NCBI GenBank assembly: GCA_024235135.1
Contig: JACKMZ010000002.1
Location: 304,975 to 368,974, forward strand
From: Gammaproteobacteria bacterium
GTDB taxonomy: Bacteria; Pseudomonadota; Gammaproteobacteria; Competibacterales; Competibacteraceae
Direction of reading: 5' to 3'
DNA length: 64,000 bases
Part shown: positions 1 through 64,000 of the stretch, in pieces
Numbering within the stretch: position 1 is the stretch's first letter
Layout: every line of letters begins with the position of its first letter
Program-made: the position numbers and the translations under genes
The notes under the pieces: generated by a model
What the model saw: the letters and a program-made list of their open reading frames with translations, nothing else
What the model was told of the DNA's origin: nothing
Databases searched by the model: none

Positions 1-204
1 GTTCCACAGAACGATCATGTGTTGCTTGAGAACCTTGTCACTCATTAGCACCAACGAAAATCGCGAATAACAATCGCATGCGACGAGCGGCCCGAATGAG
101 CGGGTATCGATGAGTGTTCGAAACACGGTGCAACAATCCGAATCGAATGGACATGCTTAGAGGAGGTCGCTGCTCATTCGGCTTTGGACAATTAGAGATT
201 TTTT

Positions 205-1014
205 ATGAAACCAGAACGTACCTATCAACATGACTTTTCTGAGTCGAGTCCTGCGATGCATGATGTCGACGGTAGAAAAAGAAAGGCGGCAACAATGGTT
301 GCCGTGCTGAACGATTACTTTGATATTTCTTTACACGACTTGCGTGTGCTCGATGTAGGAGGATCCACAGGAATAATAGATGAGTATCTGTCTAACTACT
401 TTGGTTCAGTTACGGGAATAGATATTGATGAAAAAGCTGTTAACTTCGCATCCAGAACACTGAATAGAGAAAATCTCTATTTTCATCTTGGTGATGCAAT
501 GAACTTGGCAGTTTCCAACGAAATGATTGATGTGGTGATTTGCTCGCAAATTTACGAGCATGTCCCCGATGCCAAGAAAATGATTGATGAGATTTATCGA
601 GTTCTTAGACCGGGCGGTATATGTTATTTTGCAGCATCGAATCGCCTTATGTGGAATGAGCCGCATTACAACCTACCTCTATTGTCGGTAGTTCCGCGGC
701 CCATTGCTCATTGGTATATTCGGTTGGCTGGAAAAGCTGACTTCTATCATGAACTTCATTTTTCTTATTGGGGCTTAAAGAACCTGGTAAAGGCTTTCAA
801 GACAATTGACTATACGCGCAAGGTAGTCGAACAACCGGATCGATTTGGCACGGCCTACATGGTCTCGCCAGGCACCATTAAGGCATGGTTAGCCCGATTG
901 ATCACTGAGTGGGTTTACTGGGCGACGCCTGGATACATTTGGCTGCTTCAAAAGCCCGGTGTATTTGCAGCTCAAAAATGCGTTACAGGTGATGTTTGGA
1001 ATGCTGTTTCCTAG
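205..1014 (+). CDS. Class I SAM-dependent methyltransferase
   Basis: The 269 aa ORF carries motif I (LDVGGSTGIID) and a following acidic motif typical of Methyltransf_11/23 enzymes. It lies in the low-GC region. Confidence 0.65.
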   Translation: MKPERTYQHDFSESSPAMHDVDGRKRKAATMVAVLNDYFDISLHDLRVLDVGGSTGIIDEYLSNYFGSVTGIDIDEKAVNFASRTLNRENLYFHLGDAMNLAVSNEMIDVVICSQIYEHVPDAKKMIDEIYRVLRPGGICYFAASNRLMWNEPHYNLPLLSVVPRPIAHWYIRLAGKADFYHELHFSYWGLKNLVKAFKTIDYTRKVVEQPDRFGTAYMVSPGTIKAWLARLITEWVYWATPGYIWLLQKPGVFAAQKCVTGDVWNAVS

Positions 1015-1027
1015 CGCGTCTAAATGC

Positions 1028-1125
1028 AGCCCAATAGGGTGGGCAACTTGTTGCTCATGGGGTTGACTGTTTCCAGAAGGCGCTTAACCTCATAAGCCCA
1101 GTAAGGTGGGCAATTTGTTGCCTAC
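1028..1125. repeat. Imperfect-palindromic intergenic repeat, about 1.5 copies (cccaatagggtgggcaacttgttgc...ggttgactgtttccagaaggcgcttaacc, then a partial second copy)
   Basis: It is about 85% identical to the element at 3319..3385. It contains a perfect internal palindrome, GGCAAC-TT-GTTGCC. Its outer arms AATAGGG..GCAAC and GTTGC..CCTATT are mutually complementary. Confidence 0.6.
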
Positions 1126-1678
1126 ACGGAATAAAAAGCACCACATACCATTCGGCGTTAGTTCTAATTTGATTTGTAATGCGTACTTCAACGTTCTCTG
1201 CGTGAGTAATAAGTTACTCATCCTACAAAACTGTCGTCGGTGTAATGAACGAAATATATTGGTGTGTGAATAACGTGAATGATGCGCTTCCTTTCGTCAG
1301 CATATCCTACGTGCCACGTGCTTTATTCCCAACAAGTTTAAAAGACGGAACGTAGCAGACCAAATTGGCTGGTTCAAGATGAACCGGCAATGATTCGAAA
1401 TGAACCGCTGGGACTATTGGCGGTGTCGGGCAGGGAAAAAGGAAATAAAAGTCGATGGTTCGCATCCCGTATGCCGGTTAGCCGCCAAAATGCAGGCCGC
1501 CACGTTGGCTGCTTAGCGTCATCTTTTCAAACCTTTTGCGAAACGCTTGGATCGACTAGGTTCGTGCATACCAGAAAAAATGACTTTAAGGTTTTCCGAC
1601 ACGTGCTGACCGCTTGGCATAGTCTATGATTGAGCACATATACGGTGATCGACCGGCTTCCAAAAGGGGGTAATGTGT

Positions 1679-2260
1679 ATGAGATCTTATGAAATACTTG
1701 AGAGCCCGTTTAAGGGTAATAAACTTTCGATAACCAAGTACGTTGTATCCAAAGATGGCAGTGTGGCGGGCGTAAACATCGAGGTTCGCCACGATATCAC
1801 GACGATACCGTCAGGAAAATCATTAAGGTGGGTTCAGACTTTAACGACTAATGCTCCCGAGATTCTCAAGTGCAAATCGTCTTCCGTTGTCGATCCATTT
1901 GGTTCCTGGGACCCCAAGATACATAAAGTATCATTACCCGGCGTCACCAGCGTGTGTAAGGCCGATGACACAAAGCCATTCTATTGGACCGATTCGGAGT
2001 TTGCGACTAACGGGCCGGGTTTTAGCGATACCGCACGCTGGACAACGCCTGCCACAGGGCGTTACTGGTTTCAGTTTATCCTCGGTCTCACTGAAGTCAC
2101 GGGAAAGGATGTGCATCATCTGGTAGCAATTAGTTGGGGATATGATCGAATGGCGGATGGGAGCGTCAGAGTCGCAGCCATTCTCAGAGCTAACTCGGTG
2201 CAAATGAAAAGCCACGGCGCCACATTGAAAAAGTATTACAGTACATACAAATTCACCTAA
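1679..2260 (+). CDS. Hypothetical protein in the low-GC region
   Basis: The ORF is 195 aa. An ATG at 1679 is preceded by a GGGGG ribosome-binding site. I recognise no family. Confidence 0.4.
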   Translation: MRSYEILESPFKGNKLSITKYVVSKDGSVAGVNIEVRHDITTIPSGKSLRWVQTLTTNAPEILKCKSSSVVDPFGSWDPKIHKVSLPGVTSVCKADDTKPFYWTDSEFATNGPGFSDTARWTTPATGRYWFQFILGLTEVTGKDVHHLVAISWGYDRMADGSVRVAAILRANSVQMKSHGATLKKYYSTYKFT

Positions 2261-2439
2261 TAGCGCCTTGAATCATTTAATTAATGGTCTATCCAAAATT
2301 GAGCGAGTGTAATTGAGGCTCGGAAAGCATGACCCGTGGAAATCATAATATGGCCGGTAATCGGAGCTTTGCCGCTCATGTCTGGCCTAAGCCTTTGGAA
2401 AGAACAATGAGCTTATCGCAGCAAAGCAATAGGAGGATT

Positions 2440-3024
2440 ATGTTCCTACGAGTGACAAGTGCTAATCGAGTCAGGACATTGCTGAAAGGGTTGTCAATAT
2501 TACTAATTGTTTTAGCATTGGGAGTCACAGCAGTCATGAATAGCACAGCCTCAGCTCAAGAGGTTAACCACTCTGATTTATCGGCGACGATTGCCGTTCC
2601 GCTACACGATGGGAGTCGGATGATTGATCTTTATTCTCCTGATAACCATTTTCATGTCATCCTATCAAACCACTCCGATACAGTGCTGCATCTTTGGCGA
2701 GAGTGGTGTTCGTGGGGGCATTACAATCTCAGTTTCGAGATAACCGACGAACAGGGGAAGACCTGGATCGTGAGCAAGCAAGACAAGAATTGGACGAAGA
2801 ATTTTCCTGACTTCCTTGAATTGTCTCCTGCGGAAAGCCTGGTGTTTGATGTCAATTTCAATCCGAAGATTTGGAAGGACTCGCCGATTAGTGGCGCTTC
2901 TGGATCGAAAAAAGTAGTCATGCGTGCTATTTATCGAGTCGAAGCATCTGATGAATCCAAGAAAGCCGGCGTTTGGACCGGAGAAATCGCTTCTCCCGCT
3001 CAAGAGTACGTTTTGAATTGGTAA
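2440..3024 (+). CDS. Hypothetical secreted protein (N-terminal signal peptide)
   Basis: The internal ATG at 2440 is preceded by a strong AGGAGG ribosome-binding site. A hydrophobic h-region (LLKGLSILLIVLALGVTAVM) is followed by ASAQE. The ORF caller started 37 codons upstream. Confidence 0.45.
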   Translation: MFLRVTSANRVRTLLKGLSILLIVLALGVTAVMNSTASAQEVNHSDLSATIAVPLHDGSRMIDLYSPDNHFHVILSNHSDTVLHLWREWCSWGHYNLSFEITDEQGKTWIVSKQDKNWTKNFPDFLELSPAESLVFDVNFNPKIWKDSPISGASGSKKVVMRAIYRVEASDESKKAGVWTGEIASPAQEYVLNW

Positions 3025-3318
3025 AATTTTCGGGTTCCCTTGCGCGAAGTGGAAACGCTGTGTCGAAACACCGTGATTTCTAACTGACAAAACGATTCGC
3101 GCTACGGACATAGCCTGACGGGCGGACGAAGCGCCGGCCGCCCGAACGGCTCCGCAAAGTCTTGATCCAGCCTCCAAGCGAGATCGGGCATTATTGCCGG
3201 TTAATATCAGGGAATGGCCCCTTCTTTGCGAAATCCGATAAGGTTGAAACCCATTGGGTGTCTAAGTTTTGTTTCATCTGGCCCACTAGCCTTGTTCTCT
3301 GCAACTTTTCCGCATTTC

Positions 3319-3385
3319 GAGCCCAATAGGGCAGGCAACTTGTTGCCCACGGGGTTGACTGTTTCAAGAAGTTGCTTAACCTATT
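3319..3385. repeat. Second copy of the ~65 bp imperfect-palindromic repeat
   Basis: The sequence gcccaatagggcaggcaacttgttgcccacggggttgactgtttcaagaagttgcttaacctatt aligns with 1028..1094. It sits between two same-strand genes. Confidence 0.6.
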
Positions 3386-3455
3386 AAGTTATAATAGTGG
3401 TAGGGTATTGTACCCTACGATCCACTCAAATTGATCTCGTGGAGGACACACTAAA

Positions 3456-3983
3456 ATGATAGGCTGCTTTAGAAACATTACGGCAATTTCCTTTTGTGTG
3501 CTGATGTCAGCGACGGGCACTGCTATGGGTTTGGACTTTATCCCTTATCCAGAACTTGCAGGAACGATCTGGTTGTCACAACAGCCGCATACCCGGACAG
3601 CAGTCGATACTAAGGGGAACATCGAACATAAAGAAGGAAAGGATATCTACGTTAAGTTTCTGGCGCTGAAGGATGGCGTTTATTCCATAGCAATACACTG
3701 GTGGAATGAGTCGGCCAAGATAAACGTTATGGAATACGGTGTGCTTGTTAAAAGCGCAGAGAACTCCTACACCTATATCGAGGCGGATCATCCGGATGAT
3801 AGCGGATTTCCCGGTATTGCCGGCACCGGCACCTTTGAACTGCTGGATGCATCGACGGCCCAATTTTCACAACTTGGCCGCTTGCTTGACGGTTCGGCTA
3901 GCGCCTTCGTCAATCGTTTGCACAAGGTTTCGGAGGCTCCCACTGTCGAAATTCCCCAAACCTATCCAAAAAAGGCCGAATGA
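3456..3983 (+). CDS. Hypothetical secreted protein
   Basis: A GGAGGA ribosome-binding site lies 9 nt upstream of the ATG. The N-terminal signal-like segment is MIGCFRNITAISFCVLMSATGTAMG. The gene has low-GC codon usage. Confidence 0.45.
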   Translation: MIGCFRNITAISFCVLMSATGTAMGLDFIPYPELAGTIWLSQQPHTRTAVDTKGNIEHKEGKDIYVKFLALKDGVYSIAIHWWNESAKINVMEYGVLVKSAENSYTYIEADHPDDSGFPGIAGTGTFELLDASTAQFSQLGRLLDGSASAFVNRLHKVSEAPTVEIPQTYPKKAE

Positions 3984-4223
3984 GTCAGGGCAAATAAGCT
4001 AAATGAGCAGGGACGATTTTGGGATGGCTTTGCCTTATTTGTCACTAAAAATTTAGCTCATGCTATCGATGCCTTTGGCCTTATTCTCAGGTTATTGCTA
4101 AAGCTTCACGGAAAATAGTTTCTCGGAGAAAATGACTGGAATGATGTACTTCCTCATGTCAGTATATCCTGAATATATTTTCCAGTTATCCACCGTTCCG
4201 TTGGGTCAGGCTCATCTGGGTAA

Positions 4224-4778
4224 ATGAGATTCAAGGGCATTCACCATATTGAACTTTCGGTACTGAACTACGAGGAATCCATTAGGTTTTTCGACAAGAT
4301 GTTTGGCTGGCTTGGATACAAGAGTTTCTGGACGCTGGATATTGGATATCGGTCGACTTATTACATGGCTCGCTTCCCCTTTTTCCACAGCTATATCGGA
4401 ATTCAGCCTGCCGAGACGGGAAGCAAATTGATACCGGCTGATCATGCCGCCGGGATACATCACGTCGCCTTGTGGGCGAAAAACAGACGGGAAATTGACG
4501 ATTTCCACGCGAGTTTTTTGCTAAAGAACAATGTCAACGTGACGGACCCGCCCGCCGAGTATCCGGTCTATACGCCGGGTTACTATGCGGTGTTTTTTGA
4601 TGACCCCATCACGGGGATTCATTTCGAGTTGAGCCATACGCCGTTATGGCCTTCGCTTTCAAGCTATTTTGCATGGATTCGGGCACTGAAAGCCGTTTGG
4701 CGAACGCATCCCGAATGGAAGGCGCCACCTTGGAAAGAGGCGATGCGGAAGTTGCCCTCAAGGCGCGACCCAACTTGA
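4224..4778 (+). CDS. VOC/glyoxalase-bleomycin-resistance family protein
   Basis: An N-terminal 'GIHHIELSV' segment and a second 'GIHHVALW' segment are typical of the tandem βαβββ modules in the VOC superfamily. Confidence 0.5.
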   Translation: MRFKGIHHIELSVLNYEESIRFFDKMFGWLGYKSFWTLDIGYRSTYYMARFPFFHSYIGIQPAETGSKLIPADHAAGIHHVALWAKNRREIDDFHASFLLKNNVNVTDPPAEYPVYTPGYYAVFFDDPITGIHFELSHTPLWPSLSSYFAWIRALKAVWRTHPEWKAPPWKEAMRKLPSRRDPT

Positions 4779-4866
4779 CCATGGATCGCAGCCGACCGTT
4801 TTGTTTATGCCCTAACGCAACGGGCGTGGCTGCTTGAGCGATACGAGCGAGGAACCGCTCGGTTCC

Positions 4867-6018
4867 TCAATCGATATAACGGGGTTTATTGTAGAAACCG
4901 GCCATCAGATTGATTTCAGTGTGAACGCCGCCAAACAGATCGGCCAGCTCCTCGAAAGTCATTTCCCCGCTTTCTTGACGACCTACCAAGACCACCTCGT
5001 CTCCCCATCGAACATCTCCGGATAGGTCGGTGATGTCAATGGTCGTTACGTTGAGTGATACGCGGCCAACGACAGGGCAGCGTTGGCCGTTGATCAGCAC
5101 GATTCCCTTGTTGAACAGCCCGCGCGGATAACCTTCTCCAAAACCGACGGGTACGGTGGCGATACGGCTGGGGCGGGTCGTCTTGTAGAGGCTGCCATAG
5201 CCGATGGTCCGGCCTTCGGGCACGTCGCGGATTTCCATGATCCGCGTCTTAATGCTCATGACCGGCCGCAGCTCGGGTGGATTGGAAAAATGGCTGGATG
5301 TCCTCACCCCGTAACAAGCGGCTCCGACCCGCACCATTCCGCCACGAAGCTCCGGCAGGCGCATGCTCGCGGCGCTGTTGTGGCTGTGTACGAGGACATC
5401 CTTTGGCAACACGGATTCAAGCGACGACATCGTTTCGCGGAACTGTTCGAGTTGGTCCCGTGTCGAGCCGAGGTCCGTGCCGTCGGCCGACGGTAAGTGC
5501 GTCATGACGCCCCGCACCCGCAGCCCGTCCATGCCGCAAACGGCGGTCATTCCGGCTTGATCGTCGGCGAGAAATCCGGTGCGGCCCATCCCGGTATCGA
5601 TTTTGATATGCACGGGTACCGGGCTGCTACGGCGTCGCCCATGGCCCGCGAGGAACTCCGCCACCGCGACGGAACCCACCATTTCTTCCACATGGAGTTG
5701 CGTTACCGACTCTTCCAATTCGTCAGGGAGCGCGGTGCGCAGACGTAATATGGGATGAGAGGGATGACGCCGCCTGATCGTCGCCGCTTCGTCGTTGGTG
5801 CAAATGCCCAGGTAATCGGCGCCGGCCCCGATGGCGGAATCAAGCAGATGTTCCAGGCCGTGACCATAAGCGTTGGCTTTCATCACCACGCAAATTTTCG
5901 CTGGCGCGAGGCTTTGACGAAGAAAGTGGATATTGTCGGCAAACGCCGACCGCGAAATTTCAACCTGGATGTGTTTTTGCTGGGCATTCATGGCGATCTG
6001 CAACGTTCGGGATGACAC
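4867..6018 (-). CDS. alr: Alanine racemase
   Basis: The ORF is 383 aa. It carries the PLP-lysine motif 'VVMKANAYGHG' and has the overall length and conserved blocks of alanine racemases. Confidence 0.8.
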   Translation of the reverse strand: MSSRTLQIAMNAQQKHIQVEISRSAFADNIHFLRQSLAPAKICVVMKANAYGHGLEHLLDSAIGAGADYLGICTNDEAATIRRRHPSHPILRLRTALPDELEESVTQLHVEEMVGSVAVAEFLAGHGRRRSSPVPVHIKIDTGMGRTGFLADDQAGMTAVCGMDGLRVRGVMTHLPSADGTDLGSTRDQLEQFRETMSSLESVLPKDVLVHSHNSAASMRLPELRGGMVRVGAACYGVRTSSHFSNPPELRPVMSIKTRIMEIRDVPEGRTIGYGSLYKTTRPSRIATVPVGFGEGYPRGLFNKGIVLINGQRCPVVGRVSLNVTTIDITDLSGDVRWGDEVVLVGRQESGEMTFEELADLFGGVHTEINLMAGFYNKPRYID

Positions 6019-6183
6019 TAAGGTCCCAGAATAGCCGAGTTACCCGTGCAATTGAACTTGCGAAAAACGCCCGGTTCGGGGATGGAATACGATGTCCGAC
6101 GCGGTTCCTGGCCGACCAGGCTTTGCTTGTTGCCTTTTCGGCCAGGTGGCTCAAGTCAGGTGAGCGTATCGAGCGAAACCGTC

Positions 6184-8031
6184 CTAAAGCTCCGATACGT
6201 GCAGTTTGCGCAACATGACCTTGCGCTTGTATTGGTGAGTGTCCATGCGCGCCAGAATCCCACTCAGGAAATTCACCGTTTCGACGATGTACGGTCCTTT
6301 GTTGAGCATGGCGCATTCGGCGCGGCTGCTCATGGCCGCATCGGTGATTTCAGCGCGTGAAGGCGAACCGCGCTTGACCAGCCCTTCCAACATTTGCGTG
6401 GCCCAGATTACCGGCACATGGGCCGCTTCACACAGCCACAGGATTTCTTCCTGCACTTCGGAAAGACGGTCGAAACCCATTTCCACCGCAAGATCGCCAC
6501 GCGCCACCATGACGCCGACCGGCGGGGAACGCAGACTGGCCAGGAGAATGCGCGGCAGATTCTCGAAAGCTTGACGGTTTTCGATCTTGAGCACGATGCC
6601 CAGATGACCGCCACCCAGGCGATGCAGATGATCCTCCAGGATCAATACGTCCTCGGCGTTGCGTAGAAAGGACAAGGCCACCATGTCCACATACTTCACG
6701 ACATGGGCCAGATCGGCGATGTCCTTGTCGGTCAGCGCGGACATGCGCAACTCGGTATCGGGGAAATTGATGCCTTTCTCCGCCCGCAGCTTGGCTCCGC
6801 TGGGACCGGTGTGGGTGATCTGCACGGTGATTCGCTCACCGTCGTTGGCTTTGACGATGCCCCCGATCTTGCCATCGTCGAACCATACGCTTTCACCGGC
6901 CTTGGCGTGATCGAAGGCGGTTTCCAGGGTGCAATGAATTTGCGCCGGCGTGATGACCTGCCCGGCATCGTCGCGTTCGGCATCGTGGCCCGGCTCGTCG
7001 GCGCGGGTCAGAATCAGGGTTTCGCCGGGAAACAGATTCAGCGGCGCGGATACCTCCGGCAGCGGGCCGATCGTTCCCTCGCCGATGAATTCCTCATCCC
7101 GGTACAGTTGAACCAGTCCGCCGCCCGGCGCGTATACCGTGCGGTCGATTTGCGCCACACGGGAATCGCCAATGGCCAGAATGATGGACAAACGGCGATG
7201 CCGATCGCGGGAATCCTGCATGCGCAGTTCGTCGCCAACCCGGCTGAGCGCCAGCAATTCCTGACTGATCGGCAGCACGCTTTCGACCTCGTCCGGCGCC
7301 GGTTGCGGATTTTCGGTCGGCGTCAGCCAGAGTTGGCCGGGTGTCACGGTGCGCCCCAAGGCGTCGCGTTGCGGACGGGTGCGGCGCATTTGCCCTAACG
7401 CCATGATCGGACCTGTGCGCAGCTTGGGGCCGCCTAAGTCGGCTTGTACTTTACAGGTGCGGCCGACTACCCGCTCCGCCCGGCGCAGGTTGTCCACCAT
7501 CGCTTTCCAGTCGTCCGGACTGTCATGGGCGCAGTTGATGCGCATCACGTCCATGCCCGCCGTCAGCAGGTTTTGAATCAGTTGCGGATCGCGGGCGGCT
7601 TCGCTGGGCATGGTCACCATGATGCGCACCGAGCGATTGACCGGGTCCGGCCCTAGCAACGCACGGGTATGGTCGCGCAGCAACAGCGGGCCGGTGCGAA
7701 AATCGACAGGCGGCTCCGGAATCGGGTTGCCGGGCTTGCCGGTCAATTGTTCCAGCAGGCTCAGCACCGCGTTCAGGGTGTACAGCGTATGGGCCTCCAG
7801 CACGCCCAACGAAGAGAGGCCCAGCGATGCCAGATCCCGCTGCAGATTGCGCACGTCGTGCTGGCGCACGCTGAGATAGTGCAACAGGTTGCGGGCGCTG
7901 TTGCGGTACGCGGGTTCCACCTCATCCAATTCGGCGGCGAGAGAGTTTTCCAACTGGAGCGCACCTTCCCGCAAGGAGAGCAACGGCGGGATCAGACGTT
8001 CCAACATGCGATGAGTGGCGTGCAGTGTCAT
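6184..8031 (-). CDS. Pyruvate kinase family protein with an N-terminal extension of about 140 aa
   Basis: It matches the PK signature 'LGIVLKIENRQAF'. 'MRINCAHD' fits the NxSHG-type motif. 'VMVARGDLAVEMG' fits the active-site block. At 615 aa it is about 140 aa longer than canonical PykF/PykA. Confidence 0.65.
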   Translation of the reverse strand: MTLHATHRMLERLIPPLLSLREGALQLENSLAAELDEVEPAYRNSARNLLHYLSVRQHDVRNLQRDLASLGLSSLGVLEAHTLYTLNAVLSLLEQLTGKPGNPIPEPPVDFRTGPLLLRDHTRALLGPDPVNRSVRIMVTMPSEAARDPQLIQNLLTAGMDVMRINCAHDSPDDWKAMVDNLRRAERVVGRTCKVQADLGGPKLRTGPIMALGQMRRTRPQRDALGRTVTPGQLWLTPTENPQPAPDEVESVLPISQELLALSRVGDELRMQDSRDRHRRLSIILAIGDSRVAQIDRTVYAPGGGLVQLYRDEEFIGEGTIGPLPEVSAPLNLFPGETLILTRADEPGHDAERDDAGQVITPAQIHCTLETAFDHAKAGESVWFDDGKIGGIVKANDGERITVQITHTGPSGAKLRAEKGINFPDTELRMSALTDKDIADLAHVVKYVDMVALSFLRNAEDVLILEDHLHRLGGGHLGIVLKIENRQAFENLPRILLASLRSPPVGVMVARGDLAVEMGFDRLSEVQEEILWLCEAAHVPVIWATQMLEGLVKRGSPSRAEITDAAMSSRAECAMLNKGPYIVETVNFLSGILARMDTHQYKRKVMLRKLHVSEL

Positions 8032-8140
8032 GAGAGAGTGGTCCGCTGGGAAAGGTCTATAACTAGCACAGGGAGATGACCGTTTTTTGACAGAACGGCG
8101 TGTTCCGCCCTGGGCGGCCGGTAAGGCCGATGGGTGGCGC

Positions 8141-8986
8141 TCAGGAGGACTTTTTACCGTCCCGGTCGGCCAGTATCTCCCGCGCTTGTTGCGCCATGGC
8201 GACGAGTGTCGGACGTAACTGGCTGGCGTCGGTCAAAGCGGACGCGAAGCCGATCCGTATCCGTTCGCGACGCCCATCGCCGGCGCACAGCATGTTGAAG
8301 CCGAAGCGGTCCACGCTGGTCATGCGGCATTCGCTTGCCCAGTCCCGGTCGGCGAATGCGCGGGCGTAGTCGCACAGATTTTGCCCGTGGTCCGCATTCA
8401 TGTGGGCCAGTGCGCTGGCGGCGATGGCGCTGAGCGGATCGGGCGCGGCTTGGGCATAGTCCGTGGCTTCCAGCCAGCCCATACGACCGAAACCCGCGAT
8501 GAATCGCACCCGCTCGACTTGCAGGCAAAAGAAATTGAAATCGGAGAAATCGATGTACTGGCTGGCCTGGGGGTGCTTGACGAGATAATCCGCGCGATAA
8601 CGTAGGCGGTCATCGACTGGGGTTGCCTGGCCTAGCAGTGTCAGACGGTTCTCGGCTAACTGATCCACACCGTCCATTCCGGGCGCTATCAACAACGAGG
8701 CACGCGGATCACGGCTCAGATACTTCCGATGTTCGGCCAGATCGCTTAACAGCAGCACGATGTTTCCGTTGATCAAAGGCAGATAGTCCACCACCGAGCC
8801 ATAAGGGTAACCGTCGTCGCTGCGCAGCGTGCTCAATACGCCGTGAGCCTGTGTCGCGACCAAGGTGCGGGCCGCTTCGCTCAAGGGAGGTAAGGCGGTG
8901 TTTCTCGCCACGGGACGATCCTCTGCTCCGCTGGGGGCTGTCAGGTTGAAGAGGGCGATTGTACAACGATCGGCGAGGTATCCCAT
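8141..8986 (-). CDS. HugZ-like / pyridoxamine-5'-phosphate-oxidase-related FMN-binding protein with a DUF2470-like C-terminus
   Basis: The N-terminal block 'HGVLSTL..DGYPYGSVVDY' is a split-barrel block seen in HugZ-family proteins. This is recognised from memory of the family, not from a search. Confidence 0.45.
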   Translation of the reverse strand: MGYLADRCTIALFNLTAPSGAEDRPVARNTALPPLSEAARTLVATQAHGVLSTLRSDDGYPYGSVVDYLPLINGNIVLLLSDLAEHRKYLSRDPRASLLIAPGMDGVDQLAENRLTLLGQATPVDDRLRYRADYLVKHPQASQYIDFSDFNFFCLQVERVRFIAGFGRMGWLEATDYAQAAPDPLSAIAASALAHMNADHGQNLCDYARAFADRDWASECRMTSVDRFGFNMLCAGDGRRERIRIGFASALTDASQLRPTLVAMAQQAREILADRDGKKSS

Positions 8987-9011
8987 CGGGCGGGCGGCGA
9001 TAGCTCGTAAA

Positions 9012-10193
9012 TCACAGCGTCGCTAGATAATTCACCACGGATTCCAGGCTGGCCACGTTATGGGCGGGAGCCAGCAGGTCGAGTAGCGGTAGAACGTCTC
9101 GCAGGACGTCTTCGTCGGGATCGTGGTCATCCCTGCCCAGCATCGGGTTGAGCCACAGCAGGCGTTTGGCCCGTTGGCGGAGTACGCTCAATGCGGCGAC
9201 CAGGGCTTCGGGGTGATCGGAGTCGAAACCATCGCTCATGATGATCACGATGGAACGGGAATCGATCAAACGCCGGCCGAACTGCCGATTGAACTGATAC
9301 AGCGAATCGGCGATCCGTGTGCCGCCCATCCACAAGGGCGCCAAACGTTCCAGCCGTTTGCGCAAGGTGTCGCTGTCGGTTTGCCGGAACAGATCGGTGA
9401 CGCGGTGCAGTTGGGTGTGGAACAAAAAGGCTTCCGCTTCCGGCAGCGTCAGCACTAGGCCGCGCGTAAAGCGCGCCAGCAACTCGCTGTAGCGGGCCAT
9501 CGAATGGGAGATATCCAATATCAGCACCAGACGCGGCAATTGTCGCTTGCGCTCGCGATATGCGGGCTTTAGCGGCAGGCCGCCATAGGCCAGACTCTTG
9601 CGCAGGGTGCGCCGCAAGTGAATTTTCCGGCCACGATTGAGACAACGTTCCCGGCGCATTAGCCGTTGCCGCATGAGCCTGGCCAGACGCTCGGCTAATT
9701 GCGCCATAGCCTGCATTTCACCGCGTTCGGTCAGAAAGCGGAAATCGATCCGCGTCAGGGCTTTTTGCCGGCCCGCGCCACCTCCCTTGGGTTCGTCGTC
9801 AGCCTCGCCTTGGGGAAGCTCGGCTTCGGCGTGGCTTAAACCGGTGACCCCCTGATTGCGATTGCCGCGTGGGATTCGCGGGTCACGGCGGCGGCGCTGT
9901 TGCTCGGCTTGGATGACCCGCTGCGGATGCCAGAATTGCTCGAACAGGAGGTCGAAACGCCGCCATTCATCGAGCGATCGACAAAGCAGATGGCGGAGCC
10001 CATCACGTAGGTAGGATTCGTCCAGCAGATTGCCCAGTGTGGCGAGTCGTAAACTATCCAGCGTTTCCTGGATGCCCACGCCGTATCCGTGCCCGCGCAG
10101 GAAACTCACGAAATCCTGTATGCGGTTCGCCGGTGACTGATCGTTCCGTAGGCTGCTCGGCTGGCCGGATTGCGAAGCACCCTGGTCCATCAA
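9012..10193 (-). CDS. VWA-domain protein, CoxE-like
   Basis: It has the 'VLILDISHSM' MIDAS-like start of a VWA domain and the 'VIIMSDGFDSD' block typical of the CoxE/VWA_CoxE family. It overlaps the upstream MoxR gene by 4 bp, which suggests an operon. Confidence 0.7.
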   Translation of the reverse strand: MMDQGASQSGQPSSLRNDQSPANRIQDFVSFLRGHGYGVGIQETLDSLRLATLGNLLDESYLRDGLRHLLCRSLDEWRRFDLLFEQFWHPQRVIQAEQQRRRRDPRIPRGNRNQGVTGLSHAEAELPQGEADDEPKGGGAGRQKALTRIDFRFLTERGEMQAMAQLAERLARLMRQRLMRRERCLNRGRKIHLRRTLRKSLAYGGLPLKPAYRERKRQLPRLVLILDISHSMARYSELLARFTRGLVLTLPEAEAFLFHTQLHRVTDLFRQTDSDTLRKRLERLAPLWMGGTRIADSLYQFNRQFGRRLIDSRSIVIIMSDGFDSDHPEALVAALSVLRQRAKRLLWLNPMLGRDDHDPDEDVLRDVLPLLDLLAPAHNVASLESVVNYLATL

Positions 10194-11071
10194 GTCAGCG
10201 GGGCCATCAGCGTGGCCAGGAAGGGGCCATCGACCCGACCTAGATCTTCCTGAGTTTTCAGCAAGGACCCCAGGGTATCCCGGAGGATCTGAGGATCGTC
10301 ATCGAGTTTTCGAATATCGAGACTCAACAAAGCCACGGCCCAATCCAGGGTTTCCGCGATGCCCGGTTTCTTACGCAAATCCGTGGCCCTGAGCCGGTGG
10401 ACGAACTGAACGATTTGTGCCGCCAAATGCTCGTCGATATGCGGTAAGCGCCGGTTGACGATGGCCAGTTCCTTGCCAATGTCCGGGTAATCGAGATAGT
10501 GAAACAGGCAACGGCGGCGCAGCGCATCGCTCAGTTCGCGGGCGCCGTTGGACGTGAGTACGACGTAAGGGATGCTGCGCGCCTTGATGGTGCCCAATTC
10601 CGGGATGCTGATCTGAAAATCCGATAACACTTCCAGCAGATACGCTTCGAAGGCTTCGTCGGCGCGATCGACTTCATCGATCAGCAGCACCGGCGACTGT
10701 TCCTGGGTAATGGCTTTGAGCAAGGGGCGCGGCAGTAGGAAACGCTCGCTGAAAATCTCCGCCTCTTTGCGTGCGGGCTCGTACCCTGCCTGCTCATGAA
10801 GCTTCAAGGCCAGCAGTTGATGGGGGTAATTCCATTCGTAGACGGCGGCATTGGCATCCAGCCCTTCATAGCATTGCAGGCGGATCAGCGAGCAGGTGAA
10901 AGCTTCCGACAAAGCCTGGGCCACCGCCGTTTTACCGACGCCGGCATCGCCTTCCAGCAGCAACGGCCGACCGAGCCGGACCAGCAACATCAGCGCCGTC
11001 GCGAGAGAACGGTCGGCGATATAGCCGACCTGCTCCAACTGGTTCTGCAAAATGGAAATTTCTGCTGTCAA
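10190..11071 (-). CDS. MoxR-family AAA+ ATPase, CoxD-like
   Basis: It carries the Walker A motif 'LLEGDAGVGKT' and the Walker B motif 'LLIDEVDRA'. At about 293 aa it has the MoxR/AAA_3 architecture. Confidence 0.8.
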   Translation of the reverse strand: MTAEISILQNQLEQVGYIADRSLATALMLLVRLGRPLLLEGDAGVGKTAVAQALSEAFTCSLIRLQCYEGLDANAAVYEWNYPHQLLALKLHEQAGYEPARKEAEIFSERFLLPRPLLKAITQEQSPVLLIDEVDRADEAFEAYLLEVLSDFQISIPELGTIKARSIPYVVLTSNGARELSDALRRRCLFHYLDYPDIGKELAIVNRRLPHIDEHLAAQIVQFVHRLRATDLRKKPGIAETLDWAVALLSLDIRKLDDDPQILRDTLGSLLKTQEDLGRVDGPFLATLMAPLT

Positions 11072-11263
11072 AGCTTGCTCATATCACAGCATGGCGGCGT
11101 GCCGGCCGGACCAGAGTACAACCATGAAAATAATGGGTCTTACCAATTCGCAAGATTAGTGTGTATGTTCTAATTTTAGTGAATAGGATACGTGCCAATA
11201 AAATTTCGCACAGCAAGCTTTGATGCATATCAAACGATCAGGGATCGCCCAGGGGGATTCGCC

Positions 11264-11446
11264 ATGAACAGGAGCCAAAACAGTTATTACCCCTTCATTT
11301 GGTTTGATCGGGGAGGCTGGTGGTTCAAGGCCTACGATGAGTGCTTTGGACCTTACGAACACGCTGCAGATGCGCGCTACAGTCTGTCTGTACTTCAGCA
11401 ATTGAGTCGTCAATTGCGTGATGAGCTGCGCTCTCACCATTCTTGA
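11264..11446 (+). CDS. Small hypothetical protein (60 aa)
   Basis: The ATG is preceded by a GGGGGA ribosome-binding site. A strong terminator hairpin follows about 100 bp downstream. I recognise no homology. Confidence 0.25.
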   Translation: MNRSQNSYYPFIWFDRGGWWFKAYDECFGPYEHAADARYSLSVLQQLSRQLRDELRSHHS

Positions 11447-11547
11447 TGGCCTGTCGCGGGTAACGAATCACTAGTAAAACGATAACTCCCAGGCCATATA
11501 GCCGATTGCCCGCTTGTCGCTAGGGGGCTACCTGCCCCTAGTCGTAG

Positions 11548-11584
11548 CCAACAACAGCCCGCAAGGGCTGTTGTTGTTTTCGAG
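11548..11584 (+). terminator. Rho-independent terminator-like hairpin (ccaacaacagccc-gcaa-gggctgttgttg, then TTTTCG)
   Basis: A perfect 12 bp GC-rich stem with a tetraloop is followed by a U-tract. It lies in the ~250 nt leader upstream of metH. Confidence 0.5.
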
Positions 11585-11703
11585 GATGCCATTCCCCCCC
11601 GACCCATTGGCGGCTCAGGATTGCGCCGATGGGTCAATCCGTACAGAATCCTGTTCCGAACCCCGATCATTCAAAATTCCAGCAAACCGAGCGAGTTTGA
11701 TCC

Positions 11704-14700
11704 ATGAACAATGAACGCATCGCCCAACTCAAGAGAATCCTGGAAGAACGCATTGTGATTCTGGATGGCGCCATGGGCACCATGATCCAGGGTTACAAGC
11801 TGACCGAAGGCGATTACCGGGGCGAGCGTTTCCGCAACTGGCCCAGCGATCTCAAGGGCAACAACGATTTGCTGGTGCTCACCCAACCCGACGTGATCCG
11901 CGAGATTCACACCGCCTATCTGAAGGCCGGCGCGGACATCATCGAGACCAACACCTTCAATTCCACCGCCATTTCGATGGCGGATTACCGCATGGAGGAA
12001 CTGGTTTACGAGTTGAATCTAAGCGCCGCGCGACTGGCTCGGGAGGCGGCCGACGCCGTGGCCCAGGCGACCGGCCAGCCGCGTTTCGTGGCCGGGGTGT
12101 TGGGGCCGACCAATCGGACCTGTTCGCTGTCGCCGGATGTGAACAATCCGGGATTTCGCAACGTCAGCTTCGCCGAACTGGTCGCCACTTACAGCGAGGC
12201 GACCCGTGCGTTGGTGGAAGGCGGCGCCGATGTGCTGCTGGTGGAAACCATTTTCGATACGCTGAACGCCAAGGCGGCCCTGTTCGCCATCATGCAATAT
12301 CGCGAACAAAATGGCGTGGACATCCCCATCATGATTTCGGGGACCATCACCGATGCTTCGGGCCGTACCCTGTCCGGCCAAGTGACCGAAGCCTTCTGGA
12401 ACTCGGTCCGCCATGCCGAGCCGCTGAGCATCGGTTTGAATTGCGCGCTCGGCGCGGCGCAACTGCGCCCGTATGTCGAGGAATTGTCGCGCATCGCGGA
12501 TACTCTTGTCTCGGCCCATCCCAATGCCGGCCTGCCTAACGAATTCGGGGAATACGACCAGGGCCCCGAGGAAATGGCCCTGATTATCCGTGAGTTCGCC
12601 GAGTCGGGTTTCGTTAACATCATCGGAGGTTGCTGCGGCACCACGCCGGCGCATATCCGCGCGATCGCCGAGGCGGTGCGCCGCCTCCCGCGCCGCGATA
12701 TTCCCGAGATTCCCCGACAGTGCCGTTTGTCGGGTCTGGAGCCCTGCAACATCGGTCTCGATTCGCTGTTCGTGAATGTCGGCGAACGCACCAATATCAC
12801 CGGTTCGGCTAAGTTCCGGCGCTTGATCAAGGCCGACGATTACAGCGCGGCCCTGGATATCGCCCGCCAGCAGGTGGAAAACGGCGCGCAGGTCATCGAC
12901 GTCAACATGGACGAAGGCATGCTGGATTCCGAGCAGGCCATGACCCGTTTTCTCTATCTCGTGGCCGCCGAACCGGACATTGCGCGGGTGCCGGTGATGA
13001 TCGATTCCTCCAAATGGTCGGTGATCGAGGCGGCGCTGCAATGCGTGCAGGGCAAATCGGTGGTCAATTCCATCAGCCTCAAGGAAGGCGAGGAAGCTTT
13101 CATCCATCATGCCAAGCTGGTGCGTCGCTACGGCGCGGCCGTCATCGTCATGGCCTTCGACGAAAGCGGTCAGGCCGATACCCGCCAGCGCAAGATCGAG
13201 ATTTGCCAACGCTCCTATCGAATACTCACCGAGCAGGTCGGTTTTCCCGCCGAGGACATCATTTTCGATCCCAATATCTTCGCGGTCGCCACCGGCATCG
13301 AGGAACACAACAACTATTCGGTGGATTTCATCGAGGCGACGAGAGAAATCAAGCGCACCCTGCCGCACGCACTGATTTCCGGTGGCGTGTCCAATGTGTC
13401 CTTCTCGTTCCGTGGCAACGACGCCGTGCGCGAAGCCATGCATTCGGTGTTTCTCTATCACGCCATTCAGGCGGGCATGGACATGGGCATCGTCAATGCC
13501 GGGCAGTTGGCCATTTACGAGGAAATCCCCCTGGAACTGCGGGAACGGGTCGAGGACGTCATCCTCAATCGCCGTCTGGATGCTACCGAGCGGTTGCTGG
13601 AGATCGCCGAGTCCTATAAAGGCGGCGGTACCCAAACCAAGAAGGAGGATCTGGCCTGGCGAGAATGGCCGGTGGCCAAACGCCTGGCACATGCCCTGGT
13701 CAAGGGAATCGACGAATATATCGAGAGCGACGCCGAGGAAGCCCGCCAGCGGGCGGAACGGCCGCTGCACGTGATCGAAGGGCCGTTGATGGACGGGATG
13801 AACGTAGTCGGCGATCTGTTCGGAGCCGGCAAGATGTTCTTGCCGCAGGTCGTGAAATCGGCGCGGGTCATGAAAAAAGCCGTGGCGCATCTGATCCCTT
13901 TTATCGAGGCGGAAAAAGCCGAAGGCGAGAAATCCCGCTCCAACGGCAAAATCGTCCTGGCCACGGTGAAAGGCGATGTGCACGACATCGGCAAGAACAT
14001 CGTCGGTGTGGTGCTTCAGTGCAACAACTTCGAGGTATTCGATCTCGGGGTGATGGTGCCGGCGCAAAAGATTCTCGATACCGCGCGGGAGGTCGGAGCC
14101 GACATGATCGGCCTGTCCGGTCTCATCACCCCGTCCTTGGACGAGATGGTGCACGTGGCCAAGGAGATGGACAGGCAGGCGTTTTCCCTGCCTTTGCTGA
14201 TCGGCGGGGCGACGACTTCGCAGATCCACACGGCGGTGAAAATCGATCCGCAATACGAACAGGCCGTGGTCTACGTCAAGGATGCCTCGCGCGCCGTCGG
14301 GGTGGCGCAAAATCTGATCAGCGAGACGTCGCGGGCGGACTACACGGCCCGCATCAAGGCCGATTACGTAGCCAAGCGCGAACAGCACAAGAATCGCCGC
14401 AGCCGGGAAGCCTCATTGACGCTGGACGAGGCGCGCGCCAACAAACCGGCTATCGACTGGCCGGCCTACGCGCCGACTCGGCCCCGGTTTCTGGGGGGGC
14501 TGACCCTGGCCGACTATCCATTGGAGGAACTGGTCGAACGCATCGACTGGACGCCGTTTTTCCAGACCTGGGAATTGCGCGGGCGTTTCCCCAAGATTCT
14601 CGACGACGAGACCGTCGGCGAGCACGCCCGCCAGCTATACCGGGATGCGCAAGCCATGCTGGAACGGGTGATCGAGGAAAAATGGCTGATCGCGCACGGC

Positions 14701-15402
14701 GTGATCGGCTTTTTCCCGGCCAATACCGTGGGCGATGACGATATCGAAATCTACGCTGACGAGGCGCGTGATCGGGTCTTGATGACCGTGCATCATTTGC
14801 GGCAGCAAAACCGCCGTCCGGCGGGCAAACCGAATCAAAGCCTGGCCGATTGGCTGGCGCCCAAGGACAGTGGCGTGGCGGATTATCTCGGCGCGTTTGC
14901 CGTGACAGCCGGGTTGGGCATCGAGGATCGTCTGGCCCATTTCGCGCGCGACCATGACGACTACAGCAGCATCCTGTTGAAGGCTCTGGCGGATCGTCTG
15001 GCCGAAGCCTTCGCCGAGCGTCTGCACGAACGGGTGCGCAAGGAATTCTGGGGATACGCGGCCGACGAACGGCTTAACAACGAAGCCCTGATCGACGAAG
15101 CCTATCAGGGCATTCGCCCCGCTCCCGGCTATCCGGCTTGCCCGGATCATACCGAGAAAGGGTTGCTCTGGGATTTGCTGGAAGTGGAGCGCAAGGCGGC
15201 CATCCATCTCACCGAGAGCTACGCCATGTTGCCGGCGGCGGCGGTGTCGGGCTGGTATTTCGCGCACCCGAAAGCCCGTTATTTCGGTTTGGGCAAAATC
15301 GAACGCGATCAGGTGGAGGATTATGCCAGGCGCAAGGGCATGAGTCTGGCCGAGGCCGAGCGTTGGCTGGCCCCCAACCTGAATTACGAACCCGAGGATT
15401 GA
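11704..15402 (+). CDS. metH: Cobalamin-dependent methionine synthase
   Basis: The 1232 aa ORF has the Hcy-binding, pterin-binding, B12-binding ('[11 protein letters not shown]') and AdoMet-activation domains in canonical order. Confidence 0.95.
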
Positions 15403-15435
15403 CAGCCAATAACCCGTATCCGAGAGAGGCGTGAC

Positions 15436-16119
15436 ATGACTCAAAGACTGGCAGGAAAACGCGTGTTGCTGACTCAGGTCGACCGCTTCATGGGGCCGGA
15501 CGTCAATGAACTGTTCGCGGCCGAAGGAGCAACGATCATCGGCGATTCCGGGGCCTTGGCGAGCACCGAGGAAGCGAATCGCCTGGCGGAAGCGACCGGA
15601 CCGGTCGATGTGCTGATCGCCAATCTGGCGGAAAGCAACCGGCCCAGTCCCATTGGCGAGATAAGCGACGAGGACTGGTTTAGCTTGTTCGATGCGCTGG
15701 TGCATCCCTTGATGCGGGTGATGCGGGCCGTGCTGCCGGGTATGATCGAGCGTGGACGGGGTAAGGTCGTGGTATTGGGTAGCGCCGCGCCGTTACGTGG
15801 GGCGCCCGGTTACGGAGCCTACTGCACCGCGCGGGGCGCGCAATTGTCGCTGGTCCGGGCCGTCGGATTGGAAGTCGCCCGGCACAACGTCCAGGTCAAC
15901 GCCATCGCCCAGAATTTCGTGGAGAATCCAACGTATTATCCGCCGGAGATGTTGGCCGATACCGCCCAAGTCGAACGGATGAAAAAGATGATTCCCGCGC
16001 GACGTTTCGCCAAGGGCGTGGAAACGGCGGAACTGGCTTTGTTTCTCGCGTCGGAAAGCAGCGACTTCATCAGCGGTCAAGTGATTCCCTTGGCGGGAGG
16101 ATGGGTGACGACGATGTGA
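15436..16119 (+). CDS. Atypical short-chain dehydrogenase/reductase-like NAD(P)-binding protein
   Basis: It is 227 aa with a Rossmann-like N-terminus and an SDR-like YxxxR/K region ('GYGAYCTARG'). The glycine motif is non-canonical. Confidence 0.45.
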   Translation: MTQRLAGKRVLLTQVDRFMGPDVNELFAAEGATIIGDSGALASTEEANRLAEATGPVDVLIANLAESNRPSPIGEISDEDWFSLFDALVHPLMRVMRAVLPGMIERGRGKVVVLGSAAPLRGAPGYGAYCTARGAQLSLVRAVGLEVARHNVQVNAIAQNFVENPTYYPPEMLADTAQVERMKKMIPARRFAKGVETAELALFLASESSDFISGQVIPLAGGWVTTM

Positions 16120-16149
16120 GCGGGGCCGACGAAGTGCGCCTAGAGCGGC

Positions 16150-16470
16150 TTGCTAAGCCGCTTTCACGCCTGTCGGCCGCTGGCTATAATGGGGCTCCAC
16201 TCTCATTGCGAGCCCCCGCCCATGGCACCCAAAGCAACGGAAATCATAGTCTCTAACAGGGTCGTTAGGACTCTCGGACAACGCCGCTCGATGCGGGCCA
16301 GTCTGGAACAGCGTGAACGGATGATTGCCGAAGCCGCTTATTATCTGGCCGAGGCGCGCGGGTTTCAGGGCGGCTCCCCGGTTCAGGACTGGCTGGATGC
16401 CGAAGCGACCATCGACCGCCAGTATTTTCAAATCCCCGCCGCGCTGCGTAATTCGCTGGTTTTCCTGTAA
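16150..16470 (+). CDS. DUF2934-domain protein
   Basis: The block 'RERMIAEAAYYLAEARGFQGGSPVQDWLDAEATI' matches the DUF2934 signature as I remember it. Confidence 0.4.
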   Translation: MLSRFHACRPLAIMGLHSHCEPPPMAPKATEIIVSNRVVRTLGQRRSMRASLEQRERMIAEAAYYLAEARGFQGGSPVQDWLDAEATIDRQYFQIPAALRNSLVFL

Positions 16471-16491
16471 AGCCGACGAGTTACGCCAACC

Positions 16492-17289
16492 TTAACGGCA
16501 CAGATTCTCGCACGGCGTACCGTCGCCATTGTGATCCAGATAATCCAGACCACAGACCACGAAGTAAAAACGCGCCTCGTCGCAATCGCGTAATTCCTCG
16601 CAGCGGGGGCGACGGCGGCACAAACGCGGGTATGGGCTAGAGGGGTTGGCCGCCCCGGTTGACGCGCCTTGCTGTGGCCGTGGCGTGAGTTCGATGCGCT
16701 GAATCTCGTCTTCACCCGCGCAAGCTTTCTCGCTGTACGACACCGAGCCGTCGGGACGCCGGCAGCGATGGACGACTGTGGTCCGCCATTCCGGCGTTGG
16801 CGTCTGACTGTGGCGGAATATCCAGGGCGGCAGCGGCTCGGTATCGGCCCATAAACCCCGGCGGGCTTGACGCGCCTGCTGTTCGATGGGGAACAGGGAC
16901 CGGTCCTTGGCGTATTGCCGATAGGACCAGGCCAATCCCAAACGCAGCATTTCCGCGCTGATGTCCAGATTGCTCACGTAAACCCGGCCGACGATCCGGC
17001 CGTAATGATCGCGGGTTTTTTCCACGACGCGCGCCGTCTTATGCAGTGTCAGATGCGCCAAGCTCCGCCGCGCCTGTGGCCCGTAATGCTGCGCTAATTC
17101 CGGGGCGTCGATTTCCGCCAGGCGAATGCGCAAAACGTCGCCGTCGGGTGTCCGCAAGGCAAGCGTATCGCCGTCGTGCACGGCCATGACGCGGCCCGTG
17201 TACACGGTTTCCGCGACGCTTGACGCAGCAATCGCTAACAATCCCAGGATCAAACAAAGCAGGCGGATAGGTGGGCAGCGGGCGAACAC
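16492..17289 (-). CDS. Secreted thermonuclease (SNase-like) with a C-terminal Excalibur-like Ca-binding motif
   Basis: It has a signal peptide and the SNase block 'VHDGDTLALR..GDVLRIRLAEIDAPE'. The C-terminal 'DYLDHNGDGTPCE' resembles the Excalibur DxDxDGxxCE motif. Confidence 0.7.
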   Translation of the reverse strand: MFARCPPIRLLCLILGLLAIAASSVAETVYTGRVMAVHDGDTLALRTPDGDVLRIRLAEIDAPELAQHYGPQARRSLAHLTLHKTARVVEKTRDHYGRIVGRVYVSNLDISAEMLRLGLAWSYRQYAKDRSLFPIEQQARQARRGLWADTEPLPPWIFRHSQTPTPEWRTTVVHRCRRPDGSVSYSEKACAGEDEIQRIELTPRPQQGASTGAANPSSPYPRLCRRRPRCEELRDCDEARFYFVVCGLDYLDHNGDGTPCENLCR

Positions 17290-17299
17290 GGAGACTCCA

Positions 17300-17812
17300 T
17301 CAATCAGCCGTGGGCTGAGCCACGCGATACAGACGAAAACCGCGCGCCTGATAATTGGCCAATGCGGCGGGATGGTCCAATGAGCAGGTATGGACCCATA
17401 CGCGGGTGGCGTCCCACGCCCAGGCGTGTTGCACGGCCGAGGTCAACAGCCAGCCGCCATAGCCGTGGCCGATGAAGGATTCGGTCAGACCGAAATAGAT
17501 GATTTCCACATCGAAACCGTCCGGGCGCTTTTGCCGTTGCAATTCGTAATAACCGACGATGGCCCCGTGCTCATAAGCGATATATGTTTTCAGGTTCGGA
17601 GCGTAAACGTAGGTTTGCCAGGCGTCATCGGACCAGCCGAGTTTGTCGGTCCATTGCCATTGTTCGCCCACCCAGCGATACAGAAAGCGGTTCAAGCGAT
17701 GTTGCTTGACGAGGCATTCAGCGACCGTCGGAGTGCCCGGTGCCGGCGGGCTGGGTTCGAGATGGCCGGGATCGCGCATCTCCAGGTAGTAAATCGTGAC
17801 GGGCTCCATCAA
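17300..17812 (-). CDS. GNAT family N-acetyltransferase
   Basis: It is 170 aa with the acetyl-CoA-binding region 'IGHGYGGWLL'. Confidence 0.7.
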   Translation of the reverse strand: MMEPVTIYYLEMRDPGHLEPSPPAPGTPTVAECLVKQHRLNRFLYRWVGEQWQWTDKLGWSDDAWQTYVYAPNLKTYIAYEHGAIVGYYELQRQKRPDGFDVEIIYFGLTESFIGHGYGGWLLTSAVQHAWAWDATRVWVHTCSLDHPAALANYQARGFRLYRVAQPTAD

Positions 17813-17922
17813 TATTTTCCGGATTTTTATTGACCGTTGATTTGGAAATTCAGGCGACCCATGCGGTTAGGCTGCGTGGTACGGGTCCCAAGACTCAATT
17901 GTTTTCGTGTGAGGTGGATGCC

Positions 17923-18990
17923 ATGAGCTTGTTCAAGAAGTTTTGGCGCAGCACCCGTCGCCCGACGCCGAGCAAACAGGAAGCGGCTTTGGGTTGCCTG
18001 CTCGGTGCTTGCGTGGGCGACGCGGCGGGGGCCACCCTGGAATTTCTGGGCCATCAGCCGACGCCTGACGAAGTCGATAAAGCCGTCAGGATGCCGGGCG
18101 GCGGCGTGCTGCGGGTTGCGCCCGGACAGATTACCGACGACGGCGAACTGACGCTATGTCTGGCGCGCGCATTGAGCGCCTCGCGACAATTCGATAGCGA
18201 AGCGATCGCCCGGCAATACGCCGAATGGGTGCGTAGCAAACCCTTTGACATCGGGTTCACCACCCGCCGTTCGTTGGGATGTTTTCACGAAGACTACGGC
18301 AGTTTTCAGGAAGACGGCTATTTCCGTTCGGTCTGCGAGCAGCAAGGCTACGCCGCGGCGATGCGCGAATCGGCGGCGAAATACTGCATGGGCTCCAAAG
18401 CCAACGGCGCACTCATGCGCATCGCGCCGCTGGGGGTGTGGGGTTATCGTCGGGACATCGACGAACTGGCGGATTACGCGCGACAGGATTCCAGCCTTTC
18501 CCATCCCGAGGAAAGCTGCTGGCAAGCCTCGGCCTGTTACGTGATCGCCATCGCTAGTCTGATCGACCGGCCGGGCGACCGAAGCCGCGCGTTCGAGAGG
18601 GCTGAACAGTGGGCGGAAAGGCAGGCCAACACGGAAGTCCGTGGCTGGCTAAACAATGCGCGGCAACAGGTCGAGGCGCCCTATGTGCCGCAGATCGGCT
18701 TCGTGCGGATCGCCTTTGCGCACGCTTTCCGGCATCTACTGCTGGGCAGTGATTACGTCTCCGCATTAAAAGAAACCTTGGCCGGTGGGGGCGATACCGA
18801 CACCAATGCCTGTATCGTCGGTGGATTGATCGGCGCGGCCTGCGGGGTCAGTCAAATACCCGACGAGATGTTGCAGCCGGTGTTGAGTTGCGATACCCGG
18901 CAAGGTGCGTATGAGCGGCCGGATTTTCTGAGCGCGGGGCAGTTGCCGGCGTTGGTGGAGGCGTTGCTTGTTCAATCTGGGGCCGAATGA
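17923..18990 (+). CDS. ADP-ribosylglycohydrolase family protein (DraG/ARH-like)
   Basis: It carries the 'GCLLGACVGDAAGATLEF' and 'GGDTDTNACIVGGLIGAA' metal-binding motifs of PF03747. The likely start is the internal ATG at 17923. Its last ~20 codons lie inside direct-repeat copy A. Confidence 0.8.
   Translation: MSLFKKFWRSTRRPTPSKQEAALGCLLGACVGDAAGATLEFLGHQPTPDEVDKAVRMPGGGVLRVAPGQITDDGELTLCLARALSASRQFDSEAIARQYAEWVRSKPFDIGFTTRRSLGCFHEDYGSFQEDGYFRSVCEQQGYAAAMRESAAKYCMGSKANGALMRIAPLGVWGYRRDIDELADYARQDSSLSHPEESCWQASACYVIAIASLIDRPGDRSRAFERAEQWAERQANTEVRGWLNNARQQVEAPYVPQIGFVRIAFAHAFRHLLLGSDYVSALKETLAGGGDTDTNACIVGGLIGAACGVSQIPDEMLQPVLSCDTRQGAYERPDFLSAGQLPALVEALLVQSGAE
18924..18990 (+). repeat. Direct repeat copy A: 3'-terminal coding segment of the ADP-ribosylglycohydrolase gene
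   Basis: It shares a 28 bp identical core (gcggggcagttgccggcgttggtggagg) and about 65 bp of overall similarity with 23374..23440. Both copies end in TGA in the same frame and encode ..AGQLPALVE.. Confidence 0.8.
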
Positions 18991-19444
18991 GCCGGTACTG
19001 TTTCAGGGCTTTGGAACCTTGCGTTTCGAAATGGGCATCAACGGCTATCGCGCCGAGCCGTTCTCGCTGCATGCTTTAACGCTGCCTGGATTTCGTCGTC
19101 GGTTTTTTGCGGGCCGTCGTATTGCAGGCAACCGGCTACGTCGTCGATGTGGGTTGGCTCGAATGGCGTCTTGGGTTTTTCTGGATGGCCTTGTTGTTTC
19201 CAAGGTGGTCATTCCTGTTGGTGCGACGTGAAGTGGGTTGTGCGTTCCGCTGTCAATTTCTTTCGGCCGGCAAAATCTTGCAGAAATGATTGTTTCAGAT
19301 TCATGCGTGGACTAGATAAAGGGGTGACACTCTTTATTCGAGAAGCCAACGCGGGGGCGCAAAGCGAAAACGTGATTTATCCCAAGATGTTAATGCGATT
19401 GATAACGCGCGGGATGAGGGGCGGTATGAGTTGGGGATAGAAAA

Positions 19445-20440
19445 ATGGCTAGTGCAGATCAATTAAAGGCGCTTCTAAAGTCGCATCTTGAGGGCGATAA
19501 CGAGCGATTTTTTTCCGTGGCGATGCAGGTAGCGGCGCACGAAGCAAAGCTAGGCCATGGCCGGCTAGCGGTAGAGTTGCGGGCCTTGATTGACCAAGCT
19601 AAGGCGCGTCGGGGGATGCCGCCGCAAGTTAGCGACAGGGCGATTCCTATCAGCCGCCCTCGCGGCGAACTGGTGGGATTACTCTCAGTAAGCTATCCGA
19701 AGGCGCGCCTCGGGGAAATGGTGTTGGATGACATCCTGTCGAGTCAGCTCAATCGAATCATCAAGGAACAGCGTCAGGCATCGCAAATTCTCGCTCACGG
19801 TTTGAATCCGAGAAGAAAATTGTTGCTGATGGGGCCACCGGGTACCGGAAAGACGATGACCGCATCGGTACTTGCGGGCGAATTAGGTTTGCCGTTGTTC
19901 CAAGTGCGTCTTGACGGGTTGATCACCAAGTATATGGGTGAGACTGCCGCCAAATTGCGGCAGGTATTTGAGGCAACAGACCGCACGCGGGGCGTGTATT
20001 TCTTTGATGAATTTGATGCCATTGGATCACAGCGTGGTCTGGTGAATGATGTCGGTGAGGTTCGACGGGTCTTGAATAGCTTCCTGCAGATGATCGAGCA
20101 GGATGAGTCCCACAGCCTGATCGTAGCGGCGACCAATCATCCCGAGATTTTGGATCACGCATTGTTTCGCCGCTTCGACGACGTGTTGCACTACGGGTTG
20201 CCGGATGAGCGCCATATAGCCGCGATGCTCAAGTCCCGCCTTGGGCGGATGGCGGCCAAAGGCGTTTCATGGACGCGGCTTGCTAGTGGGGCTGTCGGTC
20301 TGAGCTACGCTGAAGTGGCGCGCGCGTCGGACGACGTGCTGAAGGAGGCATTGATTGAGGATCGCAAGGAAATTACAGAAGAGGACATTCTGCAGGCGTT
20401 GCAGGAAAGGCTGCGGATCATAGAGCGACTCAAGTCGTGA
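19445..20440 (+). CDS. Classical AAA ATPase (IetA-like)
   Basis: It has the Walker A motif 'LLMGPPGTGKTMTA' and the Walker B motif 'VYFFDEFDAIG', with second-region-of-homology features. At 331 aa it is a single AAA module. Confidence 0.8.
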   Translation: MASADQLKALLKSHLEGDNERFFSVAMQVAAHEAKLGHGRLAVELRALIDQAKARRGMPPQVSDRAIPISRPRGELVGLLSVSYPKARLGEMVLDDILSSQLNRIIKEQRQASQILAHGLNPRRKLLLMGPPGTGKTMTASVLAGELGLPLFQVRLDGLITKYMGETAAKLRQVFEATDRTRGVYFFDEFDAIGSQRGLVNDVGEVRRVLNSFLQMIEQDESHSLIVAATNHPEILDHALFRRFDDVLHYGLPDERHIAAMLKSRLGRMAAKGVSWTRLASGAVGLSYAEVARASDDVLKEALIEDRKEITEEDILQALQERLRIIERLKS

Positions 20441-20459
20441 TAACGAAAGATTCTGGGAA

Positions 20460-22976
20460 TTGGGACGTCGAATGGCTGAACAGGAACATCAACGCAAACG
20501 GCACTTCATCCTGGAGGGTACGGCTGAGGCGAAGAGATTTCGTTCCCCACACAGGGTTGTTGGCAAGACAGTCGTACCGAACCGAAATCGAAATCAGCAT
20601 GGTCGTGCATTGTTGCGGCAAATCGAGGTGTTGCACCCACAAGTGAGCGTAGCTCGCGATGTGCAGGAAGCGGCTGGGCTCGAAGAGGGATTTGGCCTCC
20701 AGGTGGAGTTTGAGAGCTTCCCGGACATCGAGCTGGCCTTTGAGTCGCTAGCACGCGAACGCTCTGGCATTGAGCTATTGAACGTTCGGCGTGATGAGAA
20801 ACGCACGTTTGCAACTGTGTTTATCCCGGATGGCAAGTTACAAATTTTCGAGAAACTTATCCTGGCATACCTGGATGAATCAAAGGACACTAGGAAAGGC
20901 CCACGGAATCGGAAACTGCTCGACACAATCTCGGAAATTCGCGCCGCAACGCTCAATGCACTTTGGACCGATGATGCTGCGATGTTTCCCACTTCAGATG
21001 ATGAGGCGTTCTGGTGGGAGATATGGCTTCCCGTAAGAGGCGACCGGGAGGCTACCACGGCGCGATTCAAGCAACTTGCACAAGGACTTGAATTTCAGGT
21101 TTTCCCCGGCGAACTCCTGTTTCCAGAGCGTACTGTACTGCTTGCTTACGGATCGGCAGGCAAGATGAAACGCTCAATGCTGACGTTGAACAGCATTGCG
21201 GAACTGAGGCGAGCGAAAGAGACAGCAGAGTTTTTCGACGCATTGCCGCCGGGCGAACAGCCGGCTTGGCTTGACGATTTGCGCCAGCGGATGACCGTGC
21301 CGGTAGAAGATGCAAATGTACCGCACGTTTGCGTGCTCGATACCGGTGTGAACTATGGCCACCCGCTAATTGCCACCGCGCTGACGGCTGCGGATTCGCA
21401 TACGGTCGAACCGGGCTGGGGCACTGACGATGAGGATGGTCATGGAACCGCCATGGCGGGTTTGGCCTTGGCGGGAAATCTGACTGAATCGCTGGCTTCC
21501 AATGACCCAATCCAGGTTGGGCATCGCCTCGAATCCGTAAAACTGCTGCCCGAAGATGGCGCCAATGGAAGTGACGCGATACACCATGGCTACCTAACCG
21601 CTGAAGCGGTTGCGCGACCGGAAATCTCGGCGCCGCTGCGTCGTCGACTGTTCAGTATGGCCGTAACTGCCCGTGACAACCGTGATCGCGGCCGACCGTC
21701 GGCGTGATCAGCCACAATTGATCGGCTGGCTGCGGATTCAGACGGGTATGGGGAAACGCAACGGCTGTTCGTAGTCTCCGCGGGAAACGTCAGCGATCCG
21801 AATGCGTGGGTTGAGTACCCCACGAGCAACGAAACGGATGGAATCCACGATCCGGGGCAAAGCTGGAATGCACTGACTGTTGGGGCGGCGACCAATCTCG
21901 TGCAAATCACGGAGCCGGACGCCGACGATTATCAACCAATCGCGCCCGCAGGTGGTCTGAGTCCATTCAGCACGACAACGTTGACTTGGGCGCGTCAGTG
22001 GCCCTTCAAACCCGACATCGTCTTCGAAGGTGGCAATGCAGCGAAAAATGCATTAGGGGCGGTGTGGATGCCGAGTCTAAGTCTTCTCACGGCAAATTCG
22101 AGACCCCATGAGCGCCTGTTTACCACGGCAAATGCAACCAGTGCGGCATCGGCGTTAGCAGGGCGTATGGCAGCACAGTTGATGGTGGAATATCCGGAAC
22201 TATGGCCTGAGACTATTCGGGCACTCATCGCGCATTCGGCGGAATGGACCGATGCGATGCGTCAGGCGTTCCTTCCGGTCAACGGCCTATCGAGTAAGAA
22301 GGACGTCGCTAGCCTTATTCGTCGTTGCGGCTTCGGAATGCCTGATTTGGAGCGGGCAATGTGGAGTGTCGAGAACTCCCTCACCATGATATGCGAGGAA
22401 CAACTACATCCTTTCAAACGCGAAGGTCCAAAAGATCCGACTTTGCGGGACATGAATTTTCACCGTTTACCCTGGCCATTACAGGAGCTTGAGGCACTGG
22501 GCGAAACGCAAGTGGAGATGCGGGTGACTCTCTCGTATTTCATCGAGCCTAACCCATCCGCACGCGGATTTTCGGCGCGCTATCGGTACCAGTCACATGG
22601 TTTGAGATATGACGTGAAACGTCCACTTGAATCAATGGCCGACTTCAGTGCACGAATCAATGCCGCAGCGCGCGACGAGGAGGAGCGGACACGAGCCGAA
22701 GGCGGCGATCAAGGCTGGATCGTCGGAATTCAGAACCGGCACAAGGGGTCTCTTCATTCAGACATCTGGCGAGGCAGTGCCGCAGACCTCGCAAGTAGAG
22801 GTTTAATCGGAGTCTATCCTGTTTCGGGTTGGTGGAAAACGCGGCCACAGTTGGAGCGTGTCGACAGCATTGCTCGGTACGCGCTTGTGGTGTCTATTCA
22901 CGCCCCGAAGGTCGACGTAGAACTCTATACTGCTGTGGCAAATCAAATTGCTGCAACGGTCGCTGTTCAAGTCTGA
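20460..22976 (+). pseudogene. Cytoplasmic subtilisin-like (S8) peptidase (IetS-like), interrupted by one in-frame TGA at 21705..21707
   Basis: The catalytic Asp ('CVLDTGV') and His ('DGHGTAMAG') lie before the stop. The oxyanion Asn ('VVSAGN') and Ser ('ANATSAASALAG') lie after it, in the same frame with no other stops. There is no signal peptide, and a ~290 aa non-protease N-terminal region precedes the protease domain. Confidence 0.6.
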
Positions 22977-22991
22977 GGCGGTTGCAAAGCT

Positions 22992-23156
22992 TTGCCAAAT
23001 TCACAAAAAGAATCAGCCAAACTGACCGGCGAAGGGCAGAAAGCTGTCGAGACGGCCGCTTTCGATTTGCAGACTAACCCCAAAAATCTTGAGCACGGTT
23101 TTCATAACCTGGAGCGCGCGAAGGATAAGATTTTCTGGTCCGTGCGTGTGAGCTAG
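22992..23156 (+). pseudogene. Possible degenerate RelE/ParE-family toxin remnant
   Basis: The in-frame translation '..NPKNLEHGFHNLERAKDKIFWSVRVS*' resembles the 'NP..G..L.....WelRv' region of RelE/ParE toxins and is then truncated. No ATG start is present. This is a weak call. Confidence 0.2.
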
Positions 23157-23373
23157 GATATTCGCCTTAGTGTTCATCGCCCCGCCTCTAGTCTGCTAAT
23201 TTGCCACGTTGACCATCACGGCTACGCCTCACTGGGCGGAAAAACGCAAGCTGGAAACCCATCCTAAAACCGGCGCAGCTTCCAAACTGCGAGAACGGGT
23301 TGAAGAAATCCGCGTATGTTGACGAAACTGAAGGTCTGCGGTTTTCAAAAGCCTTGGTATTCGAGGAATCGAC

Positions 23374-23440
23374 TTTTCTGCGAGCGGGGCAGTTGCCGGC
23401 GTTGGTGGAGGTGTTAATGGCGCAATCCAGTTGCGATTGA
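23374..23440 (+). repeat. Direct repeat copy B (ttttctgcgagcggggcagttgccggcgttggtggaggtg...gattga)
   Basis: It aligns with 18924..18990 and encodes ..LRAGQLPALVEVLMAQSSCD*, which resembles the C-terminus of the ADP-ribosylglycohydrolase. Confidence 0.8.
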
Positions 23441-23451
23441 GGAAAGCCACG

Positions 23452-24324
23452 ATGTCCCAGTACTGGACGTATATATCAGAATGGCAAAGCAGTTCGGGCC
23501 GCACGCCGCCTGACGGTATTTTATTCGCCGTCGGCGATATTCATGGGCGGCTTGACCTGCTCACCGCTATGCAACGAACCATCCGACAGCAGATGGCGTT
23601 GTCCGTTGCCGCTACCAGATCGGTCATTTATCTGGGTGACTACATCGATCGTGGCCGGAACAGTCTGGAGGTGTTGCGGACATTAGCTAAAGGCATGGGC
23701 GATACCGGGGTCAACGAGCATTATCTGCTGGGCAATCATGATCTCGGCCTGCAACATCTGCTGGAAATGGAATTTGGGGACAACGAGTTATTGCTGATTT
23801 GGTTCGAATACGGCGGCAAGAATACTTTGGAGCGTATGGGCGTACCGTGGCCAGGATACTTTGCTTCCAAGGATATGTTTGGTGAATATCAACAGAAGGT
23901 CCGGGCGGTATTGGGCGCCGAAGTTGTCCGATTCCTGGAATGCCTCCCGGCTTTTCACCAAAACGGTGACTATTTATTCGTGCACGCGGGTATCGACCCC
24001 AACCGCGGTGGGTCAATCGACCAACAGGATTTTGCCGATTTGCTGTTGATGCGGGAACCGTTCTTGTCATGGCCCAGTCCCTGGCCGTTTCCATTCTGCG
24101 TGGTGCATGGCCATACACCTGCCCGGCCAACGGTACGCGCCCATCGAATTGGGGTGGATACCGGTGCTTTTTATACGGACACGTTGACCGCCGCGCAGTT
24201 TGAGGGTACGCAGGTTCGCTTTGTGAGCGTGTCGACTCGTCGTACTTGCGATTGGCTTGAGTCATTGCCTGACAACGGCTGGCGGAATACCTACGGACCA
24301 CCGCAGCGGATAGAGAAGGAATGA
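23452..24324 (+). CDS. Calcineurin-like (PPP-family) metallophosphoesterase, PrpA/ApaH-like
   Basis: It has the 'GDIHGR', 'GDYIDRG' and 'GNHD' metal-binding motifs. A GAGGAAAG ribosome-binding site precedes the ATG at 23452. Confidence 0.8.
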   Translation: MSQYWTYISEWQSSSGRTPPDGILFAVGDIHGRLDLLTAMQRTIRQQMALSVAATRSVIYLGDYIDRGRNSLEVLRTLAKGMGDTGVNEHYLLGNHDLGLQHLLEMEFGDNELLLIWFEYGGKNTLERMGVPWPGYFASKDMFGEYQQKVRAVLGAEVVRFLECLPAFHQNGDYLFVHAGIDPNRGGSIDQQDFADLLLMREPFLSWPSPWPFPFCVVHGHTPARPTVRAHRIGVDTGAFYTDTLTAAQFEGTQVRFVSVSTRRTCDWLESLPDNGWRNTYGPPQRIEKE

Positions 24325-24397
24325 GCTTTGAAAAACTCGAAAGCAAGCGAAGGTGTTGCGCTGACGCGCATCAAAAACCTGAGAAATCTATACGAAG

Positions 24398-24440
24398 CTC
24401 GCTGAAAACAAACCAAAAACGGGCGTCCGCGAACGCCCGT
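24398..24440 (-). terminator. Intrinsic terminator (acgggcgt-ccgcga-acgcccgt, then a T-rich run on the minus strand)
   Basis: An 8 bp GC stem is followed on the minus strand by TTTTTGGTTTGTTTTC. It lies downstream of the minus-strand gene at 24465..24749. Confidence 0.5.
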
Positions 24441-24464
24441 CCGGTCCTAAATCGCGGTCTGTGA

Positions 24465-24749
24465 TCAAGCGGTGGTCGCTAAGCTCATACCCCAGTCGAA
24501 GGTGTTTTCACGGCTTTTTCCGCTTCCCAGGCTCGGTAGGCGCTCAATGTGCACCTGGCCGGATTCGGAGCGCCAGATTCTCAAACAGACTTCCTCGCCA
24601 CTGCTGGCTTCCAGCTCGAATTCGACGCCAAATTGTGGACCATCCGGTTCCAATGGCCCGTTCAGGTAATGCTCAAGCGCGAGATAGGCCACCTGCCAGA
24701 ACTCGATGCTCAGCGAATCAGGATGCTGATTGTGCAAGGTAACCGTCAT
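24465..24749 (-). CDS. Hypothetical protein (94 aa)
   Basis: The internal ATG has a GGAGAA ribosome-binding site. There is no recognisable family. Confidence 0.35.
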   Translation of the reverse strand: MTVTLHNQHPDSLSIEFWQVAYLALEHYLNGPLEPDGPQFGVEFELEASSGEEVCLRIWRSESGQVHIERLPSLGSGKSRENTFDWGMSLATTA

Positions 24750-24936
24750 GCTGGTGTTTCTCCAATCTGTAGAACGGTGAAGTGTCGCAAATTTTGCGCA
24801 GCCTGTCCTGATTCGCTGCACGAAAGTCGGCAAATTAGAGAATGAAAGTTACAGAAAGTTGACACCCCCACTGGATTTTTTTTGACTTTGGAATCGCCGG
24901 GAGATTGCCAAAGTCCGAAACCAGCCGGCCTGTTTT

Positions 24937-27900
24937 TCAAGCAGGCCGGGATCGCCGTTTGCGCCATTGGCCTACCATGAACATGCGATACAGGAGTGGT
25001 ATTACCAGCATAGTCAAGATTGTGGAGAAACCCAGCCCCCAAACGATGGCTGTCGCGACAGGCCCCCAAATCAACGATTTGCCAGCCAGTCCCGCCGCCA
25101 GGGAAAATAATCCGGCAATGGTGGTCAGGGAGGTGATCAGAATCGGAATGACCCGGCGCCGAGCGGCATACAGCGTGGCGTGCATAACGGACATGCCCGC
25201 CGCCAGACGATCGTTGGCCGCCGAGATGAGCACGATCGCGGCATTGACGGCGATGCCGGCCAACGCCACCACGCCGTACATCGTATACAGGCTGAGTGGA
25301 TTGCCGGTGATCAGCAGACCCAGCACTACGCCGGTGAAAGCCAGAGGCACCGTGGACAGTATCAGGATAGGCTGGAAATAGCTTTTGAACTGGGTTCCCA
25401 GAATCAGATAGATCAGACCCACGCCGAGCAGAAACAACACGACGATGGAGTCCAGGCTTTCCTGTATGTCGTCCAACTCGCCCGAGAAATCCAGATCCAC
25501 GCCCGGATAATCGCGGCGCAGCGTCTCCCAGGCCGTGCGTACGTCCTGATTGGCTTTGACGGTGTCCGTCTGTTCCTTGTCGATGTCGGCCTCCACGGTG
25601 ATTGCTCGGCGGAAACCGTAATGACGGATGTTCCCCTGGCTCTGGCGGGTTTGTCGGTGCACCAGTTCGGCGAGCGGGATACGGCCGCCGTTCGGCGTAG
25701 GCAGCGTGTAGCGCAGGAGGTCGTCGACGGCGTTCAAGATAGTCGGCATGGCGCGCACCCGCACGTCCAGGGTTTCCCCGCGATCCTGCAGGCTGGCGAC
25801 GATTTCGCCGTCGACCAGCAAGCCGACGGTGCGGGCGATCACGGCCGGATCGAGGCCGCTCCGTTGCGCGGCGTCCTGATTGACGCGCAATTCCAGTTCC
25901 TGCAAACCGGGGCTGTCGTCGTTGGTGATGTCGTGGATCGTCGAATTGGCGGCCAGGGCCGTTTGCAGGGCTTGTACGGCCGCCCGCAATTCACCGAGAT
26001 CGTCACCGCGTACTTTGACGCTGATGGGTTTGGAGGTGGGCGGGCCGCCGGTCAACCGCAAAAACGACACCTTGACCGGTCCCAGCGTACTTTCCACGTC
26101 CGCGCGCATGGATTCGATCATCTCTTCCACGTCGCGCAATGCCGGCGTTTTGGGGTTCAGGCCAACCTGAATCTGACCGTATTGATCGCCGAACAAGGGG
26201 GCGATTTCGGTGAACGCCTGACCGGCATAGCTGACGATGGCGCGCGCCTCGCCGTCCTTGATGTGGCGGCGGACCTTGGCTTCGATTTCCTGGGTTTTGG
26301 CCAGCGTCAGTTCCAGCGGCGCGCCGGTCGGCATCGCCACGTTGACGTAGAACAAGCGCAGCGTGTCGGCCGCGAAGAAATCGACCTTGATCTGGCCCGT
26401 GGCCACGGCGGCGATAGCCCCGGAAAACATGATCAGGGTGGCCAGCAGCATGCTCTTGGGATAGCGCAGGACGCGGATCAGCAGCCGGGTATAGTTCAGC
26501 CGCAACCAGTGCAAAAAACGCACGCGGTAGCGATGGATGCGCGATGGGCGCTGAAAGTTGATGTTCGCGCTCATGACGTGCGCCGGCAGCATCCAGAAGG
26601 CTTCCATCAGGCTGATGGTCAAGGCCGTGGTCACCACCAGCGGAATGACCAGCATGAATTGGCCGAGAATGCCGGGCAGCAGCATCAAGGGCAGAAAAGC
26701 CGCGATGGTGGTCAGTACCGCCGTGGTGACGGGGGCGAAGACTTCCTTGAGCGATTCCAGCGTCGCCGTCAGCGCGTCCAGGCCACGTTGTACCCGATAA
26801 AAAACCGCCTCCACCACGACCACGGCGTCGTCCACCAGCATGCCCAGACTGATGACGACGCCGAGCAGGACCGTCACGTTGAGCGTCTGCCCCAGGATGC
26901 TCAACATCCAGAAGGTGCCGGCCAGGATGAAGGGAATGCCGATACAGGTCAGCAGAGCGATGCGGCTGCCGAGAAACAGCCAAGTGACCAGCAAGACCAG
27001 CAACAGGCCGACGATGGCGTTGTTCTGCATCAAGCGCAGGGCGTTGCGGGTGATGGTGGTTTGATCGTCCACCAGGACCAGTCGCACGCCGGTACGGTCG
27101 CTGAGGCTGTTGCGCGTTTCCAAATAGGCTTTGATGCGCTCCACCAATTCCAGCATATTGGCTTCCGCTTTCTTGGTGATCCCCAGCATGACGGCGGGTT
27201 GACCGTCGAAGCGCACCAATTGTTCGGCTTTGCGTCGGCCGCGTTCCACCACGGCCAGGGTGCTTAACGGTACTTCACCCTGGGCGGTGACCACCGGCAA
27301 ATGCGCAAGATACTGCGGATCGCTCTCGGCCCCGGCCAGCCGTATCAGCCAATCGCGCTGATTGACCTGGACGGTGCCGGCCGCCACGTCGCGATAATAG
27401 CGGGTCACGGTGTCGGCCAGATCCGGTGGCGTCAGGCCCAATCCCTCCAGGCGATCCGGAAAGAATTTGACTTGTAGCTCCGGCTCGTGCAGCGCGACCT
27501 CCATGACCTGATCCACGCCTTTGAGGCGCTCCAGATCCTCCTTGACGGCTTCGGCTTGCCAACGCAGGTTTTCATCGTCGGCCGGCCCCGAGACCACCAA
27601 CGAGGCGCTGGGAAACGCGTTGGACGAAGTGATCTCCAGAATCCGTGGCGTTTCCGCCGCTTCCGGAAGTTCCCGTTCCTTGTTCTGGATTTCCCGCCGT
27701 AGGTCGTTGACCCGTTTATCGAAAACCGCGGGTTCGATATCCTCGAAGCGGACCAATACGCTGGAAATGCCCTCGCGGCTGTTGCTGGAGACGAAGCGCA
27801 CGTCGGACACCTTGCGCACGGCGTCTTCCAGGATGTCGGTGACTTGCTTTTCCACATCCTCGGCGGAAGCTCCGGACAGCACGGTGGTGATGTCTAACCA

Positions 27901-28023
27901 GTTGAAGTTGATGGTGGGGTCCTGTTCACGCGGCAGATTGAGATAGGACAGCGTGCCCACCACCAGCACCACGGCAAAGCTCAGGTTGGCCAGCACATGG
28001 TTGTTGAGGAAGCGCGACAGCAT
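24937..28023 (-). CDS. RND efflux transporter permease (AcrB/CzcA superfamily, 1028 aa)
   Basis: The product has 12-TM RND topology and an AcrB-like N-terminus 'MLSRFLNNHVLANLSFAVVLVVG'. The start is set at the ATG at 28023, immediately after the adaptor-protein stop. The ORF caller's 178 aa upstream extension overlaps the adaptor gene and is an artefact. Confidence 0.9.
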   Translation of the reverse strand: MLSRFLNNHVLANLSFAVVLVVGTLSYLNLPREQDPTINFNWLDITTVLSGASAEDVEKQVTDILEDAVRKVSDVRFVSSNSREGISSVLVRFEDIEPAVFDKRVNDLRREIQNKERELPEAAETPRILEITSSNAFPSASLVVSGPADDENLRWQAEAVKEDLERLKGVDQVMEVALHEPELQVKFFPDRLEGLGLTPPDLADTVTRYYRDVAAGTVQVNQRDWLIRLAGAESDPQYLAHLPVVTAQGEVPLSTLAVVERGRRKAEQLVRFDGQPAVMLGITKKAEANMLELVERIKAYLETRNSLSDRTGVRLVLVDDQTTITRNALRLMQNNAIVGLLLVLLVTWLFLGSRIALLTCIGIPFILAGTFWMLSILGQTLNVTVLLGVVISLGMLVDDAVVVVEAVFYRVQRGLDALTATLESLKEVFAPVTTAVLTTIAAFLPLMLLPGILGQFMLVIPLVVTTALTISLMEAFWMLPAHVMSANINFQRPSRIHRYRVRFLHWLRLNYTRLLIRVLRYPKSMLLATLIMFSGAIAAVATGQIKVDFFAADTLRLFYVNVAMPTGAPLELTLAKTQEIEAKVRRHIKDGEARAIVSYAGQAFTEIAPLFGDQYGQIQVGLNPKTPALRDVEEMIESMRADVESTLGPVKVSFLRLTGGPPTSKPISVKVRGDDLGELRAAVQALQTALAANSTIHDITNDDSPGLQELELRVNQDAAQRSGLDPAVIARTVGLLVDGEIVASLQDRGETLDVRVRAMPTILNAVDDLLRYTLPTPNGGRIPLAELVHRQTRQSQGNIRHYGFRRAITVEADIDKEQTDTVKANQDVRTAWETLRRDYPGVDLDFSGELDDIQESLDSIVVLFLLGVGLIYLILGTQFKSYFQPILILSTVPLAFTGVVLGLLITGNPLSLYTMYGVVALAGIAVNAAIVLISAANDRLAAGMSVMHATLYAARRRVIPILITSLTTIAGLFSLAAGLAGKSLIWGPVATAIVWGLGFSTILTMLVIPLLYRMFMVGQWRKRRSRPA

Positions 28024-28028
28024 GCGAA

Positions 28029-29042
28029 TTACTCGGTGATCACGATGGCGTCGCCGTCGTTGAGCGCGAAGCGGCCGTCGGTGATGACCAGTACGTCCGG
28101 CGATAGATCGACGACGGCTGGCCGGCCTTCCTGAGCCAGCGGCAGGGGATGGAAGCGCGCCTGCTGGTCTTGCGCCAGCAGCAAGCCCAATACTCCCGCG
28201 CGCCGCACCAGTAAATCGGCCGGCACGGCCTGCGGCATGCGCCAGATCAGCCGGCCGCTGGCGCCCGGCAAAGCCGATTCCCCGGTGAATAGCAAGCGTG
28301 CCTCGCGGGTACGGCCTAGCGTGTCGATGGCGGGCGTCAGCACCCGCAGTTGCACGGGATAATCCTTGCCATTCTGGCGGAACGCCGGCGCGTCGGCGAT
28401 CTGCAATTGCGGCGCATCGTCGAGGCCGATCGCCGCCGAGATCTCCAGATGGCCGATGTCCAGTACACGCAGCAGAGCCGTGCCCGGCATGGCGTACTCC
28501 CCGACGCTGGCCAGCCGTTCCATGACGACGGCCTGGAAAGGCGAGCGCACGATGCATTTGCCGAGATCATGGCGGGCTTTGGCCAGGGTGGCGCGGTTGG
28601 CATCGCGTTCGGCCTTGAGCATGGCCATATTGGATTGCCGTTCGTCGAGCAGTTCCTGAGAGACGGTGCTTTGCTTTTTCAGCGTTTCGGCCCGCCGCAA
28701 TTGCTGTCCGGCGAACTCGATCTGGGCTTCGACGCCATCCACCCGCGCTTGGAGTTCCGCTGTAGCCAGTTCGTAATCCGTGCAGTCCAGGCGGGCCAGT
28801 ATGTGGCCTGGCTGGACGATATCGCCCACTCGTACGGGAATCTCCCGGATACGGGCGTTGAGTTCGGCGCCGATGCGGCTGTCGCCCAGGCTGACTACCG
28901 TGGCCGGCGCGGAGATTTCCGGCTCGACGAGCACTTCGCGCAATGGCGTCACTCGCACGGATGCGGGTGTCTGGGCGGCAGCCAGAACAGGCCACAGGCC
29001 AGCTAGAATCGCCAGCAACCAGGCGGTTTTTGCTGAGAACAT
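28029..29042 (-). CDS. RND efflux periplasmic adaptor (membrane-fusion protein, HlyD/AcrA-like)
   Basis: It has a signal peptide plus biotinyl/lipoyl-like, coiled-coil and beta-barrel segments. It sits directly upstream of the RND pump. Confidence 0.85.
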   Translation of the reverse strand: MFSAKTAWLLAILAGLWPVLAAAQTPASVRVTPLREVLVEPEISAPATVVSLGDSRIGAELNARIREIPVRVGDIVQPGHILARLDCTDYELATAELQARVDGVEAQIEFAGQQLRRAETLKKQSTVSQELLDERQSNMAMLKAERDANRATLAKARHDLGKCIVRSPFQAVVMERLASVGEYAMPGTALLRVLDIGHLEISAAIGLDDAPQLQIADAPAFRQNGKDYPVQLRVLTPAIDTLGRTREARLLFTGESALPGASGRLIWRMPQAVPADLLVRRAGVLGLLLAQDQQARFHPLPLAQEGRPAVVDLSPDVLVITDGRFALNDGDAIVITE

Positions 29043-29201
29043 GATGGGAATGTGTACGATGGTTTGTTATGAGGGTGAATCGACGCAGGCGTATTCTGCG
29101 CTGTTCAGCTTTCTGAGACCACAAGCTGGGGTGGTGGTTGCCGAACTCGGCTTATGGGTCAAGCGGGTGGGATCATTGGCGCGAGTGAGAAAGGAAAATG
29201 A

Positions 29202-29766
29202 TCAATAGCGATGGATAAAAACCTGACCGCTAGCATCCCGCGTTATGTCGCCCATTTGCAGGGTGTAGCGTCCGTTGCGGCGTTCCTCGTAGTAGCGGCG
29301 CAAGGTTTCGCCTATCACGGGGAAGGCCATGTCCTGCCAGGGGATGTCCTGTTCGGCGAAAAGACGCACTTCCAGACTTTCATGGCCGGCGCTGGCCTGT
29401 CCTTCCTGTAAATCCCCACGAAACATCATATACACCTGGCTGATGTGCGTCAGGCTGTAGACCGCGTATAGACTCAGGTTCTCCACTACGGCGTTGGCTT
29501 CCTCCAAGGCTTCGCGCGCGGCGGCCTGGACGGTGGATTCGTTGTTTTCCATGAAACCGGCCGGCAGGGTCCACAAGCCGTAGCGTGGTTCGATGGAACG
29601 GCGGCAAAGCAGGATCTGACCCCGCCACTCGGGAATGCATCCCGCGACGACCTTGGGATTTTGGTAATGTACGCTGCCGCAGGTAGCGCAGACATGTCGA
29701 GGCAGGTTGTCCCCAGGAGGAATGCGCAAGGTGACGGGCGCACCGCATTGACTGCAAAACTTCACC
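29202..29766 (-). CDS. NUDIX hydrolase with N-terminal zinc ribbon (NudC-like NADH pyrophosphatase)
   Basis: It has a C4 zinc ribbon 'CSQCGAPV...CATCG' and a Nudix box 'REALEEANA'. The likely GTG start is at 29766. The ORF caller extended the ORF to 29897. Confidence 0.6.
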
Positions 29767-30079
29767 GCATTTGTCCGTTTCGCCGCTGATATTTGGACGA
29801 TAGCAGAAAATTGACGGGGGTGTTGAAGAGATCGGAGGAGGTGTCGGTGGATTTGCGGTGGTGGACAATAGTACGGTGTGGCCAAGCGGGTATGCACGCT
29901 ATCTCAAGTCACTGTCCAGTCTGCCGCTATTAATACGTGGCCCGGCCGACAGTAGGCCCGTGAATTGTCCGCCGATACCGGGCGCTACGCTCTGCGCTCG
30001 AAAGAAAATCAACGGTTTGATCTCGAAGTGCTAACGACAGGGGTTGCGACCTGACAAGCCAAATCTCGGAGAAACTCTT

Positions 30080-30787
30080 ATGAAAACCGCCTTAGCCATC
30101 CGTCATGTCCCTTTCGAAGATCTGGGATCGTTTGCCGGGCCGTTGCAGAATCTCGGCTATCGGGTGGATTATCTGGAAGCGGGTTTGACCGATTTCGGCG
30201 CTATCGATCCCTTGCGAACCGATGTGCTGATCGTGCTGGGTGGGCCCATAGGCGTCAACGATCAGGCCGAATATCCGTTTCTGCGGGATGAACTGCATTT
30301 GTTGGAACAACGGCTGGACGCCCATCGGCCCACGCTGGGAATTTGTCTGGGCAGCCAATTGATGGCCCATGCCTTGGGGGCGGCGGTTTATCCAGCCTCC
30401 CAAAAGGAATTGGGCTGGGAACCTATTCAATTGAGCGAAGCTGGGCGTGGCTCCGCTTTGCGCCATCTCGACTCTAGTCTGACACCGGTGTTGCACTGGC
30501 ATGGCGATACTTTCGATCTTCCGGACGGCGCGCAACGCCTGGCGTCCACGGCGATCTGCCCCAATCAGGCATTTTCCTGGGGTGCGGCGGCTTTGGCCTT
30601 GCAGTTTCATCCCGAGGCGACACGCTTGGGATTGGAACGCTGGTTTATCGGCCATACGTTGGAAATTCACACCACGCCGGGCGTTTCGGTCTCGACCTTG
30701 CGCGCGGATACGGCCTGTTACGGCAAGACCTTGGAAGTTCAAGGCGTCCGTTTGATGGATGAGTGGTTGCGGAGCCTCGCGCAATAA
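30080..30787 (+). CDS. Class I glutamine amidotransferase-like protein
   Basis: It has the catalytic Cys block 'GICLGSQL' and a His region 'LQFHPE'. A GGAGAA ribosome-binding site precedes the ATG at 30080. Confidence 0.7.
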   Translation: MKTALAIRHVPFEDLGSFAGPLQNLGYRVDYLEAGLTDFGAIDPLRTDVLIVLGGPIGVNDQAEYPFLRDELHLLEQRLDAHRPTLGICLGSQLMAHALGAAVYPASQKELGWEPIQLSEAGRGSALRHLDSSLTPVLHWHGDTFDLPDGAQRLASTAICPNQAFSWGAAALALQFHPEATRLGLERWFIGHTLEIHTTPGVSVSTLRADTACYGKTLEVQGVRLMDEWLRSLAQ

Positions 30788-31364
30788 GGAGGGATTGGCG
30801 GTTTGGCCTGGGTTGCCGAAACAAGCATGGACCGCCAGTTCCATGCTGAAGCGATCTCCCATTGGCCGACGTTTGACCCTTTGGAAATCTCTCGGCTAGG
30901 CTATGTTCCGGGTAGCGATCAAACGCCGGTCAGCGGTTCGGGCTCGGTATGCCCGTCCGGCGCGCTAGGCCCTAGTTGGCTGGCGTGTACCCATCGGCGC
31001 GAGATCCTTATCCGCGATCGTTTCTCAAACAAACGACAAACTGGGAGCCTTCGGGCGTGGTTCGACTCCACACTTAGGGCGTTAAATCAACGTTCCAACC
31101 CGTGGCCGTCTCCAGAACGATCGTCGGGCCGCCTGGCGGTTCGATGGCCGTTACGGCAGCGCCAAGGCCCCGCGTGGCAGTGGGTACGTTATACCCGGTT
31201 GCATCCCACCGGCGGATTCAAACCCGACATCACCGGCCCAGGGTCGGCGGTTCGGGGGCGGTACGCGGGCCGGGTGGAATCCGGTACAGCGCAAACTGTC
31301 GCCCGCCGCCGTGCTGTGGGGGCGGCCACACTAATCTGCAAGAGCAACGGAGATCAAGGGAAGT

Positions 31365-32636
31365 ATGAGCAGCATGGGACTCAAGCGGCTTGCCGAAGTG
31401 GAAGCCGCCATCGCCCAACGCCGAGCGGGGTCGGGGACTCCAATCACGGTGTTCACGACCGGTTCAAGCGGTCGCCAAGCGGCGGCCAGTCAGAAAACCG
31501 TGCTGTTTCGCGTCTTCATCGTGCGCAAAAACGAACGGGGCCTGTTGTTCGAGAACGGCGATTTCAGCGCCTTCCTGGAGCCGGGGAAATACCGTTTTCT
31601 CGATCCCTTGCGCAAAGTGAGCCTCCAGTTGTTCGATCTCTCCGTGCCGGAATTCGAGCATCCTCTGACGGATTTCCTGCTCAAGCACCATGCCGAGACA
31701 ATGGCGCGCTATTTCGACACGGTCGAGTTGGCTGTCCAGCAGGTCGCGCTGGTCTACAAGAACGGCCGTTTGGCCGATATTCTGCCGCCTTCCAGCCGTA
31801 CCCTGTTTTGGCGTGGCGTGGTGGAGGTGCGCACCGATTGCATCGATATGGCCGAGAATCCGGTCATCGCGCCCGAGCAGGCGGCGTGGCTGGTGCACGC
31901 GACTGAGCCTACGCTGCGCGCGGCCGTGGAACGATCCGTCTATAGTCGTGAAGTGCCCGAACATCATCTGGGGTTGCTTTATGTCGATGGCCGATGCCAG
32001 AAGACGCTGGAACCGGGACTGCACGCCTATTGGCGGCACAACCGATCCATCGCCATCGATCTCGTGGATACCCGCCTGCAGGACCTGGAGGTGTCCGGCC
32101 AGGAAATTCTGACCAAGGACAAGGTGAACCTGCGCATCAATCTTGCCGCCAGTTACCGTCTGATGGACGTTTTGCGCACCTTGAGCGTGTTACCGAAACC
32201 GGCGGAGTTCCTGTATCGGGAATTGCAGTTCGGATTGCGGGCGGTGGTCGGCACGCGCACGCTCGACGAGTTGCTGGAGAACAAGAACCTCATCGACGAA
32301 GGCGTACTTGCCCATATTCAAACCAAAACCGCCGAGCTGGGTATCGAAATCGCCAGCGTCGGCGTCAAGGACATCATTCTGCCCGGCGATATGAAAACCT
32401 TGCTCGGCAAGGTGGTCGAGGCGGAGAAAGCCGCCCAAGCCAATATCATTCGTCGCCGCGAGGAGACCGCCGCGACGCGCTCTCTGCTCAATACCGCGAA
32501 AGTGATGGAGGAAAACCCCACGGCCTTGCGTTTGAAGGAACTGGAAACCCTGGAGAAAGTGGTCGAGAAAGTGGGAAATCTTTCGGTCTATGGCGGTTTG
32601 GACGGGTTGCTGAAGGAACTGATCAAGCTGCGCTAA
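31365..32636 (+). CDS. SPFH/Band-7 domain protein with a ~200 aa N-terminal region of unknown function
   Basis: The C-terminal half ('KDKVNLRINLAASYRLMD...') is stomatin/flotillin-like. No TM segment is evident. Confidence 0.65.
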   Translation: MSSMGLKRLAEVEAAIAQRRAGSGTPITVFTTGSSGRQAAASQKTVLFRVFIVRKNERGLLFENGDFSAFLEPGKYRFLDPLRKVSLQLFDLSVPEFEHPLTDFLLKHHAETMARYFDTVELAVQQVALVYKNGRLADILPPSSRTLFWRGVVEVRTDCIDMAENPVIAPEQAAWLVHATEPTLRAAVERSVYSREVPEHHLGLLYVDGRCQKTLEPGLHAYWRHNRSIAIDLVDTRLQDLEVSGQEILTKDKVNLRINLAASYRLMDVLRTLSVLPKPAEFLYRELQFGLRAVVGTRTLDELLENKNLIDEGVLAHIQTKTAELGIEIASVGVKDIILPGDMKTLLGKVVEAEKAAQANIIRRREETAATRSLLNTAKVMEENPTALRLKELETLEKVVEKVGNLSVYGGLDGLLKELIKLR

Positions 32637-32731
32637 AGCGGAGTATCCATGATGCGGCTGGCGGGATGCCGGACATTCTTCGATCCGCCTGATGCACTCG
32701 GATTGATGTGCGTCGCCGTCCTCGGGCGTGT

Positions 32732-33664
32732 TTATTCCGGGTTGGGCATCTCGGCCATCCACCGATCCCAGTACGGATCGGAGCCGAACCGTTCGATCAG
32801 GAAATCCACGAAAGTGCGGACCTTGGCCGAGAGATGTCGACGTGCCGGATACACCGCAAAGATTTTCCGCTCCAGCGGTTTGAACGCCGGCAAAGGTATC
32901 AGCCGGCCCGCGGCCAGATCCTCGCCGATCAGATCGGTGGGCAGATTCACGATGCCATTGCCGGCTAAAGCGGCTACCCGCAACGCTTCCCCGCTATTGG
33001 AACTGAAGCTCCCGGATACGCGGACCCGTTGCCGATCATGGCCGGTATCCAAGAGCCAATCGCCGGCCATCGGGGATTCGGCGGCCACTAAACAATTGTG
33101 TTGTGCAAACTCGCTGAAATGGCGGGGTGACCCCCACTTTTTCAGGTATTCCGGGGCGGCGCAGGCAACGAAATGTAGGCGGGTGATCGGGCGGGCGATC
33201 AGTGTCGAGGGCGGCAATTCCGTACTGGCCGCGCGTATGGACAGATCGTAGCCTTCCTCGATCGGATCGATGATGCGATCCCGCAGAATCAATTCCACAT
33301 TGACTTGGGGATACCGGTCCGAGTAGCCGCAAATGGCGGGCGCAATATGTTTGGCGCCGAAAGCGACCACCGCATTGACGCGCAGTTTCCCCCGCGGAGT
33401 GACGCTGGCGGCGCTAACGGCCCGTTCGGCTTCCTCCAGGTCGCTCAAGATCTGCGCGCAGCGTTCGTAATAGGCCCTACCGCTTTCGGTCAGACTCAAG
33501 CGGCGGGTCGTTCGGTTGAGTAGCCGACTTCCCAAACGATCCTCCAGCGCCATGACATGCTTGCTCACCATGGCCGGGGAAAGTTCCAGCCGTTCGGCGG
33601 CTGCGGCGAAACTGTTCGATTCCACCACTTGCCGGAAGACCTTCATGCTCAACAGCGTATCCAT
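32732..33664 (-). CDS. LysR-family transcriptional regulator
   Basis: It has an N-terminal HTH ('FAAAAERLELSPAMVSKHVMALEDRLG') and a LysR substrate-binding domain. Confidence 0.85.
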   Translation of the reverse strand: MDTLLSMKVFRQVVESNSFAAAAERLELSPAMVSKHVMALEDRLGSRLLNRTTRRLSLTESGRAYYERCAQILSDLEEAERAVSAASVTPRGKLRVNAVVAFGAKHIAPAICGYSDRYPQVNVELILRDRIIDPIEEGYDLSIRAASTELPPSTLIARPITRLHFVACAAPEYLKKWGSPRHFSEFAQHNCLVAAESPMAGDWLLDTGHDRQRVRVSGSFSSNSGEALRVAALAGNGIVNLPTDLIGEDLAAGRLIPLPAFKPLERKIFAVYPARRHLSAKVRTFVDFLIERFGSDPYWDRWMAEMPNPE

Positions 33665-33809
33665 GCTATCTCTATTATTTACCAGAATGAAATTGTTTAT
33701 TGCATAACAGGCAGTTTATTAATTAATTGTCAATTGGCAAGATGCTCCCATCGACTTCATAGTCGCTCATCCCCCTACACTTCGCACGGCTCGAACAAGG
33801 AGAATTTCC

Positions 33810-34217
33810 ATGACTACAACCGCCACGACGCCTTATGCCGCCCTTTTGCTGCGGGTCAGCTTGGGCGTCCTGTTCATTGCGCATGCCTTGCTCAAACTCC
33901 TGGTCTTCACTTTGCCGGGCACCGTCCAGTATTTCGCTTCCCTGGGCTTGCCTGGGCCATTGGCCTATCTGGTGTTCGCCGCCGAACTCAGTGGCGGCGT
34001 GCTGCTGGTGCTCGGTGTCTATACCCGTTGGGTGGCATTGGCTTTGGTGCCGATCATGGTGGGAGCCACATCGGTCCATATCGGCAACGGCTGGGTGTTT
34101 TCCAGTGCCGGAGGAGGCTGGGAATTTCCGGTTTACTGGACGGTGACCCTGTTCGTGCAGTTTCTGCTCGGCGATGGCGCGTTGGCGCTCAAACCGTCCG
34201 CAGCTGAGCGATCCTGA
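33810..34217 (+). CDS. DoxX family membrane protein
   Basis: It is 135 aa with 4 TM segments and a DoxX-like pattern. Confidence 0.65.
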   Translation: MTTTATTPYAALLLRVSLGVLFIAHALLKLLVFTLPGTVQYFASLGLPGPLAYLVFAAELSGGVLLVLGVYTRWVALALVPIMVGATSVHIGNGWVFSSAGGGWEFPVYWTVTLFVQFLLGDGALALKPSAAERS

Positions 34218-34274
34218 ACCCCCGCGTTTGGGCTCGATCCATCTGTTGATTCTGGTCGTTGGGAGTCTTCGTCA

Positions 34275-35081
34275 ATGAATGCAATACCAACCCTGTTTGT
34301 CTCCCACGGTTCGCCGTTGCTGGCCTTGGAGGACGGGCCGGCGCGGCGGTTTCTCGGCGAACTCGGCAAACAACTGCCCAGGCCGTCAGCGATTCTGGCC
34401 GTCTCCGCACATTGGCAGGATCGCCGGCCCACCGTGAGCTTTGCCGATCAACCGGAAACGATTCATGACTTCGGTGGTTTTCCGGATGCGCTGTATCAAC
34501 TGCACTATCCCGTGCCGGGCGCTCCCGCCCTGGCGGAGGAAACGGCGAATCTGCTGGAAAAAGCCGGCTTCGAGGTGGGCCACAACCTCTCGCGGGGACT
34601 CGATCACGGGGCCTGGGCGCCGCTTCGTTTGATGTATCCGGCCGGGGAGATACCCGTGACCCAACTGGCGCTGCTCCACGGCGCCGGACCACGCGAACAC
34701 TATGAGTTGGGGGCGGCATTGCGGCCGTTGCACGCGCAGGGCGTGCTGATCGTCGGATCGGGTTCCATGACCCACAACCTCTATCGGCTAATGGGAAATG
34801 ACGGGGCTGAATCAGCGCCCCGTTGGGTGAGCGAGTTCGCCGAATGGATCGCGGCCAGGCTGCGCACGGGAGATATCGAGGCGTTGCTCGATTACCGGCG
34901 GCAAGCACCGCATGCCGCTGACAATCACCCGACGGAAGAACACCTGCTGCCCTTGTTCGTGGCCTTGGGCGCCGCCGGTGAAGACGCGATCGCGAGGCGT
35001 TTGCACGCCAGTTATACCTATGGCGTGTTGGCGATGGACGCTTATGCTTTCGATGGTTCCGATGAGGAAACGGTGGTCTGA
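34275..35081 (+). CDS. Class III extradiol ring-cleavage dioxygenase (4,5-DOPA-dioxygenase/YgiD-like)
   Basis: 'LFVSHGSPLLAL', 'SAHW' and 'GSGSMTHN' match YgiD/LigB-type dioxygenases. Confidence 0.75.
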   Translation: MNAIPTLFVSHGSPLLALEDGPARRFLGELGKQLPRPSAILAVSAHWQDRRPTVSFADQPETIHDFGGFPDALYQLHYPVPGAPALAEETANLLEKAGFEVGHNLSRGLDHGAWAPLRLMYPAGEIPVTQLALLHGAGPREHYELGAALRPLHAQGVLIVGSGSMTHNLYRLMGNDGAESAPRWVSEFAEWIAARLRTGDIEALLDYRRQAPHAADNHPTEEHLLPLFVALGAAGEDAIARRLHASYTYGVLAMDAYAFDGSDEETVV

Positions 35082-35085
35082 CTGT

Positions 35086-36018
35086 TTAAAGCCGATAACC
35101 GAAATTCTCTGAGAATCGCTCGCGAAATTCATCCCAATCGAAGCGATGGTTCTGCGTGCCGGGTTTCTCGATTTTATAAGCGCCCGCCAGAGCGGCGATG
35201 CGTCCCGTGGTTTCCCAGTCCAGGCCACGCATCATGCCGTATAGCAGTCCCGCCCGGTAGGCATCCCCGCAGCCGGTGGGATCGACGACTTCCTTGGCTA
35301 GCGCCGCTGGAATGTCGATGCGCGCGTCCGCTGTTTGGATATACGAGCCATTGACGCCACAGGTCACAATCAAGGCCCGCACGCGCGGCGCGATTTCAGC
35401 CGCCGACAGCCCCGTTCGTTCCTGAATCAAGGCGAATTCGTAATCGTTCACCGTGACCCAGTCGGCTTGTTCGATCATGGCGATCAGATCGTCGCCGTTG
35501 AACAGCGGCATGGCCTGACCGGGGTCGAAAATGAAGGGAATGCCCGCGGCCTGGAACTGCCGGGCATGAGCCAGCATGCCCTCGCGGCTGTCCGGCGACA
35601 CCATGCCCAGGGTGATGCCGGCGCTATCCGGCACGGCCACTTGCGCGGAAAAGGCCATGGCGCCGGGATGAAAGGCCGTGATCTGGTTGTCGTCCAGGTC
35701 GGACGTGATGTACGCCTGCGCGGTGTAACTGCCCGGCACCGTCTCGATATATCGTCGGTCTATGCACTGACTGTCCAACCATTGCGCGTAAGGGGCGAAA
35801 TCCTCCCCTACCGTGCCCAAGGGATAGCCCGAGCCACCCAACAACTTGAGCGTGTAGGCGACATTGCCGGCGCAGCCGCCGAACTCCCTGCGGAGCGTCG
35901 GCACCAGAAACGACACGTTCAGCATGTGTACCTTGTCGGGCAGGATGTGATTCTTGAAGTGATCCTGAAACACCATGATCACGTCAAAAGCCAGGGAACC
36001 GCAGATTAAAGCAGCCAT
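35086..36018 (-). CDS. PfkB-family carbohydrate/nucleoside kinase
   Basis: It has the N-terminal 'GGCAGNVAYTL' and C-terminal 'DPTGCGDAYRAG' signatures. The ATG at 36018 has a GAGGAT ribosome-binding site. Confidence 0.75.
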   Translation of the reverse strand: MAALICGSLAFDVIMVFQDHFKNHILPDKVHMLNVSFLVPTLRREFGGCAGNVAYTLKLLGGSGYPLGTVGEDFAPYAQWLDSQCIDRRYIETVPGSYTAQAYITSDLDDNQITAFHPGAMAFSAQVAVPDSAGITLGMVSPDSREGMLAHARQFQAAGIPFIFDPGQAMPLFNGDDLIAMIEQADWVTVNDYEFALIQERTGLSAAEIAPRVRALIVTCGVNGSYIQTADARIDIPAALAKEVVDPTGCGDAYRAGLLYGMMRGLDWETTGRIAALAGAYKIEKPGTQNHRFDWDEFRERFSENFGYRL

Positions 36019-36031
36019 AGAGCGTATATCC

Positions 36032-36409
36032 TCAATCCCATAACAGGAGAATCCAGACCACGCTGGCATTGACCAGCGATACGAATACCGCCGCCGAACC
36101 GATATCCTTGGCCCGTCCAGACAACTCGTGACGTTCCGGACCGATGCGGTCCACCACGGCTTCGATGCCGGAGTTGACCAGTTCCGCGAAGATGATCAAC
36201 AGCAGGCTGCCGATCAATAACACCCGTTCCACGCCGTCGTTGCCCAGCCACAGGGCGAGGGGCGTAAGAATCAGGCACAACAGCGCCTCCTGGCGAAACG
36301 CTTCTTCGTTACGCCAGACGGCCTTGAGTCCAGCCCAGGAATAACCGGTGGCGTTAAGCAGACGGCGCAGGCCGCGATGCGGTTGATTGGCCATCATCCG
36401 GCCCGGCAA
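36032..36409 (-). CDS. dgkA: Diacylglycerol kinase
   Basis: It is about 120 aa, 3-TM, with the 'ELVNSGIEAVVDRIG' block. Confidence 0.8.
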   Translation of the reverse strand: MPGRMMANQPHRGLRRLLNATGYSWAGLKAVWRNEEAFRQEALLCLILTPLALWLGNDGVERVLLIGSLLLIIFAELVNSGIEAVVDRIGPERHELSGRAKDIGSAAVFVSLVNASVVWILLLWD

Positions 36410-36505
36410 TGGGTCCCGCGCGGCGATGTATCCGCACGGGATGGGTGGCGACGCGATGGAGCGCGGGCATGGTGGCGACGCGGTGCGATGAGTGCCGTGC
36501 AGCGT

Positions 36506-37006
36506 TCAAGCCAGCGCTTTCAGAGCGGCATCGTAATCGGGTTCGCTGGAGATTTCGGGGACCAATTCGGCATGCAATACTTTATTGTCGGCATCCAGGA
36601 CGACCACGGCGCGGGCGGTGATGCCGGCTAGCGGGCCGTCGGTCAGCAGTACGCCGTAATCCTTGGCGAAGTTGCGCGAACGCATCATGGACAGCGGGAC
36701 GACGTTTTCCAGTTTCTCGCCGGTGCAGAAACGTCCCTGGGCGAAAGGCAGATCGGAGGAAATGATCAACACTACCGTATCGGGATGGGCCTTGGCGTGT
36801 TCGTTGAATTTCCGGGTGGAAATGGCGCAGACCGGTGTGTCCAGACTGGGCACGATGTTCAACAGTTTTTTCTTGTCCGCGTAACTGGCCAGGTTGACGT
36901 CCGTCAGCGCGCCATTCACCAGATGCAAATCGGGGGCCTGGGCGCCTACGGCCGGTAGGTCGCCGTTGGTGTGAATCTCCGTGCCTTTGAATGTGATGCT
37001 TGCCAT
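36506..37006 (-). CDS. tpx: Thiol peroxidase
   Basis: It carries the peroxidatic Cys in '[14 protein letters not shown]' and has Tpx length. The start is at 'MASITFKG'. Confidence 0.85.
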
Positions 37007-37042
37007 GTTGGGGTAACCTCCGCGTGTGGGTGGAATCGTCAA

Positions 37043-37429
37043 CTATTCGACGGCGGCTTCGAGTTCGGCATAGGCCACCGCGTCCATCAACTGGTCCAGG
37101 TTGTCGCTGGGCGTCAGACGGAACAGCCAGCCTTCGCCATAGGGGTCCTGGTTGATGGTTTCCGGGGTATCGACCAAGGTCGCGTTGGCCTCCGCCACAG
37201 TGCCGTCCAGTGGGCAATAAATATCGGATGCCGCTTTGACCGATTCCACCACGGCGCATTCCTCGCCGGCTTTCAATTTCCGTCCCACTTCGGGTAGCTC
37301 GACGAAAACCATGTCCCCTAGTTGCGCCTGGGCGTGGTCGGTTATACCCACGGTGACCGTACCGTCACTCTCTTGGCGGACCCACTCATGCGTGGTGGTA
37401 TATTTCAGATTGGAGGGAATGTGACTCAT
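37043..37429 (-). CDS. gcvH: Glycine cleavage system H protein
   Basis: It has the lipoyl-lysine motif 'ESVKAASD'. The start is at '[10 protein letters not shown]'. Confidence 0.9.
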
Positions 37430-37439
37430 GGGTGACTCC

Positions 37440-38546
37440 CTATACAGGTGGAGCGGAAGGCAGTCCAATCAAGCAATGGCCGTGGCGCACGAAGGGCGGT
37501 TTCACGACCAGGGCCGGGCAATATCGGCTGCGTACGTCCACTTGGCAATATGCGCCAATATCGGCGGGTACGCGAGCCAAACCGATGGCGCGTCCCAGCG
37601 TCGGCGAGAAGGTGCCGCTGGTGACGATACCGGTAGCGCCACTGGGTGCGACCACCCGCTGTCGGGCGCGAAGCATGCCGCGTTCTTCCAGCACCAAGCC
37701 GATCTGGACGGTTTTGACTTTGTCTTGGCGTTGCTTTTCCAGCGCCGAGCGCCCGATGAATTTACGGTCCGTCGGCTCCCAGGCGACGCTCCAGCCCAGA
37801 CCGCAGACCAGCGGTGAGGTACTTTCATCCATCTCGTTGCCATACAGATTCAACCCGGCTTCCAGACGCAGGGAATCCCGGGCGCCCAGGCCACAGGGTT
37901 GGATACCGGCGTTCAGGAGTCGTTCCCACGATGCGGTGACGGCCGTCGCGGGTAATATGATTTCTATCCCATCTTCGCCCGTGTAGCCGGTACGGGAAAT
38001 AATACGGTCCTGTTCATCCAAAAACTGAAAGGGGCGCAAAGCCTGTACCTGCTGTCCCGTATCGGACCCCAACGCTTCACCGAGCAGGGCCACGGCTTGC
38101 GGTCCCTGCACCGCTAATATGGCCACGTCCAGGCGTTCTCGCAGGTCAGCCTCGAAACCACGGATCTGCTGATTCAGCCAGGCTATCGTCTTGTCGTGGG
38201 TCCCTGCGTTGGCCACCACGATGTAGCCGGCCTCGCCCCGGTCATACACCACCACGCCATCGAGTATGCCGCCGGTCTTGCTGAGTATGCAGCTGTACAA
38301 GGACTGGCCCGGCTGCAACCGGGCGACGTCATTCGCCAGTACATAACGCAGAAAAGCCCGCGCTTCCAGACCTTTCACTTCCAAAAGGGTCATGTGCGAT
38401 ACATCGAAGACGCCCGCGCCTTGACGGACCTGAGCGTGTTCATGTAACTGCGAACCGTAGTGCAACGGCATCTCCCAGCCGCAGAAATCCAGCATTTTTG
38501 CTTCGCCGGAGATATGGAGATCGAACAAAGGGGTTCTTTTTGCCAT
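37440..38546 (-). CDS. gcvT: Glycine cleavage system aminomethyltransferase T
   Basis: '[11 protein letters not shown]...[17 protein letters not shown]' is the canonical GcvT N-terminus. It is adjacent to gcvH. Confidence 0.9.
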
Positions 38547-38647
38547 AGATCCTGGTCTCGTTGAAATAGCAGTCGCTGGAGGGAATTCGTTTAAATAACC
38601 ATAAAATCGGTGTTTGCTCAACCAAACGGTGATCGATCATGCGGCCC

Positions 38648-39928
38648 TTAGGCATCCTCGGGCAGGATGTGCAAGCGATCGTCACCGTAGATATCCAGAT
38701 CCGGGGCCAGTATCTGTACGTACCGATCGAAATACAGGAACTGCTTGAGCAACAGGGCGAATTCGCGTGGAAAATGCAAGCCGTGGCGTTCGCCCACGGC
38801 GACCATGTCGAGCAAAAAACGATTGATTGGATTGTTTTTACCCAAACTGTTCAGATCGTCTTCGCTGGCAAAGTCGTCCAGGCTGTCGATCAAGGCTTCC
38901 AGGTCACGCGACAAGGCCCCCACGTCCACCGTTTCCTTGGTGATGCCGATGCGCATCATGGCTTCGGCGATGCGCTGGTAATCGGCGGCGGGAATGGCCT
39001 CCATTAGAGACGCCATGGCAGCCCAAGTATCCGGGGAAATGCGTCCGACGATGCCGAAATCGATAAAACCGATGCGTCCGTCATCCAAAACCATGAGATT
39101 GCCGGCGTGCACATCGGCATGGAAGAACTCGCAGTACAGCAGGCTGGCGAACCAGGTGTTCATCGCCGCGATCAGCGCGCCATCCGTATTCCGGGTCAGG
39201 CGGCGGATCGTTTCCAGATCGGTGAAAGGCGCCCCGTACAGGCGCTCCATGGTCAATACCCGCAACGTCGTCGCTTGCTCGTAAACCTGAGGCACGACAA
39301 CTTGATCATTACCGGAGTTCGCGAGAAACCGTCCGAAGGTCCTCAAATTATCGGCTTCCTTGAGAAAATCACATTCTTCCATCATGGTCTTTTGTATTTC
39401 CTCGACGATGGCCGAGAGCGACGCCCAGGACAGGTTGGGTTTGAGAAATTCCAGAATCCGGGCGCTCGCGTAGAGGAAATTCAGGTCGGTCAGGAGAACG
39501 TTTTGCACACCGGGTTTTTGAATCTTGATCACCACATCTTCCCCGCTGCGCAAGCGGGCCGCGTGTACCTGGGCGATCGACGCCGAGGCCAGGGGCTCCG
39601 GATCGATCTCGGCGAACAGCTTAGGCAGGGAACGACCCAATTCCTCGCGTAATACCTTTTGCATGGTTTTGAAGGGCAGCGGGTCGGTCTGATCCAGGCA
39701 ATACTGAAGCTCCTGCACATAGTCCGCGGGAAAGAAGGAAGGCGAGCTGGCCACGAATTGACCCAGTTTGATGTAGGTCGCGCCCAGTCTCTCGAACGTG
39801 CGCCGCAGCAGGCGCGGCGCGGGCGGGCGATCGCCTAGCAACCAGTTCAAACCGGTTCCGCCCAGGATCTTGGCCGTCTGCGCGATGCGCCAAGCACCCT
39901 GGAGACCGTTTCGGATCAGTGAAGCCAC
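38648..39928 (-). CDS. ABC1/UbiB-family atypical kinase
   Basis: It has the '[13 protein letters not shown]' and '[11 protein letters not shown]' kinase-like motifs. At 426 aa it is shorter than canonical UbiB. Confidence 0.7.
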
Positions 39929-40081
39929 GTTAATATTCTCCCGGCCAAACCCATGTAACCATTTTGCTGCAGTGCAAAAGAATTATTGACAAGGAGTTTG
40001 GGCCGCGTCACAATGTTGTTTATGGTGCACTGCACAAAAAATGTTATTCATAAGATCGTACCTTGTTTGGAGATCATATAG

Positions 40082-40582
40082 ATGAACGATAAAACCAATC
40101 CCTTCAATCCGTTTGCCAATTTCGATTTCAGCAGCTTCGACGTCAACAAGTTGCTGGATGTCAACAAGTTGCTGGACGTCAATAAAATGTTCGCCGATAT
40201 GCGGATGCCGGGTTTCGACATCAATGCTTTGATGTCCACGCAGAAAAAAAATATCGATGCGCTGAACGCCGCCAACAAGAAGGCTGTGGAAAGTATACAG
40301 GCCATTGCCAAGCGGCAGGCGGAAATCATGGCGCAGACCATGGCCGAGGTATCCACTTCCGCGCAACAACTCGCCAATGTCGCCACCCCTCAGGAAATGA
40401 CGGCCAAACAGGCCGAGGCCGTGAAACAAGCTTTTGAAAAGGCGCTGGCCAATATGCGCGAACTCGCGGAAATGATCAGTCAGGCCAATACGGCGACCTT
40501 CTCGATTCTCAACCAACGCGTCGCTGAAAATATCGAAGAATTGAAGGGTTTGATGCCTCAGTCGGAAGCCAAGAAATCCTAA
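40082..40582 (+). CDS. Phasin-family (PHA granule-associated) protein
   Basis: It is a low-complexity, Ala/Gln-rich, amphipathic protein with a phasin-like N-terminus. It contains a 3x 18 bp in-frame tandem repeat (FDVNKLLDVNKLLDVNKMF) at 40139..40192. Confidence 0.6.
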   Translation: MNDKTNPFNPFANFDFSSFDVNKLLDVNKLLDVNKMFADMRMPGFDINALMSTQKKNIDALNAANKKAVESIQAIAKRQAEIMAQTMAEVSTSAQQLANVATPQEMTAKQAEAVKQAFEKALANMRELAEMISQANTATFSILNQRVAENIEELKGLMPQSEAKKS

Positions 40583-41110
40583 ATCCTGAACTTCTCCTAA
40601 TCAGCCGCCTAGGCGAGGTTATCTGACGATCCATGCCTGGCCGGGGGGGCGATAGAGCCCGACAGGACTTCCGCTGCGTGCTAATTGTCGCGGAAGTCCG
40701 GGGTATCGATTAATGCCGTTCTCCCTTCCTTCCTCTCTCCAGTTCGTCTCAATTACAATCCGGAAGGCTCGTCGGCGCGAGTCCATCTGTGGCCGGGCTT
40801 GCTTTTGTGGGCGCGCGTTTAAGCTTGATCGGTATAACACGGCATCGTGTTAATTTCTGATAGTTTCTGTCAACAATTGAATAAATTAGCTAAAATATAA
40901 ATTCAAGCATTGATCAGGATTCAGGTTGGATCTACGGCCCCGCAATGAACTTTAGCGGGGTCCAAGAAGCAGCAGGATAACCAGGTGATTTATGAATCGG
41001 CCGGTGCTGCGGGACGGTGACACCGGTTTGATGGACTAGCCGCCATCCTTAACCATATTTTTTCCTACTCCACGGAATTTGCTGCGGTTGCTTTCGATCG
41101 CGGGCAACGG

Positions 41111-44100
41111 GTGATCTTTGTCAACCCCCTGACCCAAACATTGCTGAGTTGGCCGCCAACGGAGGTCCTGGGCAAGCTGGCGGGTGAGTTGGAAGATATG
41201 GGCCCGTTGCCTCAGGGAACTCTGGTCAACGTGTTTGCCGCCATCCAATCGCAGACGGTGCAAACGGCGGTGGTCAACATCCGCCACGGCGGGCGGTGGA
41301 TCAATATCCGTTTATACGGCATTCACGATGAAGCCCGGCAGTTGACAGGTTTTTTCCTGCTTGGACGGGATGTGAGCGATACGCAGCGCGCCATGGAAGC
41401 CGTGCGCGCTTCCGAGGAACGTTACCGGCGGTTGTTTGACATCAACCCACAGCCGATGTGGGTGTACGATCTGGAAACCTTGGCGTTCCTCGCCGTCAAC
41501 AAGGCGGCTATCCGGCATTACGGCTATTCCAGGCAAGATTTTCTGGCTATGACGATCAACGACCTGTGTCCGCCCGAGGAGGCGTCGGTCTTGCTCAAAA
41601 ATAGCGAAAATGGCCGGAAAAACATAGGCCAATCCGGAATCTGGCGCCATCGTAAGAAATCGGGGGCCTTGATCTATGCCGATATTACCGCCCACACCAC
41701 CCATTTCGAGGGCCGCCGCGCCGACCTCGTCCTCGTTCGCGATGTCACCGCTGAGCGCCGCGCCAGAAAAGCTTGGGAGCGGGCCGAACAAGCCCTTGCC
41801 AAGCGCGACGCCCTACTGGAACTGGCTACAAGGACAGCCATCGCGCTGTTGCGCGAAGCGGACCCCGCCGTGGCCATCAAGGCATGCTTTGAGCAGATCG
41901 GGCGCATCATGGACATCGACCGCGTGTATCTGTTCGAAAATCATGTTTGTTCCCAAACCGGCAATTTACTTACAAGCCAACGTTACGAATGGTGTTCGTC
42001 GCATGCGGCGCCCCAAAAATTCAACATGGCGTTGCAGAACGTGCCCTTTTACGAGCATTTGCCGCATTGCATGGAGAAGTTCGAGGTCAACCAGCCGGTA
42101 CTGGGGTTGATCAGAGATTTTCCCGAACCCGAACAAACGATTCTCAAAGCGCAAGATATCGTTTCCATTCTAGTTATCCCGATATTTTCGGGACAACGGC
42201 TGTGGGGGTTCATCGGTTTCGACGAATGCCGCGACGAACGGGTTTGGTCAGCGGCGGAACAGAGCGTTCTACGCAACATCGCCACCAGTATCGAGGCGGC
42301 TATCGCCCGGCAGCGATCGGAAAAGGCATTGCGGCATAGCGAGGAGCGTTATCGGCGAATTACGGCGGTGGTCACCGACTACATTTTCACCGTACGCTTG
42401 GAAAATGGCCATTACCTGCAAACCACGCACAGCCCGACCTGCGTTGCGGTAACCGGCTACACGGTGGAAGAATTCGCCGACGACCCGTATCTGTGGATCA
42501 AGATGGTGAAGGAAGAACACCGGGATTGGGTTCGCCACCACGCGCAGCGCGTCATGGCGGGAGAGAATCCCGGCGCCATCGAACATTGCATCGTACGCAA
42601 GGACGGAACCGTCCGCTGGGTCAGCAACACACCCGTACTGCATTTCGACCGGCAGGGCGCCTTGGCAGCTTATGATGGTCTTATTCACGATATCACCGAA
42701 CGTAAGTTGGCCGAGGAATCGGTACGCCAAAGCGAGGAGAAATATCGCCATTTATTCGAATCGGAATCGGATGCGATTTTTCTCATCGATAACCTCACTG
42801 GCCAAATCCTCGAAGCCAACAGCGCGGCTTCCAGACTCTACGGTTATAGCCGTCAGGAATTGCTGGAGCGGTCAAGTGCCGATCTGTCGGCCAATCCCGA
42901 ACAGACGCGTTTGGCGGTTCGCGACAAGTGGGCGTTGCTGCATCGTTGCTTCCATCGCAGAAAAAATGGTTCCGTGTTTCCGGTCGAAATTACCGCCAGC
43001 GATTTCGTCTGGCAGGGCCGCTCACAGCAGATTACCGCCGTACGTAACATTACCCGGCGTATCTACGCGGAACAGGCGTTGCGTGAAAGCGAGCAGCGGT
43101 TCCGCTCCTTGGTGGAGGAAGTCCCCAGTATTGCGGCCCAGGGCTACGATAGTGATCGGCGCGTGATTTTTTGGAACACGGCTAGCGAGCAACTCTATGG
43201 CTATAGCCGCGAGGACGCTATGGGGCTATTTCTGGAATCACTGTTGGCCGAAGACAATCCGGGCCTGCTTCAGGCCGTGGACGAATCGCTGTGGGGGGGA
43301 ACGACCTTGCCAGCGGGCGAATACACGGTGCGGCGTAAGGACGGTACGGCGGTCGCGGTGTATTCCAGTTATACGGTGGTCAGCAATATCCACGGTGAAC
43401 CGGAGTTGTATCGACTGGATATCGATTTGACCGAGCGTAAGCAGATGGAGGACACGCTGCGACGTTGGGAACGGGTGTTCGAGAGCACGGCCGAGGGAGT
43501 CATGATTACCGATGCCAACAGGCGCATCGTGGCGGTCAACAGGGCGTTTACCCATATCACCGGCTATGAAGAGGAGGAAGCCGTGGGGAAAACCCCCGCG
43601 CTGCTCCATTCCGGCCGTCATGATCGCGCATTCTACGCGCACGTATGGGACTCTCTGCAGACTTCCGGGAAATGGCAGGGCGAAATCTGGAATCGCCGCA
43701 AAAATGGAGAAATATTTCCGGAATGGCTGACCATCAGCGTGTTGGAGGATGCGCAGGGAAGCGTCAGCGATTATGTGGCCGTGTTCAGTGATATTTCTTC
43801 CATCAAGCACTCGCAGGAACAACTGAATCATCTGGCGCATCATGACCCTCTGACGGGTTTGCCCAATCGTTTGTTATTCAATGCCAAACTGCAACATGGC
43901 ATTCAAAGGGCCAGCCGCAATGACGCGACGCTGGCCTTGCTGTTCCTGGACCTGGATCATTTCAAGAACGTCAACGACTCGCTGGGGCACCCGATAGGGG
44001 ATCGTTTGTTGCAAAATCTGGCACAGATGATGGCGGCTCAAGTGCGTCAGCAGGATACCCTGGCGCGTTTGGGCGGGGACGAGTTCGCCTTGTTTCTGGA

Positions 44101-45142
44101 AGACGTGGAGTCGCCCAGCGCGGCCATGAACGTTGCGCAGAAATTGCTGGACATATTTTCCCAGCCGATCAAGGTGGGCGAGCATGAATTCTTCCTTTCG
44201 GTCAGCATCGGCATTGGTCTTTATCCCCTCGATGGAAGGGACGTGGATACCTTGGTGCGGAATGCCGACGCCGCCATGTATCAGGCCAAGCTGCTGGGGC
44301 GCAACAACTATCAGTTTTATCGGGCTGAATTGACGGCCGATGTATTGGAACGTTTGAAACTGAGCGTTTATCTGAGACGGGCCTTGGAAACCGACGAGTT
44401 GTCCGTGCATTACCAGCCGCAGGTGGATCTGGTCAGCAATCGTCTGATCGGCGTGGAGGCGCTGATCCGCTGGCGGCACCCGGAATTGGGTGACGTTTCT
44501 CCCACGCGTTTCATCCCGTTGGCCGAGGAAAGCGGTTTGATCATCACCTTGGGGGAATGGGTGTTACGCGCCGCGTGCCGCCAGATGAGACTGTGGAAGG
44601 AGCAGGGGTTCTGCGTGCCCCATGTCGCCGTCAACCTGTCGGTCAGGCAGATCGAACGAGGTGACCTGGTCGGCAGAATTCATGGCATTTTGGTCGAAAG
44701 CGGATTACAGCCGAATAGTTTGGAATTGGAGCTAACCGAATCCGGCATCATGCGACGGACCGATCAGTCGATTGCGGTCATGGATGGCCTGCGGTCTTTG
44801 GGGGTTTTTCTGGCCGTGGACGATTTCGGCACGGGCTATTCATCGTTGGGGTATCTGAAAAGTCTGCCCTTGCACAAGCTTAAGATCGACCGTTCCTTCG
44901 TGCGCGATATAGCCCGCGATCCTAATGACGAAGCCATCGTACGAGCGGTGATCGCCTTAGCCAAGAGTTTGGGGTTGACCGTTATCGCCGAGGGAGTGGA
45001 AACACAAGAACAAGCGCATTTCCTGCGAACGCAGGGTTGTGATGAAGGGCAGGGCTATTTATTCGGAAGGCCAGTTCCCGCCGATGTCTTGTTCGAACAA
45101 TGGTGCGGGAATGTTCGAGTGATGGCCTCCGCCAGGGGCTAA
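41111..45142 (+). CDS. Multi-PAS/GAF sensor diguanylate cyclase-phosphodiesterase (GGDEF-EAL)
   Basis: It has several PAS/PAC repeats, a GAF-like region, a '[13 protein letters not shown]' GGDEF active site and an EAL domain ('EALIRW', 'ELELTE', '[10 protein letters not shown]'). The start codon is uncertain because the frame is open upstream with no ATG. Confidence 0.9.
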
Positions 45143-45854
45143 TTGGCCCGTTGCAAGGAAGGAACAAAACCGTGCCGTCCGGCCGTTGGATCAAGGACGG
45201 TACAGCGGTTTCGCCGTGCACTTCTTCCATCATCGAACCCACCATCGGAGTCAGGCCCTACGCTGCCGATGCAGTGCAGCCACGATCCCGACGTGACGGA
45301 TTTGGTGGGATGCCTTGAGAAATCCAGAAATGTTCGATTGATGAAGAATGGCAGTTTGTAACGGCCAGGAGCATATCGTTCCCAAAATTCGCGTCGCCCA
45401 TCGCTGTGCCGGAGGAGCGAAAAAGAAAAGCTCGGGATTTCGAATGGATGAGAGCGATGTCCATAACAATATGATCTTATTTTGATTAATTTGGATGTAG
45501 GGGCCTTTGTTCCGTTGGGGATGGCGAAACATTCACGAGCGAGTTTCGATAGTGGCACGCTGCCTGCATAAGCTCAATCAGCATCTTCGCCGCCCCTGGG
45601 AAAGGGGTACCGTGATAGAGAGTCATCCTCCGTGGCTAACGCGTTGAGGGAATAAGTTGACTAGAGGATGGCGCCTTATCACTGGGAAAGTCTGATAGGT
45701 GTCGCTTACCAGATGAAGGTGTTGCGTGTCCCATATAGTTACCAGGGATTTCGATTTTGCGGATAAGGAAGAGGTCCTTTCGGCCCACGCGACATGCTTC
45801 GGGGAAGGTGCTGGTTTTATAATAACCTCCAATGACTTATCATATGATTAACCA

Positions 45855-45890
45855 CCCGCTGATCCCCCCCTTGTCAGCGGGTTTTATTTT
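45855..45890 (+). terminator. Rho-independent terminator (cccgctga-tccccccctt-gtcagcggg, then TTTTATTTT)
   Basis: A perfect 8 bp stem is followed by a U-tract on the plus strand. The nearest upstream plus-strand gene ends at 45142. Confidence 0.55.
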
Positions 45891-45950
45891 GCCGATCTGG
45901 CTGGGCTGAGCCGTTTCTCCCGTACGCCAGCAGCAGAGCCCCAGTTAGGA

Positions 45951-46823
45951 TCACTCCCCTTCCAGGCGGGCGATGAGGCTGGAAGTATCCCAGCGCCCAC
46001 CCCCCAAGGATTGCACTTCGGCATAGAGTTGATCGACCAAGGCCGTCACCGGCAGATGCGCGCCGTTGCGTCGGGATTCGGCCAACGCAATGGCAAGGTC
46101 TTTGCGCATCCAATTGACGGCGAAACCGAAATCGAAGCGCCCTTCAAGCATGGTCGAACCTCGGTTGTCCATCTGCCAGGACTGAGCCGCTCCCTTACCG
46201 ATCACTTCCAGTACCGCCTGACCATCCAGCCCAGCGGCTTTGGCGAAATGCAACCCTTCCGCCAAAGCTTCCACCAGACCCGCGATACAAATTTGGTTGA
46301 CCATCTTGGTCAATTGCCCGCTGCCAACCGGTCCCATGAGCCGTACTGCACGCGCATACGCTTCGATCAAGGGGCTGGCTTTCGCGAAGGCTTGCGGTTC
46401 GGCGCCCACCATCACGGTCAGCTTACCTTGCTCGGCGCCGGCCTGCCCTCCGGAAACCGGAGCGTCCAGGAAGGCGATGCCTCGTTGCCCGGCGACGCGG
46501 TCCAGTTCCCGCGCGACCTCGGCGGACGTGGTGGTATTGTCGACGAGGATGGCGCCGGGCTTCATGCTCTGCAGTGCGCCATCCTCCGCCAGCGTGACTT
46601 GGCGTAAATCGTCGTCATTGCCCACACAGGTAAACACGAAGCGGGCATCCTGGGCTGCGGTGGCCGGTGTCGCGGCCCGGCTTCCGCCGAATTCGGTCGT
46701 CCACCGCTCGGCCTTGGCCAGGGTGCGATTGAATACCGTAACCTGGTGGCCGGCCTTGGCCAAATGACCGGCCATGTGATAACCCATCACCCCGAGTCCG
46801 ATAAAAGCGACTTTTTCACTCAT
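45951..46823 (-). CDS. NAD(P)-dependent 3-hydroxyisobutyrate/2-hydroxy-3-oxopropionate dehydrogenase family oxidoreductase
   Basis: It has the N-terminal Rossmann motif 'VAFIGLGVMGYHMAGHL' and a 6PGDH-like C-terminal domain. Confidence 0.8.
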   Translation of the reverse strand: MSEKVAFIGLGVMGYHMAGHLAKAGHQVTVFNRTLAKAERWTTEFGGSRAATPATAAQDARFVFTCVGNDDDLRQVTLAEDGALQSMKPGAILVDNTTTSAEVARELDRVAGQRGIAFLDAPVSGGQAGAEQGKLTVMVGAEPQAFAKASPLIEAYARAVRLMGPVGSGQLTKMVNQICIAGLVEALAEGLHFAKAAGLDGQAVLEVIGKGAAQSWQMDNRGSTMLEGRFDFGFAVNWMRKDLAIALAESRRNGAHLPVTALVDQLYAEVQSLGGGRWDTSSLIARLEGE

Positions 46824-46950
46824 AATTCACTCCACGACAATGATGCCATTATAGGGACAATATGTAATATAATACTCCGTGATTTCGACTTGCCAAGCTG
46901 AGCGGCTATAAGCCGCTTTGTAATGAATGTCCAATTGAAAGGGTGAGAAA

Positions 46951-47760
46951 ATGACGACGTTTGCCAATAAAACGATTCTAATTACCGGTGGTGCAATGGG
47001 TATCGGCAAATTATTTGCCGAGAAAGGTATTCAGGATGGAGCCAAAATAGTTATCTGGGATATTAACGAAAGTGCATTACAAAACACCGTTAATGAGTTA
47101 AAAGCGAAAGGGGGAGATATTTCTTCGTATGTCGTCGATGTGTCGAGTCCAGAATCGATCGAACAGAACGCAAAACAAGTCCTTGATGCGGTCGGGACAG
47201 TGGATATTGTGTTTAATAATGCTGGAGTTGTCGTAGGGTCCTATTTCGTCGATCATACCGTTCAGCAAATCGAGAGAACGGTTAAAATTAATACCCTGGG
47301 TGTCATGCATGTAGCTCGCGCTTTTCTACCGGCAATGATGAAAAAGGGGGCAGGCCATTTAATTAATATCGCTTCCGCGGCCGGTATGATTGCCAACCCG
47401 AAAATGTCTGTTTATGCCGGCAGCAAATGGGCCGTCATTGGTTGGTCCGATTCCGTGCGTTTGGAAATGGAGCAAATGGGCCATAAAAACGTGCATGTCA
47501 CGACCGTGACCCCCAGTTATATCAATACGGGCATGTTCGACGGCGCCAAAGCGCCTTTGTTGACGCCTATTCTCGAACCGGCGGCGCTGGTGGAAGCGGT
47601 TTGGGAAGGAGTTAAGAAAAACCGGGCGTTCGTGCGCGCGCCGCTGACGGTTTATTTGATACCCATGATGAAGGGCTTGATGCCCGTTCGCGTGTTCGAT
47701 TTTGTCGCGGGTAAACTCATGGGCGTTTACAAATCCATGGATCAGTTCAAAGGCCATTGA
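46951..47760 (+). CDS. SDR-family oxidoreductase
   Basis: It has 'TGGAMGIG', 'NNAG' and 'YAGSKWA' (YxxxK). Confidence 0.85.
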   Translation: MTTFANKTILITGGAMGIGKLFAEKGIQDGAKIVIWDINESALQNTVNELKAKGGDISSYVVDVSSPESIEQNAKQVLDAVGTVDIVFNNAGVVVGSYFVDHTVQQIERTVKINTLGVMHVARAFLPAMMKKGAGHLINIASAAGMIANPKMSVYAGSKWAVIGWSDSVRLEMEQMGHKNVHVTTVTPSYINTGMFDGAKAPLLTPILEPAALVEAVWEGVKKNRAFVRAPLTVYLIPMMKGLMPVRVFDFVAGKLMGVYKSMDQFKGH

Positions 47761-47787
47761 TTGCCGCCGAGCCAGTGGGCTCACGGA

Positions 47788-48243
47788 TTAACCGGTCACT
47801 TCCGCGCGACCCACGATGCGCATCAGCGTTTGTTGCATCATGCCGCACAATGTTTCGCGGCCATTCTTCACGACCAGGACGTCGGCGCGGGTGGCGGTCA
47901 ACGTGCGACCAGGCCGGATGACCTGACCGCGCGCGATCAGTAACTCGCCGTCCGCGGGCGCCACCAGGTTGATCTTGTATTCCACGGTCAACACGCCGTC
48001 GCCCGCGGCCATCAAGCTGAAACCCGCGTAACCGCCCGCCGAATCGGCGATCGTGCCCACGACGCCGCCATGGAAGAAACCGTGCTGTTGGGAAACATCG
48101 TCGCCGTAGGGCAGTTGGATGACCGCGTAACCGGGTTGGATGTCGACCAAGGTCGCTCCAATGTGCCGCATGATGCCCTGCTTGGCGAAGCTGCCGCGGA
48201 CGGCTTGGGCATAATCCGGGTTGGTAGGCTGGAAATCGGGCAT
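47788..48243 (-). CDS. PaaI-family hotdog thioesterase
   Basis: It carries the 'HGGVVGTIADSAGG' hotdog motif. Confidence 0.7.
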   Translation of the reverse strand: MPDFQPTNPDYAQAVRGSFAKQGIMRHIGATLVDIQPGYAVIQLPYGDDVSQQHGFFHGGVVGTIADSAGGYAGFSLMAAGDGVLTVEYKINLVAPADGELLIARGQVIRPGRTLTATRADVLVVKNGRETLCGMMQQTLMRIVGRAEVTG

Positions 48244-48256
48244 GATGGGTACTCGG

Positions 48257-48694
48257 TCAACCGGGCGTATTGTGTTCGACCCAGCGTTCACCGTGGGCTA
48301 GCTGCTCTTTTTTCCAAAGCGGTGCGCGCGATTTCAATTCCTCCATGACGAAACGGCAAGCGTCGAATGCGGCGGCGCGATGAGCCGCCCACACCGCGAC
48401 CAGCACGATCGGATCATTGGGCTTGAGTGCGCCGATCCGATGAATAAGCAACGCTTCCAGTATCTCCCAGCGTTGCCGAGCCTGTTGCACGATGCTTTCC
48501 AAGTGGCGCTCGGTCATGCCGGGATAGTGTTCCAGCGTCATACCGGTCACCGCGCTGCCCTCGTTATGATCTCGCATGGCGCCGATGAAGTGGGCGGCGG
48601 CGCCATAATGGCCCCGCAATGCAATCAGACTTTCCTGGTAATGCGCGAGTTCCTGCAGCGGATCGAACGGGGTGTCGCGTATCTCGATTTTCAT
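48257..48694 (-). CDS. moaE: Molybdopterin synthase catalytic subunit
   Basis: It is about 145 aa, MoaE-like ('GAMRDHNEG'), and lies adjacent to moaD. Confidence 0.8.
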   Translation of the reverse strand: MKIEIRDTPFDPLQELAHYQESLIALRGHYGAAAHFIGAMRDHNEGSAVTGMTLEHYPGMTERHLESIVQQARQRWEILEALLIHRIGALKPNDPIVLVAVWAAHRAAAFDACRFVMEELKSRAPLWKKEQLAHGERWVEHNTPG

Positions 48695-48697
48695 CGC

Positions 48698-48931
48698 CTA
48701 ACCTCCGGTGACCGGCGGAAAAAAAGCGACTTCGTCGCCGTCCGCCACCAGTTGAGTCAAGGGGGCGTATTCTTGGTTGACCGCCGTCAGGATATGGGGC
48801 GGCAACGGTGTTTCCGGCCACAGACGGGACCAGACTTCGGCGACGGTCAGCGGCCCGTTGTCCGCTAGCCGGTCTTCGGCGCGTCCGACCTGATCGCGCA
48901 GGCTGGCGAAATATTTCACTCGAATGGCCAT
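48698..48931 (-). CDS. moaD: Molybdopterin synthase sulfur-carrier subunit
   Basis: It is 77 aa and ends in Gly-Gly. Confidence 0.75.
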   Translation of the reverse strand: MAIRVKYFASLRDQVGRAEDRLADNGPLTVAEVWSRLWPETPLPPHILTAVNQEYAPLTQLVADGDEVAFFPPVTGG

Positions 48932-49144
48932 GATCTTCCACCGGATTCACAGAGTTGAGATGCAGCCGGGTTGGGCCTGCCGGGCTAACGGGTATCCCCT
49001 TTCCCGCCGGCGAAACGAGGCCGAATCACCGTGTTGGGCGTTGCACTGCCCTTGCCGATAGGTCGGCTGCGATTCTCGACAGTGTAAGTGAGTCACGCCG
49101 CCGCCGCCATCGGAGCCGGTGTTCAGTGTGCCGGCCGTGGCGAC

Positions 49145-50494
49145 TCATTTCAAGAACAGGGTCGCCAAGCCCAGAAAAGCGAAAAAGCCTACGATGTCGG
49201 TCACCGTGGTCAAAACCACGCTGCCCGCCAGCGCGGGATCGATGCCGAAGCGGCGTAGAAGCAAAGGGATGGTCACGCCGGCCAAAGCCGCACAGAGCAG
49301 GTTGATCAGAATCGCCGCGCCGATGATGCCGCCGATCGTGAAATTGCCGAACCAGATCACGGCGAGACCGGCGACAACCACCGCCCACATCAGGCCATTG
49401 AGCAAGCCGACCGCCAATTCCTTGAACATGAGTAGCCGGGCATTGCTGTTTTCCACATGGCCTAGCGCCAGCCCCCGGATCACCAGAGTCAGCGTCTGAC
49501 TGCCGGCGATACCGCCCATACTGGCGACGATGGGCATGAGCACCGCCAGGGCTACCACCTTGGCTAGCACGCCTTCGAACAGGCCGATGACCCACGCCGC
49601 CATGAACGCCGTAATCAAATTGATGCCCAGCCATACCGCACGCCGCCGGGAGCTTGGAACCACCGGCGCGAAGATGTCTTCGTCCTCGTCCAGACCCGCC
49701 ATGCTCATGATGGAGTGCTCCGCCTCGGTGCGAATGACGTCCACCACGTCGTCGATGGTGATGCGTCCCAGCAGGCGCCCGTCCGGCCCGATCACGGGCG
49801 CCGAAACGAGATCGTACTGTTCGAAGCGTCGGGCCACGTCTTCCGCGGACGAGATGGCGGGTATGGGTTCGAAATCCTTGACCATCACCTCGTCAACGGT
49901 GGCATCGGGTTGGCCGATGAGCAAATGATGGATGGGCAGGATGCCCAGATAACGGTCGCCACGATCGACCACCATCAGACTGTCGGTTTGCTCGGGGAGG
50001 GAGCCGCGCAAGCGTAAATAGCGCAATACCACATCCAGGCTGACGTCGGCGCGCACCGTGATCATGTCGGTGTTCATCAAACCGCCGGCGCTGTCCTCGG
50101 GATAGGAGAGCACGGCTTCCAGGCGTTGGCGGTTTTGCAGATCCATGGAATGCAGCAACTCGGCGCTGACGGCTTCCGGAAGGTCCTGCAGCAAATCCGC
50201 CAGATCGTCCAGATCCAGCCCTTCGGTGGCGGCCAGCAGATCCTCGGGTTCCATTTCCTGAATAAGACCCGAGCGGGCTTCGTCGTTGACATGCAACAGG
50301 ACTTCGCCACTGCTCTCCGGCTCGACCAGTTCCCAGACGACCTTACGTTCCGCCGGTGGCAGCGACTGCAACAGATCGGCGATTTCGGCCGGATGCAAGG
50401 CGCCCAGCATGCGCCGCACATTCTGGAAAGTGCCACGTTCCAGGGCCCGCCTCAGGCGCCGCAGATAAGTGGGTCTCTGGTCGTTCTCAGCCAT
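49145..50494 (-). CDS. mgtE: Magnesium transporter MgtE
   Basis: It has an N-domain, tandem CBS domains and a 5-TM C-terminal domain. A GGAGGC ribosome-binding site precedes the ATG at 50494. Confidence 0.9.
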   Translation of the reverse strand: MAENDQRPTYLRRLRRALERGTFQNVRRMLGALHPAEIADLLQSLPPAERKVVWELVEPESSGEVLLHVNDEARSGLIQEMEPEDLLAATEGLDLDDLADLLQDLPEAVSAELLHSMDLQNRQRLEAVLSYPEDSAGGLMNTDMITVRADVSLDVVLRYLRLRGSLPEQTDSLMVVDRGDRYLGILPIHHLLIGQPDATVDEVMVKDFEPIPAISSAEDVARRFEQYDLVSAPVIGPDGRLLGRITIDDVVDVIRTEAEHSIMSMAGLDEDEDIFAPVVPSSRRRAVWLGINLITAFMAAWVIGLFEGVLAKVVALAVLMPIVASMGGIAGSQTLTLVIRGLALGHVENSNARLLMFKELAVGLLNGLMWAVVVAGLAVIWFGNFTIGGIIGAAILINLLCAALAGVTIPLLLRRFGIDPALAGSVVLTTVTDIVGFFAFLGLATLFLK

Positions 50495-50649
50495 AAAAGC
50501 CTCCGTAGATGGCACTGCGGGGGTGAGGGCGTGGCGCCCCGATCCGGCCTGGATGCAAGGAGGCCGGGTGGTGCTCGATGGTGATCGCGGGAATCAGGAA
50601 CGCGCGGCAGTGTAACGGGGAACGCCGGTCAGGTCCACGGGGGCGGCCG

Positions 50650-52380
50650 TCAAAGGCGGGTAAGGTTCTGTACCTGCTGGTTGAATTTCTTGGGATCTTC
50701 GGTATGCAAAATACGCTTGACGAGTGTCATGAGTTCCAGCAGATGGCTTTCCCGGATCACCCGTTTGACTTCCAGAAGGCTGTTGGGATGCATGCTGAAA
50801 TGCGTCAAGCCGAGACCTAGCAACAGGCGAACGTAGCGTGGGTCGCCCGCCATCTCTCCACACATGCTAACGGGAATGTTCGCCTTCTGCCCAGCCTGGA
50901 TGGTCATGGCGATCAGTTGCAACACGGCCGGATGAAGGGGATCGTAGAGATAATTGACTTCGTCGTCGGTGCGGTCGATGGCCAGAGTGTACTGAATCAA
51001 ATCGTTGGTGCCGATGGAAAGAAAATCCAGATGGCGGGCGAAAAACGGGGCGCAGATAGCCGCCGCGGGTACCTCGATCATGGCTCCTATGGGCATGCGC
51101 TCGTCGAAACGCTGGCCACGCAAGCGCAATTCCTGCTTGGTTTCCTGGGTCAAGCGCAGGACTTGCAGCAGTTCCTGGATGTTGGACAGCATGGGAATCA
51201 TCATGCGTACGGGCCCGAACGCCGAAGCGCGGAGTATGGCTCGCAGTTGCGGGCGAAACAGCGCCAGGTTCTTTAGGCACAGGCGGATGGCCCGTAGTCC
51301 AAGCGCCGGATTCGAGCTGCCGACGCGGTTTTCGCCCAGTCCCTTGTCCGCGCCCAGATCGACCGTGCGGATGGTGATGGGCTTGCCGTCCAGCATTTTG
51401 AGGACATGCAGATATGAGGTGAGGTGTTCTTCCTCGTCCGGAATGTCCTTGCGATTCATGAACAGAAATTCGGTACGGTACAGTCCGACTCCGGCCGCCC
51501 CGACTTGACACACCGCTGCGGCGTCTTCCGGCAACTCGATATTGGCGTGCAGGGTGATCCGCACGGCGTCGCGGGTCACCGTCGGTTGTTCCTTGAGTTT
51601 GACGAGTTCCAGTTGCTGGTGCTGATCTTCCTGCTGCTTCCAGCGGTAATACTTGATCGCCTGCTCGTCCAAACCCACCATCAGCACGCCCAGTTGGCCA
51701 TCGACGATGGCCAGTTCGTCCTCGTCGAGATAACGGCGCGCGCAATGCACGCCCATCACGGCGGGTATACCCAGGCTGCGGGCCAGAATGGCGGTGTGCG
51801 AGAGCGGCCCGCCGTGCTCGGTGACAAAGGCCAGCACGCCTTGATGTTGCATGAGCACGGTGTCGGCGGGGGTGAGTTCCTCGGCGACGAGAATACGTCC
51901 TTCCAGGCGGCTGGAAATGGCGTCGGCGGTGCCTCCCTCGTTGGCCAGCAGAATGCGTTGAATGCGTTGGACCACATGGTCCACATCGTCGCGGCGGGTG
52001 CGTAAATAGGGGTCTTCCATCTCATTGAAGACTTGCACGACCCAATCGCGTTGGAGTTTCAATGCCCATTCCGCGTTGCAGCTGCGCGTGCGTATCAGTT
52101 TGATGGGCGCGCTGGCCAAGGTGGAGTCTTCCAGCATCAACAAATGGGTGTCGATGAAGGCGGCGACGTCGGCCGGTACGGACAGTGGGATGCGGGAACG
52201 GATTTCCCGCAATTGCTGTTTGGCTATCGCCACGCCATGCAGGAAGCGTTGGACCTCTTCTTCAATCAGGACGCTGGAAATCGTGTATTCGGGAATTTCC
52301 AGTTGATCGCGCTGCAACAGAATGGTTTTACCGATGGCATAGCCTCGTGAAATACCGACTCCGTGCAGGGTAACGGGCAT
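50650..52380 (-). CDS. ptsI: Phosphoenolpyruvate-protein phosphotransferase (PTS enzyme I, no GAF domain)
   Basis: It is 576 aa with the phospho-His region 'GGPLSHTAILARSLGIPAV' and a PEP-utilising C-terminal domain. Confidence 0.85.
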   Translation of the reverse strand: MPVTLHGVGISRGYAIGKTILLQRDQLEIPEYTISSVLIEEEVQRFLHGVAIAKQQLREIRSRIPLSVPADVAAFIDTHLLMLEDSTLASAPIKLIRTRSCNAEWALKLQRDWVVQVFNEMEDPYLRTRRDDVDHVVQRIQRILLANEGGTADAISSRLEGRILVAEELTPADTVLMQHQGVLAFVTEHGGPLSHTAILARSLGIPAVMGVHCARRYLDEDELAIVDGQLGVLMVGLDEQAIKYYRWKQQEDQHQQLELVKLKEQPTVTRDAVRITLHANIELPEDAAAVCQVGAAGVGLYRTEFLFMNRKDIPDEEEHLTSYLHVLKMLDGKPITIRTVDLGADKGLGENRVGSSNPALGLRAIRLCLKNLALFRPQLRAILRASAFGPVRMMIPMLSNIQELLQVLRLTQETKQELRLRGQRFDERMPIGAMIEVPAAAICAPFFARHLDFLSIGTNDLIQYTLAIDRTDDEVNYLYDPLHPAVLQLIAMTIQAGQKANIPVSMCGEMAGDPRYVRLLLGLGLTHFSMHPNSLLEVKRVIRESHLLELMTLVKRILHTEDPKKFNQQVQNLTRL

Positions 52381-52387
52381 GACTGGC

Positions 52388-52657
52388 TCACTCGTCTTCG
52401 CCGAAACGCCGCAGCACCAAATCCTCCAGGCAGTCCAGAGCCTGCTCGGCGTCCTCGCCGGCCGCCTGCAGTTCCAGGCAGGCGCCTCGGGCGGCCGCTA
52501 GCATCATGACGCCCATGATACTTTTGCCATTGACTTCCCGGCCTTCCCGCCGGACCCGAATATCAGCCCCGAAACGCGCCGCCACGGTGACGAACTTGGC
52601 CGCCGCGCGAGCATGCAATCCCAGCCGATTGGTGACTGTGACTTGCCGGATCAGCAT
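52388..52657 (-). CDS. HPr-family phosphocarrier protein (NPr-like)
   Basis: It is 89 aa with the His site 'GLHARAAAKF'. Confidence 0.8.
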   Translation of the reverse strand: MLIRQVTVTNRLGLHARAAAKFVTVAARFGADIRVRREGREVNGKSIMGVMMLAAARGACLELQAAGEDAEQALDCLEDLVLRRFGEDE

Positions 52658-52673
52658 GGTGGCAGGCTCTTGC

Positions 52674-53531
52674 TCATCCTAGCTCCCGATGACGCGTCAT
52701 GACATGTGGCCGCGCCTTGCGAAAATGATTGGCCAGCGCCTCGGCCATGTAGACCGAACGGTGTTGGCCGCCGGTACAGCCGATGGCGATGGTCAGATAA
52801 CTACGGTTACCCTTGTCGAAACAGGGAATCCAGGTTTCCAGAAAGCCCTGGAGGTCGGCGAGCATGTGCTTGACTTCAGGTTGTTGTTCGAGAAAAGCGA
52901 CGACGGCTTCGTCACGTCCCGTCAAGGCGCGGAGATGGGGTTGCCAGTGGGGATTGGGCAGACAACGCACATCGAACACAAAATCCCCGTGGGCCGGGAT
53001 GCCGTGCTTGAAACCGAAGGATTCGAAAAGGATGGACAGCGCGCCGAGCGGGGTGTCGTGTAAGCGGTTGCGGACCAGTTCCCGCAGTTGATGCACGTTG
53101 GTGTGGCTGGTATCGATGAGCAGATCGGCATGAGCGGCGATGGCGCCCAACAGCCGCCGTTCTTCCTGAATCGCCTCCAGCAGCGACACGCCATCTTCGC
53201 TCAGGGGATGCTTGCGCCGGGTATCGCTGTAACGCTTCAGCAGTGTATTGTCGGAGGCTTGCAGAAACAGGATCTCGACCGCGAGACCACTGTCCTGCAG
53301 GTCAGCCAGTACGCTGGGAAAGTTTTCCAGTTCATCCATGAAATTCCGCACGTCGATGCCCACCACGGTGTTACGGAACAGCCCATCCTCACGCGACAGA
53401 ATCTCCTGGACCAGGGGTTGCAAGAGCTTGACCGGAAGATTGTCGATGCAGTAGTAATCCAGATCCTCCAAGGTCTGCAAGGCGATGGTTTTGCCGGCCC
53501 CAGACAATCCGCTGACGACGATTAGGCGCAT
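52674..53531 (-). CDS. rapZ: RNase adaptor protein RapZ (YhbJ)
   Basis: It has the N-terminal P-loop 'VSGLSGAGKT' and is conserved next to ptsN/npr. Confidence 0.85.
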   Translation of the reverse strand: MRLIVVSGLSGAGKTIALQTLEDLDYYCIDNLPVKLLQPLVQEILSREDGLFRNTVVGIDVRNFMDELENFPSVLADLQDSGLAVEILFLQASDNTLLKRYSDTRRKHPLSEDGVSLLEAIQEERRLLGAIAAHADLLIDTSHTNVHQLRELVRNRLHDTPLGALSILFESFGFKHGIPAHGDFVFDVRCLPNPHWQPHLRALTGRDEAVVAFLEQQPEVKHMLADLQGFLETWIPCFDKGNRSYLTIAIGCTGGQHRSVYMAEALANHFRKARPHVMTRHRELG

Positions 53532-54460
53532 GATCCGTTCATCTCCTGTTGCAGGCGATCGTTCAACTCAAAGTCGGCGTGATAGCCGCCCAGGCGCTGG
53601 ATATGATCACGCACGGCGCATTCCACCAGGACAGCGAGGTTACGTCCCGGTGCGATAGGCAGGCTGAGTTGAGGTATGGCGACATCCAGCAGGGTACGGC
53701 TGGCGCGTGCGCCGTGCAGACGTTGTTCGGCAGGCAAATACATGTCTTCGGCGCGCTCCAGGTGGATGATCAGGCGGATACGTTTGTTGCGTTTGATGGC
53801 GCTGTCGCCGAACATGCGGCGAATATTCAAAATGCCCAGTCCGCGTACTTCCAGAAAATCCCGGAGGGCTGCGGGACAAGTCCCTTCCAACACATTGGGA
53901 GCGACCCGTTGCAACTGCGGGGTGTCGTCGGCGATCAGGCGATGGCCGCGACTGACCAGTTCCAGGGCCAGTTCGCTCTTGCCCGTTCCACTGGCTCCGG
54001 TGATGAGCACGCCCAGGCCGAACACTTCCAACAGTTCGCCGTGGATGACCAACGCCGGGCCGCAGCGGCGTTGATACTCATGCAGTTGTTCCAGGGCGGC
54101 GCCGGGCAATGCCGGCGTGTACCAGAGTGCCGTTTCCGCCGCATCAGCGGATTCCTTCAGGGCTTCGGCCGGTGTCATGGAGCCACAGACCAGCACCGCC
54201 ACCACGGGCGGGCTGAGTAGGCGATGAATCAAGGCATTGCGCGCGGACGGCTCCAGGGTTTGCAGGAAATGCCATTCTTCGATGCCAAGGATTTGTAACG
54301 GGGGAGGTTGCAGCCAATCCGGCCGCCCTAGCCGGATTGGCGTTGTGTCATCCGTTGCTTGTAAAACCCGTTCGGCCCCTGCCAGACCCCCTATCCAGCA
54401 AAGCTGAAGGATGGCCTGCAAAGCTTGAAAAAGGGTCTGGGCACGAATCGGCTCGCTCAT
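53522..54460 (-). CDS. hprK: HPr kinase/phosphorylase
   Basis: It has the Walker A motif 'GASGTGKSELALEL'. The start is trimmed to the internal ATG at 54460, to avoid overlapping ptsN as the ORF caller's start does. Confidence 0.8.
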   Translation of the reverse strand: MSEPIRAQTLFQALQAILQLCWIGGLAGAERVLQATDDTTPIRLGRPDWLQPPPLQILGIEEWHFLQTLEPSARNALIHRLLSPPVVAVLVCGSMTPAEALKESADAAETALWYTPALPGAALEQLHEYQRRCGPALVIHGELLEVFGLGVLITGASGTGKSELALELVSRGHRLIADDTPQLQRVAPNVLEGTCPAALRDFLEVRGLGILNIRRMFGDSAIKRNKRIRLIIHLERAEDMYLPAEQRLHGARASRTLLDVAIPQLSLPIAPGRNLAVLVECAVRDHIQRLGGYHADFELNDRLQQEMNGSCA

Positions 54461-54468
54461 GATAGGGG

Positions 54469-54951
54469 CTAGGATGCAGTGGAGGGTTTCCAGCGGCTGA
54501 GGCGATCGAACAGGCCCTCTTTTGATTCGGCGCTGCGCATTTGATCGCAAAAGGCTTCGTCGCTGAACATCTCGGCCAGATAAGCCAGGATTTTCAGATG
54601 TTCATCGGTAAAGTGGTCGGGAACCAGCAGGGCGAAGATCAAATCGACGGGCTGATGATCGATCGCATCGAAATCAATCCCTTCGCGCAGGGTGACAAAT
54701 GCCCCGATGGCTCCCTCAAGGCGGCCTAGGCGGCCATGGGGTAGAGCGACCCCATGGCCCAGACCCGTACTGCCCAGACGCTCCCGACCCACCAAGGTGT
54801 CGAAGACTTCCCTGGCTGTAAGATCGGGTTGATCCTGGGCGATCAGTTCGCCCAGCCATTCGAGACATCTTTTTTTGCTGGCTGTCTCACCAGCGCATAC
54901 GATGCGCCCGACAGTGAGCAAGTCTGTTATTTTCATACCGTTGAATGCCAA
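54469..54951 (-). CDS. ptsN: PTS IIA-like nitrogen regulatory protein PtsN (EIIA-Ntr)
   Basis: It is about 155 aa with the phosphorylatable His in 'GLGHGVALPHG'. Confidence 0.85.
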   Translation of the reverse strand: MAFNGMKITDLLTVGRIVCAGETASKKRCLEWLGELIAQDQPDLTAREVFDTLVGRERLGSTGLGHGVALPHGRLGRLEGAIGAFVTLREGIDFDAIDHQPVDLIFALLVPDHFTDEHLKILAYLAEMFSDEAFCDQMRSAESKEGLFDRLSRWKPSTAS

Positions 54952-54957
54952 TGGTGG

Positions 54958-55275
54958 CTAGGGATAGACGCGCGCCTTGTCGCTGCGGTGTTTGTCGCTT
55001 TGTTTCTCCTTGTATTTCTTAATTTGCCTATCGAGTTTATCGATGAGCGCGTCGATGGACGCATACATGTCTTCGTCTACGGCATCGGCATAGATATCGT
55101 TGCCGGCTAAATGGATGCGTGCTTCGGCCTTCTGGCGCAGTTTCTCGACGCTGAGAACGACATGCACCTGGGTCACATGGTCGAAATGCCGCTCAATGCG
55201 GTCCAATTTTTCATGTACATAGCTCCGCAAAGCCTCTGTGATTTCGATGTGGTGCCCAGTCATATTGATATGCAT
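54958..55275 (-). CDS. hpf: Ribosome hibernation promoting factor
   Basis: 'MHINMTGHHIEITEALRSYV' is the canonical HPF/YhbH N-terminus. A GAGGAG ribosome-binding site precedes it. Confidence 0.85.
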   Translation of the reverse strand: MHINMTGHHIEITEALRSYVHEKLDRIERHFDHVTQVHVVLSVEKLRQKAEARIHLAGNDIYADAVDEDMYASIDALIDKLDRQIKKYKEKQSDKHRSDKARVYP

Positions 55276-55340
55276 TATTAACTCCTCAACTGGCAGGTCT
55301 AGCTTCGATTCGCCCGAAGGCGCCCACGGCGCCCCGCCCA

Positions 55341-56810
55341 TTAGGCAAGGCGCTTGCGGTCGGTGGAGGATGGGATGGACATCACCTCCCGATATTTAGC
55401 TACGGTACGGCGCGCGACTTTGATGCCCCCCTCGGCGCTGAGACATTCAGCGATTTTGTGGTCACTCAGGGGTTTGCTCGGATTTTCTTGATCGATCAGT
55501 TTCTTGATCATGGCGCGGATGGCGACCGATGAACATTCGCCGCCATCGTTGGTGCCCACGTGGCTGGAGAAGAAGTATTTGAACTCATAGATGCCACGCG
55601 GCGTATGCATGTATTTCTGGGTGGTGACCCGGGAAATGGTCGATTCGTGCATGCCCATCGACTCGGCGATGTCCCTCAGCACCAGGGGACGCATGTATTC
55701 TTCGCCGTGCTCGAAAAAATCCCGCTGCCGCTCGATGATGCTGGTGGCGACCTTGAGCAGGGTCTCATTGCGGTTTTTCAGGCTTTTCAAAAACCACCGA
55801 GCTTCCTGTAAATGATTTTTCAGGTACATGTTATCGGCGCTGTTGTCGGCCCGCCGCACCAGTCGAGCATACTGGCTGTTGATGCGTAGCTTGGGCGTGC
55901 TGTCCGGGTTCAGATCGACGCGCCAAGTATTCTTGTAACGGTAAACGAAGACATCGGGAACGACGTATTGCGCTTCGCCGGAGGCGATTTGCGTGCCTGG
56001 CCGGGGATTGAGCGATTGGATCAGGTTGATGACGCCCTGAAGTTCCTCACGTGATACCTTGAGGCGGCGCATCAGGGTGTTGAAATCGCGACCCGCCAGC
56101 AATTCCAAGTGATAGGCGACCAATTCCTTGGCTTTGCCAAGACAAGGGGTATCGGCCGGCAATAGTTCCATTTGCAACAGTAAACACTCAGCTGGGGTAC
56201 GCGCCGCGATGCCGGGGGGATCGAAACGCTGAATGCGGTGCAATACCGCTTCCACTTCGCTCAGTTCCAGTTCGTGCTCCTGGCTCAACCCCTGGTGGAT
56301 ATCTTCCAGCGACAGCGACAAATACCCTGAATCGTCCACGGCATCGATGAGGGCCATGGCGATGCTTATATCGGTTTCGCTGAACGGCGTCAGGCGCATC
56401 TGCCAGAGCAGGTAATCGTGCAGGGATTCACCCTCGGCGGTACGCTGTTCGAAGGAGTCGCGCTGCTCATCGTCGTCGCGTGAGAAAGCCGTCGAACCGT
56501 CGTAGAAATCATCGACATCCTCCCACCCGCTTTCCACCGATGGCAATTCGCCGGCTTCTCCCTCGCTACTGGATTCCGCCGGGGTTTCGGTCTGCGTCTC
56601 TCGGGTATCGCTTCCATCGAAGGAATCGCCGACTGAAGGAGCCTCAAGATGCTGTTCGTCGGTTCTTTCCAGCATCAAGTTGGATTCCAAAACTTGCTGG
56701 ATCTCCGTTTGCAAATCCAGACTGGAAAGTTGCAACAAGCGGATGGCCTGCTGCAACTGAGGGGTCATGGTCAGTTGATGACCGATCCGTAATTGTAAGG
56801 ACTGCCTCAT
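55341..56810 (-). CDS. rpoN: RNA polymerase sigma-54 factor
   Basis: It has a Gln-rich N-terminus, an acidic region and the C-terminal RpoN box 'ARRTVAKYRE'. Confidence 0.95.
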   Translation of the reverse strand: MRQSLQLRIGHQLTMTPQLQQAIRLLQLSSLDLQTEIQQVLESNLMLERTDEQHLEAPSVGDSFDGSDTRETQTETPAESSSEGEAGELPSVESGWEDVDDFYDGSTAFSRDDDEQRDSFEQRTAEGESLHDYLLWQMRLTPFSETDISIAMALIDAVDDSGYLSLSLEDIHQGLSQEHELELSEVEAVLHRIQRFDPPGIAARTPAECLLLQMELLPADTPCLGKAKELVAYHLELLAGRDFNTLMRRLKVSREELQGVINLIQSLNPRPGTQIASGEAQYVVPDVFVYRYKNTWRVDLNPDSTPKLRINSQYARLVRRADNSADNMYLKNHLQEARWFLKSLKNRNETLLKVATSIIERQRDFFEHGEEYMRPLVLRDIAESMGMHESTISRVTTQKYMHTPRGIYEFKYFFSSHVGTNDGGECSSVAIRAMIKKLIDQENPSKPLSDHKIAECLSAEGGIKVARRTVAKYREVMSIPSSTDRKRLA

Positions 56811-56959
56811 GGCCCAGAAAGCCTAGAAATTTTATGAACTTGCATGATCCCGCCCGTTCTGGAGAATTGCGCTGTCGTTCCTACAATATAGCAGGTATCG
56901 TGCCAGTGGGAAGAATCATAAACTGGCCTGGTCTGATAAATTGACCAAAAGTACCCGTG

Positions 56960-57685
56960 CTACAGTCGGAAAGATTCACCCAAATACACCTCGCGGACTT
57001 GTCGATCGGCTAGGATCTCCTTTGGAGTGCCTTCGGAGATCACATGTCCGTCATTCAGAATATAGGCCCGATCGCAGATGCCAAGGGTTTCCCGCACATT
57101 GTGGTCGGTGATCAGCACACCGATTTGCCGTTCGCAGAGGTGTTGGATGATGCGTTGAATATCCAGCACCGAGATCGGGTCCACGCCCGCGAAGGGCTCG
57201 TCGAGAAGCACGAAATGCGGATCGGCCGCCAGCGCCCGGGCGATTTCCACGCGCCGACGTTCGCCTCCGGACAGGCTGAGTCCGAGTTGATCGCGCAAGT
57301 GATTGACGTGCAGTTCGTGCAAGAGATCCTCGGCTCGGCCGATACGGGCGCTGCGACTCAGGTCCCGGCGGGTTTCCAGAATCGCCAGCACGTTGTCGAA
57401 CACGGTGAGCTTGCGGAATACGGAGGGCTCCTGGGGCAGGTAGCTGAGCCCCAATTGCGCACGCTTGTGTACCGGCATCCGGGTGATGTCCCTGCCATTG
57501 AGCAGAACTCGCCCTTCATCGCAGGGCGTCAGGCCGACGATCATGTAGAAACAGGTGGTTTTTCCCGCGCCATTGGGTCCGAGCAGACCGACCGCTTCTC
57601 CGCTGTCCACCCAGAGTGAGGCGGCATCGACCACGCAACGTTTCTTATATCGCTTGACGATTTCCTTGACGACCAGTTCGGGCAT
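56960..57685 (-). CDS. lptB: LPS export ABC transporter ATP-binding protein
   Basis: It has the Walker A motif 'GPNGAGKTT', the signature '[13 protein letters not shown]' and the Walker B motif '[11 protein letters not shown]'. Confidence 0.9.
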
Positions 57686-58194
57686 CAGGGTCCACCGACC
57701 TTTGCGGTTTCCGGTTGAATGATGAACTCGATGCGCTTGCCCTTGTCGCTGTTGGCCTTGACCTGGTCTTTGGTGAGGTCGTATTCGATGCGATCTCCGG
57801 TAAAGCTGTCCTTGCCCTGGATGACCTTGGCGTTGATCGTCATCACGACCCTCGCGGTGCTGGCATTGTATTCGACGCGCTGGCCGTAGCCCTGAATCTC
57901 GGGTTTATCGACACTGGGTTTGTAACGCAGTTGCACGGGTTTGCCCACGGCCTCCATGCGTTCAAAGCGGCCATCCTTGAAGTAGATGGTTGCGGTGGCG
58001 GCCTCCATGCGCATGGAACCCTGCGAGATGACGACGTTGCCGCGATAGACGCTGATGCCGGTTTTCTGATCCAACTCACCACTGTCCGCTTCCAGACGGA
58101 TGGGTTGCTGGCGATCGTCCGGCAGCGCCCAGACGTCGATCGATAGGAGCAACAGCCAACACAGCAAGCTGCCTTCAAGGGCGAGGCGGTGCAT
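57685..58194 (-). CDS. lptA: LPS transport periplasmic protein LptA
   Basis: It has a signal peptide and the OstA-like N-domain. Its position between lptC and lptB supports the call. Confidence 0.75.
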
Positions 58195-58741
58195 AGACAC
58201 TGCGTACAGCGGAGAGTAATTCCACACGTTCTTCATTCCAATAAGCTCTCAGGCCGGTGGCGTCGAGCACGCCGCCGGGGGTTTGAGCATGTACGGCCGC
58301 GTCGGTTTCCGCCAACCCCTGCTTGGGATAGACCAGTACATGCTCGGTGGTAATGGTAACGGGTTGTTCGCCGCTCTCGGCGGGGCGGGTGAGGGTAACG
58401 CCCTCGTCCAGCCGTAAGGTCTCTTTGTCCGCCGCCAGCCACCCCTTCTGCGCCTGCACCAGCCATTCCCGGATTTGGCCATCGCGCAACGCCTCGAAGC
58501 GGGGCTGCGCGATCCGGGTGCCCTGCTGTCCCGGCAATTGGATCAGATGCGGGGCCGCCAGGGTGTATTGGCGCAGCCCTTGATCGTCGGTGCTGACGGC
58601 CTGAAAGTTATCCACATACAGGGTCGGGGCTTGGTTACCCTGTGGCCCGGTGCCGTGCAACGTGGATTCCACCGTGAAGAACAGCCAACCGCTCATAAAG
58701 GCTAGCAGCAGAAGGGCAAGAACATAGCCGACACTGTTCAT
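58175..58741 (-). CDS. lptC: LPS export system protein LptC
   Basis: It has an N-terminal TM anchor and a periplasmic LptC fold. Its position upstream of lptA supports the call. Confidence 0.7.
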   Translation of the reverse strand: MNSVGYVLALLLLAFMSGWLFFTVESTLHGTGPQGNQAPTLYVDNFQAVSTDDQGLRQYTLAAPHLIQLPGQQGTRIAQPRFEALRDGQIREWLVQAQKGWLAADKETLRLDEGVTLTRPAESGEQPVTITTEHVLVYPKQGLAETDAAVHAQTPGGVLDATGLRAYWNEERVELLSAVRSVYAPPRP

Positions 58742-58790
58742 AAGCCGATATGCAACGAAAGAAGGGTCGCCGCAGAGTGATGCGCTACTA

Positions 58791-59366
58791 TCATCGAAGT
58801 TGGGTATCCGAAGGAGTGTCCGAGGCCGAGACGGGCCAACAGGCGGCCTGTTCGCTTGCCAAGTGGTTCTGCGCTAAAAGAATCAGTTCGCACACATCGC
58901 GTACCGCTCCCAATCCACCGCGATGGGGCGTTCGCCAGTGGGCGTGGCGTAGTACGAAAGCGTCCGCGTCCGCGACCGCGACCGCCAGCCCAACCCGCGC
59001 CATCACGGGCAGATCGACGATGTCGTCTCCTACGTAGGCGGTTTGTTCGGGCCGCAGGGCGAGCTCCTCAAGCAGTTTCGTGTAGGCGATGATTTTGTCG
59101 GCGATGCCCTGGTACACGTGACGCACGCTCAGTTCGGCCATACGCCGGGTTACGGCGGCGGACGTACGACCGGAAATGATGGCGATGTCCACGCCATGAG
59201 CCTGCAGCATTTTCAGACCGTGACCGTCGCGGCTGTGGAAGGCCTTGAATTCACGTCCGTCGTCGCCGAAAAAAAGGCGGCCATCGGTCAATACGCCATC
59301 GACATCCAGTATCAGCAGGCGAATGCGCGCGGCCTTTTTCACTACGGACTCGGCAGTCTCGTTCAT
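58791..59366 (-). CDS. kdsC: 3-deoxy-D-manno-octulosonate 8-phosphate phosphatase
   Basis: It has HAD motif I 'LILDVDGVLTDG'. Its position upstream of lptC supports the call. Confidence 0.85.
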   Translation of the reverse strand: MNETAESVVKKAARIRLLILDVDGVLTDGRLFFGDDGREFKAFHSRDGHGLKMLQAHGVDIAIISGRTSAAVTRRMAELSVRHVYQGIADKIIAYTKLLEELALRPEQTAYVGDDIVDLPVMARVGLAVAVADADAFVLRHAHWRTPHRGGLGAVRDVCELILLAQNHLASEQAACWPVSASDTPSDTQLR

Positions 59367-59792
59367 TGAACACTTTTTATCGGGATTTAGGTGGGTTCAC
59401 AATGGTTATGACAGCCTGTCGGCGGGTTGTATGCATTCATTGTCATGCAAACCCGGATTTCATGAATAGGCGTCGCCTTCCGTTTCGGGGTTCAAGCAAC
59501 CGGTCACGGGCATCGCTAGCCTGTCGCTTGAGTATTCGTTCGATCCGTCATCGGTTTGGGATACCCCTGAACTTGTTATCATAAACGCGATCATCCCGGT
59601 TGCCAGCGGAACATCGGATCGGGCGCCACCGGGACGAGCGAGCGACCCCAGGCGGTCACGCCGTCGTTTTCCGTCGTACCCTGGGCCAGGGAGAAGCAGC
59701 CGCTGGCCTGTCTCGGAGTCCTGCATGAGTCATACGATACGCATTCGGGGAACGTTGTGACATACCCATCCAGCCGTGAACGAATCATCATC

Positions 59793-60530
59793 ATGACTGG
59801 CGCCAGTCGAGGTCTGGGGCGAGTCATGGCCCTGAATCTGGCTCGGCAAGGCGCCGTCGTCGCGGCTGTGGCGCGCGCCGTATCGGTCGAGGCCGACGAG
59901 AACGACCTCGCGGCTACGGTGCGGCAGATCCAGGCGGCGGGCGGCCGGGCGTTGGCCATTGCCGCGGACGTGCGCGACGAGGCCCAAGTCCAGGCCATGG
60001 CTGAACAAGTTGTCAAACAATACGGGTGCGTCGACGTGCTGGTGAACAACGCCGGTCTGATGATCGGGGACAAGGCGTTCGCGGATATTTCGCCCGCGCT
60101 TTGGAGTCGCGTGCTGGATACCAATCTGCGCGGGGCTTATCTTTGTTGTCGCGCGGTATTACCGGCGATGCGCCAACAGGGGCATGGCGTCATCGTCAAT
60201 ATCACGTCCGGAGCCGCGGTGCGCACGGGGTTTCTCAATATCGCCTATGGGGTATCCAAGGCGGGGCTGGATCGTCTCACATTCGGTTTGGCCGACGAGT
60301 TGCGGGATGCCGGCATCGCTTGTATTTCGCTGTCGCCGCCGGTCAGCGCCACCGACTCGGTGCGCCGAATGTATGCCGGCCGGGATGTGGACGCCTGGGC
60401 GCAGCCTCCTGAACTGACGGCTCAGGCTTTGAGTGCGTTGCTGGACGACGACCCTTGGCAATACACGGGCCAGGTCTTGTCCGTGCGCGAATATTTGCGG
60501 TCCAAAGGACTGATGCCACCGGTCGGTTGA
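59793..60530 (+). CDS. SDR-family oxidoreductase
   Basis: It has 'TGASRGLG', 'NNAG' and 'YGVSKAG'. Confidence 0.7.
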   Translation: MTGASRGLGRVMALNLARQGAVVAAVARAVSVEADENDLAATVRQIQAAGGRALAIAADVRDEAQVQAMAEQVVKQYGCVDVLVNNAGLMIGDKAFADISPALWSRVLDTNLRGAYLCCRAVLPAMRQQGHGVIVNITSGAAVRTGFLNIAYGVSKAGLDRLTFGLADELRDAGIACISLSPPVSATDSVRRMYAGRDVDAWAQPPELTAQALSALLDDDPWQYTGQVLSVREYLRSKGLMPPVG

Positions 60531-60628
60531 GCGTCCGGTTTCAACCGGTTGTTCCAACCCGCCTCCTGGCGCGTAAACTGATCTTGAGACCGAATAGTCG
60601 AAACAATCGAAGCGATGGAGCGGTGCAC

Positions 60629-62056
60629 ATGGTCATACTCCGCGTTTTAGGGTCGGTATTGTTACTGGGCTGTTTTGCCCTGTCTGTCCAGGGCGACATG
60701 GTGAAAGGTACGGTGGTGGTGCTGGAGTTGGATGGCGCTATCGGTCCAGCCACCAGCGATTTCGTACTGCGCGGCCTGCAGGACGCCCAAGCGGCAGGCT
60801 CCAAGCTGGTGGTTTTGCGCCTGGATACCCCCGGTGGGCTGGATACTTCCATGCGGGACATCATCCGCGCCATCCTCGGCTCCACCGTGCCGGTAGCGAC
60901 CTATGTGGCGCCCAGTGGCGCGCGCGCCGCCAGCGCCGGTACTTACATCCTGTACGCCAGCCACCTGGCCGTCATGGCGCCGGCGACTAATTTGGGCGCC
61001 GCGACACCGGTGCAGATCGGTGGTTTGCCCATACCCGGCGGTGGCGACAACCCGCCCGAGAAGCCGGAGCAACAGCCCCCTGCTGCCTCGGCGCCGGAAC
61101 CGACCCAGGACAAGCCGGCCGAGCCCGCGCCGGAACAACCGGCCGCCGCTCCTGAATCGGCGATGGAGCGCAAGCTGGTCAACGATGCACGGGCCTATCT
61201 GCGATCACTCGCGCAATTACGCCAGCGTAACGTCGAGTGGGCCGACGAGGCGGTGACGCAAGGCGCGAGTCTCAGCGCCGAAGAGGCATTGCGGCGCGGC
61301 GTCATCGATTTCATCGCCAGCGACCTGGGCGATCTGCTTGCGCAAGCGAACGGTCGGGTCGTGCGCATCGCTCAGCGCGGCTACACTTTGGAAACCGCCA
61401 ACGCCCGCGTGCAAACGGTAACACCGGACTGGCGCAGCCGGTTGCTGGCCGTCATCACTCACCCCCAGGTCGCGTATATTCTGTTGCTGCTGGGGGTGTA
61501 CGGCCTGTTTTTCGAACTCTCCAACCCCGGTTCCCTGGCGCCGGGGGTTCTGGGTGGAATTTCCCTGCTGTTGGCGCTGTTCGCCTTTCAGGTGTTGCCG
61601 ATCAATTATGCCGGTCTGGCCCTGCTGATCCTCGGCTTGCTGTTCATGATCGGCGAAGCGTTCGTGCCCAGTTTTGGGGCGTTGGGCTTGGGCGGGGTAG
61701 TCGCTTTCGTCGTGGGATCGCTGATGCTGTGGGATGAAACAGGGCCGGGCTATGACATTCCCATCGGGCTGATTTTCGGATTCGCGCTGGCCAGCGCCGT
61801 GCTGCTGGTGGGATTGGGGACGATGCTGGTTCGACAGCGGCGGCGTCCGCTGGTGAGCGGCGACGCCATCCTGGCCGATGCTCCGGGCGTGGTGCTGGAA
61901 GCCTTCGAGAATGGTCAGGGCTGGGTGCGGGTCCAGGGCGAGACCTGGCGCGCCCACAGCACCGAACCGTTGCGACCGGGCGATTCGGTACGCGTGGCCG
62001 GGCGCGACGGTTTAGTGCTTTTCGTGCAAACGAACAAGGGGATGACCCATGCTTAA
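60629..62056 (+). CDS. NfeD-family membrane-bound serine protease (ClpP-class)
   Basis: It has a signal peptide, a ClpP/S49-like domain, a Pro/Ala-rich linker, multi-TM segments and a C-terminal OB domain. It overlaps the downstream stomatin gene by 8 bp. Confidence 0.8.
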
Positions 62057-62819
62057 TATATTTACCGTGGCGCTGATCTTCATCGTGGTTTTGTTTTTCG
62101 CCTCCATCAAGATCCTGCGTGAGTACGATCGTGGCGTCGTGTTTTTTCTGGGACGCTTTCAGGCCGTCAAGGGGCCGGGGCTGATCGTCATCGTTCCCGT
62201 TATTCAACAAATGGTGCGGGTGGATTTACGCACCGTGGTCATGGATGTGCCCAGTCAGGACGTGATTTCCCGCGACAATGTGTCGGTCAAGGTGAACGCG
62301 GTGGTGTATTTCCGGGTCATGGACCCGCAACGCGCCATCATTCAAGTGGAGGACTACTACGCCGCGACCAGCCAGTTGGCGCAGACGACCCTGCGTTCGG
62401 TTCTGGGTCAACACGAACTGGACGAAATGCTGGCCGAGCGGGAAAAGCTCAACAAGGACATTCAGGCCATCCTTGATGACCAAACCGATACCTGGGGCAT
62501 CAAGGTGTCCAATGTGGAAATCAAGCACGTCGATCTGGACGCCAGCATGGTGCGGGCCATCGCCCGCCAGGCCGAGGCCGAGCGCGAACGCCGCGCCAAG
62601 GTGATCAACGCCGAAGGCGAATACCAGGCCGCCGAGCGTTTGTTGCAGGCTGCCGATATCATCGCCCGTCAGCCGCAGGCCCTGCAACTACGCTATCTGC
62701 AGACCTTGAACGACATAGCCGGCGTCAACAATTCCACCGTGGTGTTTCCGATCCCGTTGGATTTGCTCAAGCCACTGTTTCAGGCGGGCCAGCGTCCTGA
62801 CAGAGCGTCCGACGATTAG
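62049..62819 (+). CDS. Stomatin-like SPFH/Band-7 protein (slipin)
   Basis: It has an N-terminal TM segment and a PHB domain ('[18 protein letters not shown]'). It forms an operon with NfeD. Confidence 0.85.
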
Positions 62820-62872
62820 ATGCCGTCGTTCAGCGTTTCAATGGCCGAGCGGCCACCGGCGCAGCGTCCCGA

Positions 62873-63700
62873 ATGAGCGGCTTATTCGGCCTCATCGTCG
62901 GGTTTTCCCTGGGCTTGACCGGGGGTGGCGGTTCCATATTCGCCGTGCCGTTGCTGGTCTACGGACTGGCCGTGCCGGTGCATCAAGCCGTGATGCTGTC
63001 CCTGGCGACGGTGGGCTCCATGTCTCTGGTTGGGGCGATCAGCCATCTGCGGCGCGGCGCCGCGGATTGGAAAACCGGCTTTATCTTCGGCGTGGCGGGC
63101 ATCGTCGGTGCGCCGCTGGGTACTTGGCTGGGCGCCAAACTGTCCGGCGCCTGGCTGTTGACCGGTTTTGCGTTGTTGATGCTAGGGGTTGCCACGCGTT
63201 TGTGGTTGCAGGCCAGCCGACACCCGGAGCAGACGCAGGTGGTGCGCGCCACGCCGGCCGACGTAGCGGGGACGGGGCCACATTGCCGCGTCGATCCGAC
63301 GGGTCATCTGCGCTTGTCTTCCCGTTGTTTGATGGTGCTGATACTGAGTGGCGTCGTAACCGGGGTGTTGGCGGGCCTGTTCGGCGTCGGCGGAGGATTT
63401 CTCATCGTCCCGGCGTTGGTGTTGATCGTGGCTTTGCCCATGCAGCGGGCGGTAGCGACATCCTTGCTGATCATCGCGATTATCAGCGTGGGCGGCGTGC
63501 TTTCGCACCTGCTGGCAGGCCAGTCCCTGAACGGGTCGATGGTGATCGGATTTCTCGGCGGGGGTCTTCTGGGGATGGCGCTGGGGATGGCGTTGGGACG
63601 GCGTTTGGCGGGTCCGCTGTTGCAGCGCCTATTCGCCGTGATGATGGTGAGCGTGGCGGTGTTCATGCTGGCGCATGGTGCGTTGCACGGCGCCGCTTGA
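62873..63700 (+). CDS. TauE/SafE-family sulfite/anion exporter
   Basis: It has two 4-TM repeats with a Gly-rich 'GVGGGFLIVPAL' motif. Confidence 0.8.
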   Translation: MSGLFGLIVGFSLGLTGGGGSIFAVPLLVYGLAVPVHQAVMLSLATVGSMSLVGAISHLRRGAADWKTGFIFGVAGIVGAPLGTWLGAKLSGAWLLTGFALLMLGVATRLWLQASRHPEQTQVVRATPADVAGTGPHCRVDPTGHLRLSSRCLMVLILSGVVTGVLAGLFGVGGGFLIVPALVLIVALPMQRAVATSLLIIAIISVGGVLSHLLAGQSLNGSMVIGFLGGGLLGMALGMALGRRLAGPLLQRLFAVMMVSVAVFMLAHGALHGAA

Positions 63701-63717
63701 AACATCCAGACCGACGC

Positions 63718-63900
63718 TCAATGGCGCAGGACCAGCCAGCCCACCCCGAGTATCAGCACGGCCAACAGCGCCACGCTCAAAGCCGTCATGCCAATCACCC
63801 AACCCTTGCCGTGTGATGTTTTGGGTTTACTGGCCATGATCCGGGTCACCGGCTCGGTATTCGGCTCGGGGGGCGGCGTTCTCCGCAAGCGAGCCTGCAT
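63718..63900 (-). CDS. Small hypothetical membrane protein
   Basis: It is 60 aa with a C-terminal TM segment. There is no homology I recognise. Confidence 0.25.
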   Translation of the reverse strand: MQARLRRTPPPEPNTEPVTRIMASKPKTSHGKGWVIGMTALSVALLAVLILGVGWLVLRH

Positions 63901-64000
63901 GTCGCGGCGTAGAGTGGCTTGCAGGCTGATGGATTCATCGTCGGCCGGGTTGCCGGTGGCGCTTTCCTTGAAAACGAAGCGGATGTTGTCGAAGCTGATT

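Follow-up and report, generated by a model that had tools for sequence, protein, structure and literature searches.

Repeats in an integron-type cassette island of a gammaproteobacterial genome are probably decayed members of a widespread REP family

Two kinds of described system come closest to the locus reported here. CALIN, as IntegronFinder (Cury et al. 2016) reportedly defines it, is an integron cassette array without an integrase: small, same-strand, mostly promoterless-looking accessory genes are joined by canonical attC hairpins, in which R'' and R' cores are combined with spacers and bulged bases. The integron integrase IntI cuts at G|TT, which is expected to leave the start of a cassette complementary to its own R''. 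REP/REPIN and RAYT systems, among them the E. coli REP/BIME, the Pseudomonas fluorescens REPINs, and the Stenotrophomonas maltophilia REPtrons, are built of REP units in which GTAG immediately precedes a short GC-rich palindrome. These units frequently form inverted doublets of ~70 nt, border RAYT genes (on both sides at some loci), and are present in many copies per carrier genome and absent from viral contigs. Published work on other REPtrons indicates that the RAYT binds the folded single strand, reads GTAG, and cuts and rejoins beside the hairpin, so that REPs multiply; GTAG is required for RAYT binding or cleavage (PMC8266576).

We analyzed a 64-kb stretch of a gammaproteobacterial MAG (the window), of which positions 1 to 4866 form the right-hand part of a low-GC island of 10.6 kb that has aceF on one side and alr on the other. 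The upstream part of the island is carried by a second stretch, L001, whose positions 9797 to 14083 equal window positions 1 to 4287 with one mismatch; the island as a whole extends from L001 4031 to window 4866, and the readable part of the source genome (the window plus the upstream L001 DNA) amounts to ~74 kb. The GC content of 1-kb windows is 0.447 to 0.490 over positions 1 to 5000 and mostly 0.55 to 0.65 in the remaining window (island, 0.458; remainder, 0.587). GC3 is 0.49 in positions 1 to 4866 versus 0.72 elsewhere, and the ranges of 12 island genes (0.38 to 0.60) and 15 host genes (0.68 to 0.77) are disjoint (Mann-Whitney p = 1e-5). Sliding-window GC and GC3 thus both set the island apart from its host, confirming an earlier note on this DNA that had called the segment up to ~4.8 kb AT-richer than the rest. 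That note also described an abrupt shift to GC-rich genes; the contrast is real, but GC climbs gradually, with values of 0.51 to 0.56 across positions 4400 to 5000, and the actual right border falls where the last cassette ends, at about 4850 to 4866. Composition, GC3, and gene content support horizontal acquisition of the island, as the note had proposed.

All five plus-strand genes listed earlier for this segment were recovered. They encode a class I SAM-dependent methyltransferase (205 to 1014; Pfam Methyltransf_11, 79 bits, E = 4e-22), three hypothetical proteins with neither a Pfam nor an NCBIfam match (1673 to 2260; 2329 to 3024, with a hydrophobic N-terminal segment; and 3456 to 3983, with a signal-peptide-like N terminus), and a VOC/glyoxalase-family protein whose gene is carried as a cassette (4224 to 4778; Pfam Glyoxalase/VOC, E = 8e-5). 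Upstream lies the 3' end of a plus-strand DUF3592 gene (1 to 48; the gene is L001 9218 to 9844), and the first host gene past the island is alr, on the minus strand (4867 to 6018; Pfam Ala_racemase_N and Ala_racemase_C; GC3, 0.68). Homologues of the methyltransferase gene, in three unrelated contexts, share 74 to 76% nucleotide identity over the coding sequence alone, and the C-terminal tail of the VOC protein departs from its homologues exactly where the gene enters R''. Among the genes of the island are a restriction-enzyme-like ORF with a Dam-family methylase, HigBA, two VOC enzymes, and methyltransferases, a cargo such as cassettes typically carry.

At four junctions (L001 4320/4553, 4796/5391, and 5454/7280; window 4200/4767), the start core and the end core of a unit are reverse complementary at 8/8 positions. 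The units with this exact signature are an ORF-less unit, RibD_C, the restriction-enzyme-like ORF with the Dam methylase, and the window VOC gene. The last of these starts at the plus-strand R' core GTTGGGTC (GTTRRRY; 4200 to 4207), which is the exact reverse complement of the R'' core GACCCAAC at 4767 to 4774. In a single-ORF test, the signature was found for 2 of 13 ORFs in the island versus 12 of 1,757 (0.7%) in unrelated loci (Fisher p = 0.004). The attC site at L001 4553 to 4680 (plus R') has a textbook fold with two bulged bases (z = -4.5, or -7.8 without an inserted module), and a second canonical attC with a bulged G lies at L001 5391 to 5461. In the window, the R'' core GACCCAAC opens a degenerate terminal attC on the plus strand (4767 to 4866) that forms the right border of the island and in which neither a clean hairpin nor R' was found. 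A possible attC 5'-half remnant, a weak candidate read from the sequence, lies on the plus strand at 66 to 77 (R''-like GAATAAC, then a spacer, AATCG); no R' partner was found for it. A rule-based scan for attC hairpins gave two candidates in the island versus about one per control chunk, which is no enrichment; taxon-specific attC models have been published as a supplement (PMC8352920).

The earlier note had suggested a search upstream for intI or another recombinase. Neither an integron integrase nor any other tyrosine recombinase was found in two sets of genes: those called in the 10 kb upstream, and 27 ORFs of the window, comprising the five island genes and 22 ORFs of 256 to 615 amino acids. 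An integrase could be encoded elsewhere in the genome. The island is an integron-type gene-cassette array without a nearby integrase, that is, CALIN-like, and may have been built up by an integrase that acted in trans or has since been lost. It resembles CALIN in its gene content and orientation, its canonical attC hairpins, and the exact complementarity of cassette first bases to their own R'', with no intI nearby. It differs in that 4 of ~11 units keep the signature, which is gone from seven middle units (HigBA, VOC1, DUF3592, the methyltransferase, and the three hypotheticals), between which REP relics and other duplicated modules intervene; in the degenerate terminal attC; and in a 116-nt insertion before R' in two attC sites. 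The term cassette-like, applied earlier to the window genes, holds for the island as a whole, given the attC sites and boundary signatures upstream and around the last window gene, but finds no support for the repeats as boundaries.

These repeats were scored with a covariance model of the REP family (R1) trained on 94 sites, all from other genomes, with the window sequences left out. Two REPIN-like doublets lie on the plus strand, one at 1028 to 1096 (left REP, 1030 to 1065, with a decayed right arm; 34.0 bits, E = 5e-6) and one at 3320 to 3388 (left REP, 3322 to 3357; right arm, 3362 to 3384; 34.5 bits, E = 4e-6). They are 87% identical over 69 nt, in agreement with the ~85% noted before for two full copies. 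What had been counted as a half copy is a plus-strand REP singlet at about 1095/1097 to 1132 (14.7 bits, E = 0.17), which shares 89% identity with copy 1 across 27 nt (1095 to 1121). It probably has a partner of its own, a decayed inverted right-hand REP on the plus strand at 1204 to 1226 that matches the inverted REP consensus at 17/23 positions; just four window positions score this high or higher, and the other three are REPs themselves. Agreement with the same consensus is 15/23 positions for the right arm of copy 2 (p ~ 0.0025) and 11/23 for that of copy 1. A mini-palindrome, GTAGGGTA-ttg-TACCCTAC, at 3396 to 3419 (no strand assigned; weak R1 match, 8.6 bits) looks, from its sequence, like a REP with its center deleted. 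Allowing up to two mismatches, the core GGGCAACTTGTTGC occurs at three sites in 64 kb, all at the repeat (chance expectation, 0.63; 0 of 100 shuffles reach 4). The central palindrome GGCAAC-TT-GTTGCC, earlier described as perfect, is so only in copy 2; its right half reads GTTGCT in copy 1, and its left half reads GGCAAT in the half copy. The tetranucleotide 5' of the palindrome is ATAG at 1033 and 3325 and GTAA (for GTAG) at 1100, so that none of the three window copies has an intact GTAG.

The REP core, (G)TAGGGTGGGCAAC-TT-GTTGCCCAC, belongs to a family, here the GTAGGGTGGGCAAC family, whose unit consists of GTAG, one G, and then a 9-bp hairpin, GTGGGCAAC / GTTGCCCAC. A scan of genomes with the core pattern matched at least 120 stretches; these come from at least ~67 other assemblies, many of which have matches on several contigs. 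Most of these assemblies are Beta- and Gammaproteobacteria of several orders, with a few MAGs of other phyla; this spread of one 23-nt core sets the family apart from the known REP/REPIN systems and, to our knowledge, exceeds usual descriptions of a single REP sequence. Because the scan pattern was taken from the window repeat, its matches resemble that repeat by construction, and independent support comes from conserved positions that the pattern does not force, from doublet architecture, and from RAYT adjacency. The unforced positions include a G before TAG (111/114) and a C after CCCA (113/114), with GCG next. An inverted partner lies within 260 nt of 59 of 125 non-palindromic sites, versus a control count of 8, with a modal total length of 70 to 78 nt; the units are often paired in REPIN-type doublets. 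The motif adjoins genes of ~182 amino acids, on both sides at two loci (L092 and L102) and adjacent at two others (L011 and L114), and the genes scanned (L011, L092, and L102) score 189 to 197 bits on NCBIfam NF047646, REP-associated tyrosine transposase (cutoff, 80). The unit thus borders RAYT (TnpAREP) genes in other genomes; RAYTs are HUH/Y1 enzymes. Like the described systems, the family has many copies per carrier genome and was absent from viral contigs.

In the readable ~74 kb of the source genome, all REP copies lie between L001 7454 and window 3419 (5 to 6 copies in 5.8 kb), and no RAYT gene was seen. R1 found nothing significant in the rest of the window (59 kb beyond the island) and zero copies in the ~63 kb of flanking host DNA. 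The locus differs from REP/REPIN systems in this confinement to one acquired island, in the lack of a RAYT in the readable DNA, and in its window copies, where ATAG or GTAA replaces GTAG and the right arms have decayed. The earlier note had named a ubiquitous, genome-wide REP unconnected with low-GC cargo as the finding that would speak against its reading; the repeat is indeed widespread across genomes, but in this stretch of the source genome it is restricted to the island.

We consider it probable, at roughly 75%, that the 65-bp repeats belong, in decayed form, to this widespread REP family within an integrase-less integron-type cassette island and are not attC sites. Identity at 20 to 22 of 23 core positions to the family in ~67 assemblies, together with the common doublet architecture, amounts to homology and not convergence. 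This homology supports their membership, the GTAG motif being incomplete in the window copies, and bears out the REP half of the REP/MITE resemblance noted before. Given ATAG or GTAA for GTAG and right arms just 48 to 65% like the consensus, the window copies are most likely immobile relics, now intergenic hairpins at most, and the repeats would be inactive. The REPs may either have come with the acquired DNA or have been seeded in it afterwards. That they should be local structural or regulatory hairpins (terminators or mRNA stabilizers) or a conventional MITE with terminal inverted repeats, resembling REPs by convergence, is scarcely credible against this homology. The region 3318 to 3422, comprising copy 2 and the mini-palindrome, does fold well (z = -5.2), and a position downstream of genes fits a 3'-end hairpin; however, there is no T-tract, a terminator scan left the main hairpins unflagged, and no target-site duplication is visible.

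It is very improbable that the repeats are attC sites at which an integrase excises or inserts the genes between them, one of the two readings that the earlier note had offered. The genes are small, same-strand, and cassette-like, the repeats lie downstream of them, GTTATAA directly after copy 2 is close to GTTRRRY, and real attC sites are present in the same island. However, the candidate cores of the repeat, GGGCAAC and GTTGCCC, lie at its center, 2 nt apart, where an attC has RYYYAAC and GTTRRRY at its ends; the ends of the repeat read AATAGG and CCTATT. Its outer stem is nearly continuous, with a single 2x2 internal loop and neither an unpaired central spacer of ~5 nt nor bulged bases. The units that it bounds (the methyltransferase and the three hypotheticals) show no complementarity between start and end beyond the trivial self-match of the palindrome. 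In other genomes the identical core lies next to RAYT genes, and at L011 a REP and a RAYT gene come directly after a canonical attC, the REP standing beside the attC and not in its place, which marks attC and REP as distinct kinds of site. A reading as the host's own genome-wide, still-mobile REPs, inserted after the island arrived and uninformative on its origin, is unlikely. In its favor, the host, a gammaproteobacterium, belongs to one of the two classes (Gamma- and Betaproteobacteria) in which the family is common. Likewise in its favor, L001 8940 to 8975 (52.7 bits with R1) and 7456 to 7493 are perfect consensus copies with intact GTAG (L001 8944 and 7460). Against it stand the absence of copies from the flanking host DNA, the degeneration of the window copies at the GTAG needed for binding or cleavage (PMC8266576), and the embedding of copies in duplicated island modules. 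In these modules a REP is followed by D5, a 78-nt plus-strand repeat at 1237 to 1314 with a second, 92% identical copy at L001 8979 to 9056, likewise just downstream of a REP; this arrangement suggests that REPs spread by segmental duplication.

A separate observation concerns the insertion in the attC sites. This module, D1, is a conserved, structured element of ~116 nt inserted directly 5' of the attC R' core, as in the two island attC sites that carry it. It is non-coding, and different attC sites carry it repeatedly in the same orientation and at the same precise position. No nucleotide similarity was found in 72,556 plasmids, no match in Rfam, and none for its stems in the literature, and the module appears to be undescribed so far. 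D1 resembles the IS1111-attC group (ISPa21, ISPst6, and ISKpn4) and group IIC-attC introns in its orientation-specific, precise attC position. It differs in being ~116 nt long and non-coding and in occupying the attC 3' end directly before the R' GTT; known attC-targeting elements insert near the attC 5' end, on the antisense strand (PMC3001079). A model trained on six D1 copies elsewhere (R2) has a single match in the window, on the plus strand at 92 to 181 (33.8 bits, E = 1.5e-4), a decayed copy that lacks hairpin 1 and in which the downstream GTT reads TTT.

The AT-rich left end of the window, which an earlier note had described as horizontally acquired cargo with its upstream boundary out of view, is acquired DNA and does begin further upstream. 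GC content is 0.447-0.490 per kb in the first 5 kb, against mostly 0.55-0.65 elsewhere in the window. The five plus-strand genes described there are present as ORFs before alr: a class I SAM methyltransferase (205-1014), three ORFs without a family match (hyp1-3; 1673-2260, 2329-3024, and 3456-3983), and a VOC/glyoxalase-family ORF (4224-4778). They are followed by alr on the minus strand (4867-6018) and then by a pyruvate-kinase-like gene. The methyltransferase protein is also encoded on contig JACKNA010000003.1 of GCA_024235075.1 (locus L001), and window positions 1-4287 equal L001 9797-14083 with one mismatch. In L001, aceE and aceF (GC ~0.60) lie upstream of the island; from L001 4031, directly past the aceF terminator, GC falls to 0.39-0.51 and stays low. 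Because this drop is sustained, we place the island between L001 4031 and window 4866, a length of 10,632 bp with a GC content of 0.458 versus 0.587 in the remaining window. GC3 is 0.38-0.60 in 12 island genes versus 0.68-0.77 in 15 host genes, with disjoint ranges (p = 1e-5).

The upstream island genes, all on the plus strand in L001, encode a RibD_C protein, a 218-aa ORF, a Dam-family methylase, HigB with its antitoxin, a glyoxalase (VOC1), and a DUF3592 protein; the 218-aa ORF overlaps the Dam-family methylase gene and is possibly a restriction enzyme. No tRNA gene that might serve as an integration site was found in the window, L001, or the methyltransferase loci, and Rfam returned nothing relevant in the window at gathering thresholds or in the island at E<=1. 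Homologues of alr at ~70% identity (L128 and L129) share no synteny with the window, and no unoccupied aceF-alr junction was demonstrated from them; the source of an identical alr protein is labeled by NCBI as a Gammaproteobacteria bacterium MAG.

Between the island genes in the window lies an imperfectly palindromic repeat, with copies at 1028-1096 and 3320-3388 that are 87% identical over 69 nt and a 27-nt partial copy at 1095-1121, in agreement with the earlier description. The core is absent elsewhere in the 64 kb with up to two mismatches allowed (0.63 matches expected by chance), and the window-specific 65-bp variant, searched as the pattern GTTGCYCAYGGGGTTGACTGTTTC, had no match in a metagenome scan. 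Two readings had been offered for this element, a REP/MITE-type repeat and an attC-like recombination site; the REP-type reading is borne out by covariance model scores and family evidence, while the attC-like reading fails on core geometry and fold. In the repeat, AAC and GTT lie 2 nt apart at the center of the hairpin rather than at its ends, and the cores that contain them are GGGCAAC and GTTGCCC where an attC would have RYYYAAC and GTTRRRY. Only a 2x2 internal loop separates the inner stem from the outer one (AATAGG...CCTATT); an unpaired spacer of ~5 nt and single bulged bases are both absent. Apart from the trivial self-match of the palindrome, no complementarity was seen between the start and the end of the gene units that these repeats would bound.

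The REP assignment draws on a wider family. A scan of one genome per species for TAGGGYRGGCAAC-N2-4-GTTGCYCA found at least 120 stretches, with ~67 assemblies among the matches listed. The majority of the listed matches fall in Betaproteobacteria (Burkholderiales, Methylophilaceae, Gallionellaceae, Rhodocyclaceae, and Neisseriaceae) and many in Gammaproteobacteria (Competibacteraceae, Parabeggiatoa/Thiotrichaceae, and Cardiobacteriaceae); a few are in MAGs from other phyla, labeled Phormidium, Planctomycetota, Desulfatirhabdium, and Brevundimonas, where mis-binning could be the source. Many assemblies have several contigs with matches, and the core is therefore a dispersed repeat in those genomes. 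At positions that the scan pattern does not force, 111/114 sites have G before TAG, making GTAG, and 113/114 have C after CCCA, usually then followed by GCG. An inverted partner (...TGCCCACCCTAC) lies within 260 nt of 59 of the 125 non-palindromic sites (control count, 8), and the resulting doublets have a modal total length of 70-78 nt. A gene of ~182 aa lies between two inverted copies of the motif in L092 and L102, and a gene of this type adjoins the motif in L011 and L114. Against the NCBIfam model NF047646 (REP-associated tyrosine transposase, RAYT; cutoff, 80), the proteins from L011, L092, and L102 reach 189-197 bits. A REP/REPIN system is defined by the combination of GTAG with a palindrome, an arrangement in inverted doublets, and a RAYT gene that the same element borders (PMC8266576). 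The core was absent from the viral contigs searched, and its string yielded nothing relevant in the literature searched. We also observed that this same 23-nt core, GTAGGGTGGGCAAC-NN-GTTGCCCAC, is common to several orders of Beta- and Gammaproteobacteria (L006-L125, ~67 assemblies among the matches listed). Such taxonomic breadth is unusual for one REP sequence, and the sharing of one core by dozens of assemblies from several orders of proteobacteria is relevant to the way in which REP/RAYT systems spread.

A covariance model (R1) was built from 94 of the sites in other genomes, with the window and L001 sequences left out. It matches the window at 3322-3357 (34.5 bits, E 4e-6) and 1030-1065 (34.0 bits, E 5e-6) and scores 14.7 bits (E 0.17) at 1097-1132; there is no further significant match in the 64-kb window. 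In L001, it matches 8940-8975 (52.7 bits, E 1.9e-10) and, on either strand, 7456-7495 (38.5-39.5 bits, E 2-4e-7). We scored the right arms without gaps over 23 positions against the inverted REP consensus: that of the second copy, TTTCAAGAAGTTGCTTAACCTAT, agrees at 15/23 (p~0.0025), that of the first at just 11/23. The half copy probably has its partner at window 1204-1226, which agrees at 17/23. From the model scores and the right-arm matches, the repeat is therefore a decayed REP doublet. The GTAG position reads ATAG, GTAA, and ATAG in the window copies, and GTAG matters for binding or cleavage (PMC8266576); by analogy with published systems, these copies are probably no longer substrates. 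Elsewhere in the window, GC dips to 0.495 in an isolated kilobase (40001-41000), where the REP model responds weakly to a pair of short, identical, hairpin-like sequences (40144-40153 and 40162-40171).

Both site types occur together in L011, which carries the canonical attC GCCTAAC-CTATC-GCT-C-AACCGG-A-CC...GGCCGGTTAGC-TCGAAC-GTTAGGC. At L011 1448-2180, a REP lies within ~12 nt downstream of this attC (GCCTAAC...GTTAGGC), and a RAYT gene and then an inverted REP come after it, placing a RAYT unit directly at a cassette boundary. Because the attC there is followed by a separate REP and RAYT gene, REP and attC are distinct sites that coexist. A general linkage of the two was considered and rejected, as just 5 of the 149 REPs have a GTTRRRY in the 22 nt upstream.

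Genuine integron sites do occur in the island, at other positions. IntI cuts between G and TT of R', the 3' core of attC; the first bases of a cassette are therefore part of that cassette's attC and complementary to its R'', the 5' core. Four island units show this signature as an 8/8 exact reverse complement between the cassette start and its own R'': an ORF-less unit (start at L001 4320, GTTAGGTT; R'' at 4553, AACCTAAC), the RibD_C cassette (L001 4796, GTTATAAG; 5391, CTTATAAC), a cassette with the restriction-enzyme-like ORF and the Dam methylase (L001 5454, GTTATGCC; 7280, GGCATAAC), and the VOC gene cassette (window 4200, GTTGGGTC; 4767, GACCCAAC). In a single-ORF form of the test, 2/13 island ORFs were positive versus 12/1757 ORFs of unrelated loci (Fisher p = 0.004) and 1/165 in flanking host DNA; the two-gene and ORF-less units are additional to these two. 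The attC at L001 4553 has the R'' ACCTAAC, the spacer AATTG, and the L arm TTT-C-AACCTG-T-CAACGC with two bulged bases, and folds with z = -4.5; the attC past RibD_C has a single bulged G. A rule-based hairpin scan (AAC...GTT plus arm complementarity) was poorly specific, with two candidates in the island versus ~1 per control chunk, and a stricter version gave no candidate in the window and only one in L001.

The seven middle units (HigBA, VOC1, DUF3592, the methyltransferase, and hyp1-3) lack the cassette signature and are separated by REP relics and other duplicated modules. No integrase was found among the called genes of the 10 kb upstream or in a scan of 27 window ORFs, comprising the five island genes plus 22 others of 256-615 aa, and the island therefore fits a known category, the attC cluster without an integrase. 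The palindromic repeats are REP relics, and both the element type and the type of island that holds them are already known; the REP-or-attC ambiguity is resolved, and cassettes should not be called from these repeats in annotation. The locus brings together two systems that act through single-strand hairpins, RAYT/REP and IntI/attC, adjoining in one acquired island, and it illustrates the decay of a cassette array with the integrase absent.

One further module of the island, D1, sits at the attC sites themselves. Over its ~116 nt, a perfect hairpin, GATACGCCGGCG/CGCCGGCGTATC, precedes a multibranch structure whose closing stem, GGCCCGAATGAGCG/CGCTCATTCGGGCC, is 14 bp long. Two copies (L001 4204-4319 and 4680-4795) lie in a 130-nt repeat (4194-4323 and 4670-4799, 94% identical), and each stops precisely where the following cassette begins (...GGGCC|GTT). 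Scanning metagenomes for the closing stems yielded four more copies, at L135 4-129, L136 1758-1884 (minus strand), L137 523-650 (minus strand), and L138 869-995. All six full copies, from five contigs and different samples, are followed by GTT, and three of the six lie behind otherwise canonical attC sites of unrelated sequence; two of the metagenomic copies are preceded by canonical, unrelated attC 5' parts. In three copies, the sequence after D1, GTTNNNNN, is matched by an exact 8-mer complement where the following cassette ends; in L137, GTTAGCCA follows D1 and its exact complement, TGGCTAAC, stands at the start of the following attC, 346 nt further along. When aligned, the copies share an invariant loop, GAATCGA, and show a few compensatory changes. 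A covariance model (R2) built from the six full copies recognizes a decayed copy at window 92-181 (33.8 bits, E 1.5e-4) and found no D1 in 698 kb of other fetched loci. D1 had no match among 72,556 plasmids by blastn, in Rfam, or in viral contigs, and its stems had none in the literature searched.

The copy at L001 4680-4795 lies between the attC 3' spacer and R', and removing it in silico leaves a textbook attC hairpin (z = -7.8). D1 folds entirely on itself, which brings its ends together, and an attC carrying D1 could perhaps still be functional. Known attC-targeting elements insert near the attC 5' end (PMC3001079), whereas D1 lies at the 3' end, opposite to IS1111-attC elements and group IIC-attC introns. 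We tentatively suggest, with a probability of roughly 0.35, that D1 is a previously undescribed nonautonomous element or accessory structure with a fixed position in attC, at the junction of the 3' unpaired spacer and R', directly 5' of G|TT, where IntI crossover takes place. Should it be mobile, D1 would represent a third class of attC-targeting element, with potential effects on the excision or expression of cassettes. In L136, D1 lies ~65 nt beyond the inverted repeat that bounds a Tn3-family transposon, and no canonical 5' half of an attC was recognized there. A 1007-aa transposase of the Tn3 family and a 435-aa tyrosine recombinase are encoded at 1945-6322 of that contig, ending ~65 nt from D1, with a terminal-repeat-like sequence (GGGG...) between D1 and these genes.

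Homologues of two island proteins place them in other settings, and their contexts gave no pointer to an integron. VOC homologues (75-84% identity) occur in ordinary metabolic, noncassette contexts and part from the window protein exactly at its C-terminal tail, KLPSR|RDPT*, where the gene enters R''. The last four residues (RDPT*) are encoded by the R'' core of attC (window 4764-4778), and the switch after ...KLPSR may be a trace of the gene becoming a cassette. Homologues of the methyltransferase gene (window 205-1014) at L131 10001-10807, L133 9947-10771, and L134 555-1376 share 74-76% nucleotide identity restricted to the coding region. Two of them adjoin phage-type integrases, in a prophage-like contig and a P4-like element, and the third has an unrelated context. 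Evidently, more than one route has carried this gene, which behaves as a gene-sized mobile unit independent of integrons.

Two other repeats mark the island. A 78-nt sequence at window 1237-1314 and L001 8979-9056 (92% identical), downstream of a REP copy in each case, points to segmental duplication inside the island. A 46-nt sequence (D4), 76% identical among its three copies (L001 7499-7544, 8421-8466, and 9092-9137), lies 74-160 nt upstream of HigB, the glyoxalase gene, and DUF3592. It looks like a -35/-10 promoter module, a role we did not retain, as a consensus scan flagged just one of the three copies. Outside the island, GC is lower (0.53-0.55) in the window at 19-25 kb around an AAA ATPase gene and, next after it, a subtilase (Peptidase_S8) split into two ORFs (20460-21707 and 21900-22976); the stretch at 19445-22976 may be another acquired or defense-type module with a disrupted gene.

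What the first reader, a model, noticed from the sequence alone, without database searches (positions are those of the whole stretch)
18924..23440. IetAS-like AAA-ATPase plus cytoplasmic subtilase module inserted into the 3' end of an ADP-ribosylglycohydrolase gene, bounded by a ~65 bp direct repeat that rebuilds the gene's C-terminus
Two copies of an imperfect ~65 bp repeat lie at 18924..18990 and 23374..23440. They share a 28 bp identical core. Both end in an in-frame TGA and encode similar peptides, ..AGQLPALVEALLVQSGAE* and ..AGQLPALVEVLMAQSSCD*. The first copy is the actual 3' end of the ADP-ribosylglycohydrolase CDS. The second sits 4.45 kb downstream, immediately before a PPP-phosphatase gene. 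This is the footprint of an element that integrated into a gene's 3' end and carried a replacement terminus, as tRNA/tmRNA-targeting islands do. Here the target is a protein-coding gene, and no integrase lies inside the element. The cargo is a classical AAA ATPase (19445..20440) followed 19 bp later by a long subtilase with no signal peptide (20460..22976). As I recall it, that gene pair matches the IetA/IetS anti-phage system of Gao et al. 2020, whose mechanism is unknown. A relE/parE-like remnant after the subtilase gene strengthens the mobile or defence context.
Basis: partly seen in the sequence, partly recalled or inferred. Interest (0 to 1): 0.85.

Follow-up and report, generated by a model that had tools for sequence, protein, structure and literature searches.

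The report
Decayed IetAS cassette behind a duplicated gene end
A horizontally acquired and now partly broken IetA/IetS toxin-antitoxin/anti-phage cassette sits just after an ADP-ribosylglycohydrolase gene, flanked by two diverged copies of that gene's last 27 codons; both the cassette type and this integrase-free way of inserting are already described, so the locus is instructive but ordinary.

Summary
The repeat is real. The last 27 codons plus the stop of the ADP-ribosylglycohydrolase (ARH) gene (18907-18990) recur at 23357-23440, 11 nt before a metallophosphatase (PPP) gene. The 28-nt exact core is far longer than chance allows. IetA (19445-20440) and IetS (20472-22976) match the PADLOC IetA and IetS models.

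IetS carries an in-frame TGA at an invariant Trp codon, between the catalytic His and Ser, and independent assemblies show it too. The "relE/parE remnant" is the first ~118 codons of a UvrD-like helicase gene. That helicase follows IetS in 36 of 80 related loci, usually within a type III Res-Mod-IetA-IetS-helicase block. No integrase is present.

Related cassettes show the same anatomy at unrelated genes: an MFS transporter gene in Chromohalobacter and a TraG gene in Acidithiobacillus. Their repeats share no motif. This fits "insertion with long target duplication" described for restriction-modification cassettes, or a crossover with a carried-along gene end, better than tRNA-island-style site-specific integration.

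No empty-site allele was found, so the insertion history remains inferred. The locus is a new member of known kinds, of modest interest.

The parts
17923..18990 (+). ADP-ribosylglycohydrolase (ARH) gene, 355 aa, intact; this is the target gene
   Evidence: Pfam ADP_ribosyl_GH 3.7e-59. It is identical to P0001, which NCBI names as from a Gammaproteobacteria MAG. GC3 is 0.71, like host genes.
18907..18990 (+). Repeat copy 1: the last 27 codons plus TGA of ARH (..YERPDFLSAGQLPALVEALLVQSGAE*). The exact core is 18934-18961.
18991..19434 (.). Unassigned 444-nt spacer with low GC (0.52). It has no detectable gene, RNA family, promoter or terminator consensus, and no homology to related cassettes.
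   Evidence: (six-frame Pfam: nothing).
19445..20440 (+). ietA: AAA+ ATPase, 331 aa, intact. It is reported as the antitoxin partner.
   Evidence: PADLOC IetA 2e-76 over residues 3-322; Pfam AAA 2.5e-30. It is 66-87% identical to 80 loci in many phyla.
20472..22976 (+). ietS: S8 subtilase (reported as the toxin), here a pseudogene. An in-frame TGA at 21705-21707 is codon 412.
   Evidence: With the stop repaired: PADLOC IetS 5.5e-41 and Pfam Peptidase_S8 1.1e-56. Trp is invariant at this column in 57 of 57 homologs. Asp290 and His324 lie upstream and Ser557 downstream. The TGA is also present in independent assemblies L001 and L002.
22992..23322 (+). Remnant of the cassette's third gene, a UvrD-like helicase with an N-terminal RelE/HigB-like domain. 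Only profile positions 13-118 of 690 remain. There is an in-frame TAG at 23154-23156 and a frameshift near 23229-23231.
   Evidence: tblastn to plasmid UvrD-helicase / '3'-5' exonuclease' genes gives 4e-31. The gene follows IetS in 36 of 80 related loci. Profile alignment. Pfam domains of the intact homolog.
23323..23356 (.). 34 nt of unassigned sequence between the helicase stump and repeat copy 2
   Evidence: It shows no similarity to post-helicase sequence of relatives above shuffled controls. The helicase profile does not continue into it.
23357..23440 (+). Repeat copy 2: an orphan ARH 3' end (..FEESTFLRAGQLPALVEVLMAQSSCD*). The exact core is 23384-23411.
23452..24324 (+). Metallophosphatase (PPP-type) gene, 290 aa. 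It starts 11 nt after the orphan TGA, with AGGAAAG in between.
   Evidence: Pfam Metallophos 2.7e-12. GC3 is 0.61. Its nearest homologs (60% and 55% identity) are not next to an ARH gene.
24465..24749 (-). Small conserved ORF (94 aa) downstream of the RND efflux pump gene. It marks native chromosome to the right of the island.
   Evidence: An ortholog (54% identity by tblastx) sits in the same place after the 80%-identical pump gene of a Competibacteraceae MAG, locus L095.

Best explanation
A foreign IetA-IetS-helicase cassette was inserted directly behind the ARH stop codon without a recombinase of its own. This cassette subfamily usually travels with a type III restriction-modification pair.

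The insertion left two copies of the ARH 3' end. One completes the ARH gene. The other is an orphan, left 11 nt in front of the PPP gene.

The most likely route is host homologous recombination. The incoming DNA carried a short ARH 3' end from an earlier host, possibly as a circle excised between such repeats. It crossed over with the resident ARH inside the 28-nt identical stretch. ARH would then have received a foreign tail, while its own tail stayed downstream. This is the 'insertion with long target duplication' class known for restriction-modification cassettes.

Afterwards the cassette decayed:
- The helicase was truncated to 118 codons and picked up a nonsense codon and a frameshift.
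- The protease-toxin gene ietS acquired a TGG-to-TGA nonsense codon upstream of its catalytic serine.
- The ATPase-antitoxin gene ietA stayed intact.

As it stands the locus should not give IetAS-type defence.

Shown: the anatomy, the family matches, the lesions, the foreign composition and the recurrence of the architecture elsewhere. Inferred: the direction and mechanism of the insertion.
For: - Repeat and core.
- Mismatches avoid a 28-nt block. Shuffle P is 2e-4 over 84 nt and 2e-3 over 67 nt. Both copies keep the frame and stop at the same codon.
- Foreign origin. GC3 is 0.55-0.63 against 0.68-0.79 for host genes. IetA is 85-87% identical to homologs in Phycisphaerales and Burkholderiaceae, while the host's pump gene has no relative above 80%.
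- DNA homology to relatives starts at 19435-19445 and ends at 23279-23310, which are module boundaries.
- Pfam hits for all called genes across 15023-28262 include no recombinase. Twenty further window ORFs, including ten of typical integrase size, also have none.
- The same architecture occurs at other genes with no integrase between the repeats:
  - L037: 100 nt at 98% identity, ending exactly at the TGA of an MFS gene and flanking Res-Mod-IetA-IetS-helicase.
  - L035: a 146-nt core at 94% identity plus a diverged in-frame tail running to the stop of a TraG/VirD4 gene.
  - Sources.
- The repeats share no motif.
- Decay:
  - The nonsense codon replaces a Trp invariant in 57 of 57 homologs.
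  - It is present in independent assemblies.
  - The helicase remnant is defined.
  - IetS is disrupted or absent beside an intact IetA in 13 of 67 related loci.
- Literature:
  - Integrase-free insertion of restriction-modification cassettes with 46-423-bp target duplications, often spanning stop codons (PMC2853133).
  - IetS as toxin and IetA as antitoxin (PMC13069673).
  - RM III and ietAS co-localise (bioRxiv 10.1101/2022.08.21.504612).
Against: - No empty-site allele or close relative of this organism was found. The polarity of the event is therefore inferred, including which tail is native and whether insertion occurred here or in an ancestor.
- The repeat is only 79% identical. Published long target duplications are mostly above 90%.
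- The window cassette lacks the R and M genes that define the published class.
- A 28-nt identity is near the lower limit for RecA-dependent exchange (own knowledge).
- ARH-PPP adjacency is not seen in any relative examined.
- PPP has lower GC3 than ARH.
- Only 3-4 of 53 related loci with both flanks available show tight flanking repeats.
Confidence: 0.55

Rival explanations
1. The segment is the remnant of a classical integrative island. A site-specific integrase recombined an attP that carried the ARH 3' end with the ARH gene, using the 28-nt core as the att core. The integrase gene was later deleted, or it acts in trans from elsewhere in the genome.
For: - There is an exact 28-nt core with diverged arms, and the repeat runs precisely to the stop codon, as tRNA-type att sites run to the end of the tRNA.
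- The island interior has clearly suffered deletion, since the helicase is truncated about 34 nt from copy 2.
- E. coli IetAS can sit in a tRNA-Thr-associated decayed conjugative island.
Against: - No recombinase domain was found in the island, in 15023-28262, or in the other window ORFs tested.
- Homologous cassettes flanked by duplicated gene ends in L035 and L037 also lack an integrase between the repeats. They sit at unrelated genes with unrelated repeat sequences.
- The 444-nt region next to copy 1 shows no trace of a recombinase gene in any frame.
Confidence: 0.2
2. Copy 2 is what remains of a second, full-length ARH paralog that formed an operon with PPP. A deletion running from helicase codon ~118 into that paralog removed all but its last 27 codons. 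On this view the repeat is not an insertion footprint.
For: - The orphan end is spaced like an operon junction: 11 nt, with a ribosome-binding-like AGGAAAG, before the PPP start.
- The helicase truncation lies only about 34 nt from the start of copy 2, as a single deletion would give.
- PPP and copy 2 lie within the same low-GC tract.
Against: - A 28-nt perfect block inside otherwise ~60%-identical flanks is not expected between old paralogs.
- The same terminal-fragment architecture recurs at other genes in L035 and L037.
- No second ARH-like sequence is present elsewhere in the window.
- The nearest ARH relatives have a single gene end and no PPP neighbour.
Confidence: 0.12
3. The insertion produced a true target duplication, with two initially identical copies of the last ~84 nt of ARH. 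The event is old. The copies have since diverged, and a recent gene-conversion patch restored 28 identical bases.
For: - Published long target duplications start out identical, and L037 is still 98% identical.
- The orphan copy is under no selection.
Against: - The cassette's own pseudogenes are barely decayed. The helicase remnant is as similar to homologs as expected from IetS divergence, and IetS has a single lesion. A 29% divergence of the repeat since insertion is therefore hard to accept.
- The orphan still has no indel and stops at the same codon.
- In L035 the orphan tail differs by in-frame indels, which is typical of a once-functional ortholog rather than of decay.
Confidence: 0.1

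Closest known systems
IetAS (PADLOC IetA and IetS models; Gao et al. 2020 is recalled from memory only; toxin-antitoxin roles as stated in PMC13069673)
   Same: An AAA+ ATPase gene is followed on the same strand by a long cytoplasmic S8 subtilase gene, and both match the IetA and IetS profiles. Homologs are common on conjugative plasmids (338 plasmid records).
   Different: Here ietS is interrupted by a nonsense codon before the catalytic serine. The cassette also belongs to a subfamily with a third gene (a UvrD-like helicase) and usually an upstream type III restriction-modification pair. Both are missing or truncated in the window.
Insertion with long target duplication of restriction-modification cassettes (Nobusato et al. 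2000; Furuta, Abe and Kobayashi 2010, PMC2853133)
   Same: A short insert (4.4 kb) with no mobility gene is flanked by a direct repeat longer than 30 bp. The repeat spans the stop codon of the neighbouring gene and so leaves that gene intact. The homologous full cassette in L037 carries type III R and M genes between 100-bp repeats.
   Different: The window insert has no R or M gene. Its repeats are 79% rather than above 90% identical, with a mosaic pattern of an exact core and diverged arms. No empty site is available.
tRNA/tmRNA-targeting integrative islands and prophages
   Same: Direct repeats rebuild the 3' end of the target gene up to its last functional base.
   Different: There is no integrase, the target is a protein-coding gene, and no att motif is conserved among related cassettes.
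ietHAS (Liu-DS4, PMC13069673)
   Same: It is an IetAS system that has recruited a helicase reported to be essential for defence.
   Different: That helicase is SNF2/DrmD-like. Here and in 36 related loci the helicase is UvrD-like (Pfam UvrD-helicase and UvrD_C; PADLOC NERD+UvrD and GajB-like). It has a weak RelE/HigB-like N-terminus and lies downstream of ietS.
Co-localised RM III and ietAS in E. coli (bioRxiv 10.1101/2022.08.21.504612)
   Same: Type III Res and Mod genes lie directly upstream of IetA in about 33-43 of the 80 related loci.
   Different: The window has lost Res-Mod or never had it. Homology to relatives begins about 10 nt before the ietA start.

Membership tests
IetAS | AAA+ ATPase matching the IetA profile over its full length | tested here: met
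   PADLOC PDLC02196 gives 2e-76, residues 3-322 of 331. Pfam AAA gives 2.5e-30.
IetAS | S8 subtilase matching the IetS profile | tested here: met
   PADLOC PDLC02198 gives 5.5e-41 over residues 277-831. Pfam Peptidase_S8 gives 1.1e-56. The query was the reading frame with the stop replaced by W.
IetAS | The two genes are adjacent on the same strand, with ietA first | tested here: met
   The ietA stop is at 20440 and the ietS ATG at 20472.
IetAS | Both genes intact, with the catalytic triad encoded in one product | tested here: not met
   The TGA at 21705-21707 is codon 412, lying between His324 and Ser557. Trp is invariant there in 57 of 57 homologs. The stop is also present in independent assemblies.
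IetAS | Confers phage resistance or plasmid stabilisation | not testable with these tools
   This needs expression and plaque or stability assays.
Site-specific integrative island (tRNA/tmRNA-island type) | Integrase or recombinase gene inside or at the edge of the element | tested here: not met
   No recombinase Pfam family was found in genes across 15023-28262, in six-frame translations of 18985-19450, or in 20 further window ORFs.
Site-specific integrative island (tRNA/tmRNA-island type) | Flanking direct repeats (attL/attR) that rebuild the target's 3' end | tested here: met
Site-specific integrative island (tRNA/tmRNA-island type) | Related elements share a conserved att core | tested here: not met
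   The repeats of the window, L035, L037 and L038 share nothing above shuffled controls.
Site-specific integrative island (tRNA/tmRNA-island type) | Empty site with a single repeat copy in related genomes | tested here: inconclusive
   No ARH relative above 76% identity exists in the protein collection. Two collection scans found none. The 76% relatives have one gene end, but in a different gene neighbourhood.
Insertion with long target duplication (Nobusato 2000; Furuta 2010) | Direct repeat longer than 30 bp flanking an insert shorter than 20 kb that has no mobility genes | tested here: met
   The repeat is 68-84 nt and the start-to-start spacing is 4450 nt. No mobility genes are present.
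Insertion with long target duplication (Nobusato 2000; Furuta 2010) | Insert contains restriction and modification genes | tested here: not met
   There is no Res or Mod gene in the window insert. Both are present in the homologous repeat-flanked cassette L037 and in about 33-43 of 80 relatives.
Insertion with long target duplication (Nobusato 2000; Furuta 2010) | The two repeat copies and the single copy at the empty site are near-identical | tested here: inconclusive
   The copies are 79% identical with a mosaic pattern. No empty site is available.

The most novel reading that the evidence does not exclude
IetAS-type defence cassettes, with or without their type III restriction-modification and helicase partners, may spread between distant genomes without any recombinase of their own. 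Each would carry a short 3'-terminal piece of whatever host gene it last sat behind. It would be excised as a circle by recombination between the duplicated gene ends. It would then re-integrate by host homologous recombination into the orthologous gene of a new host, swapping that gene's tail each time. The exact core with diverged, still in-frame tails seen in the window and in L035 would be the signature of such terminus-swapping hops.
Probability: 0.25. Interest if true: 0.55.

Novelty: new member of a known kind. Interest (0 to 1): 0.3.

Why it matters
- **Annotation risk.** Both halves of the broken ietS gene still hit the IetS profile. Automated defence-system callers could therefore score this locus as a complete IetAS system. 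Counts of "systems per genome" from metagenome-assembled genomes can be inflated this way.
- **Toxin decays first.** Toxin broken with antitoxin kept is the state found here. The same state occurs in 13 of 67 related loci, which fits the reported toxin-antitoxin roles of IetS and IetA.
- **Integrase-free movement.** Duplicated gene ends recur around homologous cassettes at unrelated genes. This adds examples outside restriction-modification systems proper of an integrase-free insertion mode whose mechanism is still unsettled.
- **No new system.** None of this opens a new class of system.

Tried and rejected
- **Empty-site search.**
  - Pattern scans of genome contigs and metagenome contigs with the ARH protein found no relative.
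  - The protein collection holds no ARH between 77% and 99% identity.
  - The two 76% relatives lie in unrelated neighbourhoods next to a PARG-like gene.
  - The nearest PPP homologs (60%, 55% and 43% identity) are not next to an ARH gene.
  - Exact-sequence look-ups of IetA, ARH and PPP returned only the same population, at 99.9-100% identity and with the island present.
  - Relatives of the adjacent efflux pump (80% and 74% identity) share only the pump operon and the small downstream ORF.
- **The 444-nt spacer.** It gave nothing in six-frame Pfam, Rfam, promoter/terminator scans, plasmid blastn, or comparison with 80 related loci.
- **Does the helicase frame run on into copy 2?** I noticed a faint peptide resemblance. 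A profile of 20 helicases stops at position 118 and gives no hit in the third frame, so I rejected the idea.
- **The 34 nt before copy 2.** They do not match sequence downstream of the helicase gene in relatives any better than shuffled controls do.
- **Common att motif.** None was found among the repeats of the four loci.
- **tblastx flank-against-flank screen.** It was too noisy in GC-rich genomes to add cases beyond L035, L037, L038 and L072. L038's repeat lies inside a pentapeptide-repeat gene and is ambiguous. L093's repeat looked by eye like an IS21 IstB-type fragment, which I did not test.
- **GC as a boundary marker.** I rejected it, because the native small ORF has GC3 0.62, as low as PPP.


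Full report
**1. The observation**

It lies at 18924-18991 and 23374-23441, is 68 nt long and is 79% identical. Every other repeat family in the region is 23 nt or shorter.

The 28-nt core GCGGGGCAGTTGCCGGCGTTGGTGGAGG occurs exactly twice in the 64-kb window, at 18934 and 23384. This holds even with up to 3 mismatches allowed, and none is expected in 100 shuffles.

At protein level the similarity is slightly longer. ARH residues 329-355 align to 23357-23437 at 56% identity. Each copy is therefore 27 codons followed by an in-frame TGA at the same position.

Copy 1 is the real end of an ADP-ribosylglycohydrolase (ARH) gene at 17923-18990 (Pfam 3.7e-59). Copy 2 ends 11 nt before the ATG at 23452 of a metallophosphatase (PPP) gene.

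**2. The cargo**

The ORF at 19445-20440 matches the PADLOC IetA model over its whole length (2e-76). The frame at 20472-22976 matches IetS (5.5e-41) and Peptidase_S8 (1.1e-56).

The subtilase frame is not open, however. A TGA at 21705-21707 splits it into 411-aa and 358-aa ORFs. In an alignment of 57 intact homologs this column is invariably Trp. The stop is codon 412. It follows catalytic Asp290 and His324 and precedes Ser557.

The stop is not a sequencing error. Independent assemblies from other sequencing runs are 99.98-100% identical across it and were called as two genes there.

The sequence after ietS is not a relE/parE gene. It is the first ~118 codons of a UvrD-family helicase:
- tblastn to plasmid genes annotated "UvrD-helicase domain-containing protein" or "3'-5' exonuclease" gives 4e-31.
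- A profile built from 20 full-length homologs aligns positions 13-84 in one frame and 86-118 in another.
- An in-frame TAG lies at 23154-23156.
- Nothing aligns beyond about 23322.

The intact homolog has a sub-threshold HigB/RelE-like hit at its N-terminus (E 0.026).

**3. Relatives of the cassette**

A scan of one genome per species returned 80 loci whose IetA is 66-87% identical. They come from many phyla. The list includes Planctomycetota, Chloroflexota, Acidobacteriota, Gemmatimonadota, Verrucomicrobiota and several proteobacterial classes.

Clustering their ORFs shows a recurrent block:

| Position | Gene | Size | Evidence |
|---|---|---|---|
| 1 | Type III Res | ~1020 aa | Pfam ResIII plus a sub-threshold RE_endonuc hit |
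| 2 | Type III Mod | ~930 aa | PADLOC MTase_III, 1425 bits |
| 3 | IetA | ~330 aa | |
| 4 | IetS | ~835 aa | |
| 5 | UvrD-like helicase | ~690 aa | Pfam UvrD-helicase and UvrD_C |

The helicase start follows IetS in 36 loci. Mod is present in 43 loci and Res in 33. Many contigs are cut short, so these are minimum counts.

Co-localisation of RM III with ietAS has been reported for E. coli (bioRxiv 10.1101/2022.08.21.504612). An IetAS variant with a different, SNF2-type helicase has been shown to need that helicase (PMC13069673).

DNA similarity between the window and these loci starts about 10 nt before the ietA ATG (19435-19445) and ends at 23279-23310. The window thus holds only the IetA-IetS-helicase' part. 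The 444 nt between the ARH stop and ietA match nothing I could search.

None of the 80 loci has an ARH or PPP homolog within 10 kb.

**4. Is the segment foreign, and is it decaying?**

Host genes in the window have GC3 of 0.68-0.79, and ARH has 0.71. IetA has 0.63 and IetS 0.55-0.57.

IetA is more similar to homologs in other phyla (85-87%) than the neighbouring efflux-pump gene is to its closest known relative (80%, Competibacteraceae).

Low GC is not a reliable boundary, though. PPP (0.61) and the small ORF at 24465-24749 (0.62) are also low. Yet that small ORF is native, because its ortholog follows the pump gene in the Competibacteraceae MAG.

The lesions appear recent. The helicase stump is 61-67% identical to homologs, as expected from IetS divergence. 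IetS fits the identity expected from IetA.

Loss or disruption of IetS beside an intact IetA is common. It occurs in 13 of 67 related loci. These loci were found through IetA, so the opposite state could not be counted.

IetS is reported as the toxin and IetA as the antitoxin (PMC13069673). The pattern is therefore the usual decay of a toxin-antitoxin pair.

**5. What the repeat means**

Four observations bear on this.

(a) The 24 mismatches in the 84-nt alignment avoid a 28-nt block. Shuffling the mismatches reaches such a run with P about 2e-4, or 2e-3 for the 67-nt version. Both copies keep the frame, have no indel and stop at the same codon. The orphan copy cannot be under selection. The pattern therefore points to a crossover or conversion inside the core between two diverged ARH ends, not to even decay of a duplication.

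(b) The same anatomy surrounds homologous cassettes at other genes.
- In Chromohalobacter (L037), the last 100 nt of an MFS transporter gene are repeated at 98% identity, ending exactly at its TGA. The second copy lies 77 nt after the helicase gene. Only the five block genes lie between the copies.
- In Acidithiobacillus montserratensis (L035), IetA-IetS lies between the real end of a TraG/VirD4 gene and an orphan fragment. The orphan has a 146-nt core at 94% identity. It then continues as an open frame of about 115 codons to a stop at the equivalent position. It differs from the real end by substitutions and in-frame indels. That is how two once-functional orthologous gene ends look.
- L038 has a 70-nt repeat of unclear meaning.
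- In all, 3-4 of 53 loci with both flanks available show such tight repeats.

(c) The repeats of the different loci share no motif above shuffled controls.

(d) No recombinase domain is present in the places searched:
- the genes called across 15023-28262;
- six-frame translations of the spacer;
- 20 other window ORFs.

The window also has no tRNA gene.

**6. Comparison with what is known**

Furuta, Abe and Kobayashi (PMC2853133), following Nobusato et al. 2000, described "insertion with long target duplication". In it, restriction-modification cassettes of types I to IV, shorter than 20 kb and without mobility genes, are flanked by direct repeats. The repeats listed are 46-423 bp long and often span a start or stop codon, so the neighbouring gene survives. 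L037 fits that description directly.

The window locus fits in anatomy but departs from it in three ways. It lacks R and M genes. Its repeat is 79% identical, with a mosaic pattern. No empty site is available.

It fails on the defining recombinase and on a conserved att site.

IetAS itself is a known system with an unknown anti-phage mechanism.

**7. Mechanism, with likelihoods**

- **About 0.55.** The cassette was inserted behind ARH without its own recombinase, in the long-terminal-duplication class. The preferred sub-model is DNA carrying an ARH end from a previous host. That DNA crossed over with the resident gene within the 28-nt identical stretch by host homologous recombination. A variant anchors one end by homology in ARH and joins the other end illegitimately inside the helicase gene. 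That would also explain why the helicase stump abuts copy 2.
- **About 0.2.** A site-specific integrase, now deleted or acting in trans.
- **About 0.12.** A leftover of a second ARH paralog.
- **About 0.1.** An old true duplication plus a conversion patch.

In every model the cassette is now defective.

**8. What could not be done**

I found no empty-site allele and no close relative of this organism. Section 5 therefore rests on internal pattern and on analogy with related loci. The decisive tests are listed separately. They are read-level searches for empty or circular junctions, genomes of the same genus, and recA dependence.

**9. Verdict**

The locus is a decayed member of a known system, inserted in a known integrase-free manner. 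Interest is modest, at 0.3.

Noticed in passing
L015-L094 (for example L022 3970-15600; L037 4030-15594): A five-gene block recurs across many phyla: type III Res, type III Mod, IetA, IetS, and a UvrD-like helicase with a weak RelE/HigB-like N-terminus. IetA identities are 66-87%. RM III / ietAS co-localisation is reported in the literature, but I did not find this UvrD-type helicase partner described in the papers I read.
   Followed up: partly
L039, L044, L046, L049, L054, L063, L065, L072, L082, L085, L086, L089, L092: IetS is frameshifted, internally deleted, interrupted by inserted genes, or absent next to an intact IetA. This holds in 13 of 67 related loci. The protease gene therefore seems to be lost first repeatedly.
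   Followed up: partly
L073 7165-7234 and 14945-15014: A 70-nt repeat (96% identical) encodes the C-terminus of the type III Mod protein. One copy sits just upstream of IetA, after a 666-aa gene inserted between Mod and IetA. This is another duplicated gene end flanking an insertion, this time inside the block itself.
   Followed up: no
window 1-5000: This tract has much lower GC than the rest of the window (0.45-0.49 against about 0.60; GC3 0.42-0.60). It encodes a class I methyltransferase, a glyoxalase-like protein and three ORFs with no Pfam match. It is probably a separate acquired segment at the window edge.
   Followed up: partly
window 24465-24749 (-) and L095 13234-13521: A small conserved protein of 94-95 aa with no Pfam family is encoded directly downstream of the RND efflux pump gene. 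It occurs both here and in a Competibacteraceae MAG (54% identity).
   Followed up: partly
L097 (E. coli NCTC9008, NZ_LR134236.1) 11096-21500: In E. coli a distant IetAS pair sits immediately after tRNA-Thr next to proA. It is followed by a HigA antitoxin gene and by traJ/trbJ/trbL remnants and IS1 copies. This looks like a decayed conjugative island at a tRNA site.
   Followed up: no
L006 11495-12364 and L007 11127-11996: The two closest ARH homologs (76% identity) are each followed by a convergent microbial PARG-like gene. This suggests an ADP-ribose-removal gene pair in those genomes, which is absent from the window.
   Followed up: no
window 30092-30862 (-): This ORF gives a weak tblastn match to the ARH protein (23% identity over 146 aa, E 0.03). 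It could be a distant ARH-family paralog or a chance match.
   Followed up: no

What the first reader, a model, noticed from the sequence alone, without database searches (positions are those of the whole stretch)
21660..21760. Single in-frame TGA splits the subtilase between its catalytic His and Asn/Ser
The S8 peptidase reading frame is continuous from 20460 to 22976 except for one TGA at 21705..21707 (...TARDNRDRGRPSA*SATIDRLAADSDGYGETQRLFVVSAGN...). The Asp and His of the triad are upstream, and the oxyanion Asn and nucleophile Ser are downstream. Three readings are possible. It could be a recent nonsense mutation that disarms a potentially toxic effector, which is common in decaying defence islands. 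It could be a sequencing or assembly error. It could be a recoded stop. Which one holds determines whether the system is functional.
Basis: seen in the sequence. Interest (0 to 1): 0.55.

Follow-up and report, generated by a model that had tools for sequence, protein, structure and literature searches.

The report
Nonsense-inactivated IetS protease in IetAS
A single G-to-A change has turned an invariant tryptophan codon into a stop in the protease gene of a known two-gene anti-phage/toxin-antitoxin system (IetAS); it is a real, naturally circulating dead allele, not a sequencing error or a recoded stop, and so is an ordinary pseudogene.

Summary
One in-frame TGA (21705-21707) interrupts an otherwise continuous 834-codon S8 peptidase frame. 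Asp290 and His324 lie upstream, Asn439 and Ser557 downstream. With the AAA ATPase gene just upstream (19445-20440), the peptidase forms an IetAS pair: IetA is the antitoxin ATPase and IetS the protease toxin/effector.

The interrupted codon is Trp in all 120 best protein homologues. It is TGG in all 82 relatives recovered at DNA level without using gene calls. The event is therefore TGG>TGA (W412*).

The same truncated 411-aa product, on DNA 99.98-100% identical to the window, appears in assemblies of at least three separate sequencing runs, so it is not an assembly error. Recoding is not supported:
- There is no SECIS-like structure and no Rfam hit.
- TGA is the commonest ordinary stop codon in the window.
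- Homologues carry Trp at this position, not Cys or Sec.

IetA and the upstream part of IetS never depart from conserved positions, whereas the downstream part does at 6 of 198. This suggests translation really ends at the TGA and that the mutation is fairly young.

The pair is not in a decaying defence island. It sits in a 4.45-kb lower-GC insertion bounded by a duplicated gene 3' end. The protease-based system is non-functional. Interest is low.

The parts
19445..20440 (+). ietA: AAA+ ATPase of 331 aa, the antitoxin/regulator partner. It is intact.
   Evidence: PADLOC IetA 2e-76 over the full length; Pfam AAA 2.5e-30. Walker A GPPGTGKT and the DEFD Walker B motif are present, with 0 departures at 132 conserved columns. 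The exact sequence is NCBI MCP5424554.1, from a Gammaproteobacteria MAG.
20472..21707 (+). ietS 5' part: a 411-codon product ending at the premature TGA. It contains the N-terminal Y4kK_N-type domain and the first half of the S8 domain, with Asp290 (21339-21341) and His324 (21441-21443).
   Evidence: Pfam PF27160 and PF00082 are recorded for the identical Logan gene call. There are 0 departures at 156 conserved columns.
21705..21707 (+). Premature stop codon TGA (W412*), derived from TGG by a G>A transition at 21707. The context is GCG UGA U.
   Evidence: Trp in 120/120 homologues and TGG in 82/82 DNA-level relatives. The same allele occurs in three or more independent runs.
21708..22976 (+). 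ietS 3' remnant: 422 codons still in frame, plus the native TGA stop. It contains the oxyanion Asn439 (21786-21788), the nucleophile Ser557 (22140-22142) and the C-terminal domain. It is most likely untranslated.
   Evidence: Pfam S8 3.9e-34 and PADLOC IetS 4.1e-25. There are 6 departures at 198 conserved columns, and only 1 of 120 intact homologues is as asymmetric between its two parts. The first in-frame starts are GTG 21900 and ATG 22068, both downstream of Asn439.
18924..18991 (+). Left copy of the 68-nt imperfect direct repeat. It is the 3' end of the ADP-ribosylglycohydrolase gene (17830-18990) and marks the left edge of the lower-GC insertion that carries ietAS.
   Evidence: the repeat finder family D1, 79% identity, spacing 4450 nt. 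It encodes ...FLSAGQLPALVEALLVQSGAE*.
23374..23441 (+). Right copy of the direct repeat. It is a displaced alternative 3' end of the ADP-ribosylglycohydrolase gene and marks the right edge of the insertion.
   Evidence: It reads ...FLRAGQLPALVEVLMAQSSCD* in frame, with the stop at the matching position. GC falls from 0.62 to about 0.53-0.55 between the repeats.

Best explanation
The locus is a chromosomal IetAS cassette. IetA is an AAA+ ATPase antitoxin and IetS a subtilisin-like protease that acts as toxin and abortive-infection effector. The protease gene has been inactivated by one point mutation, TGG>TGA at codon 412 (G>A at 21707). Translation ends after residue 411. The product keeps the N-terminal domain, Asp290 and His324, but lacks Asn439, Ser557 and the whole C-terminal domain, so it cannot be an active serine protease. 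The allele is real and is the only one seen in this strain's natural population. IetA remains intact. This fits the order of decay expected for a toxin-antitoxin pair: the toxin can be lost safely, whereas the antitoxin cannot be lost first. The mutation is fairly young, because the downstream 422 codons contain no second stop or frameshift and show only a small excess of replacements. Shown here: the stop, its TGG ancestry, its presence in independent runs, the absence of recoding signals, and membership of the IetAS family at HMM level. Inferred: loss of protease, toxin and defence activity, and the age of the mutation.
For: The stop sits in a continuous frame. IetA and IetS match PADLOC models: IetA 2e-76, and repaired IetS 5.5e-41 over residues 277-831. 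The column is Trp in 120/120 homologues of 68-82% identity, nearly all of them full-length (about 834 aa). The codon is TGG in 82/82 relatives fetched at DNA level independently of gene calls. The exact 411-aa truncated product is found on Logan contigs from SRR17907852, SRR12358676 (2 samples) and SRR14234073, which are 99.98-100% identical to the window across the site. A repaired 834- or 838-aa protein is absent from the collection of about 15 billion proteins. The RNA downstream does not fold better than shuffled sequence (z = -0.70), and there are no Rfam hits. TGA is the stop of 23 of 40 long ORFs, including ietA and the native end of ietS. Departures at conserved columns are 0/156 upstream and 6/198 downstream (Fisher p = 0.037). 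Only 1 of 120 intact homologues shows so large an asymmetry, and IetA shows 0/132. Single nonsense codons at other positions occur in 3 of 82 related ietS genes (L015, L052, L088), so this kind of loss recurs. From the literature: IetS is the toxin and IetA the antitoxin, ietA mutants could not be constructed, and protease activity is needed for defence (PMC5006074; PMC13069673). IetAS acts by abortive infection (bioRxiv 10.1101/2022.08.27.505566).
Against: No read-level data were available. Independence of the runs is inferred from widely separated accession numbers and was not verified; one run may be the source of the MAG itself. The relaxed-constraint signal is weak: p is about 0.01-0.04 depending on the test, and a singleton-based test gave p = 0.16. 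If the whole system were dead, IetA and the upstream part of IetS should also drift, yet they show no departures. Low-level UGA readthrough by tRNA-Trp would restore exactly the wild-type protein and cannot be excluded from sequence alone.
Confidence: 0.9

Rival explanations
1. Sequencing or assembly error: the true codon is TGG and the gene is intact.
For: A single-base difference from an invariant codon is what an error would look like. The window probably comes from a MAG (IetA = MCP5424554.1, 'MAG: Gammaproteobacteria bacterium'). One paper lists SRR17907852 among long-read benchmark data sets (PMC11042533), so at least one run may use an error-prone technology.
Against: The identical TGA allele was assembled independently from at least three runs, with 0-2 mismatches in up to 12.7 kb. 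The site is not in a homopolymer (GCGTGATCA). No repaired allele exists in the protein collection. The 411-aa fragment comes from Logan only and has no NCBI protein accession, as would be expected if the deposited annotation treats the gene as a pseudogene.
Confidence: 0.03
2. Recoded stop: the UGA is decoded, either as selenocysteine through a SECIS element or through reassignment of TGA in this organism, giving a full-length protease.
For: The frame stays open for 422 codons after the TGA, and all catalytic residues are preserved.
Against: There is no SECIS-like hairpin: the fold has z = -0.70, and the only local 6-bp stem includes the stop codon itself. Rfam gives nothing at gathering threshold or at E<=10. 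No tRNA-Sec or any other tRNA lies in the window. Orthologues carry Trp, not Cys or Sec, and none of the 82 DNA relatives carries TGA here. TGA is the most used genuine stop in the window (23/40), which excludes a code-4 or code-25 type reassignment. Replacements at conserved sites accumulate only downstream of the TGA.
Confidence: 0.01
3. Attenuated or repurposed system. One version is that rare near-cognate readthrough of UGA by tRNA-Trp yields trace amounts of exactly wild-type IetS. The other is that the 411-aa N-terminal fragment together with intact IetA keeps a selected function, such as sensing, decoy activity or regulation.
For: IetA (0/132) and the upstream part of IetS (0/156) show no departures at conserved columns, whereas the downstream part shows 6/198; combined Fisher p = 0.004. 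That pattern is what continued selection on the translated parts would produce. Readthrough of UGA by tRNA-Trp is a known low-level event in bacteria (general knowledge) and here would insert the ancestral residue.
Against: In E. coli, a U in the position after UGA is the strong-termination context (general knowledge, not tested in this organism). Downstream relaxation argues that the full-length product is not under selection. The zero counts upstream could simply reflect a short time since the mutation. No other lineage has a conserved truncation at this point.
Confidence: 0.05

Closest known systems
IetAS (IetA AAA+ ATPase / IetS subtilisin-like protease): a plasmid-stabilising toxin-antitoxin pair of Agrobacterium Ti plasmids and an anti-phage abortive-infection system (Gao et al. 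2020 as cited in PMC13069673; Stokar-Avihail et al., bioRxiv 10.1101/2022.08.27.505566)
   Same: The gene order is the same: the ATPase comes first and the roughly 830-aa S8 peptidase follows 31 nt downstream on the same strand. There are full-length PADLOC IetA and IetS matches. The Asp/His/Asn/Ser residues are conserved. The cassette is a mobile two-gene unit with unrelated flanks in 82 relatives.
   Different: The protease ORF is broken by W412*. It belongs to a divergent subfamily: the NCBIfam IteA and IteS equivalog scores (214 and 60 bits) fall far below their cut-offs of 510 and 900. The closest intact relative is only 82% identical. No activity was tested.
SgiAT (S026/S025) toxin-antitoxin system of Salmonella Genomic Island 1, an IetAS homologue (PMC5006074)
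   Same: It pairs an IetA-like antitoxin with an IetS-like toxin and is carried on an integrated chromosomal element.
   Different: SgiAT is intact and stabilises its island. Here the toxin gene is a pseudogene, and the 4.45-kb insertion contains no integrase or other island genes.
Orphan antitoxins and toxin-first decay of chromosomal toxin-antitoxin or abortive-infection modules (general knowledge)
   Same: The toxin/effector gene carries the inactivating mutation while the antitoxin gene stays intact. Other ietS relatives have independent single nonsense codons (3/82), whereas no ietA does (0/75).
   Different: Nothing distinctive. The 3/82 versus 0/75 difference is not significant, and ietS is 2.5 times longer than ietA.

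Membership tests
IetAS defence / toxin-antitoxin system | An AAA+ ATPase gene (IetA) immediately upstream of an S8 peptidase gene (IetS), on the same strand | tested here: met
   ietA is at 19445-20440 and ietS starts at 20472, a 31-nt gap on the + strand. The same arrangement is found in 75 related loci.
IetAS defence / toxin-antitoxin system | IetA matches the family profile | tested here: met
   PADLOC IetA PDLC02196 2e-76, residues 3-322 against profile positions 3-321 of 374. The NCBIfam IteA_antiphage equivalog gives 214 bits, below its 510-bit cut-off, so this is family-level and not equivalog-level membership.
IetAS defence / toxin-antitoxin system | IetS matches the family profile across the S8 and C-terminal regions | tested here: met
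   With the stop read as W: PADLOC IetS PDLC02198 5.5e-41, residues 277-831 against profile positions 247-784 of 795. NCBIfam IteS gives 60 bits against a 900-bit cut-off, so the subfamily is divergent. Homologues carry PF27160 (Y4kK_N) plus PF00082.
IetAS defence / toxin-antitoxin system | An intact protease ORF with a complete Asp/His/Asn/Ser catalytic set in one polypeptide (protease activity is required for defence, PMC13069673) | tested here: not met
   The TGA at 21705-21707 separates Asp290 and His324 from Asn439 and Ser557. The first in-frame restart codons, 21900 and 22068, lie beyond Asn439.
IetAS defence / toxin-antitoxin system | Anti-phage activity, or toxicity neutralised by IetA | not testable with these tools
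   This needs cloning of the native and TGG-repaired alleles.
Bacterial selenoprotein gene (UGA decoded as Sec) | A SECIS hairpin just downstream of the UGA | tested here: not met
   Fold of 21705-21780: -23 kcal/mol, z = -0.70, with 44 of 200 shuffles folding as well. There is no Rfam match.
Bacterial selenoprotein gene (UGA decoded as Sec) | Cys or Sec at the homologous position in orthologues | tested here: not met
   Trp in 120/120 proteins and TGG in 82/82 DNA loci.
Bacterial selenoprotein gene (UGA decoded as Sec) | selA/selB/selC/selD present in the genome | not testable with these tools
   Only the 64-kb window is available, and it contains no tRNA gene.
Genetic code with TGA reassigned (tables 4 and 25) | TGA is not used as a terminator, and genes are broken by TGA when translated with table 11 | tested here: not met
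   TGA terminates 23 of 40 long ORFs. Genes of 1,200-1,340 codons are open under table 11, and GC is 57.9%.

The most novel reading that the evidence does not exclude
The TGA allele is not simply dead. Either IetA plus the 411-aa N-terminal IetS fragment is kept by selection as a protease-less module, or trace UGA-to-Trp readthrough supplies a sub-toxic dose of wild-type protease. The support is that conserved-site departures occur only downstream of the stop (0/288 in the translated parts against 6/198 downstream).
Probability: 0.05. Interest if true: 0.4.

Novelty: new member of a known kind. Interest (0 to 1): 0.12.

Why it matters
The main value is for annotation. Defence-system finders will call this locus IetAS, but it should be scored as inactive, with an orphan IetA antitoxin. 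It is also a clean natural example of toxin-first decay of a protease/ATPase toxin-antitoxin and abortive-infection pair. The allele persists across several metagenomes, and about 4% of related ietS genes carry their own single nonsense codon. It opens no new mechanistic question.

Tried and rejected
1. The genome-contig scan with the repaired protein returned only 2 distant loci at 52% identity. The window's own genome is not among the species representatives, so no named organism was obtained that way.
2. A structure prediction was run to place W412, using the intact homologue P0001 with a 32-sequence alignment. The model was poor: mean pLDDT 51.5, and below 50 across residues 397-557. It was not used, and no fold search was run.
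3. A PDB sequence search found no solved IetS. The only hit was a weak subtilisin match, 2gko, at E = 4.5e-4, which does confirm the DTG, HGT and TSAAS motifs.
4. I looked for an empty insertion site through ADP-ribosylglycohydrolase orthologues. P0126 and P0127 (76% identity) sit in unrelated contexts, so no empty site was found.
5. A literature look-up of the SRA run accessions found only SRR17907852, listed in a benchmark table (PMC11042533). Sample types remain unknown.
6. The singleton-based test for relaxed constraint was not significant (3 upstream against 6 downstream, p = 0.16).
7. A codon-level dN/dS test was considered and not run. The nearest intact homologue is 18% divergent in protein, so synonymous sites are likely saturated, and PAML and HyPhy are not available.
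8. A frameshift or double-frameshift explanation was rejected, because the residues directly on both sides of the stop are conserved and in the same frame.
9. Split-protein complementation was rejected. Any restart product would begin at residue 477 or later and lack Asn439.

Full report
**Observation.** Translating window 20460-22976 (+) gives 839 codons with one internal stop, TGA at 21705-21707, in the context ...RDNRDRGRPSA*SATIDRLAADSDGYGETQRLFVVSAGN.... The probable start is the ATG at 20472, which gives 834 codons, the length typical of the homologues. Both halves match Pfam Peptidase_S8 on consecutive parts of the profile: upstream 1e-14 on positions 5-123, downstream 3.9e-34 on positions 138-288. 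Asp290 (21339-21341) and His324 (21441-21443) lie upstream of the stop. Asn439 (21786-21788) and Ser557 (22140-22142) lie downstream.

**What the gene is.** The gene just upstream (19445-20440, 331 aa) is an AAA+ ATPase. It matches the PADLOC IetA models over its full length (2e-76). The peptidase matches the IetS models, at 5.5e-41 over residues 277-831 when the stop is read as Trp. The NCBIfam IteA and IteS equivalog models are hit but far below their cut-offs. This is therefore a divergent subfamily of IetAS, whose homologues carry Pfam Y4kK_N plus Peptidase_S8.

According to the literature:
- IetS is the protease toxin and IetA the ATPase antitoxin of a plasmid- or island-stabilising pair (PMC5006074; PMC13069673).
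- The pair also defends against phage by abortive infection (bioRxiv 10.1101/2022.08.27.505566).
- Protease activity is required for defence, and ietA-mutant constructs could not be obtained (PMC13069673).

**Ancestry of the stop.** In a MAFFT alignment of the 120 best protein homologues (68-82% identity), the interrupted column is Trp in all 120, within the nearly invariant motif RDNRDRGRPSAWSAAIDRL. Predicted-protein databases cannot contain TGA-bearing alleles as full-length proteins, so I also fetched relatives at DNA level, independently of gene calls. That gave 2 loci from genome contigs and 80 from metagenome contigs. In tblastn alignments, the codon opposite W412 is TGG in all 82. The window's TGA therefore arose from TGG by a G>A transition at 21707. 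Since no orthologue has TGA or Cys at this position, there is no sign of a conserved recoding site.

**Error or real allele.** An exact-sequence look-up of IetA and of the 411-aa truncated IetS product found contigs assembled independently (Logan) from separate runs. The 411-aa gene call is present in SRR17907852 (13.2 kb), SRR12358676 (6.8 kb, seen in 2 samples) and SRR14234073 (2.8 kb). These contigs are 99.98-100% identical to the window and span position 21707. The repaired protein, tried with either possible start, is absent from the collection of about 15 billion proteins. The exact IetA sequence is NCBI MCP5424554.1 from a Gammaproteobacteria MAG with a 565.9-kb contig. The 411-aa fragment has no NCBI protein accession, as would be expected if the deposited annotation treats the gene as a pseudogene. 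The site is not in a homopolymer. An assembly or sequencing error is therefore very unlikely. Read-level counts were not available, and the independence of the runs is inferred only from their widely separated accession numbers.

**Recoding.**
- The 76 nt from the TGA onward fold no better than shuffled sequence (-23 kcal/mol, z = -0.70). The only local stem is 6 bp long and includes the stop codon itself.
- Rfam gives nothing in the window at gathering threshold, and nothing relevant at E<=10 around the site.
- There is no tRNA gene in the window.
- TGA ends 23 of 40 long ORFs, including ietA and the native end of ietS. Genes of 1,200-1,340 codons are open under table 11, and GC is 57.9%. TGA is thus an ordinary stop in this organism.
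- The base after the stop is U, which in E. coli is the efficient-termination context (general knowledge).

**Age and consequences.** The 422 codons after the stop contain no second stop or frameshift, so the lesion is not old. I counted departures from columns that are at least 95% conserved among the 120 homologues. The window's IetS has 0 departures in 156 columns upstream of the stop and 6 in 198 downstream (Fisher p = 0.037). Intact homologues average about 2.3 departures in each part, and only 1 of 120 shows so large a downstream excess. The pattern holds at thresholds of 0.90 and 0.85. The ratio of downstream to upstream distance is 0.865 for the window, against 0.787 ± 0.059 for the others. 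IetA shows 0 departures in 132 columns and keeps its Walker A and B motifs. A singleton-based test was not significant (p = 0.16). Taken together, this is suggestive evidence that translation really ends at the TGA and that the 3' part has begun to drift, while ietA and the 5' part have not. The truncated product lacks Asn439, Ser557 and the C-terminal domain. Any restart product, from GTG 21900 or ATG 22068, would lack Asp, His and Asn. The protease, and with it the toxin and defence function, is inferred to be lost. Three of the 82 related ietS genes carry their own single nonsense codon (L015 at G494, TGA; L052 at W668, TGA; L088 near K110, TAG). None of 75 ietA genes does. Such losses recur, but the difference is not statistically significant.

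**Context.** The flanking genes are housekeeping-type:
- upstream: pyruvate kinase, a CoxE/MoxR-like pair, MetH, a short-chain dehydrogenase, an SNase, an acetyltransferase and an ADP-ribosylglycohydrolase;
- downstream: a metallophosphoesterase, an RND efflux pump and a Nudix protein.

None of them gives a meaningful PADLOC hit, and none is found next to ietAS in the 82 related loci. The pair lies in a lower-GC stretch, about 0.53-0.55 against 0.61-0.63. That stretch is bounded by a 68-nt imperfect direct repeat at 18924-18991 and 23374-23441, 4450 nt apart. The left copy is the 3' end of the ADP-ribosylglycohydrolase gene. The right copy encodes, in frame, an alternative C-terminus with the stop at the matching position: FLRAGQLPALVEVLMAQSSCD* against FLSAGQLPALVEALLVQSGAE*. 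Both resemble the C-termini of orthologues. This is the footprint of an element inserted into the 3' end of a gene, but no integrase lies inside it. It is a solitary mini-island and not a decaying defence island.

**Verdict.** This is a genuine, population-level nonsense allele (W412*) of the IetS protease in a horizontally acquired IetAS cassette. The system is inactive and leaves an orphan IetA. Confidence is about 0.9. The residual alternatives are:
- attenuation by UGA-to-Trp readthrough, or a retained function of the N-terminal fragment (about 0.05);
- sequencing error (about 0.03);
- true recoding (about 0.01).

The finding is ordinary. It is a new, broken member of a known system.

Noticed in passing
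window 18924-18991 and 23374-23441: A 68-nt imperfect direct repeat (79% identity, 4450 nt apart) brackets the ietAS pair. The left copy is the 3' end of the ADP-ribosylglycohydrolase gene. The right copy encodes an alternative C-terminus in frame, with the stop at the matching position. This looks like the footprint of a site-specific insertion into a gene's 3' end, yet no integrase lies between the repeats.
   Followed up: partly
window 18800-25200: GC drops from about 0.62 to 0.52-0.56 across ietAS. It stays low through the metallophosphoesterase gene (23431-24324) to about 25200, which is beyond the right repeat. The acquired segment may therefore be larger or composite.
   Followed up: no
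L015:3943, L052:5993, L088:2827: Three of 82 related ietS genes from other metagenomes each carry one in-frame stop at a different position in an otherwise full-length frame (G494 TGA, W668 TGA, about K110 TAG). None of 75 neighbouring ietA genes does. This may reflect recurrent toxin-first inactivation, or assembly errors in those contigs.
   Followed up: partly
window 18968-19444: The 455-nt spacer between the ADP-ribosylglycohydrolase gene and ietA contains an 87-codon, arginine-rich ORF that Logan called as a gene. It has no Pfam or PADLOC hit and no relatives in the 82 loci, so it is probably spurious. NCBI protein numbering (MCP5424552 for the hydrolase, MCP5424554 for IetA) implies that one annotated protein lies between them.
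   Followed up: partly
L092:9495-10364 and L093:9127-9996: The closest ADP-ribosylglycohydrolase orthologues (76% identity) sit next to a microbial PARG-like gene (PF10021) in variable regions that contain transposase and reverse-transcriptase genes. The hydrolase itself may therefore belong to accessory, possibly ADP-ribosylation-related, modules and not to core metabolism.
   Followed up: no
window 20390, 20466, 16479, 25263: These are the only differences between the window and the independent contigs: C/T at 20390 and 20466 in L004, and A/G at 16479 and 25263 in L001/L006. L090 and L091 carry 3 mismatches each. No polymorphism was seen inside ietS downstream of its first few bases.
   Followed up: partly
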